Of a DNA stretch of 64,000 nucleotides, positions 1 through 64,000 are shown one piece after another (positions within the stretch are counted from its first letter, which is position 1; each line of letters starts with the position of its first letter). The stretch spans positions 1,316,774-1,380,773 of the forward strand of contig OZ245332.1 in the NCBI GenBank assembly GCA_965226065.1, read 5' to 3'. The DNA comes from Spirochaetia bacterium. Its GTDB lineage: Bacteria; Spirochaetota; Spirochaetia; WTKD01; G963693115. Both the position numbers and the translations under genes were made by a program. The notes under the pieces were generated by a model. That model was not told the DNA's origin, ran no database searches, and saw only the letters and a program-made list of their open reading frames with translations.

Positions 1-398
1 TTGCAAGCGGTGTACAAGTTGTATATGCCATACATCCGGTAGCAGGACGCATGCCAGGACACATGAATGTTTTGCTTGCAGAAGCACAAGTACCATACGA
101 AAAACTTTTGGAGTTAGAGCCTGCGAATGAGCAATTTCCTTCGACTGATGTCGTGCTTGTTATTGGTGCAAACGATGTGGTAAACCCCGCTGCACAAGAT
201 AGTCCAGGAAGCCCTATTTACGGTATGCCCATTTTGGACGTAAAACTTGCAAAGACAGTTGTTGTGTTTAAGCGAAGTATGCGTGCAGGTTATGCGGGCG
301 TAGAAAATCCGCTGTTTTTTAAGGAGAACACACGCATGCTTTTTGGTGATGCGAAAGATAGTTTGACAAAATTAAAAACGGAGATTACCAGCATATAG
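1..398 (+). CDS. pntB: NAD(P) transhydrogenase subunit beta, 3' part (runs off window start)
   Basis: Frame is open from the window start: ...[23 protein letters not shown]...[11 protein letters not shown]...PIYGMPIL...KRSM...[10 protein letters not shown], all PntB domain III motifs. Confidence 0.97.
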
Positions 399-422
399 CA
401 TGCTAATTATCTAAGAACAAAA

Positions 423-465
423 TCATAAAAAAAGGATGTGAAATTTTCACATCCTTTTTTTATGA
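423..465. terminator. Bidirectional intrinsic terminator between convergent pntB and aspA
   Basis: Perfect 21-bp inverted repeat tcataaaaaaaggatgtgaaa / tttcacatcctttttttatga, with A7/T7 tracts in the arms giving U-tails on both strands. Confidence 0.85.
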
Positions 466-537
466 CTAATTTTTGTTATGATAACTTACGAGTGAGCAAA
501 ATATGTGGTTTTGCCTTACTAAATTTATTTAGTGAAT

Positions 538-1959
538 TTATTCTTTAGAATGTTTGCTTGTCATACGAGAACTTAACATTTTTTCAGGCAGTAGTAATTG
601 TTCTATCTCTTCGTCTGAAAATAATTTTTTCTCTTTTACAAGATCAAAGATGCTTTTTTGTGTTTGGAGGGCTTCTTTCGCAAGGCTTGAAGTGGTTTCA
701 TAGCCTAAAATAGGGGCAAGCGCAGTAATAATGCCTATACTATTCATGACCATGTCACGGCAGTGTTTTTTATTAGCCGTGATGCCGTTTATACAATTAT
801 TGGTTAAAATTTTCATGCCTTTTTCCAGCATTCTCCCCGATTCAAAGATGCTTTGGGTGATTATGGGCATCATTGCGTTTAATTGTAGTTGTCCCGCTTC
901 AGCTGCCATAGTCACGCACAAGTCGTTGCCTATAACTTTGAAGGAAACTTGATTCAGCAATTCGGGAATTACAGGATTGACTTTTCCGGGCATAATGGAA
1001 GAACCCGGTTGCATCGGAGGCAGGTTTATTTCGTTAAGACCACAGCGCGGACCAGAAGAAAGAAGACGCAAATCATTGCAGATTACCGAGAGTTTTACTG
1101 CGAGACGCTTAAGCGCAGAAGAATATATAATGTACGAGCCTGTATCGTGTGTTGCTTCTATGAGATTGCTTGAGAGCTTTATGTATTCTCCGCTCATTTC
1201 GCGCAAATACTTTATGCATAGCTTTGCGTATTCGGGTTCTGAGTTTATGCCTGTGCCAATTGCCGTGGCTCCTATGTTTACTTCTAAAAACAAACTTGCC
1301 ATTTGCAATAGTCGTTCTACTTCTTCTTCAAGGGTCACTGCATATGATTCGAATTCTTGCCCAAGTGTCATTGGTACTGCGTCTTGGAGTTGCGTACGCC
1401 CCATTTTGATGATGTTTTTAAATTCCACACCTTTTTTTCTAAAAGCTGCTATTAACGTTGTTAAGTCTTGTATCAATTTTTTGTTATGTCTAAAAATGGC
1501 AATGCGCAATGCCGTGGGATAGGTGTCATTGGTTGACTGTGAAAGGTTTACGTGATTGTTAGGGTGACAATGTTGATACTCACCTTTTTGGTAACCCATT
1601 ATTTCAAGTGCTCTGTTTGCAATGACTTCGTTTGCATTCATGTTTGTTGAGGTGCCAGCACCACCTTGCACCATATCTACAATAAATTGATCATGGAAAG
1701 AGCCATCAATAATTTCTTCGCAGGCTTTTGCAATAGCATCAAATATATTTTTATCGAGCAAGCCTAAATCGTAATTTGCACGCGAAGCTGAATACTTTAC
1801 CATGGCAAATGATGATATAAAAACAGGATATCGTTTTAGCTGTACGCCGCTCATATTCTTGAAATTTTCATGAGCACGAAGTGTTTGTATACCAAAGTAG
1901 TTTTTATCTGAAACTTGTCTTTCTCCAAGCAAGTCATGTTCTATACGATTTTTATTCAT
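538..1959 (-). CDS. aspA: Aspartate ammonia-lyase
   Basis: RIEHDLLG, YFGIQTLRA, QGGAGTSTNMNANEVIAN, KMGRTQLQDAVP and the SSIMPGKVNPV signature. Confidence 0.96.
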   Translation of the reverse strand: MNKNRIEHDLLGERQVSDKNYFGIQTLRAHENFKNMSGVQLKRYPVFISSFAMVKYSASRANYDLGLLDKNIFDAIAKACEEIIDGSFHDQFIVDMVQGGAGTSTNMNANEVIANRALEIMGYQKGEYQHCHPNNHVNLSQSTNDTYPTALRIAIFRHNKKLIQDLTTLIAAFRKKGVEFKNIIKMGRTQLQDAVPMTLGQEFESYAVTLEEEVERLLQMASLFLEVNIGATAIGTGINSEPEYAKLCIKYLREMSGEYIKLSSNLIEATHDTGSYIIYSSALKRLAVKLSVICNDLRLLSSGPRCGLNEINLPPMQPGSSIMPGKVNPVIPELLNQVSFKVIGNDLCVTMAAEAGQLQLNAMMPIITQSIFESGRMLEKGMKILTNNCINGITANKKHCRDMVMNSIGIITALAPILGYETTSSLAKEALQTQKSIFDLVKEKKLFSDEEIEQLLLPEKMLSSRMTSKHSKE

Positions 1960-2255
1960 TGTTTACCACATTTACAAGATGTATTTTTCCGTTGTTCATA
2001 CTGTACCTTATCCTTACATACTATCGTAACTCGCTATGTGATTACAATAAAGAACCGCTTTATAGAAGGGACTTATACACATCATTTTTTCATGCTTCAT
2101 CAATGTAGAATTGACGATATCACATAAAAATTTAAGTATAATCTTATTATATTAGTGTATCACGTTGATTGATGAAATGTGTTTTGATTATAGGTATTCG
2201 TCTTTGTGAACAGGAGAAAGGCCTTTAAAGTGCATTTATTTTATTCTTAGAATTT

Positions 2256-2876
2256 ATGCTGGAAAAAGCGTGTAAAAAATTTAGAATGGAAAAAAAATTC
2301 TTCAAAGAACTTATTCGAAAATTGATGCATATGTCATTTGTTGCATGTGCATTTTTCATAACTCATTTTTCAAATGCTATTAGAGGAATTGAAGTCGTAC
2401 TAATAGCGATAGGAGTTTTTTATTACGTATTGGAACAATTGCGTTTGCAAAAGAAAAGAATTCCTTTTTTTTCGTATATTGAGAATATTGTCTTGCGTGA
2501 GAGTGAAAAAAATCAGTTTGCATATGCGCCGCTTACACTTTTAATAGGCATTGTACTTGTGATGGAATTTTACACACTCAATGTTGCTGCAGCTTCTATT
2601 ATTGCAGTTACCATAGGAGATGCGATGGCAGCGATTATGGGTACTTTGTTTTCAAATTCTCCACGATTGGCATGGAACAAAAAGAAAACATATGTAGGAA
2701 CCGTAACAAATGCCGTATGTGTGTTATTGGTATGCGTGTTTTTTTTCAAGTCGTGGAAAATTAGTGTCATAACAAGCATTTCATCGGCTTTAGTAGAAAG
2801 TCTTGATTTAGAACATGTCGATAATCTTATTATTCCCTTGTTTGTTGGTGTGTCGTTATATTTAACCGTTGTATAA
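2256..2876 (+). CDS. Diacylglycerol/polyprenol (dolichol/phytol) kinase family membrane protein
   Basis: RKLMHM, GDAMAAIMG, KKTYVG and DNLIIPL motifs in a multi-TM protein. Confidence 0.8.
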   Translation: MLEKACKKFRMEKKFFKELIRKLMHMSFVACAFFITHFSNAIRGIEVVLIAIGVFYYVLEQLRLQKKRIPFFSYIENIVLRESEKNQFAYAPLTLLIGIVLVMEFYTLNVAAASIIAVTIGDAMAAIMGTLFSNSPRLAWNKKKTYVGTVTNAVCVLLVCVFFFKSWKISVITSISSALVESLDLEHVDNLIIPLFVGVSLYLTVV

Positions 2877-2892
2877 AAGAATGTGAGTTATT

Positions 2893-3663
2893 TTATAATT
2901 TGTAGATAAGGTAGCGCTTGATATTCAATATAGAGTTACCTATAAGAATACCGCTAAGGAAAACATTAAAAACTTTTGAATTTGAAAAGAGAAGTAATTG
3001 CGTTGCAACGATGAATATCATCATTATAAAAAATTCAAAAAAGGCTATTCTTTTTTTGATGTGCAGTTGCATGTAATAAAAAAAATATAAAATCAGTATT
3101 ATTGAATACAAAATTACCGCTGAAAAAATAAAAATGTATTCACCACCTACATATAAGCTTAGAGATGATGCATTGGTATAAATAATAGGTGCGGCTATGC
3201 TTATTTTAAATGCAAAAGCAAGTGAAAACAAAAACAGCAATATTGAGTAAGGCATGTTTCGCACATGCATGCATACGATGGAAAAGAACCAAAATAACCC
3301 CATCGCAATGTAAAATCCGCTATAAATTTTTATGGATGTATGAGCTGTTGATGCTTTTTCTAGCATACCGTAGTAAAAATGTGTTCGTATTATAATAAGA
3401 GGAATGCTGCTTATCAGTGCAGCAATGAAAAAAAATTGATGTAAATTCATCATGTGTGTACGTAACACAAATAGTATGAGTAATGTGCTTATAAGTAATA
3501 CAAGTGCTAAGAACATACATAAATCATGCATTAAATCATTGTTTATTTGAAAGTGGACTAATAGCTCTTCTTCATCTATTAAATACAGAAAAAACCATAC
3601 TAATACAAGCATGATACAGGCTGTGTAGATTAGTAAAATTATTTTTCGTGCCGATGTTCCCAT
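2893..3663 (-). CDS. Hypothetical polytopic membrane protein
   Basis: 256-aa ORF with about 7 hydrophobic segments; no family motif recognised. Confidence 0.6.
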   Translation of the reverse strand: MGTSARKIILLIYTACIMLVLVWFFLYLIDEEELLVHFQINNDLMHDLCMFLALVLLISTLLILFVLRTHMMNLHQFFFIAALISSIPLIIIRTHFYYGMLEKASTAHTSIKIYSGFYIAMGLFWFFSIVCMHVRNMPYSILLFLFSLAFAFKISIAAPIIYTNASSLSLYVGGEYIFIFSAVILYSIILILYFFYYMQLHIKKRIAFFEFFIMMIFIVATQLLLFSNSKVFNVFLSGILIGNSILNIKRYLIYKL

Positions 3664-3741
3664 GTACAGTAATTATACAATTAAATGCTTTATGAACCTT
3701 CGTAAACATCCGAAAAGGGAGTATGTAGAGGTTTATAAAAG

Positions 3742-4446
3742 GTGAAACAGTACTTTTTCATAATAACTTTTCTCATTTCTGTAATTGTACAGGTGCATTC
3801 TGGTGAAGTTGCACGCTATAGAATAGTGGGAATATCAAGTGATTCTCAGTATTTAGCGTTTGTAGAATATGGGATAACTCAAGAAAATCAAATGTTTACG
3901 AACATGTCGATAGTGGATATTCCACAAAATGCATTTATCGCGAATGGCATTCGACAAAATGTATACGATGTTACGTTGCAGATAGATCAAGATGGCATCA
4001 ATGCCTTGCTAAAAACCGTAGTTACAAATAGCATGCTTCTTAAGCAATATAATGTAGATTTACTAAATTCTGGAAAACTTATATATATATTACTTAATGG
4101 AGATGTAACATCTAACTCCATATTTTTTACTGATTACGATACTGATATCAGCTATTCTGCGACATTGTCACAGAATATAAAAACAAGCGAAAACGGAAAT
4201 GCGAAAGTAACAGGTGCGTTTAACATAACAGCGACTGTTATACACAACGATGAAACTACTAGCCTTAGCATAGGATCTCCTGGACACTATAGAGCAGATG
4301 TAAAAAATTATCGTATACGGGCAGTGTATACAACACACGATAATACATCTCTTATATTTGTCATAGAAAAGCACATGGTTTCTCAAGTGTCAAAAAATGA
4401 TACGGATATTTACTACATGGTAGAAACTGCAAGATGGCGTAAATAA
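3742..4446 (+). CDS. DUF2259-like secreted protein (spirochete type)
   Basis: GTG start, signal peptide, then GEVARYRIVGISSDSQYLAFVEYG...IVDIPQNAF; recognised by eye. Confidence 0.7.
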   Translation: MKQYFFIITFLISVIVQVHSGEVARYRIVGISSDSQYLAFVEYGITQENQMFTNMSIVDIPQNAFIANGIRQNVYDVTLQIDQDGINALLKTVVTNSMLLKQYNVDLLNSGKLIYILLNGDVTSNSIFFTDYDTDISYSATLSQNIKTSENGNAKVTGAFNITATVIHNDETTSLSIGSPGHYRADVKNYRIRAVYTTHDNTSLIFVIEKHMVSQVSKNDTDIYYMVETARWRK

Positions 4447-4583
4447 CAATAGACATACATGAATATGATGTGTGCAATGATGCACAGGTGCTGCGTATAG
4501 AGTCTCTTTGTTTATTGACAACACAATCGTGTTTTGATATTATTCATATGATGCAAAAATTACTTAGCGGAGTAAATAGACGT

Positions 4584-5504
4584 ATGTCTCGTAAGTGCTT
4601 ATTCGCAGCAATTATTTTGATTTTTCATTTGCCATTACTAGGATTACTGCTTATATCAGCAGAATGTTCTCCTACGAACACTAGAGCAAAAAAAGCTCAG
4701 GAAAACGCACCAGAGACAGAAGAAACCACAAACGGTACAAAAGAAGCACCAGAGATAGAAGCTGCAGAATTCATAGCACAGGAGTACAAAAGCAAAGGCG
4801 ATGTTTATTTCAGAGCAAACGACTATCGCAAGGCAATAGAAAGTTATACAGAGGCTATTGCCTTGTTTACAGACAATAATGAGAAAGCGCGTTTATATGA
4901 AAAAATGACTAGGCTTTATATCATGTGCGTGCTTCGTAAACAGTGCCCGCCGAATTATAAAGCAAAAATAATAGAAGTCTTAGAAAAGGCTCTTAATTTG
5001 TATACAAAGAATGAAGATAAGGCAAAAACATACAAAAAAATAGGAGTACATTATCATTACAGTCTCAAAAATTATGAGAAGGCAATAGAAAGTTATACAA
5101 AGGCTATTGCCTTGCACACAGACAATAAACAGAAAACCAATGATTATATTGCATTAGCTGAAATAACAAGTAAGTTAAGAAACTACCATAAGGCAATAGA
5201 ACATTATACAGAAGCCATAAAGTACAATGAAGCTAAAAAAGCACTCATATACCAATACATAGGCACTGTTTATAGAGATGGCTTAAAAGACTACCGTAAA
5301 GCAATAGAATATTATACAAAGGTTATTGCTTTGTTTAAAGAGGAAGATATCGTAAGGCTTTCATCGGGTTATAAAGATAGAGCTAAAGCTTATTTATTGC
5401 TTGGAAATAAAGAGGAAGCAGCACAAGATACAGAACGTGCAGAAATAACGGAACGAGAAGTAAGTACACTTTTCAAAAAATTGTACTATCCTAAAAAAAC
5501 TTAA
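4584..5504 (+). CDS. Secreted or membrane-anchored TPR protein
   Basis: ATG at 4584 after ggag; hydrophobic N-terminus; repeated KAIESYTEAIALF-type TPR units. The ORF track starts at 4470. Confidence 0.8.
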   Translation: MSRKCLFAAIILIFHLPLLGLLLISAECSPTNTRAKKAQENAPETEETTNGTKEAPEIEAAEFIAQEYKSKGDVYFRANDYRKAIESYTEAIALFTDNNEKARLYEKMTRLYIMCVLRKQCPPNYKAKIIEVLEKALNLYTKNEDKAKTYKKIGVHYHYSLKNYEKAIESYTKAIALHTDNKQKTNDYIALAEITSKLRNYHKAIEHYTEAIKYNEAKKALIYQYIGTVYRDGLKDYRKAIEYYTKVIALFKEEDIVRLSSGYKDRAKAYLLLGNKEEAAQDTERAEITEREVSTLFKKLYYPKKT

Positions 5505-5551
5505 AATTATAAATCTCGCTAAGGTGTACTGATAAAACATTTTCTGTACGC

Positions 5552-5714
5552 TTTGAAAAAAAATCATTTTAAATACTTATTTAGAAGTACGCGCAAGAAT
5601 CATACGCATAGTAGAAAAACACTTACACTAGCACGGTGAAGATTTATAGCTCTCTTTATCCTTACAAAAAAGTAAGGCGTAAACGAGATATAGCTGCGGT
5701 AAAATTTTCATATA
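5552..5714 (+). repeat. 163-bp leader, copy 1 (upstream of 5716 gene)
   Basis: Direct repeat of 7002-7164 with 4 substitutions by eye; contains a bulged hairpin around ccttac-aaaaaa-gtaagg. Confidence 0.95.
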
Positions 5715-5715
5715 C

Positions 5716-6978
5716 ATGAAAAGAGCAGAAGAATTTAAGCAAATAAAAGAAGAATTTGAAAACATAAAAGCAGAGCTTAATGACAAAATTGAAAAATGTA
5801 ATACTGTCATTGAATTTGCAAATCAAATACAAGATCTTACTACTAAAAAAAATGCAATAGATGAATTTTTTAACAGCATTCATGAAGGTAATAACGGACA
5901 AGAATCTTTAAATATGCAGGTAGATAATGTATATGAAAAAATACAAGAATTCAATGAAAAGATTGAAGAGTCTACTAATAAGCAAGATGAATTAAATCAG
6001 TATTACATAGAAATATTTGGAGCATTAAACGAAGAAACACAAACAAGAGAAGATGGTTTTCAGCAGGAAGTAGAAACATTACAATTGCAGATACAAAAAG
6101 TAGAGAAATTTTTTGAAAATATTGATGATTTAGAACAACGCAAAAATAACACATATAACACAATACAAGAACTCAATGAAAAGATTGAAGAGTCTACTAA
6201 TAAACAAGATGAACTAAATAAGTATTACATAAGAATATTTGGATCATTAAACGAAAGAACACGAACAAGAGAAGGTGGGCTAAAGCAAGAAATAGAGATG
6301 CGCCGAGAGGGACTTGATACATATAAGAAAGAACAAGAAGATGTAATAAAAACATTGAAAAAAAAGATTCACAGATTAATGTCGAGTGCTGTGAGTGTTG
6401 GGCTTGCGAAGTCCTTTGCTGATGAAAAGAAAAAATTTAAGGAAGAAGTAGAAAAACATAGTAAATACTTTACATGGTGTATTGCTAGTTTAGTTTTACT
6501 TGGTGTAGGTAAATTTTTGTATGATGTTTTTTGGAACAAAACTATTGATGTTTTTACAATTAGTAATGTTTTGGTTTCTTTTTTGTCAACATTGCCTTTG
6601 TTTGCACCATTACTATGGTTAGCATATTCTTTTGCAAAAAGACGGAATGCATACGCCATGCTTTATCAAGAATACATGCATAAAGAAGCCTTTGCTAACT
6701 CATATAGTAGTTATAAACAACAAATAGAAGACTTACAAGATAACGATACAACATTACTCAATGAGTTATTAGAAAAAGCAATAAGAATTATTGCGAGAAA
6801 CCCAACGCATGTACTAACAAAAAAACATTCATCAGACTTGCCTATTGAAGAAATAGCGGTACTTATAAAAGCTTGCAAAGGTAATACAGAAGCGATTGCG
6901 AATGTTATAGATAATTTTCTAACACCAAAGCATAATAAGAACGAAGAAGATGAATCAAGTGACAATAATACTTCTTAA
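5716..6978 (+). CDS. Coiled-coil protein with two C-terminal TM helices, unknown function
   Basis: E/K/N/Q-rich helical N-terminus, two hydrophobic segments, then QEYMHKEAFANSYSSYKQQIE; has an internal duplication. Confidence 0.75.
   Translation: MKRAEEFKQIKEEFENIKAELNDKIEKCNTVIEFANQIQDLTTKKNAIDEFFNSIHEGNNGQESLNMQVDNVYEKIQEFNEKIEESTNKQDELNQYYIEIFGALNEETQTREDGFQQEVETLQLQIQKVEKFFENIDDLEQRKNNTYNTIQELNEKIEESTNKQDELNKYYIRIFGSLNERTRTREGGLKQEIEMRREGLDTYKKEQEDVIKTLKKKIHRLMSSAVSVGLAKSFADEKKKFKEEVEKHSKYFTWCIASLVLLGVGKFLYDVFWNKTIDVFTISNVLVSFLSTLPLFAPLLWLAYSFAKRRNAYAMLYQEYMHKEAFANSYSSYKQQIEDLQDNDTTLLNELLEKAIRIIARNPTHVLTKKHSSDLPIEEIAVLIKACKGNTEAIANVIDNFLTPKHNKNEEDESSDNNTS
5940..6279 (+). repeat. In-frame internal duplication (about 118 bp; 5940-6057 and 6162-6279)
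   Basis: IQEFNEKIEESTNKQDELNQYYIEIFGALNEETQTRE versus IQELNEKIEESTNKQDELNKYYIRIFGSLNERTRTRE, offset 222 bp. Confidence 0.9.
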
Positions 6979-7001
6979 AGCACAACTACATCAGTGAGGC
7001 A

Positions 7002-7164
7002 TTTGAAAAAAAATCATTTTAGATACTTATTTAGAAATACGCGCAAGAATCATACGCATAGTAGAAAAACACTTACACTAGTACGGTGAAGATTTATAGC
7101 TCTCTTTATCCTTACAAAAAAGTAAGGCGTAAATGAGATATAGCTGCGGTAAAATTTTCATATA
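7002..7164 (+). repeat. 163-bp leader, copy 2 (upstream of TPR-DUF2971 gene)
   Basis: Direct repeat of 5552-5714 at offset 1450; ends at the ATG of the 7164 ORF. Confidence 0.95.
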
Positions 7165-10058
7165 TGAGAAAAGACTATACCGCGATTATTGAAGATCCAA
7201 ATGTATCAGATAAAGATAAAGCAAGGGCGTATGAGAGCAGAGCCGATATGTACTGGCAACAAGAGAAGTATGAGGAAGCGATAGAAGACTATACTGCGAT
7301 TATTGAAGATCCAAATGTATCAGATAAAGATAAAGCAAGGGCGTATGAGAGCAGAGCCGATACGTACTGGCAACAAGAGAAGTATGAGGAAGCGGTAGCA
7401 GACTATACTGTGATTATTGAAGATCCAAATGTATCAGATAAAGATAAAGCAAGGGCGTATATGGATAGAGCTGATACATACTGTCGACAAAAGAAGTATG
7501 AGGAAGCGGTAGCAGACTATGGGCAGGCGATTGAGTTATTTATCGGTGCTATAGATAAAGCATGGTCGTATTTGCGCAGAGGCGATGCGTACTTTGAGCA
7601 AGAGAAGTATGACTTAGCAATAGCAGATTATACGGAGGCGATTGGGTTATTTAGAAATCGTAAAGGGAAAGTATGGCCGTATTTGCGCAGAGGCGATGCG
7701 TACCGTGAGCAAGGGAAGCATGACTTAGCAATAGAAGACTATACCGCGATTATTGAAGATCCAAATGTATCAGATAGAGATAAAGCAAGAGCGTATGAGT
7801 ACAGAGCCGATACGTACCGTAAGCAAAAGAAGTATGAGGAAGCGATAGCAGACTATACCGCGATTATTGAAAATCCAAATGTATCAGATAAAGATAAAGC
7901 AAGGGCGTATGAGAGCAGAGCCGATACGTACCGTAAGCAAAAGAAGTATGAGGAAGCGGTAGCAGACTATGGGCAGGCGATTGAGTTATTTATCGGTGCT
8001 ATAGATAAAGCATGGCCGTATTTGTACAGAGGCGATGCGTACCGTGAGCAAGAGAAGTATGACTTAGCAATAGCAGATTATACGGAGGCGATTGGGTTAT
8101 TTAGAAATCGTAAAGATAAAGCATGGCCGTATTTGTGCAGAGGCGATGCGTACCGTGAGCAAGAGAAGTATGACTTAGCAATAGCGGATTATACGGAGGC
8201 GATTGGGTTATTTAGAAATCATAAAGATAAAGCATGGCCGTATTTGTACAGAGGCGATGCGTACCGTGAGCAAGAGAAGTATGACTTAGCAATAGCAGAT
8301 TATACGGAGGCGATTGGGTTATTTAGAAATCGTAAAGATAAAGCATGGCCGTATTTGTACAGAGGCGATGCGTACCGTGAGCAAGAGAAGTATGACTTAG
8401 CAATAGCAGATTATACGGAGGCGATTGGGTTATTTAGAAATCGTAAAGGGAAAGTATGGCCGTATTTGCGCAGAGGCGATGCGTACCGTGAGCAAGGGAA
8501 GCATGACTTAGCAATAGAAGACTATACCGCGATTATTGAAGATCCAAATGTATCAAATAAAGATAAAGCAAGGGCGTATGAGAGCAGAGCCGATACGTAC
8601 TGGCAACAAGAGAAGTATGAGGAAGCGGTAGCAGACTATACTGCGATTATTGAAGATCCAAATGTATCAGATAAAGATAAAGCAAGGGCGTATGAGAGCA
8701 GAGCCGATACGTACTGTCGACAAAAGAAGTATGAGGAAGCGGTAGCAGACTATGGGCAGGCGATTGAGTTATTTATCGGTGCTATAGATAAAGCATGGTC
8801 GTATTTACGCAGAGGCGATGCGTACTTTGAGCAAGAGAAGTATGACTTAGCGATAGCGGATTTTGACGAAGCAATAAAATTAAACCCTTATAATGCGTTA
8901 ATTCACTTCGTTAAGGGTATTTCTTTTCTTAAAAATAGAAAGCATGAGGACGCTATTACTTGTCTTCATGCTGCTTTACAGCATGGTATATTTAATGAAG
9001 ATGTAGAAATATATAGTCAAGAAATACTTGGAGAAGGTGACGACGAACTTTCTGAAAATATATTTAAAGTCTTTCAAAACGTGGTGAAGATATTAAACAG
9101 GTTAAAGGTAACAGAAGATTCTAAGGACAAGGTAGAATATCTTTCGCATACTACCAAATTATCTGTTTTTACCCAGCTTCTACCTGTACATGAGCACGAC
9201 AAAAAACTAGGTGCATTTCGCATGTACCACATTGCCTATGCTAATGACCCCACCGAAGGCACGGTGTTGTTTGACAGATTAGGCATCTCGCCCGACAAAA
9301 GAGAAAGGACGGATATTCCATATATACTGATTGCAAGCTTTTGTGGCGGTAAAGACCCACAAGCATTAGATAGCTTACCCATATGGAACATGTACGGCGA
9401 TGAAGCTAAGGGCGTAGCCATGCTCTTTAACATAAACGACATAGCTTCTCGTGAACAAGGGCATGTTACATCCCTTTCGTTTAAGGATAAGTATATTGAT
9501 GGCGAAAATAAAAGAAAAGTTGTTACAGAAGAAGAACGAGGCAAGGGGAAAACAGAACCTTTGCAGATATTATACGAAGTACACTATGTAAACAATCAAG
9601 AAGAGACAAGGGATACTCAAGAAAACAATGAAAAGAATAAGAATATAGATAAGATAATAGGCGAAATAAAAAAAGAGCTTGAAATAATAGAAAACCTAAA
9701 ACCATTACAAGCAAAGAAAATATACAACAAAATCCTAGATTTATTAAGTGGTTTGCGTTATCTCATAAAAGACAGAACCTACGCGTACGAAAACGAATAT
9801 CGCTTAGTGTGCTTTGCAAGTGAAAAAAACATATCAGAGGTATTAAAAATTGAAGAAGATGCACCAGAAGAGCGCTTTCCTCGCATCTATGTAGAAACAA
9901 AAATACTGAAAAATCTGTGCGGAGTAATGACTGCTCCTAAAGTTAAGGAAGAGCAAGCCTTAAGCATACAGTATCTTTTGTATCGGTATAAAAAGAATGA
10001 AGAGCTCTCAAAACTTGAAGAATTTCCCGTGTATAAAAGTAGAATTCCCTATCGCTAA
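7164..10058 (+). CDS. Modular TPR-array protein with C-terminal DUF2971-like domain
   Basis: 15 near-identical 37/38-aa TPR units. The C-terminal domain has AYANDPTEG, IASFC, LPIWNMYGDEAKGVAMLF and KDRTYAYENEYRLV, typical of DUF2971. Confidence 0.85.
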   Translation: MRKDYTAIIEDPNVSDKDKARAYESRADMYWQQEKYEEAIEDYTAIIEDPNVSDKDKARAYESRADTYWQQEKYEEAVADYTVIIEDPNVSDKDKARAYMDRADTYCRQKKYEEAVADYGQAIELFIGAIDKAWSYLRRGDAYFEQEKYDLAIADYTEAIGLFRNRKGKVWPYLRRGDAYREQGKHDLAIEDYTAIIEDPNVSDRDKARAYEYRADTYRKQKKYEEAIADYTAIIENPNVSDKDKARAYESRADTYRKQKKYEEAVADYGQAIELFIGAIDKAWPYLYRGDAYREQEKYDLAIADYTEAIGLFRNRKDKAWPYLCRGDAYREQEKYDLAIADYTEAIGLFRNHKDKAWPYLYRGDAYREQEKYDLAIADYTEAIGLFRNRKDKAWPYLYRGDAYREQEKYDLAIADYTEAIGLFRNRKGKVWPYLRRGDAYREQGKHDLAIEDYTAIIEDPNVSNKDKARAYESRADTYWQQEKYEEAVADYTAIIEDPNVSDKDKARAYESRADTYCRQKKYEEAVADYGQAIELFIGAIDKAWSYLRRGDAYFEQEKYDLAIADFDEAIKLNPYNALIHFVKGISFLKNRKHEDAITCLHAALQHGIFNEDVEIYSQEILGEGDDELSENIFKVFQNVVKILNRLKVTEDSKDKVEYLSHTTKLSVFTQLLPVHEHDKKLGAFRMYHIAYANDPTEGTVLFDRLGISPDKRERTDIPYILIASFCGGKDPQALDSLPIWNMYGDEAKGVAMLFNINDIASREQGHVTSLSFKDKYIDGENKRKVVTEEERGKGKTEPLQILYEVHYVNNQEETRDTQENNEKNKNIDKIIGEIKKELEIIENLKPLQAKKIYNKILDLLSGLRYLIKDRTYAYENEYRLVCFASEKNISEVLKIEEDAPEERFPRIYVETKILKNLCGVMTAPKVKEEQALSIQYLLYRYKKNEELSKLEEFPVYKSRIPYR
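7173..8858 (+). repeat. Coding tandem array of 114-bp (A) and 111-bp (B, C) units, order AAABCAABCCCCAAB
   Basis: 7x114 + 8x111 = 1686 bp, matching the span exactly. Confidence 0.95.
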
Positions 10059-10293
10059 GCTTAAGCTTTTATAGAAATTATCCCCCATGAATGGGAAACA
10101 CAGCTTGCTCCATGCATAGCTAGCTACGAGTATGCCATGATACAATACATGGTATAGATTTAGTCTTGAACACTTAACCCCTAGTGCAGAAAATTAGTGA
10201 AGGAACTTCGATTATGTTATCAAAGATGGAGATACAGTATTTCTTAAAGAGACAAAAGCACAACGGCAGTGCTGAGGAAAAGATGGGGGATTT

Positions 10294-12252
10294 ATGAATA
10301 TCACAAAAATACAAGACATATTGCATGAGCTTTTGAAGCAAGATGCGAGACTTTGGAATGAAGCTGAGCTTAATTACACGCGTCTTTTTGATTTACTAGA
10401 GAAGAATGACCCTGTGATTATAGCGCTTCTTTTAAAAGATGCTGATGTTAAAGAGAAATTCTTTATACAGGTGGAAAACGTTTTTGTTTTTAAGTCCGAT
10501 GAGTTTCGCTTTTTTGTAGAAGAAAACAAAATAGATAATTCTTACACGAGGTATAAGAATCGCATTGGCTTAACGAGTAGCAAGCGATTTATCAAAGACA
10601 CACACGATGTTGTCTTAGACTTTCCATACAAGGACTGCGTGCTAGAAGGTGGGCAGAGTAGGGACGAAGGCACGGATGCGTACTTTGCGCAAGGCAAAGA
10701 TAGAGCATACGAACAGAAGAAAGCAAAGCGGAAAGAAATATTTTACAACTCGGTATTAGCGCACGATGAGATTGACAGACTTTTTGATGCAAAAGCCTTG
10801 ACGAATTGGAAACGATATCGCAAAGACGGCATGCACGATGCTAGCGATATTGAAAGAGAGCAGGGCACGATACAAGAAAACCTGATACTCAAAGGCAATA
10901 ACCTCATAGCGTTGCACAGCCTTAAGCGACAATTTGCAGGCAAGGTGAAGTTGATATACATAGATCCGCCGTATAATACGGGCAATGACAGTTTCAATTA
11001 CAACGACAAATTTAATCATAGTACGTGGTTAGTGTTTATGAAAAACCGATTAGAAGCAGCGAGGCAGTTGCTACGAGATGATGGGGTGATATTTGTACAG
11101 TGCGATGACAACGAACAAGCGTACTTAAAGATACTGATGGACGAAGTCTTTGGACGGGAAAATTTCTTAAATGATATTATATGGAACTCTACAAAGTCGG
11201 TAACAAATACAGCAATAATATCTGTTGCACATACTCATACATTAGTTTACTTCAAGAGGAAAGATTACTATATAAAGTATAGAAATGAATTTAGATTAAA
11301 AGAAACTGGAGAGGGATTTTCTAATCCAGATAACGATCCTAGGGGAGAATGGAAGGCAGACCCTTTTCAGGTGGGAGGTTGGAGACCTAATCAACAATAC
11401 GATATAATAAATCCAAATACAAAAGTTACTTATAAACCAAATGAAGGTTGTAGCTGGAAAAATGACTTTAATAAGTTTCAAGAACTCTTAAAAGATAATA
11501 GAATTATCTTTGGGACAGATGGAAAGTCAGCTCCTCAAAGAAAAAGATTTTTATCTGAAGCATTAGAAAGAGGTAAAGTTTCTACAACAATTTGGAATGA
11601 CTTAGAAACGACCACTAACGGAACACAACATTTAAAAAGATTATTTAATAAAACTATATTTTCTAATCCCAAACCCGAAGGGCTGTTACAAAGAATTATC
11701 GAGATGGCCACCCAGCCCGGAGATATTGTTCTGGACTACCATTTGGGCAGCGGCACTACCGCAGCGGTAGCACACAAGATGGGTAGGCAATACATCGGCA
11801 TAGAACAAATGGACTACATAGAAGACATAGCGGTAGCGCGTTTGTGCAAAGTCATAGAAGGCGAACAAGGCGGAATAAGCAAGGCGATGCAGTGGAAGGG
11901 TGGAGGTTCTTTCCTCTATTGCGAGCTTGCCCCATGGAACGAGCAGGCAAAAAAGCGAATTGCTGCGTGTGAGTCTTTAGAAGCGCTAGAGACTTTTTTT
12001 AATGAAATGTACGAACGATACTTTCTAAATTACAACGTGAAAATAAAAGAGTTTAAAGACAACGTGCTAGGTGAAAAGCAGTTTAGAGCCTTAAGCCTTG
12101 AGGAACACAAACGCATTTTTTGTGCCATGCTTGATAACAACCAGATGTACGTACCTGTAAGCGAAATGGCAGATGCGAAGTATGACATTAGTGAGACAGA
12201 CCAAGAAATGACGAAAAGGTTTTATGGTGAGGAATTGGTTTTAAATTTATGA
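10294..12252 (+). CDS. mod: Type III R-M methyltransferase (Mod), copy 1
   Basis: ENLILKGNNL, IYIDPPYN, central TRD, DYHLGSGTT, GIEQMDY and GGGSF (beta-class N6-adenine MTase). Confidence 0.93.
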   Translation: MNITKIQDILHELLKQDARLWNEAELNYTRLFDLLEKNDPVIIALLLKDADVKEKFFIQVENVFVFKSDEFRFFVEENKIDNSYTRYKNRIGLTSSKRFIKDTHDVVLDFPYKDCVLEGGQSRDEGTDAYFAQGKDRAYEQKKAKRKEIFYNSVLAHDEIDRLFDAKALTNWKRYRKDGMHDASDIEREQGTIQENLILKGNNLIALHSLKRQFAGKVKLIYIDPPYNTGNDSFNYNDKFNHSTWLVFMKNRLEAARQLLRDDGVIFVQCDDNEQAYLKILMDEVFGRENFLNDIIWNSTKSVTNTAIISVAHTHTLVYFKRKDYYIKYRNEFRLKETGEGFSNPDNDPRGEWKADPFQVGGWRPNQQYDIINPNTKVTYKPNEGCSWKNDFNKFQELLKDNRIIFGTDGKSAPQRKRFLSEALERGKVSTTIWNDLETTTNGTQHLKRLFNKTIFSNPKPEGLLQRIIEMATQPGDIVLDYHLGSGTTAAVAHKMGRQYIGIEQMDYIEDIAVARLCKVIEGEQGGISKAMQWKGGGSFLYCELAPWNEQAKKRIAACESLEALETFFNEMYERYFLNYNVKIKEFKDNVLGEKQFRALSLEEHKRIFCAMLDNNQMYVPVSEMADAKYDISETDQEMTKRFYGEELVLNL

Positions 12253-14201
12253 ATATCAAAAAAATACAAGACATATTGCATGAGCTTTTGAAGCAAGATG
12301 CGAGACTTTGGAATGAAGCTGAGCTTGATTACACGCGTCTTTTTGATTTGCTAGAGAAGAATGACCCTGTGATTATAGCGCTTCTTTTAAAAGATGCTGA
12401 TGTTAAAGAGAAATTCTTTATACAGGTGGAAAACATTTTTGTTTTTAAGCCCGATGAGTTTCGCTTTTTTGTAGAAGAAAACAAAATAGATAATTCTTAC
12501 ACGAGGTATAAGAATCGCATTGGCTTAACGAGTGGCAAGCGATTTATCAAAGACACACACGATGTTGTCTTAGACTTTCCATACAAGGACTGCGTGCTAG
12601 AAGGTGGGCAGAGTAGGGACGAAGGCACGGATGCATACTTTGCGCAAGGCAAAGATAGAGCATACGAACAGAAGACAGCAAAGCGGAAAGAAATATTTTA
12701 CAACTCGGTATTAGCGCACGATGAGATTGACAGACTTTTTGATGCAAAAGCCTTGACGAATTGGAAACGATACCGCAAAGATGGCATGCACGATGCTAGC
12801 GATATTGAAAAAGATGCACAGGGCACGATAAAAGAAAACCTGATACTCAAAGGCAATAACCTCATAGCGTTGCACAGCCTTAAGCGACAATTTGCAGGCA
12901 AGGTGAAGTTGATATACATAGATCCGCCGTATAATACGGGCACAAAAGAGTTTTGTTACAATAATAAATTTCATCACAGTACGTGGTTAGTGTTTATGAA
13001 GAACCGATTAGAAGCAGCGAAGCAATTGCTTAGATTCAATGGCGTAATCTTTGTCAGCATTGATGATAAGGAACACGCGTACCTAAAGGTACTGATGGAT
13101 GAAGTATTCGGACGAGAAAATTTTGTCGGTGACTTAATTAGAAAAACAAAATCTACATCTAACATTATGAAGACAAATTTTAATTTTCAACACGAGAATA
13201 CCTTAATCTATGCAAAAGATATGGAGCATGTATATCTAAGTGGTGGTGAGAAAGATTTTCAGAATTATAGTAATCCCGATAATGATATAAATGGAGAATG
13301 GGTAGGAGCAGATCCAAGTGCAGCACGCATAACAAAGAAAGACCAATATCCTATTAAAAATCCTTATACAGGCAAAGTCGATTATCCACCTTCGGGGACA
13401 AGTTGGAAATTTCCTCAATATAGGTATGAAGAATACGTAAAAAGTGGACGGATAAAGCATAAGAAAATACATAAAGAAAATGAACGTGGCTTTATTTATA
13501 AACGATATAAGAAAGATGTAATAAAGCGAGAGTATGAGCTAAGTTCACTATTATGCACTGATACTGTTTACATGAATCAAGCAGCAACAAAAGAAAATAT
13601 CAAAATATTTGCTGATAAAACATTTGACTTTGCAAAGCCTGAAATATTTCTTAAAGTAGTAATTGAATCTTGTACCCAACCCGGCGATATAGTCTTAGAC
13701 TATCATCTTGGTTCTGGCACTACCGCAGCGGTGGCACACAAGATGGGTAGGCAATACATCGGCATAGAACAAATGGACTACATAGAAGACATAGCGGTAG
13801 CGCGTTTGCGCAAAGTCATAGAAGGCGAACAAGGCGGAATAAGCAAGGCAATGCAGTGGAAGGGTGGAGGTTCTTTCCTCTATTGCGAGCTTGCCCCATG
13901 GAACGAGCAGGCAAAAAAGCGAATTGCTGCGTGTGAGTCTTTAGAAGCGCTAGAGACTTTCTTTAATGAAATGTACGAACGATACTTTCTAAACTACAAC
14001 GTGAAAATAAAAGAGTTTAAAGACAATGTGCTAGGTGAAAAAGAATTTAGAGCCTTAAGCCTTGAGGAACACAAACGCATTTTTTGTGCCATGCTTGATA
14101 ATAACCAAATGTACGTACCTGTAAGCGAAATGGCAGATGCGAAGTATGACATTAGTGAGACGGACCAAGAAATGACGAAAAGGTTTTATGGTAAGGAATA
14201 A
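12249..14201 (+). CDS. mod: Type III R-M methyltransferase (Mod), copy 2 with a different TRD
   Basis: Same motifs as copy 1; near-identical flanks and a strongly diverged central region; ATGA overlap with copy 1. Confidence 0.93.
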   Translation: MNIKKIQDILHELLKQDARLWNEAELDYTRLFDLLEKNDPVIIALLLKDADVKEKFFIQVENIFVFKPDEFRFFVEENKIDNSYTRYKNRIGLTSGKRFIKDTHDVVLDFPYKDCVLEGGQSRDEGTDAYFAQGKDRAYEQKTAKRKEIFYNSVLAHDEIDRLFDAKALTNWKRYRKDGMHDASDIEKDAQGTIKENLILKGNNLIALHSLKRQFAGKVKLIYIDPPYNTGTKEFCYNNKFHHSTWLVFMKNRLEAAKQLLRFNGVIFVSIDDKEHAYLKVLMDEVFGRENFVGDLIRKTKSTSNIMKTNFNFQHENTLIYAKDMEHVYLSGGEKDFQNYSNPDNDINGEWVGADPSAARITKKDQYPIKNPYTGKVDYPPSGTSWKFPQYRYEEYVKSGRIKHKKIHKENERGFIYKRYKKDVIKREYELSSLLCTDTVYMNQAATKENIKIFADKTFDFAKPEIFLKVVIESCTQPGDIVLDYHLGSGTTAAVAHKMGRQYIGIEQMDYIEDIAVARLRKVIEGEQGGISKAMQWKGGGSFLYCELAPWNEQAKKRIAACESLEALETFFNEMYERYFLNYNVKIKEFKDNVLGEKEFRALSLEEHKRIFCAMLDNNQMYVPVSEMADAKYDISETDQEMTKRFYGKE

Positions 14202-14338
14202 TGACTAACAGAAGATACTTCATATACCAAGGATATAGATATTATAAAACGAGCTATTGAACATTTAAGAAGCAAAATGCCTCAAAGTAATTTTACATAC
14301 AGCAGGGTACATACACACAATAAAAGTCAGCGTCTTTA

Positions 14339-14368
14339 TTGACAGTGTATAACACAATACATTACGAT
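14339..14368 (+). promoter_or_regulatory. Putative sigma70 promoter of tnaA
   Basis: TTGACA-N18-TACGAT; AAGGAG RBS at 14403-14408 before the GTG at 14416. Confidence 0.55.
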
Positions 14369-14415
14369 CGTACCGTTTGATGCATGAATGATCAAGTAAT
14401 AAAAAGGAGCAGCCT

Positions 14416-15807
14416 GTGAGTGTTCAATATGTACCTGAGCCGTTTAGGATTAAATCAATAGAGCCTGTGAAATGCCTTACTCGGGAAGAACGAGAAAAAA
14501 AAATAAAGGATGCACAATATAATTTATTTAATCTTAGTTCTAAAGATGTATATATAGATCTTTTAACGGACAGTGGGACGGGAGCCATGAGTCAAGAACA
14601 ATGGGCTGGTCTTATGAAGGGCGATGAGGCATATGCGGGCTCTAAAAGTCATCAAAAGCTTGTAGAAACAGCACAGGATATTTTTGGCTATGAATATATT
14701 CAGCCAGTCCATCAGGGGCGAGCCGCAGAAAAAATCCTTTTTTCTCTCGTGATAGACAAGGGGCAATATTCTCTTTCTAATGCACATTTTGATACCACAC
14801 GGGCTCATGTACAACTATCTGGTGCAAAAATCGTTGATTGTGGTATTCCCGAAGCAAAAGATCTGATGACGGAATTTCCCTTTAAGGGAAATATGGATTG
14901 TGAAAAACTAGAAGCAATGATTGCGGAATATGGAGCTGATGCTATTGGAATTGTTATTATGACTGTTACCAATAACTTGGTTGGAGGTCAGCCAGTATCA
15001 ATGCAGAACATTCGTAGAACCTCAGAAATTTGTAGAAAACACGGTATTATGCTTTGCATTGATGCTGCGCGCTATGCAGAAAACGCTTTTTTTATTAAAA
15101 AAAGAGAAAAAGGCTATGCTGATAAATCCATTAAAGAAATAGTGAGAGAAATGTTTAGTTATTCTGATATGTTTACAATGAGTGCTAAAAAAGATGCCAT
15201 TGTTAATATAGGGGGCTTAGTTGGTATAAAATCGGACAAGCATTTGGAACAAGAAGTTAAAAACAGCACAATTATCTATGAAGGGTTTGTTGGTTATGGA
15301 GGACTTTCAGGTCGAGATATTGAGTGTTTATCTATTGGACTAATTGAAGGACTAGACGAAGATTATTTAGCATATCGCATTGGACAAGCAGAGTATTTGG
15401 GGGCGAAACTTCGTGAACAAGGTATTCATTGTCAATTTCCCACAGGAGGACATGGGGTATATGTAGATGCACAGGCCTTGCTCCCTCATATCCCCTATAA
15501 TCAATTTCCCGGACAGGCATTTGCAATTGAACTGTACAAGGAAGCGGGTATTCGAACAGTGGATGTGGGATCGTTTCTATTAGGTAACGACAGCAATACG
15601 GGTAAGCAGTTGCAATCGATGTTTGAATTTACCCGATTGTGCATACCACGTCGTGTATATACACAGTCACATCTTGATATTGTAGTAGATGCTATGGTGG
15701 CAATTCAAAAAAGATCGAACGAGGTCTCGGGATATAAAACTATATGGGAACCCCCTATCCTCAGACATTTTCAAGCACAATTATTACCCATACGAGAGAC
15801 TACATAA
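14416..15807 (+). CDS. tnaA: Tryptophanase
   Basis: [30 protein letters not shown] and MSAKKD (PLP lysine). HFDTTR carries Asp, as in tryptophanase; tyrosine phenol-lyase has FTTTR. Confidence 0.88.
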
Positions 15808-15855
15808 TAAGGATTGAAACTGAAAATAAAAGAAGCTACGATAAGGAGGTAGAAA

Positions 15856-17214
15856 ATGTCTCAAGATGATTTGAAAGAACAATCTGCTACAGATGCTTCG
15901 CAAGTAGTACGTGATGGTTTTAGTTCTAAATCAGGCTTTATCACTGCTTGTATTGGATCTGCAGTAGGTATGGGGAATATATGGTTATTTTCATATCGTG
16001 TAGGTCAATTTGGTGGGGCTGCATTTCTTATCCCATATTTTTTCTTTGTGATAGTGATTGGACTTTCCGGTGTTATTGGAGAAATGTCCTTTGGTCGTGC
16101 TATGAAAGCAGGGCCACTGGGTGCTTTTACGAAAGCTATTCAAATGCGAGGAAAAAGTGGAGGTAGTATTTTAGGAATGATACCTGTAATAGGTTCGCTG
16201 GGTATTGCCACAGGTTATGCTGTTGTTGTAGGATGGCTTCTAAAATTTACCGTAGGTGCATTTGATGGCGGGGTTTTATCATCTAAAGATAGCGGTGCAT
16301 ATTTCGGTGCCATAGTTGGACCTTTTGGTAGTGTTGGTTGGCATGTAATAATTTTAGTCTTGGTATTTCTTATCATGGTATTGGGAATATCAAAAGGTAT
16401 TGAGATAGCAAATAAAATTATGATGCCTTTGTTTTTTGTGTTATTTATTGGGTTGGCAATATATGTGGTTACATTACCTGGTGCAATAGAAGGGTATAAA
16501 TATTTATTTATACCAAAATGGAACTTATTAGCGGATCTAAAAACATGGATCTATGCTTTGGGGCAGGCATTTTTTTCTTTATCATTAGCGGGTTCGGGAA
16601 CACTTGTATATGGAAGTTATTTAAAAAAATCTGAAGATGTTGTATCGTGTGCAAAGCATGTTGCCTTTTTTGATACCCTTGCTTCGCTCTTGGCGGCAAT
16701 TGTGATTATTCCAGCAGTATTTGCATTTGGCTTAAATCCTGGTGCTGGACCTCCTTTGATGTTTATTACCATGCCAAGTGTGTTTAAGCTAATGTTTGGA
16801 GGGCAGTTAGTTGCAATTATATTTTTCGTAGCGGTACTATTTGCAGGCACTACTTCTCTAATGAATTTACTTGAAACTCCCATTGAAGCATTACAGCAAA
16901 AATTTAAGATTTCAAGAGTTTTATCAGCTACTACCGTTATAGGAATTGCACTTGTAATTGGGGTGATGATTGAGAATGCTGAAATATTGGGAAGGTGGAT
17001 GGATCTTATGTCTCTTTATATTGTACCTCTTGGGGCCTTGCTTGCGGGCATTATGTTTTTTTGGGTTTGTGGATCGAAATTTGTAAAAGAACAAGTACAG
17101 ATGGGGCGAGACAAGCCGCTTGGATCTTGGTTTGTATTATTATCCAAGTATGTATTTTGTGGACTTACCCTTCTGGTGCTTATTTTAAGTATTGTCTTGG
17201 AAGGCGGAATATAA
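15856..17214 (+). CDS. NSS (SNF) family sodium-dependent amino acid transporter, TnaT-like
   Basis: GSAVGMGNIWLF, GQFGGAAFLIPY, ALGQAFFSLS and GPPLMFITMP motifs; lies directly after tnaA. Confidence 0.9.
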   Translation: MSQDDLKEQSATDASQVVRDGFSSKSGFITACIGSAVGMGNIWLFSYRVGQFGGAAFLIPYFFFVIVIGLSGVIGEMSFGRAMKAGPLGAFTKAIQMRGKSGGSILGMIPVIGSLGIATGYAVVVGWLLKFTVGAFDGGVLSSKDSGAYFGAIVGPFGSVGWHVIILVLVFLIMVLGISKGIEIANKIMMPLFFVLFIGLAIYVVTLPGAIEGYKYLFIPKWNLLADLKTWIYALGQAFFSLSLAGSGTLVYGSYLKKSEDVVSCAKHVAFFDTLASLLAAIVIIPAVFAFGLNPGAGPPLMFITMPSVFKLMFGGQLVAIIFFVAVLFAGTTSLMNLLETPIEALQQKFKISRVLSATTVIGIALVIGVMIENAEILGRWMDLMSLYIVPLGALLAGIMFFWVCGSKFVKEQVQMGRDKPLGSWFVLLSKYVFCGLTLLVLILSIVLEGGI

Positions 17215-17492
17215 ACTTTATCTTGCGTAGGAGCATGTTTTTTTAGATTTATAACAGACGCTTGCCGACATAAAAGCCGATCTTGACTACCGCCTTGACA
17301 CAAAAGATAAGCAAAGCGTTTTATACATAAAACCGTACACTTGTAATCCATATATACATAAACACATTATGCTTTTCCACTAAGAAACTCTAGAGAATGT
17401 TTGCATGAATATTTGGTATATAAAGTTAAGATACATAATCGCATGTATTTATCTAAAACACGCTTTCCATACACACGGTACAATAAAAACTA

Positions 17493-17651
17493 ATGAGCCT
17501 CACATGCGAAATACTACAAGCATTACTAGCATGTAATAGCGCCTACCTTACCCAAGATGGTGACTTAAATACGACCAAACTTTACAAGCTAGCACAAGAA
17601 TGCAATCGCAATTTGCTGGAATTGTTATGGGCAGAAAAAATTATTGGATAA
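17493..17651 (+). pseudogene. 5' remnant of a third type III mod gene (52 aa)
   Basis: MSLTCEILQALLACNSAYLTQDGDLNTTKLYKLAQECNRNLLELL aligns with the N-terminus of Mod copies 1/2 (DILHELLKQDARLWNEAELNYTRLFDLLEKNDPVIIALL). Not in the ORF track. Confidence 0.7.
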
Positions 17652-17670
17652 AGAGAGTTTGATTTTTTTT

Positions 17671-18654
17671 ATGAATAAACCTAGTAAAGAAACTAAATTT
17701 AAAACGGTTATTGAGAAAAATACATTCTATTTTTATAACAGGATGTTTGAAGAAAAATATGAAGGATATTTAAATTCTCTAAAAGAAACTTTAGTGATTC
17801 TAAAATATAAAATAGAGACCGATGGATTAAGCAAAGAATTATTTGAAAATCTACTTAGGGAAAAAGAACATGGTTTGAGAGCGTTATTAGCATTAACCGG
17901 TCTTTCTAATGAAACATTAAAAAGGCTAACAACCATAATTCGCATTAAAAATGATAATGAACTAGATAAATTGGTTTATAAAGATAAATGGTATAAAGAT
18001 GAAGATATAGAAAACTTAAAAGAATGGAGCGATTCTAAGATTGATAAGTTAATAAAATCTAATAAATATTTTAGGAAAGGCATTATCAATATATTTTTTG
18101 AAGGTTCAACCGTACCTTTTTTAGCTGAAACCATGCCTTTGTTTGAGTTAAAGAAACTAAGTATTTCTAAATTAATATTTGAAATACCTGAAATGATAGA
18201 TACTCTTATAAGGTATAAAGAAAAAGGCAGTTATTCTAGTAAAAAAGAAAATAACCCAGAAATATTGTTAGAAAGTTTACTTGATAATTTACATATTACT
18301 TTTGAAAAGGGTGATTTAAATGAACTTATAAGTAATTTTCCTGAAAGCAAAAGAACGATGGATTTTATTATCCCCAGTAAACAAAATCCACTTATTATTA
18401 TAGAAAGCTCTTTCTTAGCAACTACTTCTTCTGGGCAAGGTGATAAATCAAAAACGGAAATTTCAATTGATAGTCTTATAAAAGCATACTACCCAAACGC
18501 AAAATTCATTGGCTTTGTCGATGGAGTTGGTTGGTATGTTCGGAAAGAAGATTTACGAAGAATGGTTTCTGCTTATGAAGATGTATTTACATTTCATGCA
18601 GAAGAATTAAAAAGATTTAAGAAATTGCTTATTGAGGTTTTTTCTGGAAAATAA
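17671..18654 (+). CDS. Type II restriction endonuclease, DpnII-family-like PD-(D/E)xK
   Basis: MDFIIP...IIIESSFLATTSSGQGDK and FIGFVDGVGW; adjacent to an MTase. ATG at 17671 (ORF track uses TTG 17644). Confidence 0.7.
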   Translation: MNKPSKETKFKTVIEKNTFYFYNRMFEEKYEGYLNSLKETLVILKYKIETDGLSKELFENLLREKEHGLRALLALTGLSNETLKRLTTIIRIKNDNELDKLVYKDKWYKDEDIENLKEWSDSKIDKLIKSNKYFRKGIINIFFEGSTVPFLAETMPLFELKKLSISKLIFEIPEMIDTLIRYKEKGSYSSKKENNPEILLESLLDNLHITFEKGDLNELISNFPESKRTMDFIIPSKQNPLIIIESSFLATTSSGQGDKSKTEISIDSLIKAYYPNAKFIGFVDGVGWYVRKEDLRRMVSAYEDVFTFHAEELKRFKKLLIEVFSGK

Positions 18655-18659
18655 TTTTT

Positions 18660-19589
18660 ATGTTAGAAAGTTATTTGAACAAAATTATTCAAGGGGACTG
18701 TTTACAATTATTAAAAGGCATTCCAAATAATTCTATAGATATTACATTTGCAGACCCACCTTTTAATTTAAAGAAGAAATATAATGGATATAAAGATAGT
18801 TTAGAATTTATAGAATATATTAATTGGTGTGAAGAATGGATAAAAGAAATGATTAGAATAACCAAACCTACGGGTTCTATCTTTTTACATAATATACCTA
18901 AATGGTTAACTTTTTATGTTGGTATACTGAACAAATACGCTTATTTCAAGCATTGGATCGCATGGAACGCTCCGAGTTCTCCTATGGGCAAAAGTTTACA
19001 ACCAAATCATTATGGCATTTTGTTCTATACCAAAGAAAGTAACAACACAAAGATTTATGAATTGAGAATGCCACATGAAAGGGATAGAAAAACCACATTT
19101 CTAAGAAAAGATTACGGCGGCAAGAAAGGGGGATTGCATCCGTTTGGCCCTTTGCTTTCCGATGTATGGTCGGATATACATAGAATCAAACATACCAAAT
19201 ATAGAAATGCCCATCCTTGCCAACTACCAGTTCATTTATTAGAAAGGATAATATTATTGACAACAGACCAACATGATATAGTTTTAGACCCTTTTATTGG
19301 CACTGGTACAACAGCGGTAGCAGCCAAAAAGTTAAATAGAAAGTTTATTGGTTTTGACTTAGTTCAAGAATATATAAAAGTAGCTCAAGAAAATTTAGCT
19401 GCGGTACAACCAAATTCAAAGATTGATGATGTATGGGTAAGTTTCTATTTAGACGAGGTGAAAACCATAAGAGATAAAGACTGGGATATACTATCAAAAG
19501 ATTTTGAAATACCAAGTAACGTAAAAGAAATTGACTTTAAAAAGATCAAACTTAAAAGTGTTTTCCAAAACTCTAGGAAATGTTTCTAG
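18660..19589 (+). CDS. Beta-class N4/N6 DNA methyltransferase of the type II system
   Basis: IIQGDCL, FADPPFN, HPCQLP and DPFIGTGTT. Confidence 0.9.
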   Translation: MLESYLNKIIQGDCLQLLKGIPNNSIDITFADPPFNLKKKYNGYKDSLEFIEYINWCEEWIKEMIRITKPTGSIFLHNIPKWLTFYVGILNKYAYFKHWIAWNAPSSPMGKSLQPNHYGILFYTKESNNTKIYELRMPHERDRKTTFLRKDYGGKKGGLHPFGPLLSDVWSDIHRIKHTKYRNAHPCQLPVHLLERIILLTTDQHDIVLDPFIGTGTTAVAAKKLNRKFIGFDLVQEYIKVAQENLAAVQPNSKIDDVWVSFYLDEVKTIRDKDWDILSKDFEIPSNVKEIDFKKIKLKSVFQNSRKCF

Positions 19590-19629
19590 AAACTCTTAGT
19601 ATGTCCGACATGAATCTTATCTTTTTGCC

Positions 19630-19740
19630 ATGCTTGATAACAACCAAATGTACGTGCCTGTAATCGAGATTACAGATACGAACTATAATATAAAGAAAGA
19701 AGACCAAGCGATGACGAAAGAGTTTCATGGGGGTAAATAA
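19630..19740 (+). pseudogene. 3' remnant of a third type III mod gene (36 aa)
   Basis: MLDNNQMYVPVIEITDTNYNIKKEDQAMTKEFHGGK* versus the Mod C-terminus MLDNNQMYVPVSEMADAKYDISETDQEMTKRFYGKE*; DNA similarity is obvious. Confidence 0.9.
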
Positions 19741-19862
19741 AGAAAATATATAATATTGATTGACTTTATGGAAAGGCAATCGTGTATCGCCGCAGTAATA
19801 GAAAAACATTTTTGTTACATAGACAGTGACCTATTTACAAAACATTGAAAGAGATCGTATGA

Positions 19863-21161
19863 ATGATAATTATGAGTGAAGAAATACCTTTTATACCATA
19901 TGAAGAAGTTCTAAAAAGGTTAGAGAACACAAACGATGAGAATAATTTATTATTAGGCAATGGTTTTAATACTAGCTTAGGAGTAGGTACGAGCTATGAA
20001 GATATTTTTGAAAAGATGAAAGAAGAGTATATAGGATATAAAAAATTAGAAGAAAAATTCAAAGAGAAAAAACAAGATATTGAAGAATTAATAGGAGTAT
20101 TAACTGAAAGTATTTCTGATAATAAAGAATTTCTTTCTTCATATATAAATAACAAAGTCAAATTAGACTTTATGAAAGCAGCAAATATTATTATACAAAG
20201 CAAAATTAAGAATATATATAATAACAAAAATGAAGGAATATACATTTTGTTTAGTAAATTTATGAATTATTTCACTCTTAACTATGACCCATTTTTATAC
20301 TTATTATTGATGAAGTTTAAATTACCTCTAATTGAAACTATAAAAGAAAATAATTCACAGATGAATACATTAGGATTTATAGAAACTATAAATAGTCAGT
20401 ATGCTTCTTTGACAGAAAATCAACAAAAGTTATGCGAAATTATAAAAAAAGCACGAGATGAGGGTAAAATAACAGTTAGTGTAAATGAAAGAACTGCTGA
20501 CGTTTCACTAAAAAATACTACTAAGACAAAGTTCCTAAGTGCTATGAAAGATTTTCTTAAGAATAATGACTTTCCTTATAAAAACAAAGATATTGATAAA
20601 GTTATCAATCATATTTTGGTAGAAGAACAAAATGAGAAAGAACAAAAACAACTAAGAATAATAGATGGCTTTATATCTAATAAAGAAAAAGAATGTGTAT
20701 ATCGTAGTTTAGAGAGTCAAAATGTGTTCTTTTTACATGGTGCATTTCATATAAAAATAGCAAAAGATAAAACATATAAAATAACACAGACATCAGAAAA
20801 AGCTTTGTATACAAAAATTGAAGAAGCTATTAATAAAGAAGAAAAAATTATTTGTGTTTTTAAAGATAACAACAAACTAGATGAAATTAATAAGAATGAC
20901 TATTTGAAGACAGGATATAACTATTTGAAGACAGGATATGAAAAGCTTTCTACACTTCGAGGTTCTCTTGTGATTATAGGTTGTTCTCTATCTGAAAACG
21001 ATGAACATATTTTTAAGCAAATTGAAGCGAGTGCTATAGATACTATATACATATCAAGCATGGCTGATAAAGAGAAACAGGATCTTATAAGACAAGATTA
21101 TGAGAAGGCAAAAAAATACTTTACAAAAGAAGTAGTTCTTTTTGCTCCAATGAGTATTTAA
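19863..21161 (+). CDS. DUF4917-like SIR2-fold protein
   Basis: LLLGNGF, FTLNYD, FLHGAFH and IIGCSLSENDEHI; contains a 21-bp in-frame duplication at 20900-20939 (YLKTGYN/YLKTGYE). Confidence 0.75.
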   Translation: MIIMSEEIPFIPYEEVLKRLENTNDENNLLLGNGFNTSLGVGTSYEDIFEKMKEEYIGYKKLEEKFKEKKQDIEELIGVLTESISDNKEFLSSYINNKVKLDFMKAANIIIQSKIKNIYNNKNEGIYILFSKFMNYFTLNYDPFLYLLLMKFKLPLIETIKENNSQMNTLGFIETINSQYASLTENQQKLCEIIKKARDEGKITVSVNERTADVSLKNTTKTKFLSAMKDFLKNNDFPYKNKDIDKVINHILVEEQNEKEQKQLRIIDGFISNKEKECVYRSLESQNVFFLHGAFHIKIAKDKTYKITQTSEKALYTKIEEAINKEEKIICVFKDNNKLDEINKNDYLKTGYNYLKTGYEKLSTLRGSLVIIGCSLSENDEHIFKQIEASAIDTIYISSMADKEKQDLIRQDYEKAKKYFTKEVVLFAPMSI

Positions 21162-21193
21162 TATAAGAAAACAAAAGAACCACAAGTTATACG

Positions 21194-23886
21194 ATGAAAG
21201 AATACAGCATACCCATAATCAATGTTGCCGAACAGGCATGGGAATATGGCATTAACAAAGTCGAAATTCCTGCATATATTACAAGCAATTTGAAGCATGA
21301 TTTCTACGAGTGGCAAAGTGAGGCATAGTAAAATTTCTCACACAGCAACGCATCAAAGAAAAAGAGAATTCACATGCACCGCATCTTATGTTTACGATGG
21401 CAACAGGTTCGGGTAAAACGCTCATCATGGCAGCTACCATGTTGTATTATTACAAGCAAGGTTACAGGCACTTTTTGTTTTTTGTAAATCGAAACAATAT
21501 TGTAGCTAAAACTGAAAATAATTTTATTAATGTAGAGCATCCGAAATATCTTTTTACCGAAAAAATTGTCATCAATGATTCAACAATTGCTATGACACAA
21601 GTAGAGACTTTTAGCGATGCTCCACAAGGTATAGAAATAAAATTTACGAGTATTCAAAAACTCTACAATGATATTCACATTGAAAAAGAAAACCTTACAA
21701 CATTAAATGATTTACACAATAAAGACATTATCATGCTCGCCGATGAAGCTCATCACTTAAATACTGATACGAAAGCTGGAGCATCAGAACTGTTTTTAGA
21801 AGAGATACACGAAAGAACAAGCGCAACAGAAGTAGAAAGAAAAGGCTGGGAACACACGGTTATAGATCTTATTTTACATAAGAACAACACAGACAAGCGC
21901 AATAAAAATGTGTTGCTTGAATTTACTGCAACCATCCCTAATACTGAAAGCGTTGCTAAAAAATATCAAGATAAAATAATATACAAGTTTGGATTAAAAG
22001 ATTTCTTAGCTAAGGGATACACAAAAGAAATTAATCTTATTTCTTCTACCCTTGATAAAAAAGAAAGAGTTCTGCAAGCGTTGCTTTTTCAATGGTATCG
22101 ACACAAAATAGCGTTGAAATATAACATTGCCAATTTCAAACCCGTGATACTTTTTAGAAGTAAAACCATTGCTGAGTCGCAAGAGGATTACAAAGACTTC
22201 TTACAATGGATAGATGATCTTTCACGCAATGATTTTAATTTTCTTGACACTATTGCAAATAAAATTTATGAAGCGCAGCAACCAACACTTTTTGAAATGG
22301 GAAAATCGCGTACTAAAAAGGTCTTAGAGTTTGTTAAGAACGAAAACATTCGTATTGTAGACATAATAAATTGGATACAAGACAGCTATCAGGAAAGAAA
22401 CACTATTATTACGAATTCGAAAAACAATAAAACAAAGAAAGAAAAAACAGACGCTACTACAGAAACATTGCTTAATAATTTGGAAGATGTTAATAATCAC
22501 ATACGAGCAATTTTTACCGTAGAGAGACTTACCGAAGGTTGGGATGTATTGAATCTCTTTGATATTGTGCGACTGTACAAGGGGCAAAATGCAGGAGGCG
22601 GTACGAAAAAAACACCAGAGGCGACTATCAAAGAGAAACAACTTATAGGGCGTGGTGTGCGCTATTTTCCCTTTTCGCACGATGAGACAGTAAAGAATAA
22701 AAGAAAGTTTGATAGCAACCTCGACCATGAGTTACGAGTATTAGAAGAACTATATTATTACACCCATGATGAAAATTCACGCTATATTTCTCATTTGAAG
22801 GCAGAGCTAAAAAAAGACGGGTATATAACAGACGATAAAATCGTACAGACCTTTGCGCTTAAAGAGAAATTTAAGAATAGCTTGTATTATGAAACAACGA
22901 AACTATGGTATAACACACAAGTAGATAATCCTAATAGAAAAAAGAAACCATTAGATGAAATATTAAAAAATATGTCCATCACGTACGCATTAACAGGTTT
23001 TGAATTGCATGAAGAAAAAGGGATTGGGGATGACAAAGATAAAGAAACACATATAAATGGAAGTCCATCAAAAACTATACCAGTACCATGCAAAGATATT
23101 GAAAGACATATTTTCTTAAAGGCGGTGCATATCAAAGCAAAGCAAGAAAGATCTTTCTTTCAGTTTGAACAGCTAGAACAAGAATTAGATATTCATAGTA
23201 TTGATGAATTGCAAACGAATATATTAGCGGATAGTGAAATTCACTTTATTGTAGAGAAAGAAATGTCTTATGACAAGGTACCGAATAGAGAAAAATTAGA
23301 GGCAGTAAAACAGCTTTTAGATATGTTTTCTACAGAATGTAAAAAATATAGTATTCCAAAAATTGGTAGTGAATTTAAGGCAGGTAGTTTTTCACAGTTT
23401 TTTTCCACGCCTAAAACAAAAATCATAAACGAAAACCATAGAGATGATGCCATCGCAGAGCATAACTGGTATGTATTAAATAGCTTTGTTGGTACAAGCG
23501 AAGAAAAAGAGCTTGTTAATTTTATTAAAAACAGCGTTGGAAATTTACAAGAAAAGTATCAGGATATATATTTTCTAAAGAACGAAGAAATATATAAAAT
23601 ATACGACTTTGAACAAGGCAGAGGTTTTCAACCCGATTTTCTTTTGTTTTTGAAAGATAAAGAACAATTAGGCTTGTATTATCAAATATTTATTGAACCG
23701 AAAGGAGGGCATTTGTTGGGACATGATGAGTGGAAAGAAAATTTCTTAAAACGAATAGCAGCAGACTATGGAGATGCTCGCATATTACGTGCAGAGCATT
23801 TTTCCTACAAGCTCATAGGATTACCCTTTTTTAGCACTGGCGATAATGCGAATTTTGAACAAGAGTATAAGAAACTTTATTCGTAA
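21194..23886 (+). pseudogene. res: Type III R-M restriction subunit (Res) with a frameshift at about 21325
   Basis: Frame from 21194 gives ...EIPAYITSNLKHDFYEWQSEA*; the other frame continues IVKFL...MATGSGKT, DEAHH, EGWD, QLIGRGVR, PDF...EPKG. One base is missing (gca-ata-gta read as gca-tag-ta). Confidence 0.85.
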
Positions 23887-23947
23887 AGACTATTAAGATA
23901 CCTACTTTTGTGTACAGAAACGCTGTACGCATATGATAGTATAGAGC
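23871..23947 (+). repeat. 77-bp direct repeat, copy 1 (res 3' end plus downstream leader)
   Basis: Matches 26847-26923 at 75 of 77 positions. Confidence 0.95.
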
Positions 23948-23985
23948 CTATCTTCCTTATAATAAGCAGAGAGAGGAATTTTAAT

Positions 23986-25047
23986 ATGGCAAAAAAAATT
24001 GAAGCAATTGATTTATTTTGTGGGATAGGTGGACTTACCTATGGATTACAACAAGCTAATATTAAAGTTTTGGCGGGACTAGACAATGATGCTTCTTGTA
24101 AAGAAGCCTATGAAAAAAATAATCATTGTCAATTCATTGAAGCAGATGTAACAAAATATGATTTTGAAAAGATGAAAAACATATATTCCAATGATAGTAT
24201 TAAAATTTTAGTTGGATGTGCCCCCTGTCAACTTTTCTCATCTCACGCATTTAAAATAAAAAATAAAGAAGATGATACTAGATGGAACTTATTAAACTAT
24301 TTTTTAAAGGCACTTAGAATCGTTGAACCTCACGTTATTTCAATGGAAAATGTTAGAGGTATATTAAAAACTAGAGTTTTTGAAACATTTATCAAAAAAA
24401 TTGAAAATCTTGGATATAAATTTGATTATAAAGTAGTTTATTGTCCTGATTATGGCATACCTCAAAATAGAAGTAGGCTTGTTTTGCTCGGTTCAAAATT
24501 GGGAGAAATACAGATTATAGATAAAAAGTACAAACGAGAAAATTATGTAACTGTAGGTGATGTTATTAGGAATCTACCAAAACTAGAATTGGGAAAAATC
24601 GATAAAAAAGATACTATGCATAGATGTAAGAATTTATCACCATTAAATATAAAGAGAATACAACAATCCTTACCTCGCGGTACATGGAAAGACTGGGATA
24701 GAGATTTATTACCAAATTGTTATAAAAAGAGAAGTGGACAAACCTATACTTCTGTGTATGGAAGAATGAGTTGGGATACTGTTGCTCCAACAATTACTAC
24801 ACAATTTTTTAATTATGGTTCTGGTCGATTTGGTCATCCAGAACAAAATAGAGGGCTTTCACTTCGAGAGGGAGCGTTAATACAAACATTTCCTATAGAT
24901 TATTATTTTGGAGAAATTATTTCAATGACAACAATTGGTAGACATATAGGTAATGCTGTACCACCAAAGTTAGGAGCCGTTATAGGTGAAATTATTCAAA
25001 ACCATATAAAATATCACTATGGAAAAGGAAAAACATACTCAAACTGA
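23986..25047 (+). CDS. C5-cytosine DNA methyltransferase
   Basis: DLFCGIGG, GCAPCQ, MENV, QNRSR, LSLREGALIQTFP and IGNAVPP; ATG at 23986 after gagagga. Confidence 0.95.
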   Translation: MAKKIEAIDLFCGIGGLTYGLQQANIKVLAGLDNDASCKEAYEKNNHCQFIEADVTKYDFEKMKNIYSNDSIKILVGCAPCQLFSSHAFKIKNKEDDTRWNLLNYFLKALRIVEPHVISMENVRGILKTRVFETFIKKIENLGYKFDYKVVYCPDYGIPQNRSRLVLLGSKLGEIQIIDKKYKRENYVTVGDVIRNLPKLELGKIDKKDTMHRCKNLSPLNIKRIQQSLPRGTWKDWDRDLLPNCYKKRSGQTYTSVYGRMSWDTVAPTITTQFFNYGSGRFGHPEQNRGLSLREGALIQTFPIDYYFGEIISMTTIGRHIGNAVPPKLGAVIGEIIQNHIKYHYGKGKTYSN

Positions 25048-26668
25048 CTTCCATTTTAATATCTCACTCAGTGTGTTAAATCATCTAGGAAGAAATCTAT
25101 ATAGAAATTTTATAACTGTTCTTGGAGAAGCTATATCAAATTCATGGGATGCCGATGCAGAAAATGTTTGGATTGATATTGATAGAGACAAGCAGTCTTT
25201 TTCTATTAAAGATGATGGTATAGGAATGTCAAATGATGATTTTCAGAATAAATTTTTAAAGATAGGGTACTCAAAAAGAAAAGATGGTACTCAATCAACT
25301 AAAGAAGGCCGTCCTTTTATCGGACGAAAAGGTATAGGGAAATTAGCTCTTCTATCTTGTTCACAAAAAATAAGTATTGTTTCAAAACAAGAAGATGCTT
25401 ATACAGGTGGTGTTATTGACAATACAGAGTTAGATAAAGCAATTGAAGATGACTTAGAGTCACGCGAATATTCGCTTGGAAAAATAGACCAAGAAACATA
25501 CCAAAAACAAATACATAGCAGCAGTGGAACTATTATTTCTTTTGAAAATTTAAATGATGGAATAAGAAATACTTTAGAGACTTTGGAAAAAACTATTGCA
25601 TTGTATTTTAGATTCTCTTTATTAGATGAGAATTTTAAAATTCATTTTAATGGAAAAGAAATTACTGTAGACAACTTAGAAGACCTTACATCAAAAACAG
25701 AATTTTTATGGATACTCAATAAGCACAAAGACCCTCTTATGGATAAATTTTCTCAAAAAAAAGAAGTAAAAAAAATGAATCCAACTACTTCTATAAAAGG
25801 GTTTATTGCATCAGTAGAAAAACCTAGCGATTTAACAATATACGGTATGAAAGAACGTGTTAGCATTGATTTATTTGTCAATGGTAGATTAAGAGAACGA
25901 GATATATTAAAACATGTTCCTAAATCTCGCATTGTAGAAAATTATCTTTATGGGCAAATTCATTTTGATGAATTAGAAAATCAGGATAAAGATATTTTTG
26001 CCACCAATCGCGAAGGTATTCTTGCTGATGATCCAAAATACCAAGAATTTTTAGAACAATTTAAGAAAGAGTTTCTAAATCCTATTATAGATCAATGGGA
26101 TAGATTTAGATTGAAACACCGCCAAGATGGAGATCCAGAGAATAAGAGTATGTCGAAAGAAGAAAGGAAGGCTGACGAACTACTTAATATAGAATCTAAA
26201 GAATATAAAGGTGAATTTGTTAATCATAACATAGAAGAATTGCGTAATGATGGTAGATATAATATTGCATCTTATACACAATGCTTTTTAGCTGAAAATT
26301 TATTAAGAAAATTTATAGAAAAACATAATTTGTTAGAAAATATTCCTAAGAAGATACAAGAAAATATTAAAAAATATAAAAGGATTGAAGATGAAAACAA
26401 ACAAAAAGGTAACATAAGTATCCCAATACGTGTTGATAATAATATGTCCTATTTATCAATGGATGAATTAGCATATATTATAGATCAAAAAAATGATATG
26501 GCAAAATCTTCCCTCAATTGGGATGCTAAAAAGTATAAACCTATACGAGATGCTATTGCTCATACTGCATGGTTAACTAAAGAGGCAAAAGACGAATTCA
26601 AAACTATTTATGACAATATCAAAGGTAGAGTAGACAAATTATCGGAAGAGAACAACAACAAGAAATAA
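25019..26668 (+). CDS. GHKL/MORC-like ATPase with a putative C-terminal Swt1-like HEPN domain
   Basis: EAISNSWDA, DDGIGM and GRKGIGKLA (GHKL); C-terminal ENLLRKFI...YLSMDEL..II...RDAIAH (R-x4-H). Confidence 0.8.
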   Translation: MEKEKHTQTDFHFNISLSVLNHLGRNLYRNFITVLGEAISNSWDADAENVWIDIDRDKQSFSIKDDGIGMSNDDFQNKFLKIGYSKRKDGTQSTKEGRPFIGRKGIGKLALLSCSQKISIVSKQEDAYTGGVIDNTELDKAIEDDLESREYSLGKIDQETYQKQIHSSSGTIISFENLNDGIRNTLETLEKTIALYFRFSLLDENFKIHFNGKEITVDNLEDLTSKTEFLWILNKHKDPLMDKFSQKKEVKKMNPTTSIKGFIASVEKPSDLTIYGMKERVSIDLFVNGRLRERDILKHVPKSRIVENYLYGQIHFDELENQDKDIFATNREGILADDPKYQEFLEQFKKEFLNPIIDQWDRFRLKHRQDGDPENKSMSKEERKADELLNIESKEYKGEFVNHNIEELRNDGRYNIASYTQCFLAENLLRKFIEKHNLLENIPKKIQENIKKYKRIEDENKQKGNISIPIRVDNNMSYLSMDELAYIIDQKNDMAKSSLNWDAKKYKPIRDAIAHTAWLTKEAKDEFKTIYDNIKGRVDKLSEENNNKK

Positions 26669-26670
26669 AC

Positions 26671-26862
26671 ATGTCACAGCATAATAAAATACATCTCTAC
26701 CTACAATCAATGTGCGCGGAAAAGGCATTTGAATATGGCACGGCATTAGCAAAACTGAAAATAATTTTCTTAACGCAGAGCATCCGAAATATTTTTTTAC
26801 CGAAAAAATTGTCATCAATGATGCAACGCTTGCCATCACACCAGTAGAAACTTTATTCGTAA
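26671..26862 (+). pseudogene. Collapsed remnant of a second res gene
   Basis: Three fused pieces: AEKAFEYG (res AEQAWEYG), AKTENNFLNAEHPKYFFTEKIVINDATLAITPVET (res AKTENNFINVEHPKYLFTEKIVINDSTIAMTQVET), and the last codons of res. Confidence 0.9.
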
Positions 26863-26923
26863 AGACTATTAAAACACCTACTTTTGTGTACAGAAACGCT
26901 GTACGCATATGATAGTATAGAGC
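26847..26923 (+). repeat. 77-bp direct repeat, copy 2 (leader of the sugar-binding lipoprotein gene)
   Basis: Matches 23871-23947 at offset 2976. Confidence 0.95.
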
Positions 26924-26924
26924 T

Positions 26925-27884
26925 ATGAAAAAAAGTGCATTATTTTTTGTCATGGTAGGAGTAATTTTTGTATCGTCTTGTGTAAGTGTTTCACATTCTT
27001 TCGCACCTACAATTGCGTTTTCAATACATGCAGAAAATGCAGCAACAGGGGCAATAACGCGTGAGTTAAAGGCACAAGTAGCAAAGGGTGCTATTAAAAA
27101 CATAGTAGTAGCCAGTGCTGAAGAAAACACAGGCGTGCAACTTTCAAAGATTGCTTCTTTTGTAAACACAAAATCTGTTGATGTGCTTCTCATACAAGTT
27201 TCAGATGAACTAGCTATGCAAAATGTGTATGAAATCATTCAATCTGCACACAGCAGCATTCCGATTATTTTTCTCGCTTCTGATGAATCGATATTTGAAA
27301 AAGCACCTATCGCTGTACGCAGTCATGCGAAAATCGGCTGCATTGTCATGTTTGGTCTCAAAGCGGGAGAAGTGCAAGGGCAATTTGTCAATGCGTTTTT
27401 ACGCGGAAGGGGAAAAGTCGGACTGCTCGTTGACAAAATTGGCAGTGCATCTCAAATATACAGAACGCGTGGCTTTGAAATAGGCATACAAAACACCGAT
27501 GTAATTATAACGCATCAAGAAGCTGCCAATTCAAAAAGCATAGCAGCACTGAAGATTGTGAAAAAGTGGATGCAAAATGAAACGGGTATCTTAGACGCCG
27601 TTGTTACAAATGACTCCAGCATGGCACTCGGTGCTGCACTTGCCTTAGAAGAACAAGGGCTTGAAGAACGCGTGCTTGTAATCGGAGGCGATATGTCAGA
27701 CGATGTTTTTACTGCGGTGAAAGCAGGCAATGTAACAATGACACTTGCACTTAATGTATCAGAGGTAGTGCGCGAAACTTTACACATGGTAGAACAGATG
27801 ACGAATGAGAAATTATTTGACAAAACAGTTGAAGTCGCACCGCTTGCCATAACCGCTAAAAATGTTGATATGTTTTTACGATAA
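26925..27884 (+). CDS. Sugar ABC transporter substrate-binding lipoprotein (RbsB/LacI-type fold), orphan
   Basis: Signal peptide with SSC lipobox; AVVTNDSSMALGA and VIGGD motifs; no permease or ATPase genes nearby. Confidence 0.75.
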   Translation: MKKSALFFVMVGVIFVSSCVSVSHSFAPTIAFSIHAENAATGAITRELKAQVAKGAIKNIVVASAEENTGVQLSKIASFVNTKSVDVLLIQVSDELAMQNVYEIIQSAHSSIPIIFLASDESIFEKAPIAVRSHAKIGCIVMFGLKAGEVQGQFVNAFLRGRGKVGLLVDKIGSASQIYRTRGFEIGIQNTDVIITHQEAANSKSIAALKIVKKWMQNETGILDAVVTNDSSMALGAALALEEQGLEERVLVIGGDMSDDVFTAVKAGNVTMTLALNVSEVVRETLHMVEQMTNEKLFDKTVEVAPLAITAKNVDMFLR

Positions 27885-27920
27885 GCTCATAGGTATATGC
27901 ACTTTGTAAGTGTAAATACG

Positions 27921-28280
27921 CTATTTTCGTTTAAAGAAAACTTTAGGCGATGTAGTGCTTTCAAGTTTTCCTCCATTCTCAAGAACTCTTAAGTTCCACA
28001 TTTTCCCAATATATACACGTAATATGATAAAGTTTTCTGAGTCTAAGAGTGTTCCCCAAAAGAATGTACCTGAAGGTATTGTATAAGAAGGGAGTGCAAA
28101 ATCCGATTTCAATCTTCCAAAAACTGAATTGTCATGAGCTTGTCGTTTTAAATGAAATACAATTTTTTGATTTTCTACGACTCCTTCAAAAGTACCATCT
28201 ATAATGACAGTTGATGCGGTACATGAGAAGAGTATGATGAGACTGACAAGCGTAAGTAGGAATAAGTGATATTTTTTCAT
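27921..28280 (-). CDS. Hypothetical lipoprotein
   Basis: MKK + hydrophobic stretch + LFSC lipobox. Confidence 0.7.
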   Translation of the reverse strand: MKKYHLFLLTLVSLIILFSCTASTVIIDGTFEGVVENQKIVFHLKRQAHDNSVFGRLKSDFALPSYTIPSGTFFWGTLLDSENFIILRVYIGKMWNLRVLENGGKLESTTSPKVFFKRK

Positions 28281-28404
28281 TATGAAAAAATTATATCACA
28301 TGACATATTGACAGTTCATTACATTCTAGTTAAGTACATGAATTTTTGCGGATCTTATGCATAAGAAGGCTAGTATCATGCGTTTGTTTTTTTGAAATTG
28401 AAGT

Positions 28405-29706
28405 TTAGGGACGTATTCTATTTCTATCTCGTGGAAATAGAGAAGCAAGCTTGACATTGCTTAATCCGAGAATTTTTTGCGTCAAACGCTCTAATCCTAT
28501 CGCCCAACCTCCATGAGGCGGACAACCATAAGCAAAAATAGACAGATAATCTTCTAAACTTTCCACAGATAGATGACACTTTTTAGCACTCTCACATAAA
28601 TCGGTGTAATTGTGAATGCGAAGTCCTCCCGTAGAAATTTCTACTCCTGCGTACAAGAGGTCAAAGCCCTTTGTTTTTTGTCCATCTGTTTGTTCATCGG
28701 GCATGGTGTAAAAAGGCCGTTTACTACGTGGAAACCCTGCAACAAATACCGCATGTATGCCGTGATTTTTTTCTGCCCACTCGCACAGTATGCGTTCTGC
28801 CTTTGGGTCTATGCTTAAGATTCGTTCTCCACTTTCTTTTGCAGCGAGTTTCTTCGCCTCATCGTAATGTAAAATAGGAATGTTTTCTAATACTTCAGGC
28901 TTTGCTACTGTCGCATTCCACAAGCTAATTTGATGCATATATTTTGAGAGAAGCAAGTCATTAAGCTGCTGTAAAAATCCACGTTGCAGTTTTATCAGCG
29001 CTTCTATGTCTTCAATAAATGCCATTTCTATATCTAGTGAAACATATTCGTTTAAGTGTCTATTAGTCTCATGTTTTTCTGCGCGATATACCTGCCCAAT
29101 CTCAAATACGCGCTCAAGTCCGCTTGCCATACCTGCTTGCTTATAAAACTGCGGTGATTGTGCGAGAAATACCGTATTGTCAAAGTAATCGACTTCAAAA
29201 AGCCCTGTCCCGCCTTCGGTACCACTGCTAATGATCTTACTTGTTTTAAGTTCGGTGAAACCCTGCGTGCGCATGTACTGAGCAAAACATTCTAGTATTG
29301 CCGACTGCACTTCAAAAATTGCGCGCATCTTCGGTATGCGTAAAGATGCAATACGATTATTTAAAAGCGCATCTATGCCCACTTTATCTATAGGGGAGTG
29401 TATGGCAAGCGGAAGTTCGACTTGAGGTTTTGAGAGCACCCGTATTTCTGGAGAATGCATTTCAGCGCCGTATGGTGCTTTGTCGCTTTTGCAGATAAGT
29501 CCGGTAATTGAAACCACGCATTCGGCATTAAGGTTTTTGTATATTTCATCAGTTTGTTCGCAGACAACTTGTACAATGCCGCTTCTATCGCGTAGTAACA
29601 CAAATGCGATGCCGCCAAGTTCTCGTATGCGATGCACCCATCCACAAAGGGTAATACGCGAATTTATGTGCTGGGCTATATCTTTGGTTAGAATTCTCTC
29701 TTGCAT
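28405..29706 (-). CDS. aspS: Aspartyl-tRNA synthetase, short archaeal-type (probably non-discriminating)
   Basis: OB fold (GWVHRIR...LRDRSG), LAQSPQFYKQ, YRAEKHETNRHLNEYVSLD, GCPPHGGWAIGLER and FPRD; 433 aa with no GAD insertion. Confidence 0.88.
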   Translation of the reverse strand: MQERILTKDIAQHINSRITLCGWVHRIRELGGIAFVLLRDRSGIVQVVCEQTDEIYKNLNAECVVSITGLICKSDKAPYGAEMHSPEIRVLSKPQVELPLAIHSPIDKVGIDALLNNRIASLRIPKMRAIFEVQSAILECFAQYMRTQGFTELKTSKIISSGTEGGTGLFEVDYFDNTVFLAQSPQFYKQAGMASGLERVFEIGQVYRAEKHETNRHLNEYVSLDIEMAFIEDIEALIKLQRGFLQQLNDLLLSKYMHQISLWNATVAKPEVLENIPILHYDEAKKLAAKESGERILSIDPKAERILCEWAEKNHGIHAVFVAGFPRSKRPFYTMPDEQTDGQKTKGFDLLYAGVEISTGGLRIHNYTDLCESAKKCHLSVESLEDYLSIFAYGCPPHGGWAIGLERLTQKILGLSNVKLASLFPRDRNRIRP

Positions 29707-29712
29707 GGTTTT

Positions 29713-30399
29713 TCAAAAATATAAAAAATTACTACTAAAACATGGAGCATGGATTATAAATGCGTTTGCTTTGTTTGATATCGTGTATGTACTTGATTGT
29801 TTCAAGTTTTTTTTATTCAAATACGCGCCTATAAAAAATGCTACAAGCCACCCTGCAATAGTTAATAAATATGGTAATGTTACAAACATCTGATGAATAA
29901 TATTTCATCGTTCAAAGGCTTCTTCAAGAAACGATGGAGGATATGAAGCAGCACCATCTAAATTTACAACAAATTCTTCTCCCGAATTTGGTTCTTCTGT
30001 CATTGCTTTTTCTCGAGGACCTGGATATGCAGAGAAATCGCTTGCTACCTTCATTTCGACTTTTTTACTCACATTATTATACTTCGACATTTTTTAACAA
30101 TCTGTTGAGAATATTTTTCATCTAAATTCGATGTTGGCTCATCAAAAATAATTATTTTAGGCTGTATTTCTAAAATCTAAAATAACCTTTTTTTTAGAAG
30201 AAAAGATAGAATTATCAAAGCGCTTTAAAAGCTCATTTGCATTTTCTTTGCTATAAAGATCTACTATTTTAGGTGCTTTAATTATTCTTGTATTATCTTT
30301 ATCTGATGAATGTGTTGATTGATTATTCCATCCAAATGCTCCTGTTTTATTTCGTTTCTTCTTGGTATCAGTTTTCTGTGGTTGTCCACTACGTTTCAT
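29713..30399 (-). pseudogene. Mosaic scar: STAS-like N-terminus, ABC Walker B fragment, deleted DUF4325-like gene, TM-protein start
   Basis: IKAPKIVDLY...VILDF (30157-30399); PKIIIFDEPTSNLD (30069-30176); DFSAYPGPR..SGEEF|VVNLDG..SFLEEAF (29905-30090); MFVTLPYLLTIAGWLVAFFIG (29713-29889). Confidence 0.6.
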
Positions 30400-30450
30400 G
30401 TTTTGTTATCTATCGTATTACGATGTTGTAAGTTATATTTCCAATGATAT

Positions 30451-32115
30451 ATGAAAGATTTAAATTTAATCTTTAAAGTTTTTTCATACAATGGAACTAT
30501 GGTTTGTCTTTCGCTTACTACTCCTACGCTTGCGCAAATGACTAGTGATATTGATGCGTACCACTCATATATAGACCTTCTTGAACTACGCGCGGATTTA
30601 CTAAACGCTGCCTCTGTACTTGAAGATAAAGACGGCGATGTGCGATACTTTGCAGATGCTTGCATTGCATGGATACACGGTGAAAAAAAACGCCATGCGC
30701 TTCCGTGTATTTTTACTTTGCGCAGCGAGTCTGATGGCGGACTTTGCAAGGCAGCTTGTGAACAAAAGCGGCGCGAAGTACTGCAGTACATTGTTGCTTC
30801 ACAGGCATTTGACTATGTAGATGTTGAAGCTGAACACCCATCGTTTTGTCAGCAAATGTATGAACAAACGAAAAACAGCGATACCATGAAGCTCATAGTT
30901 TCAAAACATTATTTTGATTATAGATGCGCATTTTATGAAAACAATGACGCACGGCATAGTGATGATTTTATTGATTGTGCGCGCATGCCGTGGCTACGTG
31001 AAATGAAAATGCTTATTTGCACCTATCCCCATGCAATTGTAAAACATGCGCTTACTTGCACTACCTCATCGCAGCTCTGTGCATTATTTGAAGCTGCAAA
31101 AGATCTTCATCACATGCAAGGTCAGTATGTACTCGCTGCGATGGGTGACTTTGGTAGACCAGCGCGCATACTTAGCGTGCGTATAGGATCTCTTTGGACT
31201 TATGCGTCATTGCAAGGAACAAAGCAAGCGGCGATGGGACATTTTGATCCAAAAGAATTGTGCGAAATCTATTCGTATAAAAAAATTACCAAGGAGACAC
31301 GCGTCTTTGCCGTTGTCGGAAACCCTGTGATGCATTCAAAATCGCCAACATTTCACAACGCGCGCTTTAAAGAAAAAAAACTCAACGCGGTGTATATTCA
31401 CTTGCCATTGGATAATGTAAAAATTCTACCTACCCTTATAAAGAACATGAACATATACGGACTTTCGGTTACCATACCGCACAAGACATCGGTTCTATCG
31501 CAGCTTGATGAAACAGATGCGCTGGTGCAAGGCACGAGATCTTGCAACACCATTGTGGTACACGATACGCTAGTAGAGGAATTTTTACGTAAAAAAACGC
31601 ATGGATACAACACAGACATTCAAGGTTTTTTAACACCGCTTACAACGCGACTTGTACGCTTACACATGCGATTGTGCGACATGAAATGCACGGTATTAGG
31701 AAGTGGAGGCACGGCGCAATCTATATCTCACGCATTATTACGCGAAGGTGCATGTGTGCTTATTGTCAATAGAACGCTTGAAAAAGCGAAAGAACTTGCG
31801 CGCTTTTTAAGCACATGCTATGATACTGAAGTGTTGCATAGCTCAATTACAGATTATCGTGCTATTGCTGCGCACGATTCACTTATCGTACAAACTACCA
31901 GCGTTGGCATGAATGCAGCATCTAAAACGCCGCTTGCTAATTATCGCTTTAGTGGTAAAGAAATTGCATATGACATTGTCTACACACCTTCGCGTACAAA
32001 ATTTTTGCAGGATGCAGAAGCATCAGGATGTCTTACTATTTCTGGAAAAGAAATGTTTATTTCTCAAGCAGAGGCGCAATCAGAGTTTTTTTGTAAGGCT
32101 GCACATCCGTATTAA
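30451..32115 (+). CDS. aroDE: Bifunctional type I 3-dehydroquinate dehydratase / shikimate dehydrogenase
   Basis: LELRAD, IVSKH and AMGDFG (DHQase); GNPVMHSKSP, SVTIPHK, NTD, GSGG and DIVY (SDH). Confidence 0.9.
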   Translation: MKDLNLIFKVFSYNGTMVCLSLTTPTLAQMTSDIDAYHSYIDLLELRADLLNAASVLEDKDGDVRYFADACIAWIHGEKKRHALPCIFTLRSESDGGLCKAACEQKRREVLQYIVASQAFDYVDVEAEHPSFCQQMYEQTKNSDTMKLIVSKHYFDYRCAFYENNDARHSDDFIDCARMPWLREMKMLICTYPHAIVKHALTCTTSSQLCALFEAAKDLHHMQGQYVLAAMGDFGRPARILSVRIGSLWTYASLQGTKQAAMGHFDPKELCEIYSYKKITKETRVFAVVGNPVMHSKSPTFHNARFKEKKLNAVYIHLPLDNVKILPTLIKNMNIYGLSVTIPHKTSVLSQLDETDALVQGTRSCNTIVVHDTLVEEFLRKKTHGYNTDIQGFLTPLTTRLVRLHMRLCDMKCTVLGSGGTAQSISHALLREGACVLIVNRTLEKAKELARFLSTCYDTEVLHSSITDYRAIAAHDSLIVQTTSVGMNAASKTPLANYRFSGKEIAYDIVYTPSRTKFLQDAEASGCLTISGKEMFISQAEAQSEFFCKAAHPY

Positions 32116-32166
32116 GTGCATTTATTGTACTATTTTTATAAACAACATTATTTACATTGAGGTTAT

Positions 32167-32865
32167 ATGAACGATATTTTACAAACCATAAAACAAAAGG
32201 CAACGATATATTTTGTAAGGCACGCAGAGTCTAAGCACAATGCACAGGGATTGATAGCGGGACGTATGGAAACGCCACTTACAGAGCAAGGCATAGCACA
32301 AGCTGAAAATACCGCTGCGTATCTTGTAAAAAGTGTATCTGCAGTGAGTGTCGTTTTGCATTCGCCCATAGGACGCGCAAAGCATACCGCGCAAATTATT
32401 TACGATGCATATAAAAAGGATGTTGTCAAGACTATTGTTTTTGAAGAATGTGTAGATCTTATAGAAATAGATGTGGGCATTTTTCAAGATAAATGCATGC
32501 GTGAAATACAAGAAGAATACCCACAGCATTATGCGCGTTTTATGCAAAAAAGCTGGGAGGCAGTTCCAGACGCCGAGCGTATTTCATCGCTTATTGCGCG
32601 CACGCGCAGCGTATGGAAAATGATAGCTGACTTTATTAGTGCAGGCCATATGAATATTGTGTTAGTTTCGCATGGCGGATTTATGCAATGGTTGTTTAAA
32701 ACATCGTTTGGTTTTTCAGGTGATCATGTTAACGAATGGGCGCCGATAGTAAAAGTATCAAACTGTGGCGTATTTTGCTTGGTAATCAAGCCACTGCAGA
32801 TTAGCGAACGTCAGGCCCAAAGTGGGCACGCACAATGGGCTTTTGTAAACCATGTTGTTTCTTAA
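32167..32865 (+). CDS. Histidine phosphatase family protein
   Basis: FVRHAES, LTEQGIAQA and LVSHGG. Confidence 0.9.
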   Translation: MNDILQTIKQKATIYFVRHAESKHNAQGLIAGRMETPLTEQGIAQAENTAAYLVKSVSAVSVVLHSPIGRAKHTAQIIYDAYKKDVVKTIVFEECVDLIEIDVGIFQDKCMREIQEEYPQHYARFMQKSWEAVPDAERISSLIARTRSVWKMIADFISAGHMNIVLVSHGGFMQWLFKTSFGFSGDHVNEWAPIVKVSNCGVFCLVIKPLQISERQAQSGHAQWAFVNHVVS

Positions 32866-32917
32866 GTACTTTAAACAGACGATGAATATGAGTGTGAAAA
32901 AAGGATATTATAGCAAT

Positions 32918-34324
32918 ATGAGAAAGCTTTGTTTTATATGGATAGTATGGTGTATAGGTTTAGTTTCTAATGTTTTTGCAGAAGAAAGGGAAGGACACGC
33001 AGTAGCACAGAGTTTCGTAGAACGCAGTGTAGCGAAGAAACGATTTTTACGAGACATGTCGATGGTATACGACTATGTAGTAAAGAATTACTACAAAGAG
33101 CCGGATTTAGAGCAAATGTTATTTGGGTCACTAGCGGGAATGATGGGGAATTTAGGAGATGCGTACTCGACATTTATAACGCCGGAAGAAGCGAAGGAAT
33201 ATAGCGAAGAGATAGCAGGTGAATTTGGGGGACTAGGGATACGAATAGATGTAGGAACGGACAAAGAGAGTGGGATATCGTACATAAAAGTAATAACGCC
33301 GATAGGCAACACACCGGCGGAGCGTTTAGGGATTTTACCGGGAGATTTAATAACGAGAGTAGACGAGACAAGCTTGGCAGGATATACGACACGAGAAGCG
33401 GTAAAGATAATGAGGGGGAAGCCGGGAACAAAGGTAGAACTGACAATAAAGCGAGGAGAGAAAACATTTACCTTGAAGATAGAGCGAGCAGTGATAAACA
33501 ACATTAATTTAGAATACGAGCATATAGATGAAGAGATAGTGTATATGAAGATAAGCAGTTTTACGCAAGACTTACCGCAAGATTTTGCAGATGCGATGAA
33601 AGAGATAAACAAGAGGGAATACAAGACGATACTAGTAGATTTACGAAATAATCCGGGAGGCTCGTTAAGTTCGGTAGTGGATATAGCAGATGCGTTTTTA
33701 GAGTCGGGGTTGGTAGTAGGAACGAAGGCGCGAGATTCTCGGAAGAATACGCAGTACAATTCGACAGATGCATTGTTAGTTCCGAAGGAGAAGCAGGTAG
33801 TAGTGATAGTAAACGAAGGGTCAGCATCGGCATCGGAGATACTATCGGGAGCAATAAAAGATAGAAAGCGAGGGACGGTAGTAGGGAGTAGGACATTTGG
33901 GAAGGGGTTAGTGCAATCGGTAAATGCGTTTGAGTCGGGGTTTATCAGTATAACGACATCGCAGTATTATACGCCGAATGGAACGTTTATAGATGAGAAA
34001 GGAATAGAACCGGATAGAGAGATAGAGCCTAGTCATTCTGTAGATGAGATGACAGGAGCAGAGCTGCAAGACTTACAAAAGATGATAGAAGAGAACTTGG
34101 CGTTAAAGTTTGTGGAAACGCATGAGGAATTAAGCGATGAAGCGATGTTTGAGAGGTTTAGCAAAGAGCTTGAAGTGCAGGGGCTTAGCATTGATACGTT
34201 TTTTATAAAACGTAGTCTACACTTTGCACGCAATCGGAACAAGAACACGATAGAAGTTTTTAACCTAGAGTTTGATTCAGTGCTACGCAGCACCGTAGAG
34301 ATGATACGCAATCGTATGCTTTAA
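32918..34324 (+). CDS. ctpA: S41 family carboxy-terminal processing protease
   Basis: Signal peptide from ATG 32918, PDZ domain, DLRNNPGG, NEGSASASE and GSRTFGKG. Confidence 0.93.
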   Translation: MRKLCFIWIVWCIGLVSNVFAEEREGHAVAQSFVERSVAKKRFLRDMSMVYDYVVKNYYKEPDLEQMLFGSLAGMMGNLGDAYSTFITPEEAKEYSEEIAGEFGGLGIRIDVGTDKESGISYIKVITPIGNTPAERLGILPGDLITRVDETSLAGYTTREAVKIMRGKPGTKVELTIKRGEKTFTLKIERAVINNINLEYEHIDEEIVYMKISSFTQDLPQDFADAMKEINKREYKTILVDLRNNPGGSLSSVVDIADAFLESGLVVGTKARDSRKNTQYNSTDALLVPKEKQVVVIVNEGSASASEILSGAIKDRKRGTVVGSRTFGKGLVQSVNAFESGFISITTSQYYTPNGTFIDEKGIEPDREIEPSHSVDEMTGAELQDLQKMIEENLALKFVETHEELSDEAMFERFSKELEVQGLSIDTFFIKRSLHFARNRNKNTIEVFNLEFDSVLRSTVEMIRNRML

Positions 34325-34337
34325 GGAAAGGCATTAG

Positions 34338-35633
34338 TTAATGATTTCGAATAATCTTTAACGCAGGAATAGATCGGATTTTGCGTGCAGGTAGATAGCT
34401 TGCGCCTATGGAGAATACTATTGCAAGCAGTGCAATAGGTAGTAAATCCCACCAATATATGTGAAATGGTATATGGGTAAGATAGTACTGTGCGTTTAAT
34501 AGATGTACCGTATCGGTTTTTCCGAATATGTAGCGCACTGCATTTATCGCTGCATCTGCCCATGAGATAAGAGTGTTTGACATTGCGTTAATTGCGATAC
34601 CACCTGCTATGCCTAAAGACGCACTTATTATTCCGCTTGTAAGTCCGTATAAAAAAATTTGTTGCTCCAATTTTTTAGGCGGGGATCCTAAAGCTTTGAG
34701 TATTGCAATATCAGTTTGTAAGTCTATAATACGCATGCTCATAGTCGATGAAAGTGTTATCGCAGCGAGTATGACTGCAACAATCATAACAGCGCTTAAT
34801 ATATATTTTGTTTCAACAAATAATGTGTAGCGTTGTATATCTCTTTCATACCATGAAAAAACTATTCCGTAATTTGCAAGCGACTTTTTTAGTGTAGAGA
34901 GAAAGGCATCGCTTTTACGAGTTGTATGAGCTGCTCGTTTTATTAAAGGATTAGATATACTAAATGGGTCATCTATTTTTAGCTTTAAAGAAGTATTCTG
35001 ATCTATCGCTGCAAACAATGTTTTTGCGCGCGCGAATGGTACAAATGCCCAAGCTCTATCTAGTTCTTCATACCCTACACTCACTATGCCGCTAACGATA
35101 AAGCGCGTTATTTTTGGTAAAGCTGATGGCGTATTTGATCGAGTGGTAAGTAACAAAATAGCATCGCCTACACGTGCCGAAATTTTTTCCGCTGCTGCTT
35201 TTCCAAGTAGGATACTTTTTTCATTTTCAAATGCTAGACGACCTTCTTCAATTTGCACATATTTTTTAAAACCAGATTCTTCAAAAAAAGACGCCTCTAC
35301 TCCTCTTATAGTAATACCACTGCGCTGCGTGCCATGGCGTAATATACCGCCGCCGCTTATTTCTGCAAATATATTTTGTATTTCTGAAAAATTCTCAAGT
35401 ATTGTCTTCGCTTCTTTTATGCGTTTTGTATTTTCTTGCGATGACGGCATTAAAAGCATGATGTGTCCGCTACTTGTTTCTATAATGCGATTAGAAATTT
35501 CTTCCACCATGCTTTTTGTAACCTGTTGTACTAGCACGAGTGGAATGAGCGATATAGTGATTATGCTTATTTGTAAAACGATAAATGATCGTTTACTACG
35601 CAGTAATGTTGAAAAAAAAGAATACGTCATCAT
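34338..35633 (-). CDS. LolC/E (FtsX/MacB-like) ABC permease
   Basis: MacB-like periplasmic domain; IAILKALG and SYLPARK in the C-terminal TM part. Confidence 0.85.
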   Translation of the reverse strand: MMTYSFFSTLLRSKRSFIVLQISIITISLIPLVLVQQVTKSMVEEISNRIIETSSGHIMLLMPSSQENTKRIKEAKTILENFSEIQNIFAEISGGGILRHGTQRSGITIRGVEASFFEESGFKKYVQIEEGRLAFENEKSILLGKAAAEKISARVGDAILLLTTRSNTPSALPKITRFIVSGIVSVGYEELDRAWAFVPFARAKTLFAAIDQNTSLKLKIDDPFSISNPLIKRAAHTTRKSDAFLSTLKKSLANYGIVFSWYERDIQRYTLFVETKYILSAVMIVAVILAAITLSSTMSMRIIDLQTDIAILKALGSPPKKLEQQIFLYGLTSGIISASLGIAGGIAINAMSNTLISWADAAINAVRYIFGKTDTVHLLNAQYYLTHIPFHIYWWDLLPIALLAIVFSIGASYLPARKIRSIPALKIIRNH

Positions 35634-35653
35634 TTCATGCGGGCTTTAAGTAT

Positions 35654-36361
35654 TTAGATATTCAATTTCTTTTGAAACTCGACAGCTCCATCTTTCAAAT
35701 GTATATGCGAGTGTGCTATGGAGAGAAATGACCTGTCGTGTGTTGCGACTATGAGTGTTGCGTTTTCTTCGTCTACCAATGCACAGAGCATGGTGCGAAT
35801 GTGTTTAGAATTTCGAGTATCAAGAGCACCCGTCGGTTCGTCTGCGAGTATAAGACATGGCGAGTGTACAATCGCGCGCGCAATGGCAACACGTTGACAT
35901 TCTCCGCCTGAAAGTCGAATAGGTCTGTGATCGGTTCTTTTTTCAAGCCCTACTCGAACAAGCATGTGCCGAGCTTTTTCTTTTGCGTGTTTTTTTGAAT
36001 ATCCGTTCATAAGCAAAGGTAGCATTACGTTTCCTAGTGCGGTAAAGTCCTGTAACAAATAATGATGCTGAAATACAAAGCCGATGCGAGAAAGTCGAAA
36101 TACCGCGCGTTCTTGTTCCGAAAGCTTTGATATTTCTGCCTCATCAATACATATACTACCGCTATCGCACACATCAAGCCCTGATATGATACTTAACAAA
36201 GTTGTTTTACCGCTGCCGCTTTCTCCGCTTATGACTGTGTGCGTTTGTTTATAAATGTTCAGCGATATATTTTTAAGTGCTTCTATGGGTTCTGTATGCT
36301 TTTTATGGTAGCATTTGTGCAACGAAGCAACACTGACAAGTGCTTGTGATATTTTATTCAT
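35654..36361 (-). CDS. lolD: LolD-like ABC ATPase
   Basis: GESGSGKTT, IGFVFQHHYLL, LSGGECQRVAIARA and LADEPTGALD. Confidence 0.85.
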   Translation of the reverse strand: MNKISQALVSVASLHKCYHKKHTEPIEALKNISLNIYKQTHTVISGESGSGKTTLLSIISGLDVCDSGSICIDEAEISKLSEQERAVFRLSRIGFVFQHHYLLQDFTALGNVMLPLLMNGYSKKHAKEKARHMLVRVGLEKRTDHRPIRLSGGECQRVAIARAIVHSPCLILADEPTGALDTRNSKHIRTMLCALVDEENATLIVATHDRSFLSIAHSHIHLKDGAVEFQKKLNI

Positions 36362-37679
36362 AGTGTAATACTTGCATGGGTGTTATTTTTGTAACCTGTC
36401 GTACTGCAAAATATGCGCTTATCATAATAATTATGCCTGTACATAGTATAATCGCAGCAACTTCGTGAGTATGCAAAAACCCTATGCGTATTTCTTTCAG
36501 TGGCATTATCACGTTCGCATTGTTTTGTAGCATATCCAATATTTTCGGATATGCGAAAAAGATGCCCAGACCGAAGAGTAATCCTAACACTATCCCTAAT
36601 AATCCTATACACATGCTTTCGACTAAAAACCACATGCGTATGTTTTGTGGTGTTGCGCCCATGGTGCGTAGAGACACAATGTCGTCGCGTTTTGTATTTA
36701 TGCGTCTGCGCAAGGTAAAACGAAAATGCAGTGCAATGACTGCAAAGATGATGGCTGCAAGCAGTGCTAAAAGCGTTTTTTCGGTTTTCAGTGCAAAGTA
36801 AAAAGAGTGGTTATTCTCTTGCCATGAGCGTACATTGCGTAATATGCTTTGCACGCCTTGCATGGTATGTGCCGTGTTTTTCATGCGTAAGCCAAAGCGC
36901 AGCCCTGTGAGTTTTTTCTCTTTTATGTTTTGTTTTGTACTGGAACTTGTAGCTGCCATACTTTGTGCATAATCAAAAAGCGATATAAAAGCCCATGTTC
37001 TATCGTAGTTACTAGCAGTGTAAAAAATATTTGATACTATCAATGTCAGCGTGTTTGGCTTAAAGCCTAAACCTGCTCCGGGGAGGGTAAGTCGTATTAC
37101 ATCGCCGCGATATACCTCAAGTTGTGATGCAAGTGCCCAACCGAGCTGTATGCTTCCGTGCTCTATAAAACCGTTTGTGCTTGTAGCATGTGCCGTAGTT
37201 TTTTGCATTACAGATACAAATGTCATATCCTTTTGCGCTGCATTGCTGTCTATCGCGCGTACATGCGCAACCAAAGACCCTTTGTCTGTGCTTATGAGCG
37301 CAAACTCATCAATAAAGGGTACGACGGTGTTTATTCCTTTTATATTTTGTATTTTTTCAGTCTGTGTTTTGATTTGTGAAAGTGAGAGTGGCTGTGCGGA
37401 TACCCCGCTGTATTCGTATGATTCTATGCTTATTAAGTTTTTGATGAGCACATCTTGTAATCCATTCATAACACCGATGACTACTGTTACGCTTAAGACG
37501 CCTGCGGCAATGCTTATTGCTGAGAGAATAAGCGATATATTATTTTTTCGCTTTGCAAACAAGCTTTGTATTATAAGATGAGCTATCCACATGCTACGGT
37601 AATATTTTTTCGTATTCTTTGCGAGATCCCACATAACGTATTTCAAGCACGGGTTTTCCTTTGTGAAATTGCGTTTCAA
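36354..37679 (-). CDS. LolC/E ABC permease
   Basis: GVLSVTVVIGVMNGLQ and IVSLRTMGAT. Confidence 0.85.
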   Translation of the reverse strand: MKRNFTKENPCLKYVMWDLAKNTKKYYRSMWIAHLIIQSLFAKRKNNISLILSAISIAAGVLSVTVVIGVMNGLQDVLIKNLISIESYEYSGVSAQPLSLSQIKTQTEKIQNIKGINTVVPFIDEFALISTDKGSLVAHVRAIDSNAAQKDMTFVSVMQKTTAHATSTNGFIEHGSIQLGWALASQLEVYRGDVIRLTLPGAGLGFKPNTLTLIVSNIFYTASNYDRTWAFISLFDYAQSMAATSSSTKQNIKEKKLTGLRFGLRMKNTAHTMQGVQSILRNVRSWQENNHSFYFALKTEKTLLALLAAIIFAVIALHFRFTLRRRINTKRDDIVSLRTMGATPQNIRMWFLVESMCIGLLGIVLGLLFGLGIFFAYPKILDMLQNNANVIMPLKEIRIGFLHTHEVAAIILCTGIIIMISAYFAVRQVTKITPMQVLHYE

Positions 37680-38871
37680 TTCTCACATCTTGTTCTGCGT
37701 ATTTTATTTCCTTAGTAAGCACAAAGTCTACATACTCGCGCTTTTTTACTAATGTTCCGCTCTTGTCAAAAAAAGACTCACTGTTCTTTTCGTGGAGAAA
37801 CTTTGCGTTTTTTTCTGCCGTGCTTGTTTCATTGCTGTGGTATTCATACTGTACGGTTGACGTGATAGTTTCGGTTTCTTTGTTATCTTTTGTTTTGTTT
37901 TTTTCGTAGAGAACGGTTTTTTGTTTTTTTGCATTTTTATATGTAGAGAGATATCGCGATTGCGCTGTTATTTCTTCTTCTGATTCTATGTTGTTGTTTT
38001 TGTCAAAGCGATACATTATTTTGTATTCAAGTGTTCCTTCGCTGTTATAGCGTGCAGATTCTTTGAGTAGGCCTGTACGCGTATATTTTTTGTAGGATAT
38101 AGATTTATCTGCATTTTGATGAAACTCTTCTTCCAGCCCCCCATCACTAAAATAGTACACAAAACGAACAAGAGAATCATCGCGGTATTTTCTCGTTAGC
38201 GTACGTAGTGCACCCTTACTTGTATATTGATAAGATTCTGAAAATGATACTTGTTCACCTTCATAGCGAACAAGTGAATCTAAAGCACCGTTTGCACGAA
38301 AAATGTGTATTTCTACAAAAAGTGATTTTCCTGTATTTCGTTCTGCGTATGTAGGTATTCGGGTTTTAATTTCTTCTTTCTCTTTTGTTGTTTTTTGTTT
38401 CTCTTCCGAAAGAGATGTCTCTTCGTTTTCTTTTTGTATTTGTGTTGTGGCATACTTAGTATGCAATGGTATGTAGGGCACAAACATAATGTCGTAGATA
38501 CGATAGCCTACACCACGAGTTTCTTTTAAAAAGATGCGTCCTTTTGTATCATTTACCGTTTTTTCTAAATAGGGCTTATCATCTTCAAAGCGACGCACGT
38601 ACACATTTATTTGGCCTAGTGGTATGCGCGAAGCTACTTGTTGAGGATTTGCAAACCACGTAATGTTTGTCGCAGGTTTACGTGGTGCTTCCTTGTAGCG
38701 CGATGCATATTCGTTTGGAGTTAACGCCACTTCGTTTTTTTGTTCAAGTGGTACTTCTTCAGGTTTTGTATTTTTTTCAGGAACACCTTCAGTGTGAGGT
38801 GGAACATATATTTGCGCTTTTATAGCAACGCTGAGAAACACAAAAAGAGCAATCATGAGCAAAAAATGCAT
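37594..38871 (-). CDS. Hypothetical secreted protein
   Basis: Probable start at ATG 38871 (MHFLLMIALFVFLSVAIKAQ signal peptide); the longer ORF call overlaps ftsY. Confidence 0.65.
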   Translation of the reverse strand: MHFLLMIALFVFLSVAIKAQIYVPPHTEGVPEKNTKPEEVPLEQKNEVALTPNEYASRYKEAPRKPATNITWFANPQQVASRIPLGQINVYVRRFEDDKPYLEKTVNDTKGRIFLKETRGVGYRIYDIMFVPYIPLHTKYATTQIQKENEETSLSEEKQKTTKEKEEIKTRIPTYAERNTGKSLFVEIHIFRANGALDSLVRYEGEQVSFSESYQYTSKGALRTLTRKYRDDSLVRFVYYFSDGGLEEEFHQNADKSISYKKYTRTGLLKESARYNSEGTLEYKIMYRFDKNNNIESEEEITAQSRYLSTYKNAKKQKTVLYEKNKTKDNKETETITSTVQYEYHSNETSTAEKNAKFLHEKNSESFFDKSGTLVKKREYVDFVLTKEIKYAEQDVRIETQFHKGKPVLEIRYVGSRKEYEKILP

Positions 38872-38905
38872 TGACCTACTAGTAAAAATACTGATATGCC
38901 GTTTT

Positions 38906-39778
38906 TTATTCCGATAAAAAATCACGAAGAAAATACTCCTTATCAAAGGTATGCAGGTCGCTGTAGTTCTCTCCAGTACCGATGAACGCACAGGGTATGG
39001 CGCATTCTTGCGATATGCTGATGATGACACCGCCTCTTGTGCTTCCATCGTATTTTGAAAGAATAAATGTGTCTAGAGGAATTGCTTCTGCAAAGTCTTT
39101 TACTTGAGTTACGGTATTAAGCCCGCTATTTCCGTCTATGATGATGAAGGATATGATGTTTTCTTTAGGGACTTGTTTTTGCACAATGCGGTGTATTTTC
39201 TCTAGTTGTGCGATGAGATCTTTTCGGGTATTCATGCGTCCTGCCGTATCTATCAGTACATACTTTTGAAGAGAGCTTCGTGCATGTGAGACCGCATCAT
39301 ACGCAACGGCGGCGGGGTCTGCTCCATCGTGTTGTTTTATGCATTTCACGCCAAGAGAAGTTGCATGTTTTTCTAGTTGTGATATAGCCGCAGCTCGAAA
39401 AGTATCGCCTGCTGCAAGGGATATAGCTTGTGGAGCTATCTTATTCTGATGCATGAGATAGTAGGCAAATTTTGCGATACTTGTGGTTTTTCCAACGCCG
39501 TTTACTCCTGCAAATAAACAAACGGTAGGATCTTGCCCAGCGCTCTGGGAAGGAAGTTCGTAAGGGTCTAAGATTAAAGCGCGTAGTATGTCAGTAAGCG
39601 TTGAAATGATTTTTGCACTATTGCTTGAAATACCTAATCGTGCTTCTAAGCGTGCAATCGTCTTAAAACACAAGGTAGGAGTAAGCCCTGATTCTAGAAG
39701 TATGTCTTCAAGTTGCGCTATATTTATAGAAGCTTCTTTGTTTCTAAAAAGCTTACCTATGGTACGTAATAATTTCAT
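38906..39778 (-). CDS. ftsY: SRP receptor FtsY (NG domain only)
   Basis: GVNGVGKTTSIAK, DTFRAAA, DTAGR and KYDGSTRGG. Confidence 0.95.
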   Translation of the reverse strand: MKLLRTIGKLFRNKEASINIAQLEDILLESGLTPTLCFKTIARLEARLGISSNSAKIISTLTDILRALILDPYELPSQSAGQDPTVCLFAGVNGVGKTTSIAKFAYYLMHQNKIAPQAISLAAGDTFRAAAISQLEKHATSLGVKCIKQHDGADPAAVAYDAVSHARSSLQKYVLIDTAGRMNTRKDLIAQLEKIHRIVQKQVPKENIISFIIIDGNSGLNTVTQVKDFAEAIPLDTFILSKYDGSTRGGVIISISQECAIPCAFIGTGENYSDLHTFDKEYFLRDFLSE

Positions 39779-39850
39779 GTATTCTCCGTTTTACATTTGA
39801 ACCCGTGCGAAGTTTGCACTTATGGCAGTGATACAATATTGTTATTTTAC

Positions 39851-41368
39851 CTATCTATCGTGATATGCACTTGCGGTACGTAAGTAAAGAATGAGTTCTA
39901 CAAATGCATAAATAGCCAATGATCCTGCTAAAGCAGCGGTTCCTATATATGAATAAAAATAATCCTGACGTCGTTTATTTGATTTTACAAAAGATTTTCG
40001 TGAGACTTGTCTGCTATTAGAAATTGCTATCAGAGCTGTATTTTCGCTTGTATATAATCCATTAAGCACGATGGGGGGAATAAGCGATGCTCCAAAAATT
40101 GCAAACGCAGTATAAAAGCGGTTTCGTCTTTTTTTTAATTGAACTTTAAGCGGCACGGCATAGCTAGGCTTAAGTTTTATCGATATGCTTGCAGGTGCAA
40201 CGCTGTTAATAGTAAGTCGAGTATCTTCATGCTCTGAAAGTCGTAACTCAACTTGATCTGCAGTATTACCTACAGGGCGCGAAATTACCGTAGGAGTATT
40301 ACCCACCCATTGCGAATTGACATATACGCGCGCATCAGGTGGTGTTGATAAGAGCGTTACCGTATTTTCTGAATTTGTATTGAATAACACACTACGTACT
40401 GCTTTATCACCGGGTTTTAAATCGACAATGAGGCTACGCTGTTCTCCTTGAAAATTTACAATTATGGAATGACTACCTTCTGCTATGACATCTAAGTTTG
40501 CAGAACCAAAGCCAACTACATCGCCATCTACTAGTATAGGCGCGTCTTTTGCCCTTGTAAGCCATGTTGATTCTTCAGAGTCTACTTTTACTTCAATATG
40601 TAACGACGCTGAAAGCGCGCCAAGTAGATGCGTGTTTATAGCTTTTTGTAACGCATCTTGTATCAAGGGTATCTTTTCTTCGTGTAGTATTGTACGCATA
40701 ACGAGTTGTTTTTGTTTTACAATTGCGTTGTAGCTATAAATTTTTATGATGATGTATCCATCTTGAAGTTCATCAATGGTAAAATACAATACAAATTCTG
40801 CAGCAAATTCATCTGCAAGCGCTTGGAAATCTTGTACTTTTTTTATCGATAGGTATTTAGATTGTTCAATGAATTTTATCGGCAAAGAAGATTCGAGAGG
40901 TATATGTTCTACTTTTAATTTTTCTACGGTCTTTATTTTTTTCTTCAATGTATTGATTGTTTTCTGATTTTCAAAATGCTCAAGCCATGTTTCTTTTTTA
41001 TTGTCTAAAAGATGCTTCTCTTCTTGTTTTACAATTTCGTCTTTTAGTTGTTTTTCAAGCGATGCAATGGCTTTCACGCGCAATTGTTCTTTTATATGTA
41101 TCATTTCTTCAGCATTTATGACACGCTTTGGCACTGTTCTTACTGCATCGTCTAAAAGAGAATTAAGAAACAAAGCGGTTTTACGCACTACGCTGCTCAT
41201 GGCGTCAAAGTTATCAGACTGTATACCTACAGCAGCAACATTCCATGCGGAGAGAAATTTATTTTCCCTACTAGGTTTTTCTTGCTCGGGTTGTGCAAAT
41301 GCAAACGCATGTACAAAAATGCACATTGTGTAAACGAGAAGCGAGCGTACGAGGCATGTATTATTCAT
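39851..41368 (-). CDS. PEGA-domain secreted protein
   Basis: Signal peptide; LSTPPDARVYVNSQWVGNTP (PEGA); C-terminal TM segments. Confidence 0.8.
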   Translation of the reverse strand: MNNTCLVRSLLVYTMCIFVHAFAFAQPEQEKPSRENKFLSAWNVAAVGIQSDNFDAMSSVVRKTALFLNSLLDDAVRTVPKRVINAEEMIHIKEQLRVKAIASLEKQLKDEIVKQEEKHLLDNKKETWLEHFENQKTINTLKKKIKTVEKLKVEHIPLESSLPIKFIEQSKYLSIKKVQDFQALADEFAAEFVLYFTIDELQDGYIIIKIYSYNAIVKQKQLVMRTILHEEKIPLIQDALQKAINTHLLGALSASLHIEVKVDSEESTWLTRAKDAPILVDGDVVGFGSANLDVIAEGSHSIIVNFQGEQRSLIVDLKPGDKAVRSVLFNTNSENTVTLLSTPPDARVYVNSQWVGNTPTVISRPVGNTADQVELRLSEHEDTRLTINSVAPASISIKLKPSYAVPLKVQLKKRRNRFYTAFAIFGASLIPPIVLNGLYTSENTALIAISNSRQVSRKSFVKSNKRRQDYFYSYIGTAALAGSLAIYAFVELILYLRTASAYHDR

Positions 41369-42471
41369 ATGCGTTGTCTTGAAGATATGCAGTGATAAAC
41401 ACATCTATTTCACCATTCATTACCGCTTGCACATTACCGATTTCTGTGTTTGTTCTGTGGTCTTTTACGAGAGAGTAGGGGTGAAACACGTAAGATCGAA
41501 TTTGATTACCCCATGCTATGTCTTTTTTTTGATGCATGGTTTTTTCTCGCTCTGCTTTTTGCTGTTGCTGAAAGTGGTCGTGAAGGCGACTTTTTAAAAT
41601 TTTTAATGCAGTATTTTTATTTTTGTGTTGAGAGCGTTCGTTTTGACATTGCACTACAATGCCCGTCGATATATGCGTAATTCGCACCGCAGAATCAGTT
41701 TTGTTTACATGTTGTCCACCTGCTCCGCTTGCACGATAGGTGTCTATGCGTATTTCATCTGTAGTAAGTTCAACTTCTGTTTCGTCTTCAATAATAGGAG
41801 AAGCGTGTACAGAGGCAAATGTCGTATGTCTACGCCCGCTGCTATCAAAAGGCGATATTCGTACAAGTCTGTGAATACCTGTTTCCGCATGCAAGTAGCC
41901 GTAGGCGTATGAGCCGCGGACTTCCACGATTGCGGATTTTACACCCCCTTCGGCGTATTGAATGTCTAGCGTGTTCGTGCTAAAGCCTTTGCGCTCACAC
42001 CAGCGCATGTAAAGTCGAATAAGCATTTGCACCCAATCGCAAGATTCAGTACCACCTGCACCTGTGTGAATGGTAAGAAATGCGTTACTTTTATCGTAGA
42101 CTCCGTTTAGAAGTGCCTTTGTTTTAAGCTCTGCAAAGGCGCCTTGCGTCTTTTGGTATTCGGTAGACAATTGCTCAAGCGTTGTTTTTTGCTCTTCTTC
42201 ATTAGCTTCTTTTAGCAACTCGTAAAGCACTACCATGTCTTCAGCAGATTGCTTGACAGCGTGCCAATTTTCGAGAAGCTTTTTTTTCTCATTTAATGCA
42301 TAGAACGTTTGCTCAGCCTTTTGGCGGTCGTTCCAAAAATGTTCTTCTTGTGTTTTTTTTTCAAGTGCATCTATTTCTCGGCTCATTTTTTCCGAGTCAA
42401 AGACGCCTCCAGTTTTCTAGCACCTCTTTTTGAAGCGATGCTAAAAGCTCAGGATTTTCAATTATATTCAT
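41361..42471 (-). CDS. prfB: Peptide chain release factor 2 with programmed +1 frameshift
   Basis: 24-codon first frame ends TGG AGG CGT CTT TGA C; second frame has the SPF and GGQ motifs. Confidence 0.96.
42396..42410 (-). promoter_or_regulatory. RF2 +1 frameshift site (internal SD GGAGG + CTT TGA C)
   Basis: Minus strand reads GGAGG CGT CTT TGA C. Confidence 0.95.
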
Positions 42472-42628
42472 ACTGTAAAGTATATCATGGCTATCTTTTT
42501 CTTATGTCTTATGTTATGGGTATTGTTCTAGAAAAGAAGTACATTTTCATGCATTATTTACAAATAATGTAAATAAAAAAGTTATATACTTGTTATAGTA
42601 TCTTGTTTATAATATAACGATTATTGAA

Positions 42629-43435
42629 ATGAAGAAAGAAACTATTATTCAATTGCATGAGAAGATAAAAAAAGTATCTCCATTGGTGCATAACATTACA
42701 AATTACGTTGCAATGAATATTACGGCAAATGCACTTCTTGCGATAGGAGCATCTCCTGTTATGGCACATGCTCAGGCAGAAGTATCAGACATTGTTTCTA
42801 TTGCTTCTGCGTTAGTTATTAACATAGGCACACTAAGCGATGATTCGATTTCGAGTATGTTTCTCGCTGCTAAAACAGCGAAGGAACAGTGCAAGCCATT
42901 TGTCTTAGATCCCGTAGGATCGGGTGCTTCATCGTATAGAACTAAAACCTGTAATGCTCTTATGAAAGAAAGCAGCCCAAGTGTTATACGAGGGAATGCT
43001 TCAGAGATTATGAGCTTATGCGAATACGACATTGAAACAAAAGGTGTTGATAGTGCTGTTAAAAGCCATCGCGCTATAGACGCTGCAAAGAAACTCGTGC
43101 AACAAAGCGATGCTACTGTCGTGGTAAGTGGTGAAATTGATTATGTGGTTTCTCATAATACGATAAGTGAAATACGAAACGGCGATGTGCTTATGAGGCG
43201 TGTTACAGGCATAGGTTGTACTGCTACTGCACTTATCGGTGCTTTTGTGGCAGTGGAGCAACATATGCATACTGCATCAGTAGCAGCAATGGCACTTATG
43301 GGTATTGCGGGAGAAATCGCTGCTACCGTTGCAAACGCTCCGGGAAGTTTTCACACTGCTTTCATAGATGCGTTATATGAAATAAATGCTGATGATATTT
43401 CAAGTAAAATTTCTGTGAACACACATGACTATTGA
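42629..43435 (+). CDS. thiM: Hydroxyethylthiazole kinase
   Basis: PLVHNITNYV, ANALLAIGASPVMA, LDPVG, RGNASEI and GIGC. Confidence 0.95.
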   Translation: MKKETIIQLHEKIKKVSPLVHNITNYVAMNITANALLAIGASPVMAHAQAEVSDIVSIASALVINIGTLSDDSISSMFLAAKTAKEQCKPFVLDPVGSGASSYRTKTCNALMKESSPSVIRGNASEIMSLCEYDIETKGVDSAVKSHRAIDAAKKLVQQSDATVVVSGEIDYVVSHNTISEIRNGDVLMRRVTGIGCTATALIGAFVAVEQHMHTASVAAMALMGIAGEIAATVANAPGSFHTAFIDALYEINADDISSKISVNTHDY

Positions 43436-44069
43436 TTATTCGCTTATGTTTGTTACCGATGATCGTATTACCGATGAGATATTATTTCTCAATGTTTTAC
43501 GAGATTCACTTGAAGGTGGCGTATCTATAGTGCAATTACGAGAAAAAAAAACGAGTACGCGTTATATGTATAGACGCGCACGTGTAGCACAAACGCTTTG
43601 TCGTAAATATGAGGTGCCATTTATTGTCAACGATAGGGTAGACATTGCATTAAGCGTTGATGCGGATGGGGTACACGTAGGACAAACTGATATGCCATTG
43701 CACGTCGTGCGAAAGCTTTTAGGGCGTGATAAAATAATAGGGCTTTCGATAAGCAGCGAACGCGAAGTTGTTCTTTCTACAATAGGCGAGGAGGTAGATT
43801 ATTTGGGAGTAGGCCCTGTGTTTGCGACCGACACAAAAATTGAAAATTTAGCACAACCATTGGGGATTAAAAATTTAACTTCAATACGTATGCTTACAAG
43901 CAAACCTTTAGTAGCCATTGGTGGTATTAGCATTGCGAATGCTCAGGCGGTTTTAGGTACAGGGGTGGAAGGTATTGCGGTTGTTTCAGAAATTTCGCAA
44001 GCGGAAAATCCGCTACAAAATAGCAAAACATTACGGAGGATTGTATGGAAAGCTGGTATGAGAAAATGA
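43425..44069 (+). CDS. thiE: Thiamine-phosphate synthase
   Basis: VQLREK, NDRVDIA, GVHVGQTD, TDTK and AIGGI. Confidence 0.95.
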   Translation: MTIDYSLMFVTDDRITDEILFLNVLRDSLEGGVSIVQLREKKTSTRYMYRRARVAQTLCRKYEVPFIVNDRVDIALSVDADGVHVGQTDMPLHVVRKLLGRDKIIGLSISSEREVVLSTIGEEVDYLGVGPVFATDTKIENLAQPLGIKNLTSIRMLTSKPLVAIGGISIANAQAVLGTGVEGIAVVSEISQAENPLQNSKTLRRIVWKAGMRK

Positions 44070-44692
44070 GATTGAAAACAGATTATATTATCAAAGCTAT
44101 TTTTCAGCATGATTTTATCAAAAAGTTGCTCACGGGCAAATTAGATGCGAGCACCTTTATTTTTTATGTGCAACAAGATGTCTTATATCTTTCAGAATAT
44201 CGCCGCGTGCTCGCTATCTTAGGTGCTCGCTTACATCAAACTGATCATTCGCAGTTTTTCATTGATTCTGCGAATAAAGTAATTTCTACCGAGAGTGAAG
44301 TTCATGATAAATTCTTGCAAGGAATAGGGACAGCATTTCATTCTCCGACTTGTGAATTATACATAAGCTATTTGAGTAGAATAGTTAATACACAATCAGT
44401 GGAAGTGGGGATGGCTGCGGTGTTGCCGTGCTTTACTATTTATCGAGAAGTAGGTAATTACATATTCAAAAATCAAGAATCAGGCAAAAATCCATATCAA
44501 GATTGGATAGACACCTATAATAGCGAGTCATTTTCGGTGACTACGGATACCGCTATAGAAATTTGTAATTCATATGCGCATATTACAAATAATGCAACGC
44601 AGCTTGCTATGGAAAAAGCGTTTCTCATGTCTTCAAAATTAGAATGGATGTTTTGGGACAGTGCATATCAAAAAGAGCAGTGGAAAATATGA
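44066..44692 (+). CDS. tenA: TenA (thiaminase II / aminopyrimidine aminohydrolase), copy 1
   Basis: YVQQDVLYL, AAVLPCFTIY (catalytic Cys), YQDWIDTY and EWMFWD. Confidence 0.92.
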   Translation: MRLKTDYIIKAIFQHDFIKKLLTGKLDASTFIFYVQQDVLYLSEYRRVLAILGARLHQTDHSQFFIDSANKVISTESEVHDKFLQGIGTAFHSPTCELYISYLSRIVNTQSVEVGMAAVLPCFTIYREVGNYIFKNQESGKNPYQDWIDTYNSESFSVTTDTAIEICNSYAHITNNATQLAMEKAFLMSSKLEWMFWDSAYQKEQWKI

Positions 44693-44799
44693 TGCAAAAG
44701 TATAATGTTGTTTTGAAAATTACAAAAAGCGATAGTGGACACTCCGCTACAAAATAGTGAAACATTACTGAGGATTGTATGGAAAATTGGTATGGAAAA

Positions 44800-45426
44800 A
44801 TGAGATCGAAAACAGATTATATTATTCAAGCTATTTGTCGGCATACTTTTATCAAAAAACTGCTCACGGGTAAATTAGATGCGAGCACCTTTATTTTTTT
44901 TGTGCAACAAGATGTCTTATATCTCTCAGAATATCGTCGCGTGTTTGCTCTCTTAGGTGCTCGCTTGCCTCAAACTGATCATTCGCAGTTTTTCATTGAT
45001 TCTGCGAATAAGGTAGTTTCTACCGAGAATGAAGCTCATGAAAAATTCTTGCAAGGAATAGAGCCAGCGTTGCATTCTCCAACTTGTGAATTATACATAA
45101 GCTATTTGAGCAGAGTAGTTAATACACAATCAGTGGAAGTAGGGATGGCTGCGGTGTTGCCGTACTTGACTGCTTGTCGAGAAGTAGGTAATTACATAGT
45201 AAAAAATCAAAAATCAGGCAAGAATCCATATCAAGATTGGATAGATACCTATAATAGCGAGTCATTTTCGGTGACTACGGATACCGCTATAGAAATTTGT
45301 AATTCATATGCGCATATTACAAATAATGCAACGCAGTTTGCTATGGAAAAAGCGTTTCTTATGTCTTCAAAATTAGAATGGATGTTTTGGGACAGTGCGT
45401 ATCAAAAAGAACAGTGGAAAATATAA
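44800..45426 (+). CDS. tenA: TenA copy 2 with altered active site
   Basis: Paralog of copy 1 with AAVLPYLTAC in place of AAVLPCFTIY. Confidence 0.9.
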   Translation: MRSKTDYIIQAICRHTFIKKLLTGKLDASTFIFFVQQDVLYLSEYRRVFALLGARLPQTDHSQFFIDSANKVVSTENEAHEKFLQGIEPALHSPTCELYISYLSRVVNTQSVEVGMAAVLPYLTACREVGNYIVKNQKSGKNPYQDWIDTYNSESFSVTTDTAIEICNSYAHITNNATQFAMEKAFLMSSKLEWMFWDSAYQKEQWKI

Positions 45427-46232
45427 TGCAAAAGTATAATGTTGTTTTGACAATTGCAGGAAGCGATTCGGGTGCTTGTGCAGGTATTCAAGCAGACATA
45501 AAGAGTATTGGTGCTAATGGTGCTTTTGCAAGTACTGCTATCACTGCGATTACCGCACAAAATACGGTAGGAGTACAGCACATATTTCCAATACCTGTAG
45601 AGCATATTATTCATCAAATTTATTCTGTATTGAGCGATATCAATGTACATGTCGTAAAGATAGGTATGCTTCATTCTGTCGAAGTCATAAAAGCAGTGCA
45701 AAATATTTTACAAAAATACCGTACTATTCCCATAGTGCTTGATCCTGTTATAGTTGCTACTTCGGGAGATACGCTTATCAGCGATGATGCAATTCATACC
45801 TTAAAAAGTTTTTTACCCGATGCTACGCTTATTACGCCTAATATTCCTGAAGCGCAGATATTACTCAATGGTGTTGCGATTGATGAACACAATATATCCG
45901 ACTCTGCACATCAGCTTGGTACAATGTATAACACTTCTGTGTTATTAAAGGGAGGGCATTTAAAAACAAAGAATATCGTGCGTGATGTTTTGTATCTGCA
46001 CGCAGAAAATAAGCATGTACTGTTTGAAAACGATTATATAGATACTAAAAACACACACGGTACAGGATGCACACTCTCTTCGGCTATTGCGGCACATATG
46101 GCGTGTGGTAAAAATATAGCGCAGGCAACAGCCTCTGCACGAGAGTATCTCTCTTGTGCGATAAAGTCTGGGGTTCATATGCAACTTGGCAAGGGCTGTG
46201 GTCCCGTACAGCACTTTTGTCTTAAGCCTTAG
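45426..46232 (+). CDS. thiD: HMP/HMP-phosphate kinase
   Basis: IAGSDSGACAGIQAD, VKIGML, LDPV, TPNIPEA and THGTGCTLSSAIA. Confidence 0.95.
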   Translation: MQKYNVVLTIAGSDSGACAGIQADIKSIGANGAFASTAITAITAQNTVGVQHIFPIPVEHIIHQIYSVLSDINVHVVKIGMLHSVEVIKAVQNILQKYRTIPIVLDPVIVATSGDTLISDDAIHTLKSFLPDATLITPNIPEAQILLNGVAIDEHNISDSAHQLGTMYNTSVLLKGGHLKTKNIVRDVLYLHAENKHVLFENDYIDTKNTHGTGCTLSSAIAAHMACGKNIAQATASAREYLSCAIKSGVHMQLGKGCGPVQHFCLKP

Positions 46233-46295
46233 ATAAGAACTCTGTTTTTGTTCTATTGATTTAGTTACCTTATTTCAATAATTTTCTGTAATCGT

Positions 46296-46332
46296 AGTCA
46301 GTGTATACCCACTACGATACAGGTATAAGTTA
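46296..46332. terminator. Hairpin between convergent thiD and the ABM gene
   Basis: ctgtaatcgtagt ... actacgatacag stem with one bulge; U-tract is weak. Confidence 0.4.
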
Positions 46333-46977
46333 TTTGTTAAGGTTTATTGCTAATACTTTATACTGTTTTGTCTTCGCTAGCACACCATCATCCCAGCCAC
46401 CAACAAGCAAGTCCTGTGCTTTTTTGTGAATGAGTCCTGCAACCTTACCATTAAGATGTGCTTCAACTCCAGATTGATCTGCAAAAAAATCAATAACGCC
46501 AAATTGATTATCGGTAAATTGCATACCATACCAAAAAGCTGTTTTCGGTTCTGTAGCCTTTATAACCTCTGCTCCATCGCTGAGAATTTTAGCAAAGTCC
46601 GCTTCTCTTTGAGTTTTAGCGTGAACGATGGTAATAACTGAAATATTCATTTCATCGGGATTATCAGAGGTCTTGCTTGATAAAATACGTGGATTTTTAA
46701 TATTAGACACTACTCCATTATCCCACCCGTCTTTTATGAGATTCTCGGCATTTTGTTTTACTAACGATGCTACCTGTCCCTTGAAATGAGCTTTTCTTCC
46801 TGCATCATCGGCGAATGTATCGAAAATAACCATTTCATCTTCATTTTGTAATGCCGCCCATAGTAATGTTAATGGTTCAGTTTTTGCTACTAATTGAGCA
46901 CTTGTACTCAAAAATTGTACTAATTCTTGTTGTTTACCTTCTTTTGCGTGAATATTTATATAACTTGCTTCTTTCAT
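46330..46977 (-). CDS. Tandem ABM-like (putative quinol monooxygenase) two-domain protein
   Basis: Two similar halves: TEPLTLLW..IFDTFAD..GRKAHFKGQVA and TEPKTAFW..VIDFFAD..GVEAHLNGKVA. Confidence 0.75.
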   Translation of the reverse strand: MKEASYINIHAKEGKQQELVQFLSTSAQLVAKTEPLTLLWAALQNEDEMVIFDTFADDAGRKAHFKGQVASLVKQNAENLIKDGWDNGVVSNIKNPRILSSKTSDNPDEMNISVITIVHAKTQREADFAKILSDGAEVIKATEPKTAFWYGMQFTDNQFGVIDFFADQSGVEAHLNGKVAGLIHKKAQDLLVGGWDDGVLAKTKQYKVLAINLNK

Positions 46978-47302
46978 ATGTATCTCCTTACGATTACTGA
47001 AAAATTAAGTTTAATTTTTATTTAATATAAATTAAATTATATAGTATTTTTTGTAACTTTTATTATATTTTCAATCCAATGCTGCTTTTTTAGTACTGAT
47101 GAGTTATTGGAGGTAACGCAAAGACTGCGTAGTCAGATTACAAGAATTTGCAGTGCAATTGAATGTAGCGTATAGAATTTACAAATGTATTTACATCGAG
47201 CAGGAGTTCACGGTTGCATAGATTTTATACATGCTACTGACATATTCATAACGGAGTTCGTATTTGATATAAAATGTTTATGTGTAGAGAAAGTAATCTA
47301 GT

Positions 47303-47962
47303 ATGATAAATAATAATATGTTAAAAAAGCATGCACTTATAAAAAGTATTTTAGACATAGGTATTGTCGCAATAATACGCGCTGAATCTGTTGAGAGTGC
47401 TGAAAAAGCGGTAGAAGCTTGTATAGAAGGCGGACTTTCCGCAGTAGAACTTACGTTTACTGTTAGTGGAGCACCTCGACTTATAGAAAAATTGCATAGT
47501 CGAATACGTCATTCATGCGTGTTAGGAGCAGGTACCGTGCTTGATTCTGAAACGGCTCGTATTGCCATACTCTCGGGTGCTTCGTACATTGTGAGCCCCA
47601 ATTTTGATGTAAGCACCGCTTTATTGTGCAATCGATATGCAGTACCATACATGGCTGGTTGTTATACGCCCACCGAGGCAGTACGCGCTATGGAATACGG
47701 CGTGGAAATTATAAAACTGTTTCCCAGTAGTTTGCATAGTCCAAATATTATAAAAGCCTTTACAGCTCCATTGCCACAGGCAAACATAATGCCCACAGGT
47801 GGCGTGAATTTGTCAAATGCGAAACAATGGATAGCAGCTGGGGCAGTCGCTCTCGGTGTAGGAGGTGATTTGACATCGGGTGTAAAAACAGGCGATTTTG
47901 CATTGGTGAAAGAAAAAGCTCTCGCGTATAAAAAAGCAGTAAAGGAAGCACGAGAAAAATGA
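47303..47962 (+). CDS. eda: KDPG/KHG aldolase
   Basis: VELTF, GAGTVLD, YIVSP, TPTE, KLFP and PTGGV. Confidence 0.93.
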   Translation: MINNNMLKKHALIKSILDIGIVAIIRAESVESAEKAVEACIEGGLSAVELTFTVSGAPRLIEKLHSRIRHSCVLGAGTVLDSETARIAILSGASYIVSPNFDVSTALLCNRYAVPYMAGCYTPTEAVRAMEYGVEIIKLFPSSLHSPNIIKAFTAPLPQANIMPTGGVNLSNAKQWIAAGAVALGVGGDLTSGVKTGDFALVKEKALAYKKAVKEAREK

Positions 47963-48981
47963 AAAAAGTAATTACCTTTGGCGAAATAATGCTAAGACTC
48001 TCACCACCTGCCTATGAGCGCATGGCATTTGCACGATGCTTTGAGGCATGCTACGCAGGAGGAGAGGCAAATGTAGCGGTATCGCTTGCTAATTATGGGC
48101 TTGAAGCATCGTTTGTAAGCAAGGTTCCTGCACACGAAATTGGAGATGCCGTACTGCGTGTGCTACGAGAAGTGGGAGTGAACACCGAGTACGTAGTGCG
48201 CGGCGGAGACAGATTGGGAGTTTATTACTTGGAGCACGGCGCGAGCGTACGGGCATCTAAAGTTCTCTATGATAGAGCGCACTCTGCCATCGCGTATGCT
48301 ACAGAAGATGATTTTGATTTTCCGCGTATATTCAAAGATGCGCAGTGGTTTCATGTATCGGGCATAAGCCCTGCGCTTTCTAAAAATTGTGCAAAGCTTA
48401 CTGAATGCGCTTTGAAAACGGCAAAGGCAATGGGACTTACAACCTCGTTTGATTTGAACTACCGCAAAAAATTATGGAAACCCGAGCAAGCGCAACAGAC
48501 ATGTATACCCTTAATGGAACATGTCGATATATGCATTGGCAATGAAGAAGATGTAGAAAAAGTGCTCGGATTTAAGACTAAAGGAACTGATGTCACATCG
48601 GGAGTCTTGGATATTGAAGGATATAAAAAAACCTTTGAAGTATTACAAAATAAATTTTCTTTTACGCATATTGCGACAACGCTGCGAGAAAGCATATCAG
48701 CAAGCGACAATGGATGGTCTGCGCTTTTGTACGACGGCAGTTTTTTTTACGAATCAAAGAAATACAAACTACACATTGTAGATAGAGTAGGTGGTGGAGA
48801 TTCCTTTAGTGGTGGAATTATCTATGGATTACTGACAAAGCAGAGCAAGCAAGAAGCAATTGACTTTGCCGTCGCTGCAAGTGCCTTAAAACACACGATA
48901 CATGGTGATTTTAATCAAGTTTCAGTTACCGAAGTAGAATCCCTCGCTGCAGGAGATGCAAGCGGACGGGTTGTTCGTTAA
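47959..48981 (+). CDS. kdgK: 2-keto-3-deoxygluconate kinase (PfkB family)
   Basis: FGEIMLRL, GGEANVA, FDLNYRKKLW and DRVGGGDSF. Confidence 0.9.
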   Translation: MKKVITFGEIMLRLSPPAYERMAFARCFEACYAGGEANVAVSLANYGLEASFVSKVPAHEIGDAVLRVLREVGVNTEYVVRGGDRLGVYYLEHGASVRASKVLYDRAHSAIAYATEDDFDFPRIFKDAQWFHVSGISPALSKNCAKLTECALKTAKAMGLTTSFDLNYRKKLWKPEQAQQTCIPLMEHVDICIGNEEDVEKVLGFKTKGTDVTSGVLDIEGYKKTFEVLQNKFSFTHIATTLRESISASDNGWSALLYDGSFFYESKKYKLHIVDRVGGGDSFSGGIIYGLLTKQSKQEAIDFAVAASALKHTIHGDFNQVSVTEVESLAAGDASGRVVR

Positions 48982-49020
48982 TAAAAAATCTGAAAACATG
49001 TAAATTTCTCAATATTTTTT

Positions 49021-49971
49021 ATGATTGTATCAAAGTCTGAATATGTAATAATAAAATATGTGAAGAGAGAACAAAACAATGAATTATATAAAAAAAGAAA
49101 TGTCTTAGATAAGGGTTTTGTGCGCTTAGTTGATTATATGGGATCAGATGCGCGCATTGTGCAATCTGCACGGGTCTCTTATGGAGAGGGTACAAAAACT
49201 TTTCGAGAAGATAAATCACTTATACGATATCTTTTACGAAATGCACATACCTCACCCTTTGAACAAGTAGTCTTTACGTTTCATGTGAAAATGCCTATTT
49301 TTGTTGCACGACAATGGGCGCGTCATCGCACCGCGCGGCTTAATGAAATATCTGCACGTTATAGCGAGATGAAAAATGAATTTTATGTGCCTGATTCTGA
49401 AGATGTTAATTTTCAGAGCAAGGAAAACAAACAAAATCGAGATATGTCAGATACGCACATTTCAAGAGATTTGCAAAAAGAAGTGTGCGAGGTGTTTGTG
49501 CGTGGGCAGGCTCAAAGCTATGAGGACTACCATGCCCTACTTGAGAAAAACATTGCACGAGAAATTGCACGTATTGCATTACCGACTTCGTTGTATACAG
49601 AAATGTATTGGCAAATAGATTTACACAATCTTTTTCATTTTTTGAAATTGCGTATGGACGCACATGCACAAAAAGAAATTCAATCTTATGCTACGGTTCT
49701 TTTCGCAGTGGCAAAAGAAATATGTCCTTTAGCTTGTGAAGCTTTTGAAGATTATGTACTCGGTAAAGTAGAATTTTACGCCTTTGAACTTGAGGCACTT
49801 GGTCGTATGTTACAGATAAAAAATGCGCAACCTGCCTTAGATGTAAATGCAATGGAAACAATAGCAGAAGCATCGGGTATTACCAATACAAAAGAGCGGA
49901 CACGTTTTGTGCAAAAAATTTCTGCAATACAATCTGCAATACAAGCAGAGATACAAGAGAACACTTCATAA
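49021..49971 (+). CDS. thyX: FAD-dependent thymidylate synthase
   Basis: IVQSARVSY, HTSPFE, RHRTARLNEISARY and EIAR; exact start uncertain. Confidence 0.95.
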   Translation: MIVSKSEYVIIKYVKREQNNELYKKRNVLDKGFVRLVDYMGSDARIVQSARVSYGEGTKTFREDKSLIRYLLRNAHTSPFEQVVFTFHVKMPIFVARQWARHRTARLNEISARYSEMKNEFYVPDSEDVNFQSKENKQNRDMSDTHISRDLQKEVCEVFVRGQAQSYEDYHALLEKNIAREIARIALPTSLYTEMYWQIDLHNLFHFLKLRMDAHAQKEIQSYATVLFAVAKEICPLACEAFEDYVLGKVEFYAFELEALGRMLQIKNAQPALDVNAMETIAEASGITNTKERTRFVQKISAIQSAIQAEIQENTS

Positions 49972-49979
49972 TATAACGA

Positions 49980-50417
49980 ATGTATAAGCGTTCTTGGTTT
50001 TCTTTCACGGCGCAGATTATTCGTACTGCAATGCGCACGACTCGCATGGGTGATTGGTGCATTGTAGTGTTCTCGCTCGCTTGCGTATTTCTCTTGGGAG
50101 TTTTTGCATGGCGAGGTAGTTCTTCAGCACGCAAAAAACCATATGTAGAAATTACCACTTCTAAAGGTACATTTTTATATCAGCTTGAACAACAGCGCAG
50201 TATTAGCATTGACGGACCACTTGGTAAGACTGTTGTGGTAATTGATAAAAAAGTAGATGTAATACAATCGCCGGGTCGTAGACAAATATGTGTGAATGCA
50301 AAACCTATTTTTCAGCATGGACAGTGGCTTGCCTGTCTTCCTAATAGGGTATTTTTACGAATATATGGAAATCCATCAAAGACGCAAGAAAGCGCGGTAG
50401 ATGGTTTGAGTTTCTGA
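49980..50417 (+). CDS. NusG domain II-containing protein
   Basis: One TM segment, then GPLGKT..SP..ICV..G..LACLPNRV. Confidence 0.8.
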   Translation: MYKRSWFSFTAQIIRTAMRTTRMGDWCIVVFSLACVFLLGVFAWRGSSSARKKPYVEITTSKGTFLYQLEQQRSISIDGPLGKTVVVIDKKVDVIQSPGRRQICVNAKPIFQHGQWLACLPNRVFLRIYGNPSKTQESAVDGLSF

Positions 50418-50501
50418 ATAGAAAATATGTAAAGAATAGAGTAAAATATTACAGAAGAAAATAAAAATGAAACATGAATAATTGGAACTAAAGGAGGTAC
50501 T

Positions 50502-50894
50502 ATGAATAAAATTATAATGTTGCTTATTGTGCTGTTTTTATTAGGTACGCATGCACATGCGCAATTTAGTAGCACGCCTGTATCTACAACTGTTGAATCT
50601 ACTAAATCCATATGGGAGGGGTCTGCGGTGGTTCTTGAAGGATATTTGATAGAACAACTTGAAGATACCATCTACCTTTTTCAAGATTCTACTGGTCGCA
50701 TTAAGGTTAACATTGAATATTCAGATTTCGAATCCTTGTCGTTTGATGATGAAACAAAGGTAAAACTTCAAGGAAAAGTAGATGTTTTATGGCCATCAAA
50801 ATTTAGACAGATAAATGTAGATTATGTAGAAATCATAACTGAAAAAGCTGATGATATTACCATGGATGCGGAGAAAAAAAAGGATTGTATTTAA
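50502..50894 (+). CDS. YgiW/YdeI (BOF) OB-fold periplasmic protein
   Basis: Signal peptide; VVLEGYLIEQL...YLFQDSTGRIKVNI. Confidence 0.85.
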   Translation: MNKIIMLLIVLFLLGTHAHAQFSSTPVSTTVESTKSIWEGSAVVLEGYLIEQLEDTIYLFQDSTGRIKVNIEYSDFESLSFDDETKVKLQGKVDVLWPSKFRQINVDYVEIITEKADDITMDAEKKKDCI

Positions 50895-50980
50895 ATGACT
50901 GACAGAGTTGTATATGATTCATCTTATTGTTTTTAAGTTTTTTCATCAAAATTTTTCGGAGCGAACTATATAATAACGGC

Positions 50981-52294
50981 ATGAAAGTACACGCAGTATC
51001 TGAAATACGGAAAAGACAAAACCAATTTCAAAAGACAACTTTTACGCAACAATTAGCGAAAAATGTAGCATTATTGTCACAAACCGTAGCCGAGTTACGA
51101 AACAATGTTTTGCGAGAGGTAACTGAGAATCCTGCGCTTGAAATAAAAAATGATCCAAACTACGAAAGTATTGAAACAATACAACGTGAGAAATATTTAG
51201 GAAATGATGCCAATAAACGATTTCAATTGATAGAAAGTCGTCTCGTTAGCCCTACAACACTTCATGATTATTTGCTTCAACAATTGCACTTAGAAATTGA
51301 TGATGAACGAGAACGTGCAATAGGAGCGAAGATTATTGAGAACCTTGATGAATACGGGTTTTACAGCAGTGCTCCACAAGAAATATGTAGTGATATACCA
51401 GATGTTACAAAAGAAGCGGTAGACAAGATTACGCACATTATTCAAGGATGCGATCCTATAGGTTGTGCAACTGCAGGTGTTATGGATTCGCTTGACATAC
51501 AAGTTGAGCATTTAGAGATATCAGAACCACATAAGGCATTACTGCATGAATGTATATCTCTTATAGCTGATAGTGCAAAAGATACTACTATTGGCAAGCA
51601 ATTATCTCGCTATCTCGCTCAAGATGAAATAAAGCATTATTTTCACCAAATAACGCCTTATCCGGGGCTTGCATATAATCCACATTTCACTTCAAAATCA
51701 GAAAGATACATAATACCCGATGGAGTCATTGTAATTTTAGATGACGGTTCAGTGCAGGTGCGAATAAACAATGATATCATTCCCATTATTGATATAAAAC
51801 AAGATGTGCAAGAAATAGCAAACGGCGAAGATAAAACCATTGCAGATTTTGCGAATCAGTGTATACAAGATGCACAATTATTTATGACAGGATTGAAGTA
51901 TCGACACTATTCATTGGAAAAAGTTGTTACTTTTATTGCTCATACACAGCTTGATTTTTTTACGGAAAAACAGGCATATTTACATCCTCTGACGCGTAAG
52001 ACAATAGCATCAGCATTAGATTTCAATGAATCGACTATTTCACGAATTGTAACAGATAAGTACATTCAAACTCCTCGCGGTATTTTCGAAATAAAACATT
52101 TTTTATCTCATAGTCTTGGATCAGCTAATACGAGTGTAGATGAAATTGAAAAAGCTATACAAAAGATCATAAGTCAATTTCCCGAAAAGCGTCCTAGTGA
52201 CGAAAAGATAGCGGAGATTTTAGCATTACAAGGTATAAAGATAGCGCGTCGTACTGTTGCAAAATATCGAAAAGAGTCTGAGGGGCTTGTGTGA
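50981..52294 (+). CDS. rpoN: RNA polymerase sigma-54 factor
   Basis: NPALE, LDEYG, ESTISR, SDEKIAEIL and the RpoN box ARRTVAKYR. Confidence 0.93.
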   Translation: MKVHAVSEIRKRQNQFQKTTFTQQLAKNVALLSQTVAELRNNVLREVTENPALEIKNDPNYESIETIQREKYLGNDANKRFQLIESRLVSPTTLHDYLLQQLHLEIDDERERAIGAKIIENLDEYGFYSSAPQEICSDIPDVTKEAVDKITHIIQGCDPIGCATAGVMDSLDIQVEHLEISEPHKALLHECISLIADSAKDTTIGKQLSRYLAQDEIKHYFHQITPYPGLAYNPHFTSKSERYIIPDGVIVILDDGSVQVRINNDIIPIIDIKQDVQEIANGEDKTIADFANQCIQDAQLFMTGLKYRHYSLEKVVTFIAHTQLDFFTEKQAYLHPLTRKTIASALDFNESTISRIVTDKYIQTPRGIFEIKHFLSHSLGSANTSVDEIEKAIQKIISQFPEKRPSDEKIAEILALQGIKIARRTVAKYRKESEGLV

Positions 52295-53232
52295 ATGTAA
52301 AAAAGACCATCAGCGTTCTTGATTTTATCATAAGTTCTGAGAAACACAATATTCTGCTGCATGTTGAGTGTGTTGCGGGACGTAAAGGACTGAGAAATCA
52401 ATTGACAAATGCGCTTAATAGACCCGGTCTTGCGTTAAATGGAGTGTTCTCTCAGTTTGGAGAGGACAGAGCACATTTATTTGGACTTGGAGAAGTGCAA
52501 TTTTTATATGATTTAGAAAAAGAAAAAAAGATTACCAAAATACTAGAAAATTTTTTTTCGCACAATGTAAGTTGTTGTATTATTTCCCACGTTTCTCCCG
52601 AGCATAAACCACCACAAATTTTTGTAGATTTTTGTGAACGATATAATTGCCCTTTGCTTTACACAACTCTTTCAACCTATGATTTTAGTGTCCGCCTTTA
52701 TCGCGTATTAAACCGATGCTTTGCACCTACAGAATTAATGCACGGCGTGTTTATGGACATACGCGATCTCGGTGTATTGATAACAGGGAAAAGTGGAATT
52801 GGAAAAAGTGAAAATGCCTTAGGTATATTAGAACGTGGCTTTAACAAGCTTATTGCTGATGATGTAGTACTCTTAGAACGCATAGACGAATCTACGATTG
52901 TTGGGCGCTCACCAGATACTTCTCATTACAAGCATCATTTAGAAATACGTGGCGTAGGCATTATTAACTTGCCGCAAATGTTTGGTATCACTGCTATGCT
53001 TAAAAGCAAAACATTGAATATGATAATCAATATGGAAGAATGGAATCACGAGTATGAATTGAATATTGAGAGACTTGAGCAAGAACAATTTACTAGTGTA
53101 ATGGGGGTAGAAATACCCTATGTTTCTATACCGGTGAAAATTGGGCGAAACATTCCGCTGCTGATAGAAACAGCGGTGATAAAACAACGATTAAAATTCA
53201 TGGGATATCATGAAGAAGATCCTTTTGTATAA
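52291..53232 (+). CDS. hprK: HPr kinase/phosphorylase
   Basis: NRPGLAL, HGVFMD, GKSGIGKSE, LIADD and LEIRGVGII. Confidence 0.95.
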   Translation: MNVKKTISVLDFIISSEKHNILLHVECVAGRKGLRNQLTNALNRPGLALNGVFSQFGEDRAHLFGLGEVQFLYDLEKEKKITKILENFFSHNVSCCIISHVSPEHKPPQIFVDFCERYNCPLLYTTLSTYDFSVRLYRVLNRCFAPTELMHGVFMDIRDLGVLITGKSGIGKSENALGILERGFNKLIADDVVLLERIDESTIVGRSPDTSHYKHHLEIRGVGIINLPQMFGITAMLKSKTLNMIINMEEWNHEYELNIERLEQEQFTSVMGVEIPYVSIPVKIGRNIPLLIETAVIKQRLKFMGYHEEDPFV

Positions 53233-53246
53233 TACAATAAATAAAA

Positions 53247-53516
53247 ATGGCAGAAACTCACGTAACGATACAAAATAAAGCAGGGTTACATGCGCGTCCT
53301 TCTTCAATGATAGTAAAGATTGCTTCAAAATATATGTGTGAAATTTACATAGGTACAAAAAATAATATGGTAAATGCAAAGTCTATTATGGGTGTAATGA
53401 CCCTCGGTGCGGGATATGGTACTGATATTGTAGTGCGCGCAGAAGGCGATAATGAAGAAAACGCAATTCAAGAAATAAAGTTGCTTTTTGACAATAAATT
53501 TACCAGTTCTGATTAA
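53247..53516 (+). CDS. ptsH: Phosphocarrier protein HPr
   Basis: GLHARP (His15) and NAKSIMGVM (Ser46). Confidence 0.95.
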   Translation: MAETHVTIQNKAGLHARPSSMIVKIASKYMCEIYIGTKNNMVNAKSIMGVMTLGAGYGTDIVVRAEGDNEENAIQEIKLLFDNKFTSSD

Positions 53517-53542
53517 AGAGCAGTGTCATAAAATAATGTTTT

Positions 53543-54595
53543 ATGAATAATATATGGTTTCTTGGTGGATCTGAGCTTGGACAGCAAGAAAAAGAGTATC
53601 AAAAAATACGTGCACATGTTACTGCATGTATACAAAAACAGGAAGCAGACGCACAAATTTATAATGCGACATTTTTTATAGGCGAAGATGACGAAGTTCT
53701 TATTGATGAGATACTTTCCTCATCTTTGTTTATGCGTTATAAAGTGATTACCGTGCAAGGCATACATAAAGCATCTGCTGCCGCTTCTGTAAAAATTGCA
53801 CAAGCCTGCACTAATGCCTCTGAGGAGATATACCTCATTTTACGCGGCGATGGACATAAACTACACATTTCGCTTGAGCGCATTATTCCCAAGTCGCACA
53901 CAAAAATATTTTGGAAACTCTCGGATTCTGATTATTCGCACTATGTTTTTGAAAAAGCACGAGATATGAATATCAACTTGCACCCCGATGCGGTAGATCT
54001 TATTGTATACTTAGCAGGAGAACACACATATGAGCTAGATATGATACTTATGTCTATCGCTCAGCATGTTGCGAAAGAAAACGAAGGTGAAAAAATATCA
54101 TCACATGTACAGACACAAGAATCGTATTCTCCGTCACTTCAAAAAAAAGCAATTGTAAAAAAAGAATCAATAGAAAAATGGATTACCCATTATAAATCTG
54201 AAAGTGTTTTTTCGCTTTTTTCCATGCTTGCATTGCATCGTTATGAGGATGCTACTGACATACTCTCGACGCTTATTCAGGCACAAGAAAATCCAGTATC
54301 AATTGTAGCGGGAATTGTTTATCAGATAAAAAATGCTCTTCGTATACAAGAGCAGTGTGTCAATGGTATGACAGTAAAAAATGCCTGCACTATGCTTAAG
54401 ATACGCGGCGGGTACACGGTGTACAATCAGTACAAAAGTTTTATTACTACCCTTTCGCTTTCTGAATTACAAGACATGCTTTGTATCTGTAGTACTACGG
54501 ACGCTGCACTTCGCGATAGTGCAAGTGCCCGCTATCAGCAGCTTTTAGTAAGCAAGATGCTCTACGATATTATTACTATTATGCAAAAAAGATGA
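53543..54595 (+). CDS. holA: DNA polymerase III delta subunit
   Basis: N-terminal WFLGGSELG, SSSLF..YKVITV, and C-terminal helical collar; divergent. Confidence 0.7.
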   Translation: MNNIWFLGGSELGQQEKEYQKIRAHVTACIQKQEADAQIYNATFFIGEDDEVLIDEILSSSLFMRYKVITVQGIHKASAAASVKIAQACTNASEEIYLILRGDGHKLHISLERIIPKSHTKIFWKLSDSDYSHYVFEKARDMNINLHPDAVDLIVYLAGEHTYELDMILMSIAQHVAKENEGEKISSHVQTQESYSPSLQKKAIVKKESIEKWITHYKSESVFSLFSMLALHRYEDATDILSTLIQAQENPVSIVAGIVYQIKNALRIQEQCVNGMTVKNACTMLKIRGGYTVYNQYKSFITTLSLSELQDMLCICSTTDAALRDSASARYQQLLVSKMLYDIITIMQKR

Positions 54596-54799
54596 AGGAG
54601 GACGATGGCACTTTTAGATGGTATTTCACGCAACAATGCGTTTTTTATCATTTCTTTGAGGAAATGGATGAATCATGAGCGAACTTACATATAAAAGTGT
54701 TTGACTGGAGAAATACCCTCAAAGTATCAATGTCGCTACAGGTAGATGGTATAATGATGAAAAGGCATTGTGTGCAGTTAAAAAAATTCAAGAAAAAGA

Positions 54800-55429
54800 G
54801 TGATGTTAAGAATGTGGAGTAAAATTTTCAATGAACCTTATCGCAATAAAATAAGACAAGTATTGCCTACGTTGTTTAATATGGTAGAATTAGAAAATAA
54901 GCGCGGTAAAAAATTGGGCATGGAAGTAGGAAATGCACGAGAGCGCGTGATAATCGCATTGTTTATGTATGTATACGGTAAAGATAACGTAGGGTTTCCA
55001 CCTACTACTTCTCATGAAGTAGATGCAATTGTTAATGAACATCCGATATCAATTAAGACACGCTTGTATAACACAGAACATAATTACTCAGGTGTAAAAG
55101 CGTGTTGGACTGTGGACTGGGAAAAAGTACAGCAGTTTGTAAATGAATATATCCCGCGCAGTGATTTATTGTTTATAAATGTTGTGTGGGGTAAAAAAGG
55201 TGGATTTTATATCGTACCTCAACACATGCAAAAAGGTATTGAGTTTTACTTTAAAATGCCAAAACAAGGTACGAACTTTAGAGGTGTAGAATTATCACAG
55301 AAAGTATTACAAGCCTTCTTAGAACATGGTGATACACAAAAAATAGAAATTCAATGGAAGCGAGACTCATCATTGTTAGGTGAACGAGCTCTTTATTTAA
55401 GATGGGTGGATTTATGGGACACACTGTAA
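54800..55429 (+). CDS. ThaI-family type II restriction endonuclease
   Basis: LPTLFNMVELENKRG.KLGMEVGNARERVIIAL, EVDAIV...PISIKT and WTVD; recognised by eye. Confidence 0.8.
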   Translation: MMLRMWSKIFNEPYRNKIRQVLPTLFNMVELENKRGKKLGMEVGNARERVIIALFMYVYGKDNVGFPPTTSHEVDAIVNEHPISIKTRLYNTEHNYSGVKACWTVDWEKVQQFVNEYIPRSDLLFINVVWGKKGGFYIVPQHMQKGIEFYFKMPKQGTNFRGVELSQKVLQAFLEHGDTQKIEIQWKRDSSLLGERALYLRWVDLWDTL

Positions 55430-56301
55430 CAACATCATTTGGTTCTACAAAACGAGAAGGGCACGACTCATCTTCCTTTTATTCACGAAAATTATATAGT
55501 TCGATACCGAAGCCGAAGCAGAAAGGAACGTCCACAGAAAATGAATTATCAGAGACAAACCTTATATACTGTGCCGATAGCAGAAACATGAAAGAGCTAC
55601 CTGATAATTCTGTTCATTTAATGATAACGTCTCCTCCTTATAACGTGGGTAAAGATTATGAAGAAGACTTGTCACTTCATGAGTACAAAGACTTGCTATA
55701 TAAAGTTATGCAGGAGACATACAGAGTATTGGTAGAAGGTGGTAGAGTTTGTATCAATATTGCGAATGTAGGTAGATCTCCTTATATTCCTTTACATTTA
55801 TATGTTATAAATATAGCGCAAGAGTTAGGATTTTTTATGCGCGGTGAAATTATATGGGATAAAGGAGCAAGTGCAGGAAGTTCATGTGCGTGGGGTAGCT
55901 GGAAGTCAGCAAGCAATCCAACGATACGAGATGTACATGAATACATATTGGTTTTTTGTAAAGAAATGTTTAATCGCCACCCTATACGACAAAATACCGT
56001 AGGAAGAGATGATTTTATAGAATGCACAAAAAGCGTATGGCGTATGCAGACGACGAGTGCTAAACGTCTAAAGCACGCAGCGCCTTTCCCTGTAGAGTTG
56101 CCTTATAGGTTAATTAATCTTTATTCGTACCAAAACGATATTATATTAGATCCATTTATGGGTAGTGGGACAACCGCAGAAGCAGCAATAAAAACAGAAA
56201 GAAGATACATAGGATATGAAATCAATAAAGAATATGTGAACTTTGCTCGTCAAAGGGTGAGAGAAATGTCCCTAGTCGATAAAGTAATTAATAATCTCTG
56301 A
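55402..56301 (+). CDS. Beta-class DNA methyltransferase (SPPY, probably N4-cytosine)
   Basis: ITSPPYN, HAAPFP and DPFMGSGTT. Confidence 0.92.
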   Translation: MGGFMGHTVTTSFGSTKREGHDSSSFYSRKLYSSIPKPKQKGTSTENELSETNLIYCADSRNMKELPDNSVHLMITSPPYNVGKDYEEDLSLHEYKDLLYKVMQETYRVLVEGGRVCINIANVGRSPYIPLHLYVINIAQELGFFMRGEIIWDKGASAGSSCAWGSWKSASNPTIRDVHEYILVFCKEMFNRHPIRQNTVGRDDFIECTKSVWRMQTTSAKRLKHAAPFPVELPYRLINLYSYQNDIILDPFMGSGTTAEAAIKTERRYIGYEINKEYVNFARQRVREMSLVDKVINNL

Positions 56302-56383
56302 TTCTTCTTTACCGTGAAGATTTTAGAAAATCCCTTAAGACATGTATTTATAGAAACGTAAGAATTATACCTTAGGGTCAAGA

Positions 56384-56959
56384 TTATCGTTCAAGAGCAA
56401 AGCCACATAATTGTCGCAAGTGATTACGCACCTTTTTCACTGCGGGGTCAAAGTGATTTTGCAGTTCTTTCCGTTGCTCTTGCGCTGCTTGCAAGACACG
56501 TGCTTGCAGTGTTTGCTGCTGTGCAGGGTTACCTGATGCTTGCTGGGTAATTTGTGCAAGCTGCGTTTGCATCTGTTGTGCAAACTTTGCGTGTTCTTCT
56601 AAGTACTGCTGACACACGCTGTGAAATTGCTTTATAAGCTGTTCTACCATGGCAGGGTTAGGTGAAAGTGACATAGCGATGGTTTTTATGGTATCTATGC
56701 GTGACATTGTAGAGTCATTTGAGGGAAGTGCAATTTGTAAAAGCAATGCTTCGCCTAAACCATTGCGTACGTATTCTCTATCTTGTTCAGCATATGCCGT
56801 GAGTTCTTGCTCTATGTCTATCTGCGGGTTTTCTAGCACGCGGGCACAAAGCAATTTTCCTTTGTCAATATGTTCCTTTCGTTGTAGCGACTTCTTATCA
56901 GGCGCTACGTCTTTGAAACGCTCCATAGCTTTTTCAAAAGATGATTTAATTTCTGACAT
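56384..56959 (-). CDS. DUF6657-like spirochete hypothetical protein
   Basis: MSEIKSSFEKAMER N-terminus; recognised by eye. Confidence 0.65.
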   Translation of the reverse strand: MSEIKSSFEKAMERFKDVAPDKKSLQRKEHIDKGKLLCARVLENPQIDIEQELTAYAEQDREYVRNGLGEALLLQIALPSNDSTMSRIDTIKTIAMSLSPNPAMVEQLIKQFHSVCQQYLEEHAKFAQQMQTQLAQITQQASGNPAQQQTLQARVLQAAQEQRKELQNHFDPAVKKVRNHLRQLCGFALER

Positions 56960-57052
56960 GTGCTTATTATATCAAATGCAATGTATTCATAAGACATTTT
57001 CGTGGTACAAATGAGTACTAGTTTTTGTCACGGTTCTTTGTATTACTTATTT

Positions 57053-57075
57053 CTCTACGCTTGGTAAGCGTAGAG
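57053..57075. other. Perfect 10-bp hairpin ctctacgctt-ggt-aagcgtagag
   Basis: Seen directly; no U-tract on either strand, so role is unclear. Confidence 0.5.
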
Positions 57076-57180
57076 GGTAACTTACGCTCTGCTATCAGAT
57101 TATCTTTAAACGCATCTTATGTTTTTAAGTTAAGAAAAAAGGAAGCGTATAAAGCGATTCCTTTATGTATAATCTGTATG

Positions 57181-57467
57181 TTATCTATACTCTAGTTTAC
57201 GAATGATATGATTTAAATAATCAGTGATGTAGAGCGTGTTATCAGAAGTAATGGCTATTCCCGATGGACTATTAAATCGCGCTAATTTACCCCTGCCATC
57301 CTTAGAGCCTCTTGTGCTGCTACCTGCAAGAGTCGTAATTCATCATACTTTGTCTACCTTTTGTGTGTTGCTTGAGGGTTTAGATTTTTTCTCTGATTTT
57401 GGACTATCGCAGGCTGCTATAAAAAAGGTTATAAGAGCTATATAATATAGGTTTTTTGATGTATCAT
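57181..57467 (-). pseudogene. Degraded NHL-repeat lipoprotein
   Basis: AAGGAG RBS, ATG at 57467, frameshift in an AT run, FFIAAC lipobox, TGA TGA, then ITTLAGS..DG.G..ARFNSPSGIAIT..LYITDYLNHIIRK. Confidence 0.75.
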
Positions 57468-57590
57468 AGATAACTCCTTAATTATGTAAATGTTTCTATA
57501 AGCTCAAAGCTTAATAAATAATAGACACTTTTAATATATTTTCAAGCGCTTTTTGCTTGATAGTTTCTCGTCCTCCTACAAAAAATTACT

Positions 57591-58754
57591 ATAATAAAAA
57601 GTATACATCTTACAAACTTTAAAGTTTTTAAAGAACTTCATGTAGAAAACATTCCCGATATGGCTATATTTATTGGTGCAAATGGTACGGGAAAGTCTAC
57701 TTTGTTTGGTGTTTTTAATTTTTTACACGATGCAGTTAGATACAATGTCACGCAAGCCTTAGCGTTAAGAGGTGGTTTTAAAGAGCTTATAAGCCGTGGA
57801 TGTAGTGAGAAAGATTCAATTGTAATTGAACTTACGCTTCTTGCGAAGATAGAGAAAAAAGAGAGGCTTCTTACCTATCGTTTTGAGATAAAAAGTAATA
57901 AAATTACAATAATAGAAAAACTCACTTATACACCGGACGATGCTAAAGAAGAAATACTTCTTCAATGTACAAATGGTAAGGGATGGGCAACAGCTTGTGA
58001 ATTTAAAGAAAAACCGGTCAAGAAAGAAAGACATATTGAATCTGATGGCTTAATGATAGGGGTCTTGGGATACTTTAAGGTATTTCAGTCAGCTGCAGCG
58101 TTTAGAAATTTTATTATACAATTCCATCTTTCAAATTTTCACATATCCCAAGCACAAGTTATTCAAAATGCAGGATATGCGGAATACTTGTCTGCCACAA
58201 GAGAGCAGTTATCATTGATTGCACGCGTTATGCTTGAGAAATATCCCGATATTTTTGAAGAAGTTCTTGAAAAGATGAAAAGTTGTGTTCCTGGCATAAC
58301 AGATGTCAAAGCAGAAATTACGGTTGATGGACGCACCGTGCTGCGTTTTTCTGATGCTGCATTTATAGATCCTTTTCTTGCAAAAAATGTTTCTGACGGA
58401 ACAATAAAAGTGTTTGCTTGTTTGATAATGCTCTATAATCCTAAGAAATATTCGTTGCTTTGTATTGAAGAGCCGGAAAATCAACTGTATCCAAGTTTGC
58501 TCAATAGCTTGCTTGAAGAATTTAGACTGTATGCTAAGCGTAAATCTGGTAGTCAAGTTTTTATGAGCTCGCATTCTCCACATTTACTTACTGCAGCAAG
58601 GTTTGAAGAAGTATATTGGCTTGTAAAAGAAAAAGGCTTTACCATTATCAAAAGAGCAAAAAATGATGAGAAAGTTTACGCTCACCTCAATGCAGGAGAT
58701 ACGCTTGGAGAGTTGTGGACACAAAATTACTTGGATGGAGCAAATCCAAAGTAG
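57591..58754 (+). CDS. ABC/AAA_21-type ATPase
   Basis: IKSIHLTNFKVFK (from 57591, no ATG), GANGTGKS, VSDGT, IEEPEN and SSHSP; first ATG is 57660. Confidence 0.85.
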   Translation: MIKSIHLTNFKVFKELHVENIPDMAIFIGANGTGKSTLFGVFNFLHDAVRYNVTQALALRGGFKELISRGCSEKDSIVIELTLLAKIEKKERLLTYRFEIKSNKITIIEKLTYTPDDAKEEILLQCTNGKGWATACEFKEKPVKKERHIESDGLMIGVLGYFKVFQSAAAFRNFIIQFHLSNFHISQAQVIQNAGYAEYLSATREQLSLIARVMLEKYPDIFEEVLEKMKSCVPGITDVKAEITVDGRTVLRFSDAAFIDPFLAKNVSDGTIKVFACLIMLYNPKKYSLLCIEEPENQLYPSLLNSLLEEFRLYAKRKSGSQVFMSSHSPHLLTAARFEEVYWLVKEKGFTIIKRAKNDEKVYAHLNAGDTLGELWTQNYLDGANPK

Positions 58755-58765
58755 ATACAAATGTT

Positions 58766-59404
58766 ATGGGCGATATTTTAGAAGTACTTGTTGAAGAGGA
58801 ATCTATGCAAGTTTTTTTAGAGATATTCTTGCCTACCATACTTCCTAAAAAATTTGTTCTTAATACAAATTGTTATATTCGTCCACATAATGGGAAAGCG
58901 AATTTGAGAAAATCAATTCCTAGAAAAGTAGATGCATATAGAGCTTATAAAAACAAGCGTGTGCATCTTTTAATACTTCACGATCAGGACTCAAATGATT
59001 GTAAAAAATTGAAAAAAACACTGAAAGATCTTGTGGAAAAAAATAAGAGCGATACTCAAAACTTGCAATACAAGATTATCATTGTGTGTAGAGAACTCGA
59101 AAATTGGTATTTTGGTGACTTAGATGCGTTAAAAAAAGTAACAGGTTTTACTACGGACAAGCTAAAAAACAAAAGTAGATTTAGAAATGTAGAAAGTAGA
59201 TTTAGAAATGTAGAAAGTAGATTTAGAAATGTAGATCAGATTCATGTGCCTGGAGATACAGAATTACAGAAACTTGTGCAGCAGTATGGTAAATCAAATC
59301 TTGCGAAGAAAATGGCTAAGTATTTATGTAAAGACAAAAATAAATCTCAAAGTTTCCAAAACCTTATAAAGGGTCTTGAAACACTCACAAATGCCACAAA
59401 GTGA
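58766..59404 (+). CDS. DUF4276-family (TOPRIM-like) protein
   Basis: VLVEEESM..FL, HNGK, LHDQDSND, RELENWYFGD and KSQSF; recognised by eye. Confidence 0.8.
   Translation: MGDILEVLVEEESMQVFLEIFLPTILPKKFVLNTNCYIRPHNGKANLRKSIPRKVDAYRAYKNKRVHLLILHDQDSNDCKKLKKTLKDLVEKNKSDTQNLQYKIIIVCRELENWYFGDLDALKKVTGFTTDKLKNKSRFRNVESRFRNVESRFRNVDQIHVPGDTELQKLVQQYGKSNLAKKMAKYLCKDKNKSQSFQNLIKGLETLTNATK
59172..59234 (+). repeat. 21-bp tandem repeat x3, in frame (SRFRNVE)
   Basis: aaagtagatttagaaatgtag x3. Confidence 0.95.
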
Positions 59405-59503
59405 AATTTCTTTTAGACGAATAATGTTGATGTATCAGTTCTTTGTATAAATATGCTTGGGTAATTAATATAATACGTTAATGTTATATAATATAAATTA
59501 GGC

Positions 59504-60571
59504 ATGAGTAATCTAATTAAGGATATTACACGCGAATCGTGGCTTTTAAATACATTTCCTGAATGGGGTACATGGCTTAATGAAGAAATAGAAGCAGAAG
59601 AGATAAAAAAAAATACCTTTGCTTTGTGGTGGCTTGGGTGCATGGGATTATGGCTTAAAACTGATGATGACACGCATTTGTGTATGGACTTGTGGTGCAA
59701 AACAGGTAAGCAAACCAAGCAAGAAAAGCTCATGAAAAAGCAGCATCAGCACCAGCGCATGATAGGTTGTGTAAATCTGCAGCCTAATTTACGAAATTCG
59801 CCCTGTGTTATAGATCCATTTGCAATTAAAAACCTTCATGCACTGCTTGCGACCCATGATCACAGTGACCACATAGACCCCAATGTCGCGGCAGCTGTTA
59901 TACAAAATTGTGATGATAGTGTTCCTTTTATTGGACCTGAGTCCTGTGTTGCTTTGTGGACACAGTGGGGAGTACCAGAATCTCGATGCAAAACTGTCGT
60001 TCCTGGAGATCTTGTAAAAATACGAGATGTAGAAATTGTCGTTTTAGAATCTTTTGATAGAACAGAACTTGTAACTAGCAGCTCGCCACAGCGGTTGAAA
60101 GGCACTATGCCCATGGACATGAACCGTAAGGCAGTGAACTATCTTATAAAAACTTCTGGTGGTAATCTTTACCATGCAGGCGATTCTCACTATTCAAATT
60201 ATTTTGCCAAGCATGGAAATGATCATAGCATCGACGTCGCTGTTGGCGCGTATGGAGAGAATCCTCGAGGTATGACAGACAAACTTACTTCTGTCGATAT
60301 TTTACGCATGGCAGAGTCTTTGAATGCAAAAGTTGTCATTCCATTGCATCATGATATCTGGACAAATTTTCAAGCCGATACGCGGGAAATTTTGATGTTG
60401 TGGGAGCTAAAGCAACGTAGATTACGCTACACCTTTATGCCATTTATTTGGCAAGTAGGTGGTAAGTTTATCTACCCGCGCGATAAAGATATTATTGAGT
60501 TTCAGCATAGAAGAGGTTTTGAAGATGCCTTTGCAATAGAACCTGATTTACCATTTCCTTCTATGCTTTAG
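59504..60571 (+). CDS. ulaG: L-ascorbate-6-phosphate lactonase
   Basis: [38 protein letters not shown] and PLHHDIW. Confidence 0.95.
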
Positions 60572-60607
60572 CGTGTATGAAAATTAATTTTTAAAGAGGA
60601 GGATGCG

Positions 60608-61951
60608 ATGAGAGAAATACTAGATTTTTTCATCAATGATTTTTTACGACAAGCTCCACTTGTCTTGGCTTTGGTAACCGCTATTGGTTATATTGCCATG
60701 AAACGTTCATTTTCAGATGTTATCACGGGTGCAATAAAAACTGCAGTCGGTTTTAGGATTTTACAAGTTGGTGCGGGAAATTTAGTTGGTACCTTTCGTC
60801 CCATTCTCTTTCAGATTAGTGAGCGTTTTGGAATACAAGGCGTTATTTTAGATCCTTACGCGGGCTGGCCTGCAGCGCAAACTGCCTTAAGCGAAGGTGT
60901 GAACATTCAAGGGCAAACCTACGATGCGGTAGCGTGGATAGGTTATGTAATGATTTTAGGCCTCTTTTTGAATATTCTTCTTGTTATGTTTAGAAAAATA
61001 ACGGGAGTGAGAACAGTATTTCTTACAGGGCATATTATGGTGCAGCAGTCTGCTATGGCAGTGTGGTTCACGTATTATATTTTCAGATTTTCTACCGTGC
61101 TTCCAACTATTTTAGTTGCAACATTTTTCATCGGTTGTTACTGGGCGATTATGTCAAACGCAACATTTAAGTACACGCAAAAACTTACGAACAATGCCGG
61201 TTTTGCCGTAGGACATCAGCAAATGCTCGGTGTATGGATTGCTGGAAAATTTTCAAAATATCTAGGAAATCCGGAAGATACGGTTGATAATATTAAATTG
61301 CCAAAGTTTCTCCACTTTTTTAAGGATAATGTTGCCGCATCGGCGGTCATTATGACTATTTTCTTCGGACCGCTTATGCTCTTGCTTGGACCTGAAGGAA
61401 TTCAAGCTATAAAGCCAGGACAGAATTGGATTATAACACTTGTGTATACATGCCTTGCATTCCCTGTAAATATTGCCATTTTGCAAGTCGGTGTTAAGAT
61501 GTTTGTAGCGGAGCTTACTACATCGTTTGAAGGCATTCGCGAAAAACTCATTCCCGGATCTGCTATTGCTATTGATTGTGCGGCAACATACGGATTTGCA
61601 TCCGAAGCTATTTTATTTGGATTCGTCTTTGGTGCATTAGGGCAAATTCTCGGTGTTGTAGCTTTGTTGGCGTTTTCATCGCCTATACTTATTATTCCCG
61701 GTTTTGTCCCCTTGTTTTTTGATAACGCTACTATCGGAGTTTTTGCAAACAAGTTTGGTGGGTGGCGTGCAACTGTTATTTTGTGTTTTTCATCAGGACT
61801 TTTGCAAGTTCTCGGCGGTGCTGTCGCAGCTTCGTGGTCGGGGCTTGCGAAATACGGAGGCTGGGGAGGCAACTTTGATCTTGATACTTTGTGGGTAGGC
61901 GTTATGGGTATTTTTAAGCTTATCGCAAGTTTATTTGGATTTGGCGCTTAA
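60608..61951 (+). CDS. ulaA: PTS ascorbate transporter IIC
   Basis: IKTAVGF, FLTGHI, GHQQ, AIDCAA and PLFF.NA. Confidence 0.92.
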   Translation: MREILDFFINDFLRQAPLVLALVTAIGYIAMKRSFSDVITGAIKTAVGFRILQVGAGNLVGTFRPILFQISERFGIQGVILDPYAGWPAAQTALSEGVNIQGQTYDAVAWIGYVMILGLFLNILLVMFRKITGVRTVFLTGHIMVQQSAMAVWFTYYIFRFSTVLPTILVATFFIGCYWAIMSNATFKYTQKLTNNAGFAVGHQQMLGVWIAGKFSKYLGNPEDTVDNIKLPKFLHFFKDNVAASAVIMTIFFGPLMLLLGPEGIQAIKPGQNWIITLVYTCLAFPVNIAILQVGVKMFVAELTTSFEGIREKLIPGSAIAIDCAATYGFASEAILFGFVFGALGQILGVVALLAFSSPILIIPGFVPLFFDNATIGVFANKFGGWRATVILCFSSGLLQVLGGAVAASWSGLAKYGGWGGNFDLDTLWVGVMGIFKLIASLFGFGA

Positions 61952-61998
61952 TATGAAAACACGCTGTAATAACAAAAAAATATAAAAGGAGAACGCTA

Positions 61999-62310
61999 AT
62001 GACTATTGTATGTGTATGTGGAAGTGGCATGGGAACGAGTTTTGTCATTAAAAATAAAGTTTCACAATTTCTGAAACAACATGACATAGAAGCTACGGTG
62101 GAAAGCGGTTCTATTAGTTCGCTTGGTACCAGTTTGCAAAGTTGTGATATCGTGTTGTGTCAACAATACTTAGGAGACAAACTGGAAGGAAAAGTAAACA
62201 AAGATAAGCAAGTAGTACTTTTAATTAAAAACTTAATGGATGCTAATGAGTACGGTCCAATGATTTTAGAAGCTTCTGAAGCTATAAAGAAACATCATGA
62301 TGGTGCATGA
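61999..62310 (+). CDS. ulaB: PTS ascorbate transporter IIB
   Basis: CVCGSGMGTS motif; operon context. Confidence 0.9.
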   Translation: MTIVCVCGSGMGTSFVIKNKVSQFLKQHDIEATVESGSISSLGTSLQSCDIVLCQQYLGDKLEGKVNKDKQVVLLIKNLMDANEYGPMILEASEAIKKHHDGA

Positions 62311-62767
62311 ATTTATTGTTTCTCAAAACACATATGTGCTTAACGCAGAAGCTGAAAATTGGCAAGAGGCGGTAAAAATTGGTACGAATATTTTAGAGCA
62401 AAAAGGTTTTATAAAACCTACGTATTATGAAGATATTGTGCGTCAGCATAAAGAGATTGGACCTTATTACGTTATTGCGCCCGGCATAGCCATGCCTCAT
62501 AGCAATCCTGAAAAAGGTGTTATAAAAACATGCTGGTCGCTTGTAACCTTAGGTACACCGATTGATTTTGGCAGTGAAGGAAATGACCCCATAGATATTA
62601 TTCTTACCCTTGCGTCAGTTGATACGAAAGAGCATAACGAACAAAGCATTGTACAAGTTGTAGAAATATTTGATACTCCACCACTTGTTGAAGCTATACG
62701 AAATGCACAAAATGTTGAAGAACTAGTGCGTGGGTTTCAATTGTATTACAAAGTACCGGTAGAATAA
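62297..62767 (+). CDS. ulaC: PTS ascorbate transporter IIA
   Basis: WQEAV, GPYYVIAPGIAMPH and GNDPIDI. Confidence 0.9.
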   Translation: MMVHEFIVSQNTYVLNAEAENWQEAVKIGTNILEQKGFIKPTYYEDIVRQHKEIGPYYVIAPGIAMPHSNPEKGVIKTCWSLVTLGTPIDFGSEGNDPIDIILTLASVDTKEHNEQSIVQVVEIFDTPPLVEAIRNAQNVEELVRGFQLYYKVPVE

Positions 62768-62796
62768 ATAAAATACCTATAACATAAGGAAGTCAT

Positions 62797-63459
62797 ATGA
62801 ATAATCCATTATTACAAGTTGCGCTTGATGTACAAACGTCAAATGAAGCAATAACGATAACAGAGAAAATAATTCCATCTATCAATGTAGTAGAAGCAGG
62901 TACTATTTTGTGCATTTCTGAAGGGCTTACCGCTGTTTCAAAACTTCGTGCTGCATTTCCACAACACATAATTTTAGCTGATATAAAAATGGCAGATGCA
63001 GGGTCGACGCTTGCAAAAATGTGTGCAGAACATGGAGCAGATTGGGTTACGGTTATTTGTTGCGCACCCATTGCAACCATTGAAAAGGCTTTGCAAACAA
63101 TGAAAGATCTTCGTGCAGAAAAAGGCGATGTGCAAATTGAACTGTATGGTAATTGGACTTGGGATGAAGCTATAACATGGAAAAGCGCAGGCGTCACGCA
63201 GCTTGTGTATCACCGCGGAAGAGACGCAGCGGCAGCAGGGCAAGCATGGACGGAAGTTGACGTATCTAAAATAAAAAAATTGTGTGATATGGGCTTTGAG
63301 GTTTCGGTTACTGGCGGTATAGAAGTTTCGGATGTACATTTTTTTCAAGGGCTTGCTATAAAAGCTTTTATTGCAGGCAGAAGCCTTACTACATCTTCCA
63401 ATCCCTTACAAGCGGCACAGCTTTTACGTACCGAAATAGATAAATACTGGAAACCTTAA
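62797..63459 (+). CDS. ulaD: 3-keto-L-gulonate-6-phosphate decarboxylase
   Basis: LQVALD, EAGTILC, LADIKMADAG, QIELYG, YHRGRD and FIAGR. Confidence 0.95.
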   Translation: MNNPLLQVALDVQTSNEAITITEKIIPSINVVEAGTILCISEGLTAVSKLRAAFPQHIILADIKMADAGSTLAKMCAEHGADWVTVICCAPIATIEKALQTMKDLRAEKGDVQIELYGNWTWDEAITWKSAGVTQLVYHRGRDAAAAGQAWTEVDVSKIKKLCDMGFEVSVTGGIEVSDVHFFQGLAIKAFIAGRSLTTSSNPLQAAQLLRTEIDKYWKP

Positions 63460-63484
63460 CGCTGTAGCGCAGCTAAATATTTGC

Positions 63485-64000
63485 ATGAGTGAAAAACTGT
63501 ATCAACTTCCCCTCGGTCTTTATGAAAAAGCATTACCACCTTTAAAAAATTGGCATACACTTTTAGAAGAAGTAAAAACACTTGGCTTTGTTTTTATGGA
63601 AATGTCTATAGACGAATCCGATGCACGTCTTAAGCGACTGTACTGGCAAAAGCGTGAAATAACACAAGTTATAAACGCAGGCAAAAGCGTTGGCATACGC
63701 ATACCCAGCATATGTTTAAGTTGTCATCGGGCTACTCCATTTGGCAGCGTTCGCAAAACAGTGCGCGTACAAGCACTCAATAGAATGAAACGTGCTATCA
63801 CGCTTGCAGATGCCTTAGGTGTGCGGGTTATTCAACTTGCAGGCTATGACGTGTACTACGAAAAGGCACATGCAAAATCGCTTGAATATTTTTTAGAAGG
63901 CTTGCAAAAATCTGTAGACTATGCGGCGCAGGCACAGGTTATGCTTGGTATGGAAATAATGGATACTCAGTTTATGAATAGTATTTCAAAATTTTTGTCG
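63485..64000 (+). CDS. ulaE: L-ribulose-5-phosphate 3-epimerase, 5' part (runs off window end)
   Basis: ATG at 63485: MSEKLYQLPLGLYEKALP...EMSIDESD.RL.RL...CLSCHR..P.GS...IQLAGYDVYYE...MEIMDT; missing from the ORF track. Confidence 0.93.
   Translation, partial: MSEKLYQLPLGLYEKALPPLKNWHTLLEEVKTLGFVFMEMSIDESDARLKRLYWQKREITQVINAGKSVGIRIPSICLSCHRATPFGSVRKTVRVQALNRMKRAITLADALGVRVIQLAGYDVYYEKAHAKSLEYFLEGLQKSVDYAAQAQVMLGMEIMDTQFMNSISKFLS

Follow-up and report, generated by a model that had tools for sequence, protein, structure and literature searches.

A duplicated leader lies ahead of two unrelated genes

The locus studied here lies in a window of 64,000 nt (the whole stretch of DNA that was analysed, in whose positions coordinates are given unless stated otherwise). 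It belongs to a variable defence island of 22.4 kb (4470–26924) with every gene on the + strand. A TPR protein, P0003 (4470–5504, + strand, 344 aa as called; Pfam TPR_1/2/12), is followed by P0001 (5716–6978, + strand, 420 aa), which has an N-terminal coiled coil and two TM helices, and by P0002 (7164–10058, + strand, 964 aa), composed of 15 near-identical TPR units and a C-terminal DUF2971 domain. The island further carries two Type III mod genes, a lyase and a transporter gene, a DpnII-like R-M system, DUF4917, res and dcm+GHKL, together with many local duplications and collapsed remnants.

P0001 and P0002 each follow a copy of the same leader, called T below. The upstream copy A (5552–5714, + strand, GC 31%) and the downstream copy B (7002–7164, + strand), which directly precedes the resident gene P0002, form an ungapped direct repeat of 163 nt with 97.5% identity (BLAST E-value 1e-75). 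The 4 substitutions are all transitions (5572 A/G, 5587 G/A, 5632 C/T and 5684 C/T). The left edge of the repeat is sharp, the alignment showing no similarity leftward of 5552/7002. On the right, it can be extended ungapped to 5724/7174 through 3 mismatches followed by 7 matches (GAAAAGA), which gives 173 nt with 96% identity. Beyond the repeat, the flanks of the two copies are non-homologous.

Copy A ends 1 nt ahead of the P0001 ATG (5716), and copy B overlaps the P0002 ATG (7164) by one base, the A. The distance from the P0003 stop (gene end at 5504) to copy A is 47 nt. Only 23 nt (6979–7001, + strand) separate the P0001 stop (gene end at 6978) from copy B, and the novel junction on this side is 7001|7002. 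Leader and P0001 together make a 1450-bp unit; the insert alone measures 1.29 kb and contains one ORF. The two proteins encoded behind the leader are unrelated (BLASTP E = 9.5). Alignment and protein comparison therefore agree with an earlier sequence-only reading, in which two 163-bp copies with 4 substitutions, each ending at most two bases from an ATG, had been described ahead of unrelated coiled-coil/TM and TPR-DUF2971 genes.

The leader carries a hairpin, with no SD and no sigma-70 promoter common to both copies

A bulged hairpin is present in both copies with the same structure (5644–5693 in copy A and 7094–7143 in copy B, + strand). It has a stem CCTTAC/GTAAGG, an A6 loop and outer stems TCTC/GAGA and TATA/TATA. 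The MFE fold is identical in the two copies (-15.8 kcal/mol) and has a z-score of -2.9, with 9 of 1000 dinucleotide shuffles folding equally well. The only substitution within the hairpin, at 5684 (C-to-T at 7134 in copy B), falls at an unpaired bulge position. Folding thus upheld the earlier proposal that the structure is retained in both copies and that its sole internal change sits in a bulge. With two copies and one substitution, the hairpin yields no covariation information. No Rfam 15 family, and hence no known cis-regulatory RNA family, was matched in the window at the gathering score, and a permissive Rfam search with copy A and its flanks (5480–5760) returned noise only (E = 2.4 and 5.2).

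This genome uses SD sites, with a GGAG peak at -12 to -9, whereas neither P0001 nor P0002 has one. Copy A has no sigma-70 consensus. A first sigma-70-type promoter scan detected no promoter-like site in either copy, and a looser scan yielded nothing in copy A but two marginal candidates (8/12) in copy B, so that none was common to both. A terminator scan found no terminator-like site. As T begins with TTTG, a Bacteroidetes-type TAnnTTTG promoter was considered; it was rejected because SD sites, but not this motif, are enriched ahead of genes in this genome.

P0001 and its neighbours

The GC content of P0001 is 29.5%, versus 37% for the genome and 36–43% for the resident gene P0002. Only 13 homologues were found among 5.8 billion proteins, in unrelated contexts. 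From this composition and distribution, P0001 looks foreign. Its family is rare and single-gene; some members lie in defence neighbourhoods by N6/N4 methylases, and some adjoin DpnI, ThsB_TIR and 8xMP (Thoeris-like). The C-terminus contains a conserved QEYxHKEAFAxSYSSYKQQIE region, and the N-terminus, MKRAEEF, fits the family consensus M-[NDK]-R-x-E-E-F, which places the junction at P0001's own ATG. Domain searches with Pfam, PADLOC and NCBIfam gave coiled-coil noise only and no R-M domains, and a phage search gave no match. The AlphaFold model has a pLDDT of 62 and a pTM of 0.24. A partnership of P0001 with DUF2971 proteins was considered and rejected, a DUF2971 neighbour being found in 0/6 homologue contexts. 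Flanking repeats were likewise found in none of six homologue contexts, so the repeat footprint does not belong to the gene family as such.

P0002 has three full paralogues in the genome, all with a canonical AAGGAG SD, which P0002 lacks. Its N-terminus, MRKDYTAIIEDPNVSDKDKA, begins at the same point of the TPR unit as that of paralogue 3, MSNTDDIINAPNASNKEKA, and for this reason looks native rather than truncated. The possibility that copy B had been fused to a truncated TPR array was rejected on the same ground, since paralogue 3 starts at this same repeat point.

P0003, with a signal-peptide-like N-terminus, is island-specific: no orthologue above 30% identity was found among the 5.8 billion proteins, and it is absent from the same-genus genome G001. 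In G001, which is the closest genome, the DUF2259 and sugar-binding-protein genes that flank the island here are adjacent and the whole 22-kb island is missing. A hunt for an empty site by way of the aspartase neighbour led to a closest metagenome contig in which synteny is lost immediately.

Units of the same kind occur elsewhere in the genome

Self-BLAST of the genome revealed about 8 units of 1–3 kb lying between direct repeats of 77–357 bp with 93.7–99.4% identity. Seven of these repeats give two BLAST matches genome-wide and one gives three; they have no common motif. GC of the insert is below that of the flanks in 7/8 units. The cargo of the other units, which varies between sites and includes R-M genes, comprises TIR-STAND, MTase + His-Me endonuclease, two SocA/Panacea toxin-antitoxin pairs, MTase + IS1595 fragment, DUF488+ThsB_TIR+8xMP (Thoeris-like) and dcm+GHKL. 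The last of these lies in the same island, bracketed by a second long direct repeat of 78 nt with 97% identity (23870–23947, + strand, and 26846–26923), whose downstream copy ends 1 nt ahead of the sugar-binding-protein ATG (26925). The repeats end at most 2 nt from a start codon at the two sites in the window and at most about 26 nt from one at two further sites. At the seven other sites the paired repeats consist of ordinary coding or intergenic sequence.

The duplicated leader as the probable scar of an insertion

We consider that the duplicated leader was probably left behind by an 'insertion with long target duplication', which would have occurred without an element-encoded recombinase. 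The repeat is found exactly twice and brackets a single gene of 1.29 kb, as this reading would have it. Because no collection contains a conspecific genome, P0003 has no orthologue and the nearest genome lacks the island, the direction of the event and its assignment to this class are read from within-genome evidence only. The suggestion of the sequence-only reading that recombination at the leader brought in the 1450-bp unit fits both the anatomy of the locus and the genome-wide pattern of such units.

Originally, T would have been present once, as the intergenic region 5′ of the resident TPR-DUF2971 gene within the variable defence island. A compact foreign fragment, the low-GC P0001 from its own ATG to 23 nt beyond its stop, would have been spliced exactly at the resident start codon, and T would have been retained on either side to give T-P0001-T-TPR. 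As a consequence of the duplication of T, P0001 and P0002 have the same 5′ region, SD-less and hairpin-bearing. In the likeliest route, incoming or sister DNA would have recombined homologously in T and been joined illegitimately at 7001|7002. This route might take the form of homology-facilitated illegitimate recombination after DNA uptake, or of Campbell-type integration of a T+P0001 circle. Either way, a single homologous partner would explain the common register of both genes behind T and the 2.5% divergence between copies.

That both start codons lie exactly at the end of the repeat would not be expected for a random insertion. Such placement calls for selection for expression, or else for a donor in which T already preceded P0001. 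The exact start-codon register hints that the insert was placed by homology in the leader rather than by a random break. Homology-facilitated illegitimate recombination during natural transformation has reportedly been described by de Vries and Wackernagel in 2002. A homologous anchor combined with an illegitimate joint would yield T(donor)-P0001-23 nt | T(recipient)-TPR, and would account for the register as well as for the copy divergence. Since comEC and dprA are present in this genome, DNA uptake is possible; in difference to that system, competence is here putative and the mechanism purely one that we infer.

Insertion with long target duplication of restriction-modification genes is said to have been described by Nobusato et al. 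in 2000. Furuta, Abe and Kobayashi (2010, PMC2853133) delineated a class with repeats of 46–423 bp, the repeats being unique and the GC content deviant; this class was defined on R-M cargo, and the alignment of an empty site in a related genome is its defining comparison. Their screen (Furuta 2010) used direct repeats longer than 30 bp, where the present repeat measures 163 nt (173 nt extended) with 97.5% identity. It asked for a site-unique repeat that is not the end of a multicopy element, and T has exactly two copies. The insert was to be shorter than 20 kb and devoid of mobility genes; here it is 1.29 kb with one ORF. Finally, homologues of R and M were sought in the insert, whereas P0001 encodes a single coiled-coil/TM protein. 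This last feature defined the Furuta 2010 screen and not the recombination footprint itself.

The likeness to the class is close in several respects. In both, a short unit whose composition looks foreign is flanked by direct repeats that measure tens to hundreds of bp, are absent elsewhere in the genome and are highly though not perfectly identical. Neither a transposase nor an integrase is present, defence genes lie nearby, and one genome holds several independent events, each with its own repeat. The present case differs in its cargo, a single coiled-coil membrane protein instead of an R-M pair, and in that the whole 5′ intergenic leader is duplicated with both genes starting exactly at its end. 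Moreover, the published cases rest on empty sites, whereas ours rests on comparison within one genome.

The finding contributes a well-resolved example, with about seven companions from one small genome, to the recombinase-free entry of defence and addiction genes into chromosomes, whose route is still unexplained, and shows that the target-duplication footprint extends beyond restriction-modification cargo.

Other origins and roles of the leader

The opposite direction, in which the leader was captured in place, is in our view unlikely. T would at first have belonged to P0001 only, and a copy of 163–173 nt would have been pasted 23 nt past the P0001 stop, taking the place of the TPR-DUF2971 gene's own 5′ region. 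In its favour, the 7-nt match that follows the 3 mismatches beyond the 163-nt repeat runs into both coding regions, and AAAAGA (codons K-R) is a native feature of the P0001 family; this match may yet be a coincidence, because both genes open with Lys/Arg codons. P0002 is also the only one of the four paralogues without the AAGGAG SD, as though its original upstream sequence had been exchanged, and the local duplications and collapsed remnants of the island would suit such rearrangement. On the other hand, its N-terminus (MRKDYTAIIEDPNVSDKDKA, compared with MSNTDDIINAPNASNKEKA) looks native, the foreign composition belongs to P0001, and two illegitimate joints would be required, placed exactly at a start codon. 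As to the route of such a capture, template switching or a tandem duplication followed by deletion can be envisaged, and the TPR-DUF2971 gene would now use the expression signals of P0001.

A functional cis-regulatory role of T, for instance as operator palindrome, RNA hairpin or translation leader independent of an SD, is also rather improbable; its copies would then be kept alike by selection or gene conversion so as to co-regulate two defence genes. The stability of the hairpin relative to shuffled sequence and its conservation, with the one internal substitution in a bulge, point in this direction, as does the same register of two SD-less genes behind T in a genome that uses SD sites. The hairpin shows no covariation, however, no Rfam match and no sigma-70 promoter common to both copies were obtained, and the element was found nowhere else among relatives and public collections. 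In addition, duplications of this kind arise in this genome with no regulatory role, as the seven other repeat pairs show. A cis-regulatory role would be compatible with either origin of the duplication.

The sequence-only reading had further envisaged T as a promoter or RNA element that is mobile and gathers accessory genes in an integron-like manner, and this idea failed every test that could be run. The search for extra copies proposed with it found exactly two in the 1.85-Mb genome (blastn, blastn-short and covariance model). No copy was detected in 60 relatives or in PLSDB plasmids by blastn, nor in 20 relatives with the covariance model. An exact leader 39-mer gave no further copy in GTDB species genomes, and a 20-mer of the hairpin core gave four chance matches in GTDB species genomes and JGI metagenomes, all in unrelated simple hairpins. 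A count of two copies and a hairpin without covariation were among the features that the reading itself had associated with a one-off duplication, and both were found.

T has no terminal inverted repeats, 8/15 terminal bases being complementary, and does not resemble a MITE or an IS-derived repeat in this respect or in its two copies. RYYYAAC and GTTRRRY cores are absent from the unit ends; each motif occurs once, within the P0001 coding sequence (6800 and 6397). Pfam scans of the insert ORF and 17 neighbouring ORFs revealed no recombinase in the unit or beside it, and no IntI is adjacent. The genome has only two tyrosine recombinases (PF00589), at C1:1.538–1.540 Mb, flanking dprA and more than 210 kb away. 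Motif scan and PF00589 search confirmed what had been noted from the start, namely that canonical attC ends and a visible integrase are missing. Although two unrelated genes do stand behind identical leaders within a defence island, T is very unlikely to be a mobile element of an integron-like or MITE-like sort that moves about and picks up accessory genes, given its two genomic copies, its absence from relatives and public collections, its ends and the remoteness of the recombinases. The finding is no evidence that mobile promoters or RNA elements of a new class exist.

Integron gene cassettes involve IntI, attI/attC and the Pc promoter. The locus resembles them in that promoterless accessory genes are stacked one way behind a common upstream sequence. 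It differs in having no IntI, no attC structure or cores and two copies only, and in that every other such site in the genome carries a different repeat. We regard as a doubtful possibility that T is the fixed expression slot of a strain-variable locus, with accessory genes such as P0001 and TPR-DUF2971 as alternative alleles in the population, and that this organism builds its defence islands by tandem stacking via one crossover in the leader and one illegitimate joint. Such a slot would explain why scars tend to end at or near start codons in this genome and, if real, would be a recombinase-free functional analogue of the integron. Finally, as with amplifiable units and Campbell-type integration, the 1450-bp unit between its 163-bp repeats could in principle be deleted, circularised or amplified in a RecA-dependent manner.

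The leader is duplicated around P0001

A direct repeat of 163 nt (T) is found at 5552-5714 (copy A) and 7002-7164 (copy B). The copies, spaced 1450 nt start to start, align without gaps at 97.5% identity and differ by four substitutions (5572, 5587, 5632 and 5684), all transitions. The left edge is sharp, since no similarity extends beyond 5552/7002 in the alignment; copy A starts 47 nt past the stop of a TPR gene (P0003, 4470-5504, + strand) and copy B 23 nt past the stop of P0001 (5716-6978, + strand). On the other side, 1 nt separates copy A from the ATG at 5716, and copy B ends on the A of the ATG at 7164, the start of the TPR-DUF2971 gene P0002 (7164-10058, + strand). Ungapped rightward extension of the pair crosses three mismatches, then seven matches (GAAAAGA), giving 173 nt at 96%. 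Both copies carry a bulged hairpin (5644-5693 and 7094-7143; -15.8 kcal/mol, z = -2.9, equalled by 9 of 1000 dinucleotide shuffles), in which substitution 5684 is an unpaired bulge base. The sequence-only reading had reported a two-copy 163-bp leader with four substitutions, ending within two bases of the ATG of two unrelated genes and keeping a hairpin whose sole internal substitution lies in a bulge; alignment, end positions and fold agree with this description, as does BLASTP of P0001 against P0002 (E = 9.5).

A probable insertion with long target duplication

The term 'insertion with long target duplication' was used by Kobayashi's group for inserts of <20 kb flanked by direct repeats of >30 bp, tabulated at 46-423 bp; such repeats are unique in the genome and single in a related genome that lacks the insert, mobility genes are absent, GC is often deviant and the species are mostly naturally competent (PMC2853133). 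The duplicated leader is probably a further case of this already known kind. The T/P0001 site shows four features of the published class, the assignment being drawn from this genome alone; its cargo, unlike that sought in the published restriction-modification (R-M) screen, is not an R-M system. Read in this way, the target is T, native to the 5′ side of the TPR-DUF2971 gene, and the insert is P0001 with 23 nt.

P0001 encodes a coiled-coil protein of 420 aa with two TM helices. Its GC is 29.5%, against 37% for the genome, 42.6% for the TPR array of P0002 and 36% for its DUF2971 part. Only 13 homologues (28-52% identity) were found among 5.8 billion proteins, in unrelated organisms including Sulfurospirillum. 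In the six contexts examined the homologues are solitary genes, never next to a DUF2971 gene or between direct repeats (0/6 each). Three lie in defence neighbourhoods, two directly 3′ of an N6/N4 DNA methylase gene and one opposite ThsB_TIR, 8xMP, DpnI and methylases; the remainder have housekeeping surroundings. Searches of Pfam, PADLOC and NCBIfam returned coiled-coil noise only, no phage homologue was found, and the AlphaFold model, all-helical at pLDDT 62, was too poor for a fold search. The family is annotated nowhere; its conserved motifs, GGLK.EI, ATSVGLAKAF.DEKK.FK and QEY.HKE.FA.SYSSYK.QIE, surround a membrane hairpin of two helices. P0001 also contains an internal duplication (5924-6074 / 6146-6296, 151 nt, 85% identity) of a coiled-coil segment, ...QE(F/L)NEKIEESTNKQDELN.YYI.IFG.LNE..., one copy of which is missing from its closest homologue (P0004, 296 aa).

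The N-terminus of P0001, MKRAEEF, fits the family pattern M-[NDK]-R-x-E-E-F, so that the ATG and first codons are P0001's own and the joint with T lies at or just before the ATG. Because Lys/Arg codons open both genes, the GAAAAGA match is best taken as coincidence or microhomology. P0002 (964 aa) consists of 15 near-identical TPR units and a C-terminal DUF2971 domain and has three full paralogues in the genome; it begins at the same point of the TPR unit as paralogue 3, and its N-terminus thus looks native.

A random insertion would not be expected to set both start codons exactly at the repeat end. This register is what one would expect had homologous recombination within T formed the left joint, the incoming DNA already carrying T ahead of P0001; 7001/7002 would then be the only illegitimate joint. 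Such DNA may have entered by homology-facilitated illegitimate recombination following uptake, or by Campbell-type integration of a T+P0001 circle, and the 2.5% by which the copies differ would be the divergence of donor and recipient, not a measure of age. Both comEC and dprA are present, and support the uptake route weakly since most control genomes carry them too. Alternatively, T was originally P0001's and was copied in place ahead of the TPR gene, a reading favoured by the lack of a Shine-Dalgarno (SD) motif before P0002 and by the 7-nt extension of the repeat. We judge it unlikely, the native-looking N-terminus of P0002, the foreign composition of P0001 and the requirement for two precise illegitimate joints all speaking against it.

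Expression signals around the leader

A consensus scan detected no sigma-70-like site in either copy of T, nor any terminator-like site; a looser sigma-70 scan marked two candidates in copy B, both marginal (8 of 12), and still none in copy A, so that none is common to both. The Bacteroidetes promoter TAnnTTTG was also considered and discarded, the motif not being enriched in the genome. The organism does use SD sites: GGAG peaks at -12 to -9, and an SD-like motif precedes 30% of (crudely called) genes against a background of 6.7%. All three paralogues of P0002 have AAGGAG or GGAG ahead of the ATG, and neither ATG behind T (5716, 7164) has an SD-like motif. Since all 18 genes between 3742 and 27884 lie on the + strand, transcription reading through from upstream is a real alternative to a promoter within T. 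The hairpin might have a regulatory role whichever way the duplication arose, but we judge this unlikely.

The leader occurs only twice

The window spans C1:1316774-1380773 of the host genome, a single contig of 1.85 Mb and 37.3% GC. Exactly two copies of T exist in this genome, whether searched by blastn, blastn-short (word size 7) or R1, a covariance model built from both copies (53 base pairs). T was absent from 60 relatives by BLAST, from 20 by R1, and from PLSDB plasmids. The exact hairpin 39-mer had no match among 185,579 GTDB species genomes; its core 20-mer had four in GTDB genomes and JGI metagenomes, each of 20-21 nt only and in unrelated simple hairpins. Against Rfam, nothing in the window matched at gathering score, and searching 5480-5760 (copy A with flanks) permissively yielded noise alone. 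T has no terminal inverted repeats. As the sequence-only reading had noted, canonical attC ends are missing: GTTRRRY and RYYYAAC each occur once, within the P0001 coding sequence. The genome has no more than two tyrosine recombinase genes, one on either side of dprA (1.538-1.540 Mb) and >210 kb from T; this group (C1:1538214-1540629) lies 2 kb from a DUF2971 paralogue (1542603-1544438). On these results T is not a repeated element, and an integron-like or mobile leader recruiting genes is highly improbable.

The same footprint at other sites

Whole-genome self-BLAST for direct repeats of 60-450 bp (>=93% identity, within 12-kb chunks) yielded 40 pairs, mostly tandem arrays within genes or the ends of paralogues. 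A repeat-unit-repeat structure, with a unit of 1-3 kb, is seen in eight. Besides T at 5552/7002 (163 bp, 97.5%, cargo P0001), the window holds 23870/26846 (78 bp, 97.4%, dcm and GHKL ATPase). The other six, candidate insertions with long target duplication, are C1:704088/707000 (281 bp, 99.3%, an 855-aa TIR-STAND protein), C1:782363/785566 (300 bp, 93.7%, DUF488, one unknown gene, ThsB_TIR and 8xMP), C1:982681/983742 (138 bp, 94.9%) and C1:1147450/1148774 (228 bp, 97.8%), each with a SocA/Panacea pair, C1:1077376/1078890 (158 bp, 99.4%, N6/N4 MTase and His-Me endonuclease) and C1:1487537/1489873 (357 bp, 98.0%, MTase, a 230-aa gene and an IS1595 fragment).

Seven of the eight repeats have two genome BLAST hits and the 357-bp repeat three; no motif is common to them. 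Insert GC is below that of the 5-kb flanks in 7/8 units (27-32% versus 35-40%) and alike at 1077376. The repeats at C1:1077376 and C1:1147450 are the 3′ ends of a resident gene and of an amidohydrolase gene, respectively. Several repeats stop near a start codon: repeat 26846-26923 ends 1 nt ahead of the ATG at 26925, that at C1:1077376 10 nt beyond the ATG of the inserted methylase (1077524), and that at C1:704088 26 nt inside a resident gene (704113). Cargo is non-R-M or mixed in 6/8 units, so the footprint in this genome clearly extends beyond R-M enzymes. Of the two readings proposed from sequence alone, the inserted unit is supported and the gene-collecting leader is not. Of modest interest are the density of scars (about eight in 1.85 Mb), whose cargo spans a variety of defence and addiction genes, and the exact start-codon register at the T/P0001 site.

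The surrounding island

The DUF2259 gene (3742-4446) is conserved and single-copy in 8/8 relatives tested. In a same-genus genome (G001), orthologues of 2256-2876, 2893-3663 and 3742-4446 are followed directly, after about 550 nt, by that of the gene for a sugar-binding protein (26925-27884). The 22.4 kb at 4470-26924 are missing there and, their flanking genes being adjacent in G001, form a variable island, a defence-island hotspot between two conserved genes. It contains P0003, P0001, P0002, two tandem Type III mod genes, a lyase, a transporter, a DpnII-like R-M system, DUF4917, res and dcm with GHKL ATPase, as well as collapsed mod and res remnants (repeat families D6, D11 and D13). The pair 23870-23947 / 26846-26923 brackets a collapsed res remnant besides the dcm-GHKL unit; its first copy is 38 nt ahead of the likely start of dcm (23986), a start with an SD of its own.

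Other repeats in the genome

A substantial part of the 1.85 Mb genome is repeated. A 1418-bp inverted duplicate (99.2%) links 32907-34324, a ctpA-like gene, to C1:1095535-1096952, 254 kb apart. A very large multigene family is present in this small genome, with dozens of ~0.5-2.6-kb blocks, 80-95% identical and sharing upstream regions (e.g. C1 72-77 kb, 226-241 kb, 397-411 kb, 1.652-1.668 Mb and 1.777-1.796 Mb). The DUF2971 paralogue at C1:111798-113717 has its own first 118 nt recopied downstream (114074-114191, 96.6%), followed by an unrelated lipoprotein-like gene and a 114-aa DUF2971 C-terminal fragment (114909-115226); the whole (C1:111798-115226) looks like a collapsed tandem duplicate.

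Follow-up and report, generated by a model that had tools for sequence, protein, structure and literature searches.

In the EcoP15I enzyme, a single mod gene is accompanied by an adjacent res gene. The Mod2Res1 structure (PDB 4ZCF; Gupta et al. 2015, PMC4490356) places dimerisation in the N-terminal and methyltransferase (MTase) domains of Mod, docks Res on the C-terminal domain, and led to a model in which one target-recognition region (TRD) of the dimer reads the DNA (PMC4490356). More elaborate loci are known from mycoplasmas. The Mbo45ORF167P (Mbo45V) locus of Mycoplasma bovis PG45 holds three adjacent mod genes and one res, and a cluster in M. pulmonis is similar (PMC5909438; bioRxiv 10.64898/2026.05.01.722158). 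These loci have been interpreted as the product of duplication followed by acquisition of TRDs (Atack et al. 2018, PMC5909438; bioRxiv 10.64898/2026.05.01.722158), and this multi-mod layout has been described so far only for mycoplasma loci that are switched by simple sequence repeats (SSRs).

Type III TRDs are also mobile. In Helicobacter pylori they move by homologous recombination at the conserved motif sequences that flank them (Furuta and Kobayashi 2012, PMC3467074), and allelic TRD exchange has been reported for modA of Haemophilus influenzae (PMC1557822). The H. pylori partners occupy separate loci with 8-117 bp of similarity, and the authors saw no unequal recombination of tandem paralogs for type III systems (PMC3467074). 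In phasevarions, as in H. influenzae, type III Mods with an inactive res act as epigenetic regulators (PMC1976455).

We examined two tandem mod genes, mod1 and mod2, located in a defence island, scrambled by recombination, of a Spirochaetia genome; the window is the whole 64,000-nucleotide stretch of DNA that was analysed. The encoded proteins belong to the same enzyme family as EcoP15I and have the same domain order (N-terminal domain, MTase, TRD, MTase, C-terminal domain), but that system has only one mod. The locus resembles those of M. bovis and M. pulmonis in that neighbouring mod paralogs keep conserved 5' and 3' regions around variable central TRDs, and in having one res for several mods. 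It differs from them in that each mycoplasma mod carries an AG/GA tract for ON/OFF switching and the last of them abuts res, whereas the spirochaete mods have no SSR and are separated by 7 kb of unrelated genes from a res that carries a frameshift. The same architecture of tandem mod genes with swapped TRDs occurs in at least six other lineages (L069, L072, L131, L133, L187 and L189). We consider it likely that this tandem Mod pair with its two TRDs is the surviving front of a multi-mod R-M locus subject to evolutionary exchange of TRD cassettes.

Architecture of the mod1-mod2 tandem

Both predicted proteins match PF01555 (E = 5.5e-50 and 6.2e-41), PF12564 (E ~1e-17 in each) and the PADLOC MTase_III model PDLC03635 (E = 7.7e-217 and 8.8e-210), as well as the Mod chains of PDB entries 6K0W, 4ZCF and 7DSU; the phmmer match of EcoP15I to the window Mod has E = 7.5e-40. 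Motif IV (IDPPYNTG, residue ~222) and motif I (LDYHLGSGTT, residue ~480) are intact in both proteins and stand on either side of the TRD in the order IV, TRD, I. The histidine that replaces phenylalanine in motif I (DYHLGSG) was considered as a disabling change and rejected, as DYHLGSGTT is the majority form among 211 homologues. Judged by their sequences, mod1 and mod2 are intact genes for beta-class type III Mod N6-adenine methyltransferases.

An earlier note on this DNA had described near-identical 5' and 3' blocks around diverged TRDs, an ATGA overlap joining the genes, and the lack of an SSR tract or invertase, and each of these observations was borne out (Table 1). The 5' blocks differ by 11 substitutions and a small 3-nt indel zone at 10856-10860, and the 3' blocks by 13 substitutions in 484 nt, as against ~45-50% nucleotide identity between the TRD cores; the zone preceding the TRD1 core (10985-11180) is intermediate, with 65-90% identity between copies. 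At the protein level Mod1 and Mod2 are 76% identical overall, and nearly all differences fall in residues ~226-475. The pair thus has the composition of a multi-mod locus, in which two or more neighbouring mod paralogs keep their ends alike and differ in their TRDs. The start codon of mod2 overlaps the stop codon of mod1 in the ATGA at 12249-12252, and the five C-terminal codons of mod1 (LVLNL and stop) derive from the duplication junction; mod2 ends in FYGKE and stop, a tail typical for the Mod family.

Scans with TRF and regular expressions detected no SSR in either gene, and no homopolymer exceeds the T7 at 11994 and the A7 at 12258. A search for inverted repeats at mod1/mod2 was negative, and recombinase genes are absent among the ORFs from 3742 to 29706. 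Like phasevarions, the source strain keeps intact Mods while the partner res is inactivated; unlike them, mod1 and mod2 have neither a hypermutable repeat nor an invertible element for reversible switching. A crude scan upstream of mod1 revealed no sigma-70-like promoter. A candidate remnant of a mod 3' end in the same region (10237-10293, ~54% identity) was unconvincing beyond 24 nt of repeat extension.

The two TRDs have different relatives. TRD1 is 72-79% identical to TRDs carried on distant Mod scaffolds that are themselves only 56-69% identical, and the TRDs closest to TRD2, at ~50-55% identity, include that of the H. pylori Mod of PDB 6K0W. Since the dimerising parts of Mod1 and Mod2 are ~98% identical, mixed heterodimers are structurally plausible. 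These should create no new specificities, because only one TRD reads the DNA in the EcoP15I model.

Table 1. Coordinates of the mod tandem and associated features in the window
Feature	Position	Strand	Remarks
TPR-array/DUF2971 gene	7164..10058	+	235 nt upstream of mod1
mod1	10294..12252	+	intact type III Mod, 652 aa, carries TRD1
Shared 5' block, copy 1	10294..10984	+	N-terminal domain through motif IV
TRD1 variable core	11181..11751	+	
Patch private to mod1	11720..11751	+	13 of 32 nt differ, mostly synonymous
Shared 3' block, copy 1	11752..12235	+	motif I onward and C-terminal domain
mod2	12249..14201	+	intact type III Mod, 650 aa, carries TRD2
Shared 5' block, copy 2	12249..12942	+	~98% identity to copy 1
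TRD2 variable core	13139..13715	+	
Shared 3' block, copy 2	13716..14199	+	97.3% identity to copy 1
mod3 3' remnant	19597..19739	+	81% nucleotide identity to mod1 3' end
DUF4917 / PADLOC PDC-S21 gene	19863..21161	+	directly upstream of res
res N-terminal fragment	21194..21328	+	44 codons, then TAG TAA
Main res ORF	21388..23886	+	832 aa, PADLOC REase_III, model positions 72-856 of 873

Comparison with a sister genome

One conspecific genome, the independently assembled L108, was found; whole-database protein searches and a scan of JGI metagenomes returned no other, the next best matches being at most 68% identical. The flanks of its mod locus are 99.6% and 98.9% identical to the window. The earlier note had suggested comparing strains for mod copy number and TRD alleles, and in this comparison copy number and TRD content proved constant, with two copies and both TRDs in each genome, and the order reversed. 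L108 has the same tandem with the same mod-mod junction, and its TRD2-type gene comes first and its TRD1-type gene second.

Tandem duplicates of this kind raise the concern that assembly joined two alleles of one mod, or put the TRDs of one genome in the wrong order; interleaved repeats can in principle give two equally valid assembly paths. The presence of the same tandem and identical junction in two independent assemblies argues against a mis-assembly of two alleles, and in either assembly the two copies are told apart by differences no more than 130 nt from one another, a spacing that short reads could phase and that makes a repeat-induced error of order unlikely. The source genome is moreover a single 1.85-Mb contig, and the L108 locus lies on a contig of 1.80 Mb. 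We regard an artefact as extremely improbable and take the reversed order to be genuine.

Between the two strains, the outer flanks and the mod-mod junction track position, whereas a segment of ~10856-11740 tracks TRD type, and the TRD1 core is conserved at 99.3%. The left boundary of exchange falls at ~10827-10856, upstream of motif IV, and the right boundary at 11719 or 11751, depending on the strain, within the codons of motif I. Both signs of TRD movement of the Furuta and Kobayashi type are present here: breakpoints lie in conserved motif-coding sequence on either side of the TRD, and the same TRD stands in the other position between flanks without common history. As in H. pylori and H. 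influenzae, TRD cassettes have changed gene context through recombination in regions coding for MTase motifs, and the histories of TRD and scaffold are incongruent. Unlike the H. pylori case, the partners are in tandem, share blocks of 0.5-0.7 kb, and display concerted evolution together with a swap of position.

The informative sites inside the shared blocks are few: three follow position, seven follow strain and none follows TRD type. The seven that are specific to a strain yet common to both of its copies indicate gene conversion. A further sign comes from the short patch that is private to mod1. At 11720-11751 the TRD1 gene of L108 matches both TRD2 genes, so that the patch marks conversion tracts with different ends, the 3' end points being 32 nt apart in the two strains. 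These alignments, which compare one pair of conspecific genomes, show that the shared blocks have genuinely recombined over evolutionary time.

These results bear on the central proposal of the earlier note, that the tandem is a built-in specificity switch. The part that stands is that the shared blocks are real substrates for recombination, as seen in the swap and the conversion; a switch operating within a population is not in evidence. The deletion logic behind the proposal is sound, as a crossover in the 5' block would keep TRD2 and one in the 3' block would keep TRD1. A selected switch would require crossover or conversion frequent enough to generate subpopulations with TRD1 only, TRD2 only or an amplified pair, and so a change of methylome resembling phase variation, with neither SSRs nor invertases involved. 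Direct repeats of 691 and 484 nt that are 97-98% identical, the clear evolutionary signs of recombination within them, the lack of an alternative device such as an SSR, and the expectation that a change of specificity would not be lethal with res inactivated all speak for it. Set against these points, a deletion could not be undone unless a donor copy remained, exactly two copies persist in both known genomes, and the copies have accumulated ~2% divergence since they were last homogenised, so that exchange is not very frequent. The single-mod recombinants or amplified (three-copy) forms that the earlier note anticipated appeared in none of the collections searched, among relatives included. 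We consider a selected switch unlikely and favour evolutionary cassette exchange between the two genes.

The displaced res gene and the surrounding island

The gene that follows mod2 is a beta-eliminating lyase and not res. The locus reads mod1, mod2, lyase and transporter, mod3 remnant, DUF4917 gene and res, so that the sole res of the mod1/mod2 family lies 7 kb downstream. Neither an adjacent intact cognate res, as in a complete R-M system, nor a single res immediately downstream and common to the mods is found. In the source strain res carries a -1 frameshift, a call based on one assembly: its N-terminal fragment is cut short by a 1-nt deletion (T, at ~21326) relative to the sister strain, and the main ORF begins anew shortly ahead of the Walker A motif. 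In the sister strain res is displaced yet intact (897 aa) and overlaps the DUF4917 gene by 4 nt. The DUF4917 gene was considered as a regular third gene of the type III family and rejected, being found only in the window and in the sister strain.

In relatives, res directly follows mod, and this res is 53-75% identical to that of the window; we infer that the res is cognate to Mod1 and Mod2 and not only to the lost mod3. With res frameshifted, the Mods of the source strain are probably restriction-less methylases, predicted to act on two motifs. The sister strain keeps a longer mod3 remnant and lacks the type II R-M cassette that lies here at 17644-19589. A type II MTase maps to 18660-19589, and the source genome also encodes a second type III system. 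A candidate 5' remnant of mod3 at ~17505-17627 was not significant (best protein alignment 44, against a null of 33 +/- 4.8 with a maximum of 46). A res scar is also present at 26688-26862.

An eroding island of this kind, where mod3 is reduced to a remnant, res is frameshifted and a res scar is present, could suggest that mod1 and mod2 are themselves functionless remnants, unexpressed or catalytically dead and heading for loss like mod3 and res. The TRD2 gene of L108 is broken by three frameshifts (a call based on an 8x contig, of which 6.8 kb around the gene align without indels), and 6 of 10 differences between the 5' blocks fall at first or second codon positions. In the source strain, however, both ORFs are full length and every family motif is intact, and 10 of the 13 differences between the 3' blocks are at third codon positions. 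Nearly all changes in the patch at 11720-11751 are synonymous, a sign of purifying selection. Decay of the pair is very unlikely by our estimate, and we continue to treat mod1 and mod2 as probably functional Mod genes that would survive from a larger locus.

The gene upstream of mod1 points to a different possibility, that the functional unit consists of the TPR-DUF2971 gene together with mod1 and mod2 and is specific to Spirochaetia, and is not the front end of a decayed R-M system. A genome from another family of the same class (G071) encodes seven full-length Mod paralogs with conserved flanks and different TRDs and has only one res. Each of these mods is translationally coupled, through an ATGA overlap, to a TPR-array gene that may or may not include DUF2971 and is homologous to the one in the window. 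The 235 nt that separate the TPR-DUF2971 gene from mod1 are similar in length to the inter-unit spacers of G071 (123-197 nt). Neither TRD1 nor TRD2 has a match among its seven Mods, with identities of at most 36%.

The order in the window is, however, TPR gene before mod, the opposite of that in G071, and three other TPR-DUF2971 paralogs in the source genome have no neighbouring Mod. Only two lineages showed the association, which ~180 other Mod loci lack, and both types of gene are common in defence islands. No significant remnant of a TPR gene follows mod2. The segment at 14199-14415, with a short ORF starting from a TAATG overlap, was considered as the remnant of a partner gene and rejected; local alignment to the TPR-gene starts of G071 and the window scored no better than shuffled sequences, and the segment has no resemblance to the res N-termini of relatives. 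A Mod and TPR unit at this locus is distinctly unlikely. It is a similarly long shot that the Spirochaetia Mod lineage would form the exchangeable-specificity part of a Res-independent module with hypervariable TPR-array/DUF2971 proteins. If it were so, recombination in the Mod blocks would reshuffle TRDs, and methylation specificity and the TPR sensor would diversify together; a functional coupling of the two would suggest a defence architecture of a new kind, linked to methylation.

Proposed history and significance

The reading we favour, in which the pair is what remains of the front of a type III R-M locus with several mods, would have the following history. A single ancient duplication would have given the tandem pair, with two TRDs on an almost identical scaffold. 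The two genes would be co-transcribed, with translational coupling through the ATGA overlap, and their products would form dimers by way of the N-terminal and MTase domains that they share, with heterodimers probable alongside homodimers, and would methylate two different asymmetric motifs. In the source strain the frameshift in res would leave the Mods to act as restriction-less methylases; the sister strain has the opposite state, with res intact and the TRD2 gene broken. The comparison of strains shows that the shared blocks of 0.5-0.7 kb undergo homologous recombination and gene conversion, which have homogenised the scaffolds within a strain and repositioned the TRD cores. This process is evolutionary cassette exchange as known for mod TRDs, not a demonstrated programmed switch, and rare, one-way single-mod deletants would be an expected by-product.

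The architecture and the movement of TRDs have already been published for other bacteria, and for most purposes the locus adds an unremarkable variant to known R-M biology. Tandem mod alleles provide several methylation specificities from one locus and, with an active Res, several restriction specificities. The two conspecific genomes offer a clean natural example of tandem type III mods, free of SSRs, in which ordinary homologous recombination both homogenises the copies and repositions the TRDs; the authors of the H. pylori work stated explicitly that they had not seen this process for type III systems. The decay of the two strains is complementary, with res broken and both mods intact in one, and res intact and one mod broken in the other, and this is the kind of path that turns R-M systems into orphan methylases.

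Structure and identity of the mod pair

A search for repeats, together with a DNA profile of one gene against the other, delimits two tandem type III mod genes in which near-identical 5' and 3' blocks enclose a strongly diverged core, the mod1 stop overlapping the mod2 start as ATGA. The earlier note had described these genes, blocks and overlap from the sequence alone, and its description is exact to the base. The two proteins are 76% identical, with differences clustered in residues ~226-475. Both carry PF12564 (the type III Mod N-terminal domain) and PF01555, match the PADLOC type III MTase model (E ~1e-210) and the solved Mods 6K0W, 4ZCF (EcoP15I) and 7DSU (Mbo45V), and have motifs IV (IDPPYNTG) and I (LDYHLGSGTT) intact; most of 211 homologues share the odd-looking YH of the latter. 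The diverged core sits between motifs IV-VIII and X/I, the site of the TRD in beta-class Mods (PMC4490356). TRD1 shares 72-79% identity with TRDs whose Mod scaffolds, from Patescibacteria and other phyla, reach only 56-69% identity, and the nearest TRDs to TRD2, the H. pylori Mod of 6K0W among them, are ~50-55% identical. Given these relatives and the position of the core, the sequences make it very probable that Mod1 and Mod2 have different specificities.

The mod pair contains no SSR (the longest runs are T7 and A7) and no inverted repeat, and none of the ORFs between 3742 and 29706 encodes a recombinase; the earlier note, too, had seen no SSR tract or invertase. Only one homopolymer, the A7 run at 12258-12264 (mod2 codons 4-6), stands close to a start codon. 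It derives from a C-to-A change private to the mod2 copy and is too short for an obvious slippage switch.

Features of the mod pair and the adjoining island (window positions)
Feature	Position	Strand	Description
mod1 ORF	10294-12252	+	652 aa
mod2 ORF	12249-14201	+	650 aa
5' block	10294-10984 vs 12249-12942		11 substitutions and a 3-nt indel zone, ~98% identity
Intermediate zone between blocks	10985-11180
Diverged core	11181-11751 vs 13139-13715		only ~45-50% identity
3' block	11752-12235 vs 13716-14199		13 substitutions/484 nt, 97.3% identity
Beta-eliminating lyase	14416-15807
SNF-family transporter	15856-17214
Type II R-M pair	17644-19589		DpnII-like REase and N6_N4 MTase
mod3, 3' remnant of a third mod	19597-19739		81% nt identity to mod1 3' end
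DUF4917 / PADLOC PDC-S21 gene	19863-21161		directly upstream of res
Type III res, main ORF	21388-23886		832 aa

TRD order and gene conversion in the sister genome

A whole-database protein search returned one close relative, P0003 (647 aa, 97% identity to Mod1), encoded on a 1.80-Mb ENA contig at L108, the locus in the only conspecific genome found. The outer flanks of L108 match the window at 99.6% and 98.9% identity. This locus also holds a tandem mod pair with an identical junction and reversed order, the TRD2-type gene standing first (97.7% identity to mod2) and the TRD1-type gene second (97.1% to mod1). A four-way alignment groups the upstream leader, the 3' end and the mod-mod junction (LVLNL* tail included) by position, and the segment ~10856-11740 by TRD type. 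Within the blocks not one site sorts by TRD type, three sort by position, and seven (10410, 10411, 10414, 10415, 10968, 11901 and 12218) are strain-specific yet common to both copies, the signature of gene conversion between the mod copies. Block divergences are ~2% in all pairs, compared with 0.4-1.1% in the flanks. The TRD1 core is 99.3% conserved between the window and L108, but 22 differences are crowded into 11676-11751. At 11720-11751 mod1 carries a private, almost entirely synonymous patch where the sister TRD1 gene equals both TRD2 genes; the 3' conversion tract therefore stops at points 32 nt apart in the two strains.

A repeat-induced ordering error is an unlikely source of the reversed order, because the copies differ at sites no more than 130 nt apart in each assembly. 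The alignments indicate that the duplication junction is older than the split of the two strains, and that after this split the TRD cores swapped position and the scaffolds were homogenised repeatedly. From only two genomes, candidate paths are excision through one block followed by re-integration via the other, or unequal exchange that expanded and contracted the array.

The res gene, its decay and the surrounding island

In about 60 relatives res lies directly after mod (within ~200 nt or overlapping). Identity between the window res and those adjoining the closest Mod relatives is 53-75%. The initial 44 codons of the window gene (21194-21328) are out of frame with the main ORF. Compared with the sister strain, one T has been lost at ~21326 (GCA-TAG vs GCATTAG), yielding TAG TAA, and the main ORF restarts just ahead of the Walker A motif. 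Because of this frameshift, the Mods of the window strain are evidently without an intact partner nuclease of their own family. Decay is mirrored in L108, where an intact res (16802-19495; 897 aa) shares 4 nt with the DUF4917 gene, and where the TRD2-type mod (8030-9987) is broken by three single-base insertions within 320 nt. These frameshifting insertions are probably real, since the surrounding alignments of 4877 and 1946 nt contain no indels. L108 lacks the type II R-M cassette and has a longer mod3 3' remnant (L108 15153-15383).

Several further observations concern the island and the genome, which is assembled as a single 1.85-Mb contig. The lyase and SNF transporter, a metabolic pair, are bracketed in both strains by mod 3' direct repeats (13716-14199 and 19622-19739 in the window). 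The DUF4917 gene (L108 15525-16805) is strongly diverged between strains in its N-terminal half, with 55.6% amino acid identity overall; no other relative was found to have it between mod and res. A res scar at 26688-26862, downstream of a C5-MTase/GHKL pair, retains the start and final codons and 36 residues that match Res residues 39-74 at 75% identity. A second, unrelated and apparently intact type III system (623-aa Mod and 996-aa Res, minus strand; TRD 47% identical to TRD2) lies outside the window at G000:C1:1485729-1492174 of the same genome.

Related multi-mod loci and proposed function

The adjacent mod paralogs of Mycoplasma bovis PG45, with conserved ends and a variable central TRD, have been ascribed to duplication followed by TRD acquisition (Atack et al. 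2018, PMC5909438), and in H. pylori recombination at conserved sequences on either side moves TRDs between type III mods (Furuta and Kobayashi 2012, PMC3467074). The M. bovis PG45 locus comprises three mods and one res, and the 2026 preprint that characterises it also cites a similar M. pulmonis cluster (bioRxiv 10.64898/2026.05.01.722158); each M. bovis mod contains an AG repeat, whereas the window pair has no SSR. Six other loci show this tandem pattern, with flanks of 85-98% and cores of 40-50% identity: two mods with poly-G tracts (G10 and G12, one per mod, at the split site) in a Rhodothermales MAG (L069); three in Ureaplasma canigenitalium (L072); three (L131) or two (L133, L187) in JGI metagenome contigs with no long SSR; and two intact mods with an intact 948-aa res and no SSR in an ENA metagenome contig (L189). 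As the published loci and these six share one pattern, the tandem-mod architecture is known and recurrent in unrelated lineages.

G071, a Spirochaetia genome of a different family, encodes seven full-length paralogs from the Mod family of the window pair, their TRDs different and their blocks 84-92% identical, in two clusters (L191, C5:113001-133000, and L192, 767501-785500), together with a single res (C5:764136-766442). At every mod stop there, an ATGA overlap leads into a TPR-array gene, which may or may not include DUF2971. These TPR-array genes are homologues of the window gene at 7164-10058, situated 235 nt ahead of mod1. Seven such coupled pairs beside one res would suit a functional module of Mod and TPR-DUF2971 gene, which we nevertheless consider very unlikely: three further TPR-DUF2971 paralogs in the window's genome have no neighbouring Mod, gene order in the window is unlike that in G071, no TPR remnant stands 3' of mod2, and the association is missing from all other Mod loci examined.

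The window thus holds two intact Mod genes with different TRDs, recombining shared blocks and a frameshifted res. Both mods would be co-expressed, translationally coupled through ATGA, and their products may methylate two asymmetric motifs. EcoP15I dimerises through its NTD and MTase domains and docks Res through its CTD (PMC4490356), and the dimerising and Res-docking parts are ~98% identical between Mod1 and Mod2; by analogy, both homo- and heterodimers could form. Heterodimers would be expected to give no new specificity, since only one EcoP15I TRD reads DNA while the partner methylates (PMC4490356). Single-mod deletants would be an ordinary, one-way product of direct-repeat recombination.

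The earlier note had read the pair as a built-in specificity switch operated by crossovers or conversion in the shared blocks. Recombination in the blocks is borne out by the swapped TRD order and the conversion seen in L108, but no single-mod form was found and both known genomes retain two copies. With deletion one-way, deletants not found and two copies kept in both genomes, a selected, frequent switch through block crossovers is unlikely. What this locus adds to the known architecture is an SSR-less form in a spirochaete with a displaced, broken res, and a comparison of two genomes that directly documents a swap of TRD position together with concerted evolution.

What the first reader, a model, noticed from the sequence alone, without database searches (positions are those of the whole stretch)
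17493..19740. A complete type II R-M system nested inside a hollowed-out type III mod gene
Seen: an unannotated 52-aa ORF (17493-17651) homologous to the Mod N-terminus, then a DpnII-like endonuclease and its MTase, then a 36-aa piece (19630-19740) clearly homologous to the Mod C-terminus. The catalytic motifs and TRD of this third mod are exactly what is missing. Inference: the conserved mod ends acted as recombination arms or a landing pad, so one R-M type replaced the core of another while keeping its promoter and position upstream of res. This extends TRD-swapping to whole defence systems. A 16/18 direct repeat (aaactctagagaatgttt 17385-17402; aaactctaggaaatgttt 19568-19585) also brackets most of the unit.
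Basis: partly seen in the sequence, partly recalled or inferred. Interest (0 to 1): 0.8.

Follow-up and report, generated by a model that had tools for sequence, protein, structure and literature searches.

The report
Restriction genes wedged between methylase-gene fragments
A cut-down type II restriction-modification cassette really does sit between a leftover start and a leftover end of type III methylase genes, but it is one variable allele of a recombination-scrambled defence locus, not a clean swap of one system into another.

Summary
Both mod remnants are real. The 52-aa ORF is 57% identical to the N-terminus of a genuine Mod on a metagenome contig and scores E 1.5e-4 against a Mod N-terminus profile. 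The 3' piece starts at 19619, not at the ATG at 19630, and is 81% nt identical to the mod1/mod2 3' ends.

The type II system is not complete. In 53 of 80 related loci the cassette is M1-REase-M2. Here M1 is reduced to its last 8-14 codons and joined out of frame to mod codon ~47.

The same junction occurs in another organism (L008). There the REase is deleted and the outer part of the mod fragment matches that genome's own mod.

Two sister strains lack the cassette. L090 has only mod 3' remnants. X6 has only the first 16 mod codons next to DUF4917.

Res is intact: the window lacks one T that four read sets and L090 carry. A DUF4917/PDC-S21 gene separates the remnant from res.

The breakpoints are not the TRD-swap boundaries. 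Recombination inside mod 5' ends is supported. Origin of both remnants from one gene is unresolved.

The 16/18 repeat is at chance level region-wide, but it is part of a duplicated mod-upstream segment. This is a new variant of known R-M-linked substitution, of moderate interest.

The parts
17271..17492 (+). Strain-variable left flank. It includes repeat copy 1 (17373-17402, TTTTCCA..AAACTCTAGAGAATGTTT) and the mod-proximal leader 17472-17492.
   Evidence: The window and sister strain L090 are 98.7% identical up to about 17270-17290 and then diverge. 17472-17540 is shared with the X6 strain with 2 differences in 69 nt.
17493..17651 (+). 5' remnant of a type III mod gene. Mod codons 1 to ~47 reach about 17630. 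The ORF then runs out of frame into the M1 tail and stops.
   Evidence: Mod N-terminus profile E 1.5e-4. 57% identical to the L008 Mod N-terminus. Hits to P0001, P0002 and P0004.
17629..17670 (+). Remnant of the last 8-14 codons of the cassette's first methyltransferase M1 (..DKESLIFF), read in the REase frame.
   Evidence: Related cassettes end M1 with ..GLQNTMKEESILFFTNQK immediately before the REase start. There is no other M1 homology in the window.
17671..18654 (+). Type II restriction endonuclease, 327 aa, full length.
   Evidence: 58-80% identical over aa 3-324 to REases next to M2 homologues in about 70 loci. Pfam DpnII 28.1 bits, partial; PADLOC REase_II.
18660..19589 (+). Beta-class N6/N4 DNA methyltransferase M2. 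The conserved protein ends at KIKLKSV (19563). The last 8 codons read through into flanking DNA.
   Evidence: PF01555 3.4e-51. 61-76% identical in 80 loci. C-terminus comparison. Versus L008, dN 0.059 and dS 0.37.
19561..19618 (+). Spacer containing repeat copy 2 (19568-19585). It is a second copy of a mod-upstream segment.
   Evidence: In the X6 strain, a stretch matching 19555-19615 lies directly upstream of 17472-17540. Smith-Waterman test p about 0.002. Window/L008 homology ends at 19563, plus the shared letters TTCCA.
19619..19740 (+). 3' remnant of a type III mod gene (Mod codons ~607-648 plus the stop).
   Evidence: 81% nt and 59% aa identical to the mod1/mod2 ends. At least 96% identical in L090, where the remnant extends further upstream. 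It matches the C-termini of the Mods next to Res homologues in L001-L007.
19863..21161 (+). DUF4917 / PADLOC PDC-S21 candidate defence gene, between the mod remnant and res.
   Evidence: PF16263 6.4e-19. PDC-S21 1.5e-36. It is also adjacent to res in L090, and a remnant lies upstream of res in L004.
21194..23886 (+). Type III res. It appears broken in the window (stop at 21326, frameshift) but is intact at 897 aa once the T present in the reads is inserted after 21325.
   Evidence: The T insertion is seen at full depth in X1, X2, X3 and X6. L090 calls an 897-aa Res. PADLOC REase_III 1.4e-97.
10294..14201 (+). mod1 and mod2. These are two intact tandem type III mod genes with near-identical ends and different TRDs, and they are possible partners for the lone res.
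   Evidence: Pfam PF12564 plus PF01555. Self-comparison.

Best explanation
This stretch is one allele of a strain-variable type III restriction locus that has been scrambled by recombination. The locus lies downstream of the transporter gene.

The cassette. A three-gene type II R-M cassette (M1, REase, M2) lost M1 when an illegitimate, out-of-frame join fused mod codon ~47 to the last 8-14 codons of M1.

The block. The product is a block made of a mod 5' end, the REase and M2. That join happened once. The block is now found in two organisms, and its outer mod part has been exchanged by homologous recombination with resident mod 5' ends.

Its position here. In this strain the block sits next to a resident mod 3' remnant. 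The right-hand join is illegitimate and runs through a second copy of a mod-upstream segment. Downstream lie a DUF4917/PDC-S21 gene and an intact res.

How it likely works (inferred). REase and M2 most likely still act as an ordinary type II system. M2 methylates and protects the host DNA, and the REase cuts unmethylated DNA. They would be transcribed from the former mod promoter, with the 52-codon remnant ORF ending 20 nt before the REase start and serving as a leader. Res would need Mod1 or Mod2, encoded 3-7 kb upstream of the stretch, in order to work.
For: Shown:
- Both remnants are homologous to Mod.
- The canonical cassette is M1-R-M2 in 53 of 80 loci. Nearly all loci without M1 are contigs cut off at that end. 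None of the 80 carries mod remnants.
- An M1 tail is present just before the REase start.
- L008 has the same left junction and an M2 that is 89% nt identical, with the REase deleted and no 3' remnant.
- Identity between the L008 fragment (P0001) and the window rises from 41-47% at the 5' end to 70-80% at the junction. P0001 is 85-98% identical to L008's own mod at its 5' end.
- M2 dS of 0.37 predicts about 71% neutral identity. That fits the junction-proximal part and not the distal part.
- L090, which is 98-99% identical in the flanks, has transporter, mod 3' remnants, DUF4917, res, and no 5' remnant, REase or M2.
- The X6 strain has the first 16 remnant codons, then 64 nt, then DUF4917.
- Res is intact in the reads and in L090.
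- M2 dN/dS is 0.16, and the REase is full length.
- No terminator-like site lies in 17100-21400.
Against: - The order of events cannot be fixed from three alleles.
- A deletion-only history from one ancestral mod fits L090 and the window's two remnants. It does not explain the second mod-upstream copy.
- X6 contig adjacency is inferred from depth and from shared sequence with L090, not from a spanning contig.
- No promoter-like site was found upstream of the remnant, and no RNA data exist.
- With M1 gone, REase activity is unproven, and the L008 lineage has deleted its REase.
- L008 has 2x coverage and contains frameshifts.
Confidence: 0.5

Rival explanations
1. In-situ hollowing of one gene. 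A single resident mod, directly upstream of DUF4917-res, received the cassette. It then lost codons 48-606 and M1 by deletion, so both remnants are the two ends of the same gene.
For: The X6 strain has the remnant's leader and first 16 codons immediately upstream of DUF4917, without the cassette. L090 could have arisen by recombination between two 95%-identical mod 3' ends. It follows the X6 mod-end variant up to 19721 and the window after that. The L008 Mod combines an N-terminus like the 5' remnant with a mod1-like core, 91% nt identical in its last 77 nt.
Against: L090 and X6 share a decayed mod 3' remnant, with the same 96-nt deletion, that has no 5' end upstream of it. A second copy of the mod-upstream segment lies between M2 and the 3' remnant. 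The same mod-5'/M1-tail junction occurs in another organism without any 3' remnant. L009 pairs an N-terminus like the 5' remnant with a C-terminus only 28-30% identical to the 3' remnant.
Confidence: 0.3
2. A discrete mobile unit bounded by the direct repeats (17385-17402 and 19568-19585), which inserted by site-specific recombination, transposition or insertion with target duplication.
For: The repeat extends to TTTTCCA(+5 nt)AAACTCTAGRRAATGTTT, with p about 0.002 in a restricted test. It brackets exactly the block of remnant, REase and M2. Single-crossover integration through a shared mod-upstream segment would create such a duplication.
Against: Region-wide, a 16/18 pair is expected in 44% of random sequences. 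There is no integrase or transposase in the unit. The empty-site allele L090 does not contain the repeat sequence. The window/L090 breakpoints (about 17270-17290 and 19619) do not coincide with the repeats.
Confidence: 0.1
3. The 52-aa ORF is a chance ORF, or the arrangement is an assembly chimera.
For: Pairwise similarity to the window's own Mods is not significant (E 0.35). Word-index searches found nothing.
Against: Profile and cross-genome matches are significant. Independent short-read contigs span the whole region without mismatch.
Confidence: 0.02

Closest known systems
R-M-linked allelic substitution and insertion at R-M loci (Furuta, Abe and Kobayashi 2010, PMC2853133)
   Same: One R-M type occupies the place of another between conserved flanks. 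Small ORF remnants of the displaced system are left behind. R-M units are flanked by repeats. The polymorphism is at strain level.
   Different: Here the incoming type II unit is itself truncated and is physically coupled to a mod 5' fragment that recurs in another organism. The res of the displaced type III system stays intact. No empty site with a single repeat copy was found.
TRD (target-recognition-domain) exchange between type III mod alleles (Haemophilus and Neisseria modA; PMC1557822)
   Same: Conserved 5' and 3' mod sequence with a replaceable middle. mod1 and mod2 in this window show exactly that pattern.
   Different: The breakpoints here are at codons ~47 and ~607, not at the TRD boundaries (~292 and ~472). 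The junctions are out of frame and cut through a cassette gene. No functional Mod results.
Multi-methylase type II cassettes such as DpnII, MboI and LlaDCHI (two MTases plus one REase). This comparison is recalled from general knowledge, not tested.
   Same: The canonical relatives carry two MTases of different classes flanking one REase. The REase has a partial Pfam DpnII match.
   Different: The gene order is M1-R-M2. The recognition sequence is unknown. This copy has lost M1.
Defence genes embedded inside R-M operons (for example prrC within type Ic hsd loci; recalled from general knowledge)
   Same: Unrelated defence genes (DUF4917/PDC-S21, type II R-M) sit between the modification and restriction genes of another system.
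   Different: The host modification gene here is destroyed. No functional coupling is shown.

Membership tests
Type III Mod (the flanking fragments) | N-terminal region homologous to Mod N-termini | tested here: met
   Profile E 1.5e-4. 57% identical to the L008 Mod N-terminus.
Type III Mod (the flanking fragments) | PF12564 domain, PF01555 catalytic core (DPPY, FxGxG) and a TRD | tested here: not met
   No Pfam hit in either fragment. Codons ~48-606 are absent. These are pseudogene remnants only.
Type III Mod (the flanking fragments) | C-terminal region homologous to Mod C-termini, located upstream of res | tested here: met
   However, DUF4917 intervenes before res.
M1-REase-M2 type II R-M cassette family | Full-length REase homologue | tested here: met
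   aa 3-324 of 327 align at 58-80% identity.
M1-REase-M2 type II R-M cassette family | Downstream beta-class MTase M2 with DPPF and FIGTGTT motifs | tested here: met
   PF01555 3.4e-51. dN/dS 0.16 versus L008.
M1-REase-M2 type II R-M cassette family | Upstream gamma-type MTase M1 (SPPY motif, ~409 aa) | tested here: not met
   Only the last 8-14 codons remain.
M1-REase-M2 type II R-M cassette family | Restriction and methylation activity, and the recognition site | not testable with these tools
   GATC observed/expected is 0.57, but several other 4-mers are equally depleted.
DpnII-family endonuclease | Full-length match to PF04556 | tested here: inconclusive
   28.1 bits, above the 23-bit cut-off, but only profile positions 181-269 of 278 are matched. 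No PDB relative was found.
Type III Res | Intact ORF with the ResIII helicase domain and C-terminal nuclease region | tested here: met
   897 aa after the T seen in all read sets is inserted. PADLOC 1.4e-97.
R-M insertion with long target duplication (PMC2853133) | Direct repeats longer than 30 bp that align to a single copy in an empty-site genome | tested here: not met
   The repeat is 25-30 nt and gapped. The empty-site allele L090 lacks it.

The most novel reading that the evidence does not exclude
The mod 5' end (leader plus the first ~47 codons) acts as a portable adaptor. It would supply expression signals and a homologous recombination arm, so that unrelated cargo can be moved into and between type III loci. 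In L008 the same mod 5' end precedes three different things: the R-M remnant, a TPR gene and a real mod. In this species it occupies different positions in two strains.
Probability: 0.2. Interest if true: 0.7.

Novelty: new variant of a known kind. Interest (0 to 1): 0.42.

Why it matters
The locus shows how defence loci turn over. A type III system can lose its methylase to an incoming type II cassette while keeping an intact res beside two other mod alleles. A gene fragment can also travel with its cargo and be re-fitted to each host by recombination. If the mod 5' end really serves as a recombination and expression adaptor, that would be a simple, enzyme-free route for exchanging defence cargo at R-M loci. 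As it stands, this is a well-documented example of R-M-linked substitution and decay, not a new mechanism.

Tried and rejected
- Word-index protein searches with either remnant found nothing.
- Exact-protein look-ups for M2, the transporter, mod2, AsnRS and the binding protein found nothing. One search used wrong coordinates.
- Pfam and NCBIfam do not recognise the fragments.
- tblastn of the N remnant against plasmids found nothing. The L008 Mod N-terminus gave only relatives below 43% identity, so it could not test whether N- and C-terminus types travel together.
- The third homology search returned only truncated Mods with no C-termini.
- The promoter and terminator scan was uninformative.
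- No RNA runs were found.
- The REase has no relative among solved structures.
- I considered whether the spacer after M2 derives from an L009-type Mod C-terminus. I dropped this at p = 0.06.
- I considered whether the 52-aa ORF is the start of M1. I rejected this because M1 N-termini differ and Mod matches are far stronger.
- The mod-core dN/dS was out of register and is not used.

Full report
LAYOUT

On the + strand the window carries, in order:
- a TPR/DUF2971 gene (7164-10058);
- two intact tandem type III mod genes, mod1 (10294-12252) and mod2 (12249-14201);
- a beta-eliminating lyase gene and an SNF-type transporter gene (to 17214);
- the finding itself;
- a DUF4917 gene (19863-21161), which is PADLOC candidate system PDC-S21;
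- a type III res (21194-23886);
- a second type II pair, dcm plus a HATPase-type REase (23908-26668).

GC content is 0.23-0.34 from about 17250 to 26750 and 0.36-0.43 upstream.

Contigs built from the reads of three runs of the same sample span 16941/16952-23929. They show no mismatch apart from one extra T, so the arrangement is not an assembly chimera.

THE 3' REMNANT

tblastn of Mod1 and Mod2 against the region gives 24/41 identical residues, E 2e-11. At DNA level, 19622-19730 is 80-81% identical to the last 110 nt of mod1 and mod2. Local alignment shows the homology starting abruptly at 19619-19622. The ATG at 19630 is therefore incidental. The fragment also matches the C-termini of the Mods that sit directly upstream of Res homologues in seven genomes from distant phyla.

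THE 5' REMNANT

Pairwise similarity to this window's Mods is not significant (E 0.35), and the curated libraries are silent. Other tests are positive:
- A profile built from eight Mod N-termini places the ORF third among all 1032 six-frame segments of the window. It scores 17.9 bits (E 1.5e-4), behind only mod1 and mod2, with noise starting at 7 bits.
- An exhaustive phmmer search of 1.8 billion representatives found three hits. Two are short proteins, P0001 and P0002.
- P0001 lies on contig L008. That contig also carries a bona fide Mod whose N-terminus is 57% identical (26/46) to the ORF and continues collinearly into the Mod1 alignment.
- P0004, a Mod fragment with the PF12564 domain, matches as well.

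THE TYPE II SYSTEM IS TRUNCATED

A metagenome scan with the MTase gave 80 loci at 61-76% identity, and nearly all have the REase homologue directly upstream. In 53 of them a 409-aa MTase, M1, precedes the REase. M1 has an SPPY motif and hits UPF0020 and N6_N4_Mtase in Pfam. Nearly all the loci without M1 are contigs that end there.

M1 ends ..MKEESILFFTNQK just before the REase start. In the REase frame the window reads ..(G)QKKLLDKESLIFF-MNKPSKE. Only the last 8-14 M1 codons therefore remain. They are joined out of frame to Mod codon ~47, around 17626-17646.

None of the 80 loci has a mod remnant. The remnants are thus not part of the cassette family.

The conserved M2 protein ends at KIKLKSV (19563). 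The last eight codons here are read-through into flanking DNA.

The REase is full length. M2 is under purifying selection, with dN/dS 0.16 versus L008. Whether the REase is active without M1 is unknown.

THE SAME LEFT JUNCTION IN ANOTHER ORGANISM

L008 carries, in order: P0001, the M1 tail, the first ~17 REase codons, a 900-bp deletion (window 17722-18621), and an M2 that is 89% nt identical. Homology to the window stops at 19563 plus the letters TTCCA.

Identity between P0001 and the window's fragment rises along its length: 47% in the leader, 41% in codons 1-17, 62%, 70%, and 80% across the junction. Identity between P0001 and L008's own mod runs the other way: 85%, 98%, 87% and 62%.

M2 dS of 0.37 predicts about 71% identity at neutral sites. 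That fits the junction-proximal part only. The junction was therefore made once, and the distal mod part has since been exchanged by homologous recombination or gene conversion.

L008 holds the mod leader and first codons three times: before the R-M remnant, before a TPR gene and before the real mod.

SISTER STRAINS

L090 is a 1.8-Mb contig that is 98-99% identical to the window in the flanks. Its order is:
- the transporter;
- about 70 nt;
- an L009-type Mod C-terminal remnant (71% identical over 38 aa);
- a mod1-like fragment (codons ~538-568, then a 96-nt deletion, then 597-650), whose end is the window's 3' remnant;
- the same 122-nt spacer;
- DUF4917, an 897-aa Res, dcm and the REase.

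L090 has no 5' remnant, no REase and no M2. The breakpoints against the window are about 17270-17290 and 19619-19623.

In run X6 the main strain shows three features:
- A 15-kb contig joins a stretch like 19555-19615 to 17472-17540, then 64 unknown letters, then 19857 onward. This gives the mod leader and the first 16 remnant codons right before DUF4917, with no cassette and no 3' remnant there.
- The transporter-side contig continues as in L090.
- A 455-nt contig carries the same 96-nt-deleted mod fragment, cut at 19719.

The three alleles are best read as different products of recombination and deletion among several mod copies. They do not settle whether the window's two remnants belonged to one gene.

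For one gene:
- The X6 leader sits next to DUF4917.
- L090 can be read as a crossover between two 95%-alike mod 3' ends.

For separate origins:
- L090 and X6 share a decayed 3' remnant with no 5' end upstream of it.
- A second mod-upstream copy lies between M2 and the 3' remnant.
- L008 has the block without any 3' remnant.
- L009 pairs an N-terminus like the 5' remnant with a C-terminus only 28-30% identical to the 3' remnant.

THE DIRECT REPEAT

The 16/18 pair exists. However, 44% of random sequences with the same first-order composition contain one. When only the segment upstream of the remnant is compared with the segment after M2, a longer gapped match reaches p about 0.002. This choice of segments was made after seeing the data. 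The X6 strain shows that the second copy is mod-upstream sequence.

The repeats do not coincide with the window/L090 breakpoints, and L090 lacks the repeat sequence. They are therefore not a target duplication of a simple insertion.

RES AND CONTEXT

The window has a stop and frameshift after 21325. X1, X2, X3 and X6 all insert a T there at full depth, and L090 aa. Res is therefore intact. Its only candidate partners in the window are Mod1 and Mod2, which is an inference.

DUF4917 separates the mod remnant from res here, in L090 and in X6. A DUF4917-like remnant also precedes res in the Spirochaetia genome L004.

No promoter-like or terminator-like site was found around the unit, and no RNA data exist.

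COMPARISON WITH WHAT IS KNOWN

Furuta et al. (PMC2853133) describe three things: allelic substitution between R-M types at one locus, short ORF remnants left by such events, and R-M insertion with long target duplication. This case belongs with those.

It differs in two ways. The incoming unit is coupled to a mod 5' fragment that recurs elsewhere, and res survives.

It is not TRD-swapping. mod1 and mod2 switch from 94-95% identity to unrelated sequence at aa ~292 and ~472, whereas the breakpoints here are at codons ~47 and ~607 and are out of frame.

VERDICT

The mechanism is recombination plus illegitimate joins in a decaying, polymorphic locus. Interest is moderate.

Noticed in passing
window 21320-21330: The res gene looks broken (stop at 21326 plus a frameshift). 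All read-based contigs (X1, X2, X3, X6) insert a T after 21325, and L090 encodes an 897-aa Res. This is probably a consensus error in the window sequence.
   Followed up: yes
window 23870-23947 and 26747-26923: After the second type II pair (dcm plus HATPase-type REase) lies a hollowed res remnant. It is an 89% copy of res 21503-21611 fused to a 97% copy of the res 3' end plus 61 nt downstream. A 78-bp direct repeat therefore flanks that R-M pair, as in 'insertion with long target duplication'. The same structure is present in L090.
   Followed up: partly
window 10294-14201: mod1 and mod2 are tandem with overlapping stop and start codons. They are 94-95% identical over the first 872 nt and the last 526 nt and have unrelated central regions. 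This is a two-allele mod array with a single res 7 kb away.
   Followed up: partly
window 19863-21161; L004 9526-9744: A DUF4917/PDC-S21 gene sits between the mod remnant and res. A distant Spirochaetia genome has a DUF4917-like remnant just upstream of its res. Between its mod and res it also has a DUF488 gene, a second Mod C-terminal remnant (7341-7412) and an N6 MTase.
   Followed up: partly
L009 1503-4289: This marine contig carries a Mod whose N-terminus (like the window's 5' remnant) is joined to codon ~193 with a frameshift. It is followed by a 117-aa ORF, a second Mod C-terminal remnant (3513-3656) and a TIR-domain gene.
   Followed up: partly
L008 7560-7640 and 8950-9060: Runs of GCCCGCCCTAAATACGG-type short repeats flank the P0001-M2 block on both sides. 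The TPR gene downstream is split by frameshifts on this 2x-coverage contig.
   Followed up: no
window 5552-5714 and 7002-7164: A 163-nt upstream region is duplicated at 97.5% identity in front of two neighbouring genes (5716-6978 and the TPR gene at 7164-10058).
   Followed up: no
window, whole: GATC is depleted (observed/expected 0.57). So are GGCC (0.44), TCGA, CCGG, ACGT and CTAG. This fits a lineage with many restriction systems but does not identify this REase's site.
   Followed up: partly
window 26930 and 13131: An X1 contig at depth 93 joins 26930 to 13131 (the start of the mod2 TRD) with 22 unmatched letters in between. The cause is unexplained.
   Followed up: no
window 55402-56301: Another N6_N4 DNA methyltransferase (299 aa) lies far from the locus. 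It is the only other sequence in the window with weak similarity to M1 motifs.
   Followed up: no

Follow-up and report, generated by a model that had tools for sequence, protein, structure and literature searches.

GHKL-type putative restriction enzymes (REases) encoded beside m5C methyltransferases (MTases) were catalogued in 2008 (PMC2441816, PMC2292703), and a neighbourhood of the restriction-modification (R-M) type, with cytosine methylase and Vsr, has been described for MORC/paraMORC ATPases (PMC2292703). Such GHKL 'restriction enzymes' include R.HgiDII and R.BbrUII (NF050001), proteins of ~670 aa that carry a C-terminal PD-(D/E)xK-like block (HPWLLDP...D...ELK). Fusions of paraMORC to HEPN(Ymh) in R-M settings were described in 2008 and 2013, and the 2013 paper (PMC3710099, Anantharaman et al.) suggested that they are analogues of PrrC/RloC. 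Another fusion, VcSduA (GHKL+DUF4263), is a validated anti-phage protein in which ATPase and nuclease are both required (PMC12137116).

We analyzed an m5C MTase and a GHKL protein encoded in a 64,000-nt stretch of DNA from a Spirochaetia bacterium (contig OZ245332.1; the whole stretch is referred to as the window). Judged from its sequence, the pair is a widespread relative of the known GHKL-type restriction systems, for which a mechanism is proposed below. It has precedents, as the N-terminal 370 aa of the GHKL protein and the MTase fall in one clade with the BbrUII/HgiDII enzymes. Both share a two-gene layout with the MTase first and overlapping, homologous N-terminal GHKL+S5 modules (~34% identity over ~380 aa) and MTases that are 43-48% identical. 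Thus, the novelty claimed in the original prediction, which had not recognised the pair as a named system, was overstated: the N-terminal 370 aa match BbrUII/HgiDII and REase_II models, and related systems were covered by the 2008 and 2013 papers. The C-terminus differs from those of both the HgiDII and the Ymh types.

The gene pair and its repeat-bounded unit

The features of the locus are as follows:

12249-14201: Mod of the neighbouring Type III enzyme
21194-23886, + strand: Type III-like Res helicase-nuclease (PADLOC REase_III 1.4e-97, Pfam ResIII)
23870-23947, no strand: left copy of a 78-nt direct repeat, equal to the Res 3' end plus intergenic DNA
23986-25047, + strand: m5C DNA methyltransferase, 353 aa from ATG (Pfam PF00145, DNA_methylase, 1.2e-60; TIGR00675 5e-42)
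25019-26668, + strand: GHKL protein, 549 aa (HATPase_c_3 6.9e-22)
25019-26131, + strand: GHKL (Bergerat) ATPase plus S5/transducer module, aa 1 to ~371 (HATPase_c_3, NF050001, PADLOC REase_II)
26132-26668, + strand: all-helical HEPN-like domain, aa 372-549 (AF2, Foldseek, conserved motifs)
26294-26308, + strand: Ex3[KR] motif E426-N-L-L-R430, with E, N and R invariant
26546-26566, + strand: Rx4H motif R510-D-A-I-A-H515-T, within PIRDAIAHT (26540-26566), with a polar D after R
26716-26854, + strand, and on through the right repeat to 26923 (~210 nt): Res remnant, an internally deleted second Res gene
26846-26923, no strand: right copy of the 78-nt repeat, 97% identical to the left copy

As predicted, the ORF of an intact Dcm-type MTase overlaps that of a MORC/GHKL ATPase; the overlap comprises 29 nt, and Pfam and Foldseek agree on the assignments. 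An alternative TTG start at 23908 would extend the MTase to 379 aa. All its catalytic motifs were readable (FCGIGG, PCQ, ENV, QNRSR, GNAVPP) and its best PADLOC model was DrmMII (2e-92). By sequence the enzyme belongs to an M.HgiDII-like clade, and it was 41-51% identical to the MTases encoded beside GHKL proteins of the same family, of the HgiDII type, of C. coli and of the TIR type. Since the motifs are intact and a Vsr gene often lies alongside in the family, the MTase presumably marks the host's own DNA. In a check for site avoidance, the HgiDII site GTCGAC occurred three times in the window against 4.3 expected.

The prediction that the pair sits in a repeat-bounded unit devoid of REase, Vsr and HNH genes was borne out. 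Between the two 78-nt repeats lie the MTase gene, the GHKL gene and the ~210-nt Res remnant and nothing else, and no Vsr, HNH or REase ORF was found within the unit. The repeat was present at 2x depth, and short-read contigs break at its left copy (23870-23947). A scan of the unit for promoters and terminators performed no better than on shuffled sequence, and a search for runs labelled as RNA yielded none. The remnant consists of 5' pieces matching 21227-21251 and 21503-21611, fused to the 3' repeat, and it is the footprint of the recombination that put the MTase-GHKL (M-GHKL) unit here.

The absence of an endonuclease holds for the conserved unit; at this locus, Res is located immediately upstream of the pair, as context outside the module. 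Its C-terminus contains a PD...EPK nuclease motif. In the window assembly the Res reading frame is apparently broken at 21325/6, but contigs from the same sample (runs X1 and X3) have one more T after 21325, and the frameshift is therefore probably an assembly error. With the T restored the gene is intact and encodes 897 aa, as does the intact gene of a relative (locus L081).

In a neighbourhood survey of 80 genomes/loci from many phyla, a Res homolog adjoined the module only once, and Res was therefore rejected as the missing nuclease, that is, as a general partner of the module. A more local role would be that of a PrrC-like guard, in this genome, of the neighbouring Type III enzyme (Mod and Res), firing when a phage inhibits it. 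This would suit the intact Res on one side of the pair, the Res remnant on the other, and the PrrC/RloC analogy proposed for paraMORC-HEPN fusions (PMC3710099). We nevertheless consider it extremely unlikely, since the conserved partner across the surveyed loci is the m5C MTase, and Res adjoins the pair because recombination placed the M-GHKL unit there, as the footprint explains. PrrC/RloC do resemble the pair in fusing an NTPase to a C-terminal HEPN RNase (the HEPN being a predicted one in the window protein), in their tie to R-M genes and in a suicide-type logic. They differ in using an ABC-type ATPase and guarding a Type I (or other) restriction enzyme, whereas the window protein has a GHKL ATPase and a methylase as its only partner.

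The ATPase module and the C-terminal domain

The motifs of the Bergerat fold (E37xxxN41, DDGIGM, GRKGIGKL, GT171) were invariant in the family. Against NF050001 the protein scored 300 bits, and the match covered positions 1-368 of the 659 in the model, whereas the curated cutoff is 550 bits and true members score 650-800 bits; by this measure the window protein is not a full-length member. Likewise, the PADLOC REase_II models matched only the ATPase half (2.7e-44). When the AF2 model was searched with Foldseek, the top matches were MORC2/3/4, TRAP1 and GyrB-43K (E 5e-12 to 1e-8, ~400-480 columns aligned). According to these models, the N-terminal module is a MORC-like GHKL+S5 ATPase. PADLOC models thus match the ATPase half (REase_II) and the MTase (DrmMII), and none matched the C-terminus.

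With this N-terminus, the protein might be a conventional DNA-cleaving GHKL-class REase comparable to R.HgiDII and R.BbrUII, its C-terminus being a new type of DNase or a nuclease recruiter and the system an ordinary Type II-like R-M. Both NCBIfam and PADLOC assign the first 370 aa to REase families, and operon layout and MTase clade are shared with bona fide BbrUII/HgiDII members. In B. breve, combined pre-methylation by M.BbrUII and M.BbrUIII raised transformation more than 1000-fold (PMC5829577), and among the GHKL 'REases' of REBASE-based surveys are several whose C-termini are unassigned (PMC2441816). Against this, alignment showed that the 549-aa window protein lacks the PD-(D/E)xK-like block of the HgiDII family and carries instead a helical domain with an EN...RDxxxH pattern. 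No DNase-type domain or motif was detected by domain scans or by the PDB profile search, and the invariant residues match an RNase-type HEPN signature. HEPN domains are not known to cut DNA. Taken together, we regard the conventional REase as rather unlikely.

The signature in question lies in the C-terminal strings quoted in the original prediction, ENLLR (26294-26308) and PIRDAIAHT (26540-26566), which are indeed present. Conservation was scored over 76 C-termini, 36-49% identical to that of the window protein, and revealed 15 invariant columns. These include the key residues E55, N56 and R59 of Ex3R and R139, H144 and T145 of Rx4H (domain numbering), and D140 was conserved in at least 90% of the sequences. 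Because the ENLxR and RDxxxHT motifs are invariant among 76 divergent C-termini, they go beyond chance. In the AF2 model (same numbering) the domain is all alpha (pLDDT 83) with an insert at residues 92-127; Rx4H closes the penultimate helix (128-143), from which a loop leads to the last helix (150-177). The published rules for HEPN domains describe an Rx4H motif plus an upstream conserved acidic residue, typically in Ex3[KR] (PMC3710099), and both the presence of Rx4H and Ex3R and the position of Rx4H at the end of helix 3 fit these rules.

As criteria for the HEPN fold we used an up-and-down core of four helices that has an insert between the second and the third, and similarity to solved HEPN structures. 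In the Foldseek search against the PDB, ranks 1, 2, 3 and 6 were HEPN proteins (2q00; HepT 7bxo, 6m6u and 6m6w) and AbiV ranked 10, so that three HEPN families were represented, all at non-significant levels (E 0.64-3, probability at most 0.57, TM 0.33-0.48 for the HEPN matches). Profile methods gave no match: a Pfam scan of 76 members at E <= 10 found neither HEPN nor any other domain in the C-terminus, and no HEPN model of NCBIfam or PADLOC matched it. In hhalign, the C-terminal family reached a probability of 0.4% against Ymh, for which the alignment was shallow (4 sequences). The PDB sequence-profile search with the C-terminal alignment returned chance matches only (NF-YC, DEPTOR, E ~0.2) and no HEPN, and a fold search of BFVD with this domain returned nothing. 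Thus, of the predicted HEPN C-terminus, the invariant and correctly placed R-x4-H stood, whereas statistical support from profiles or folds was not obtained. On balance the domain probably has a HEPN fold, and membership in the HEPN superfamily is plausible but unproven. A phmmer search of 1.84 billion representatives returned 158 matches, all of the same architecture or fragments, and by this sequence comparison the C-terminal domain is specific to the ~550-aa GHKL family.

Distribution, operon partners and sister systems

The protein family comprises more than 4,700 protein clusters, and 399 loci of the module were found among species representatives. Co-occurrence of the MTase with the fusion of ATPase and HEPN-like domain was evident in the survey: a C5-MTase was adjacent in 77/80 loci, and in ~70 it was immediately upstream and overlapping. 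A Vsr gene followed the GHKL gene (order M-GHKL-Vsr) in 29/80. These frequencies agree with the R-M-type neighbourhood known for MORC/paraMORC ATPases. The original prediction had allowed that homologs might always have a separate REase; this was not the case, as none was a conserved partner in the 80 loci, Res occurred once and no recurrent nuclease gene other than Vsr was detected. Any single defence partner accounted for at most 5 of 140 neighbours, and one copy of the module was carried on a conjugative plasmid. Thus, the M-GHKL pair is an autonomous, horizontally mobile and widespread R-M-like module.

Not every copy depends strictly on an adjacent MTase, since in 3/80 loci the GHKL gene comes directly after DrmA-DrmB-DrmC and no C5-MTase gene lies closer than 8 kb, and in two others (L035 and L043) the GHKL gene is intact beside an MTase that looks broken, possibly through MAG errors. 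The DrmABC loci and the DrmMII match of the window MTase connect the pair to DISARM class 2. Unlike that system, the window has no DrmA, DrmB or DrmC, and in 77/80 loci the module, MTase included, occurs by itself.

The frequent Vsr gene brings up a non-defence role, in which the GHKL protein would be a MutL-like accessory ATPase that assists Dcm and Vsr, either in very-short-patch repair or in epigenetic housekeeping, its C-terminus being a constitutive dimerisation domain. In E. coli, MutL stimulates Vsr. Besides the recurrent gene order, this stimulation and the MutL/VSR analogy drawn by Iyer et al. (PMC2292703) speak for such a role. However, most loci, the window included, have no Vsr, and a pure dimerisation domain would not be expected to keep invariant catalytic-type residues. 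Moreover, the patchy, cross-phylum and plasmid-borne spread is typical of selfish or defence modules, and in the sister systems the place of the C-terminal domain is taken by a toxic effector (nuclease, HEPN or TIR). Repair or housekeeping is thus very unlikely.

These sisters are M->GHKL-X operons with MTases of the same clade (43-51% identical) and a different effector at the same position. In the BbrUII/HgiDII sisters this is the PD-(D/E)xK nuclease (NF050001, 650-800 bits). In a sister from N. gonorrhoeae (locus L086) it is a Ymh-type HEPN (PF09509, 2.9e-25), followed by Vsr. In a Listeria sister (locus L087; paraMORC4-TIR, R.LweSORF291P class), which has the same operon and a 50% identical MTase, it is an SpbK-like TIR domain (1.6e-21). 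An exchange of effectors of this kind, between DNase, RNase and NADase, is the hallmark of a defence protein built from a sensor and an effector.

Like the window protein, R.NmeAIP-type GHKL-Ymh(HEPN) proteins combine a GHKL ATPase with a C-terminal helical Rx4H domain. The operon M - GHKL-HEPN - Vsr, seen at the N. gonorrhoeae locus, is also shared, as is the proposed logic, in which an RNase is linked to an R-M module (PMC3710099, PMC2441816). Unlike in that type, the window C-terminus matched neither PF09509 nor TIGR02391 and gave no hhalign signal to Ymh, and N-terminal identity is only ~28%. From these comparisons, the window family is either separate from the Ymh-type GHKL-HEPN proteins or a very divergent member of them. 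With VcSduA / Shedu type I-D / paraMORC3 the window protein shares a GHKL+S5 regulator fused to a C-terminal effector. The effector of VcSduA, described as stand-alone, is a PD-(D/E)xK DNase, whereas that of the window is HEPN-like and has a conserved m5C MTase as partner; domain scans and alignment found no DUF4263 PD-(D/E)xK domain or motif in the window protein.

Proposed mechanism and state of the local copy

For what was observed, namely the gene pair, its domain architecture, conservation and operon coupling and the exchange of effectors among sister families, the best explanation, held tentatively at slightly short of an even chance, would be an R-M-like pair in which unmethylated DNA activates the GHKL ATPase and this in turn the HEPN-like RNase, with the logic of abortive infection or addiction in place of DNA restriction. 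m5C methylation would be the mark that protects self DNA. The paraMORC-type GHKL+S5 ATPase would act as the 'restriction' component, probably dimerising and clamping DNA like MutL and MORC, and the invariant residues of Ex3R and RDxxxH would make up a putative metal-independent RNase site in place of a DNase. ATP-dependent engagement of unmethylated target DNA (phage, plasmid, or the chromosome after methylase loss) would be the trigger, upon which the activated C-terminal effector would cleave RNA and halt growth. No sequence-reading domain was evident in the GHKL protein, and what reads the DNA site may be the MTase, in the manner of Type III systems; its TRD, which was examined for variability pointing to a site reader, was well conserved across the family. 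That unmethylated DNA triggers RNA cleavage seems reasonable, an idea reinforced by the HEPN and TIR sister operons.

In a more specific form, the pair would be an R-M/abortive-infection hybrid with an m5C self-mark, in which a MORC-like clamp on unmethylated DNA, with the MTase as possible site reader, switches on a dimeric RNase of a previously unclassified HEPN family, the response to foreign DNA thus being cleavage of RNA and not of DNA. It would then be one example of a wider class, as yet without a name, that combines a methylase of the M.HgiDII clade with a GHKL sensor and a swappable effector (DNase, HEPN or TIR). This version is possible, though on the doubtful side.

If the proposed mechanism is true, a DNA-methylation self-mark controls an RNase effector (an NADase in sister families), the line between restriction-modification and abortive infection is blurred, and the pair offers a simple bacterial model for the way MORC-type ATPases translate the sensing of DNA or epigenetic state into an output. 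Members of the family, which spans thousands of clusters in many phyla and on plasmids, at present carry only the annotation 'ATP-binding protein', and no Pfam model covers their C-terminal domain. One experimental characterisation would therefore annotate many genes, and it would have a bearing on the reading of R-M predictions in which these proteins are labelled 'Type II REase'.

With respect to the copy in the window, comparison with a 98.4%-identical strain showed the GHKL gene at a pN/pS of 1.75 and the MTase gene at 0.59, against 0.06-0.11 for neighbouring genes. In addition, the GHKL protein departs from the family at 23-25 of 222 conserved columns, compared with 0-10 in other members. 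Because of these two values the local GHKL copy may be under relaxed constraint, and they would also suit a copy that is decaying and no longer functional, irrespective of the family's role in other genomes. Such decay is, in our view, quite unlikely: both ORFs are intact in the two strains, with all indels in frame, and diversifying selection in defence genes also gives high pN/pS. The signature residues of ATPase, MTase and HEPN-type domain were all kept.

A conserved methyltransferase-GHKL module

The original prediction had placed an intact cytosine methyltransferase (MTase) gene in overlap with a GHKL ATPase gene inside a repeat-bounded unit, and this observation was confirmed: the ORFs share 29 nt, both quoted C-terminal strings are read in the GHKL ORF and a direct repeat stands on either side. 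The two genes are translationally coupled. The features of the region are the following.

19863-21161: DUF4917/PDC-S21 gene, directly before Res (PADLOC PDC-S21 1.5e-36)
21194-23886, + strand: Res, Type III-like helicase-nuclease, immediately upstream of the pair (PADLOC REase_III 1.4e-97)
23870-23947 and 26846-26923: 78-nt direct repeat, 97% identical, bounding both genes and a short non-coding tail
23986-25047, + strand: C5 cytosine MTase, 353 aa, from ATG (Pfam DNA_methylase 1.2e-60, TIGR00675 5e-42)
25019-26668, + strand: GHKL protein, 549 aa (N-terminal HATPase_c_3 6.9e-22)
26294-26308, + strand: ENLLR
26540-26566, + strand: PIRDAIAHT
26716-26854: Res 5' end in a deleted copy, fused to the repeat copying the Res 3' end, downstream of the GHKL gene

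The G+C content of the repeat-bounded unit is 29-31%, against about 38-41% in the flanks, and DrmMII was the top PADLOC model for the MTase (2e-92).

At E <= 1e-3 the GHKL family comprised more than 4,700 clusters (90% identity), the best 120 of which were all full length with 53-57% identity. Neighbourhoods were counted in 80 retrieved loci of the 399 found when one genome per species was scanned, covering Planctomycetota, Bacteroidota, the Patescibacteria group, Chloroflexota, Nitrospirota, Acidobacteriota, Proteobacteria, Actinobacteria and one archaeal MAG. In 77 of the 80 loci the GHKL gene adjoins an MTase gene homologous to that of the window, which in about 70 is located directly upstream and overlaps it. 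The breadth of this conserved two-gene module is new. Apart from the MTase gene, only a gene for a Vsr mismatch endonuclease recurs as a neighbour, directly downstream (29/80); all-against-all clustering of the flanking ORFs of the 80 loci revealed no further recurrent gene except shadow ORFs, and PADLOC detected assorted restriction-modification (R-M) and defence genes among 140 flanking genes, none exceeding 5/140. The GHKL protein could in principle be a MutL-like helper in Vsr repair, which we regard as very unlikely.

A Res homolog adjoins the pair in a single locus, and a same-family pair is carried by a 20-kb conjugative Paracoccus plasmid. Thus, homologs are not always accompanied by a separate restriction endonuclease, and the module has no conserved DNase.

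In three loci the GHKL gene follows DISARM DrmA-DrmB-DrmC, with no C5-MTase gene within 8 kb (L025, L032 and L044; e.g. L044 1281-9665). In class 2 DISARM, DrmMII usually occupies the position after DrmA, DrmB and DrmC, and in these three genomes that position is held by the GHKL-HEPN-like gene. The MTase gene is fragmented beside an intact GHKL gene in two loci and the reverse holds in two others; all four are from MAGs, so that sequencing error is possible. An Omnitrophota locus (L027 4993-9626) encodes an MTase followed by two different GHKL paralogs in tandem, a 628-aa protein and then a 548-aa HEPN-like family member.

ATPase half and C-terminal domain of the GHKL protein

The AlphaFold model of the GHKL protein (31 homologs, pLDDT 76.5) resembles MORC2, MORC3, MORC4, TRAP1/Hsp90 and GyrB-43K, with about 400-480 aligned columns (Foldseek, E 5e-12 to 1e-8), and the Bergerat motifs E37xxxN41, DDGIGM, GRKGIGKL and GT171 do not vary across the family. 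Residues 11-371 align to positions 1-368 of the 659-position NCBIfam model NF050001, 'BbrUII/HgiDII family restriction enzyme', with a score of 300 bits, under the 550-bit cutoff; matches to two PADLOC REase_II models are likewise confined to this half. Judged by these alignments, the ATPase half is homologous to proteins filed as restriction enzymes.

The remainder, residues 372-549, matched nothing in Pfam at E <= 10, either alone or for 76 family members, nothing in NCBIfam or PADLOC scans and nothing in the PDB by sequence profile. A dedicated AlphaFold model is helical throughout (pLDDT 83). It had no significant Foldseek match in the PDB, although ranks 1, 2, 3 and 6 were HEPN proteins, namely 2q00, which PMC3710099 lists among HEPN-T/Parep structures, and the HepT toxin structures 7bxo, 6m6u and 6m6w, with AbiV at rank 10 (HEPN-type matches E 0.64-3, probabilities <= 0.57).

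According to published rules (PMC3710099), helix 3 of HEPN domains ends in an Rx4-6H motif that extends into the loop preceding helix 4, with a polar N, D or H next after the R; an acidic residue stands upstream, mostly as part of Ex3[KR], and helices 2 and 3 are separated by an insert. The window protein conforms to these rules: R510-D-AIA-H515 ends the penultimate helix of the model, E426-NLL-R430 lies upstream, and the conserved insert K..GNISI.IR....SYL stands between them. Among 76 aligned C-termini, 36-49% identical to the window's, 15 columns are invariant, six of them in the Ex3R and Rx4H motifs. An hhalign comparison of the family with a shallow Ymh (PF09509) alignment gave no similarity, and phmmer against 1.84 billion representative proteins yielded 158 matches, with the domain only in the ~550-aa architecture or fragments thereof. 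The HEPN assignment of the original prediction is therefore likely rather than demonstrated, as the motifs and their positions, the invariant columns and the Foldseek ranks favour it but the empty profile searches temper it. The domain represents a new, distinct and unclassified HEPN-like family.

Sister systems and proposed mechanism

Searched with tblastn, plasmid records contained proteins alike over the N-terminal ~370 aa only (25-34% identity), each encoded directly downstream of a 'DNA cytosine methyltransferase'. The Halobaculum and Burkholderia glumae proteins belong to NF050001 proper (800 and 650 bits) and, unlike the window family, have a C-terminal PD-(D/E)xK-type HPWLLDP...D...(D/E)LK motif. 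The N. gonorrhoeae operon consists of an m5C MTase gene, a GHKL gene running into a Ymh domain (PF09509 2.9e-25; PADLOC PD-Lambda-3_B and Aga_HEPN) and vsr; in this locus (L086 3071-6036) the MTase is frameshifted and the GHKL gene truncated, and Vsr alone appears intact. In a Listeria sister protein, the C-terminus resembles the TIR protein SpbK (1.6e-21). Since the window MTase is as similar to MTases of the sister systems (43-51% identity) as to those of its own family (41-52%), sequence comparison indicates a common core of M.HgiDII-clade methylase and GHKL+S5 ATPase with a swapped C-terminal effector (DNase, HEPN or TIR).

The original prediction did not recognise the pair as a named system. 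This holds for the particular C-terminal family, on which our literature search found no paper, nor did it find one testing any GHKL-HEPN protein, but the class to which the pair belongs was described computationally in 2008 and 2013. Orlowski and Bujnicki (2008) distinguished five REBASE subfamilies of GHKL 'REases', including R.HgiDII, with an unassigned C-terminus, and R.NmeAIP, with a 'Hypoth_Ymh' C-terminus (PMC2441816). Iyer et al. (2008) delineated paraMORC1-5, which occur near cytosine methylases and Vsr in R-M neighbourhoods, with an RE-fold nuclease in paraMORC3 and a TIR domain in paraMORC4 (PMC2292703). Anantharaman et al. (2013) assigned Ymh to HEPN and likened Ymh-paraMORC fusions in R-M contexts to PrrC and RloC (PMC3710099). 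For VcSduA (GHKL+DUF4263), phage protection requiring both ATPase and nuclease was demonstrated in 2025 (PMC12137116).

The methylation-guarded RNA cleavage originally proposed is a reasonable idea. The methylase, taken as active because Vsr is frequent beside the pair, would mark self DNA; the ATPase would dimerise and engage DNA in the manner of MutL and MORC; and unmethylated sites, perhaps read via the MTase, would switch on the C-terminal effector, which, if HEPN, would cut RNA and cause growth arrest. We favour this overall reading tentatively, at somewhat less than even chances. The main rival, a DNA-cleaving HgiDII-class enzyme with a novel nuclease domain, would suit the filing of the ATPase relatives as restriction enzymes, and is rather unlikely.

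The local copy and the adjacent Type III-like gene

Between the window and a 98.4%-identical strain (L081), the GHKL gene (window 25019-26668, L081 10001-11641) has a pN/pS of 1.75, with 33.5 nonsynonymous and 4.5 synonymous differences, compared with 0.59 for the MTase gene; Res, the periplasmic binding protein and AspRS have values of 0.10, 0.06 and 0.11, respectively. The window protein departs from 222 family-conserved columns at 23 and its relative at 25 (29 other members, 0-10). These differences point to either relaxed constraint or diversifying selection. Local decay, which is compatible with the other readings, is quite unlikely; both ORFs are intact, with indels in frame and every signature residue retained.

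Res has a PD...EPK motif close to its C-terminus and an apparent frameshift at 21325/6, with a stop after 44 codons. In L081 it is intact (897 aa) with one T more, and this T at 21325-21326 is present in related strains and, at full depth, in same-sample contigs of two sequencing runs (X1 127/127, X3 88/88). Hence the frameshift is probably an error in the window's record or assembly and Res an intact 897-aa protein. The arrangement Res-[repeat]-M-GHKL-Res'-[repeat], the same in L081, would be expected if a circular or tandem intermediate with M-GHKL and a Res fragment had undergone a single crossover with the resident Res. With a Res homolog beside the pair in only 1/80 loci, the adjacency looks like history rather than function, which also makes it extremely improbable that the GHKL protein guards the neighbouring Type III system in the manner of PrrC.

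Signs of further rearrangement were seen upstream. The DUF4917 and Res calls overlap by 4 nt in L081. Although the two strains are otherwise 98% identical, blastn gave no alignment with L081 for the central part of DUF4917 (about 20026-20841), suggestive of an allelic replacement or a hypervariable region. A 526-bp 3' end is common to two tandem Type III Mod-like genes, with 95% identity (11710-12235, 13674-14199), and a third copy of it, 80% identical, shortly precedes the DUF4917 gene (19619-19730), suggesting recurrent recombination at duplicated gene ends or mod allele shuffling. Mod and Res are separated by genes for a lyase and a transporter and by a Type II R-M pair (ORFs 17644-18654 and 18660-19589), comprising a REase whose C-terminus has weak DpnII and BanI-like matches, together with an N4/N6 MTase (PF01555 3e-51). 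The segment harbouring this pair, 17267-19618, is wholly missing from L081 and is thus a strain-specific insertion.
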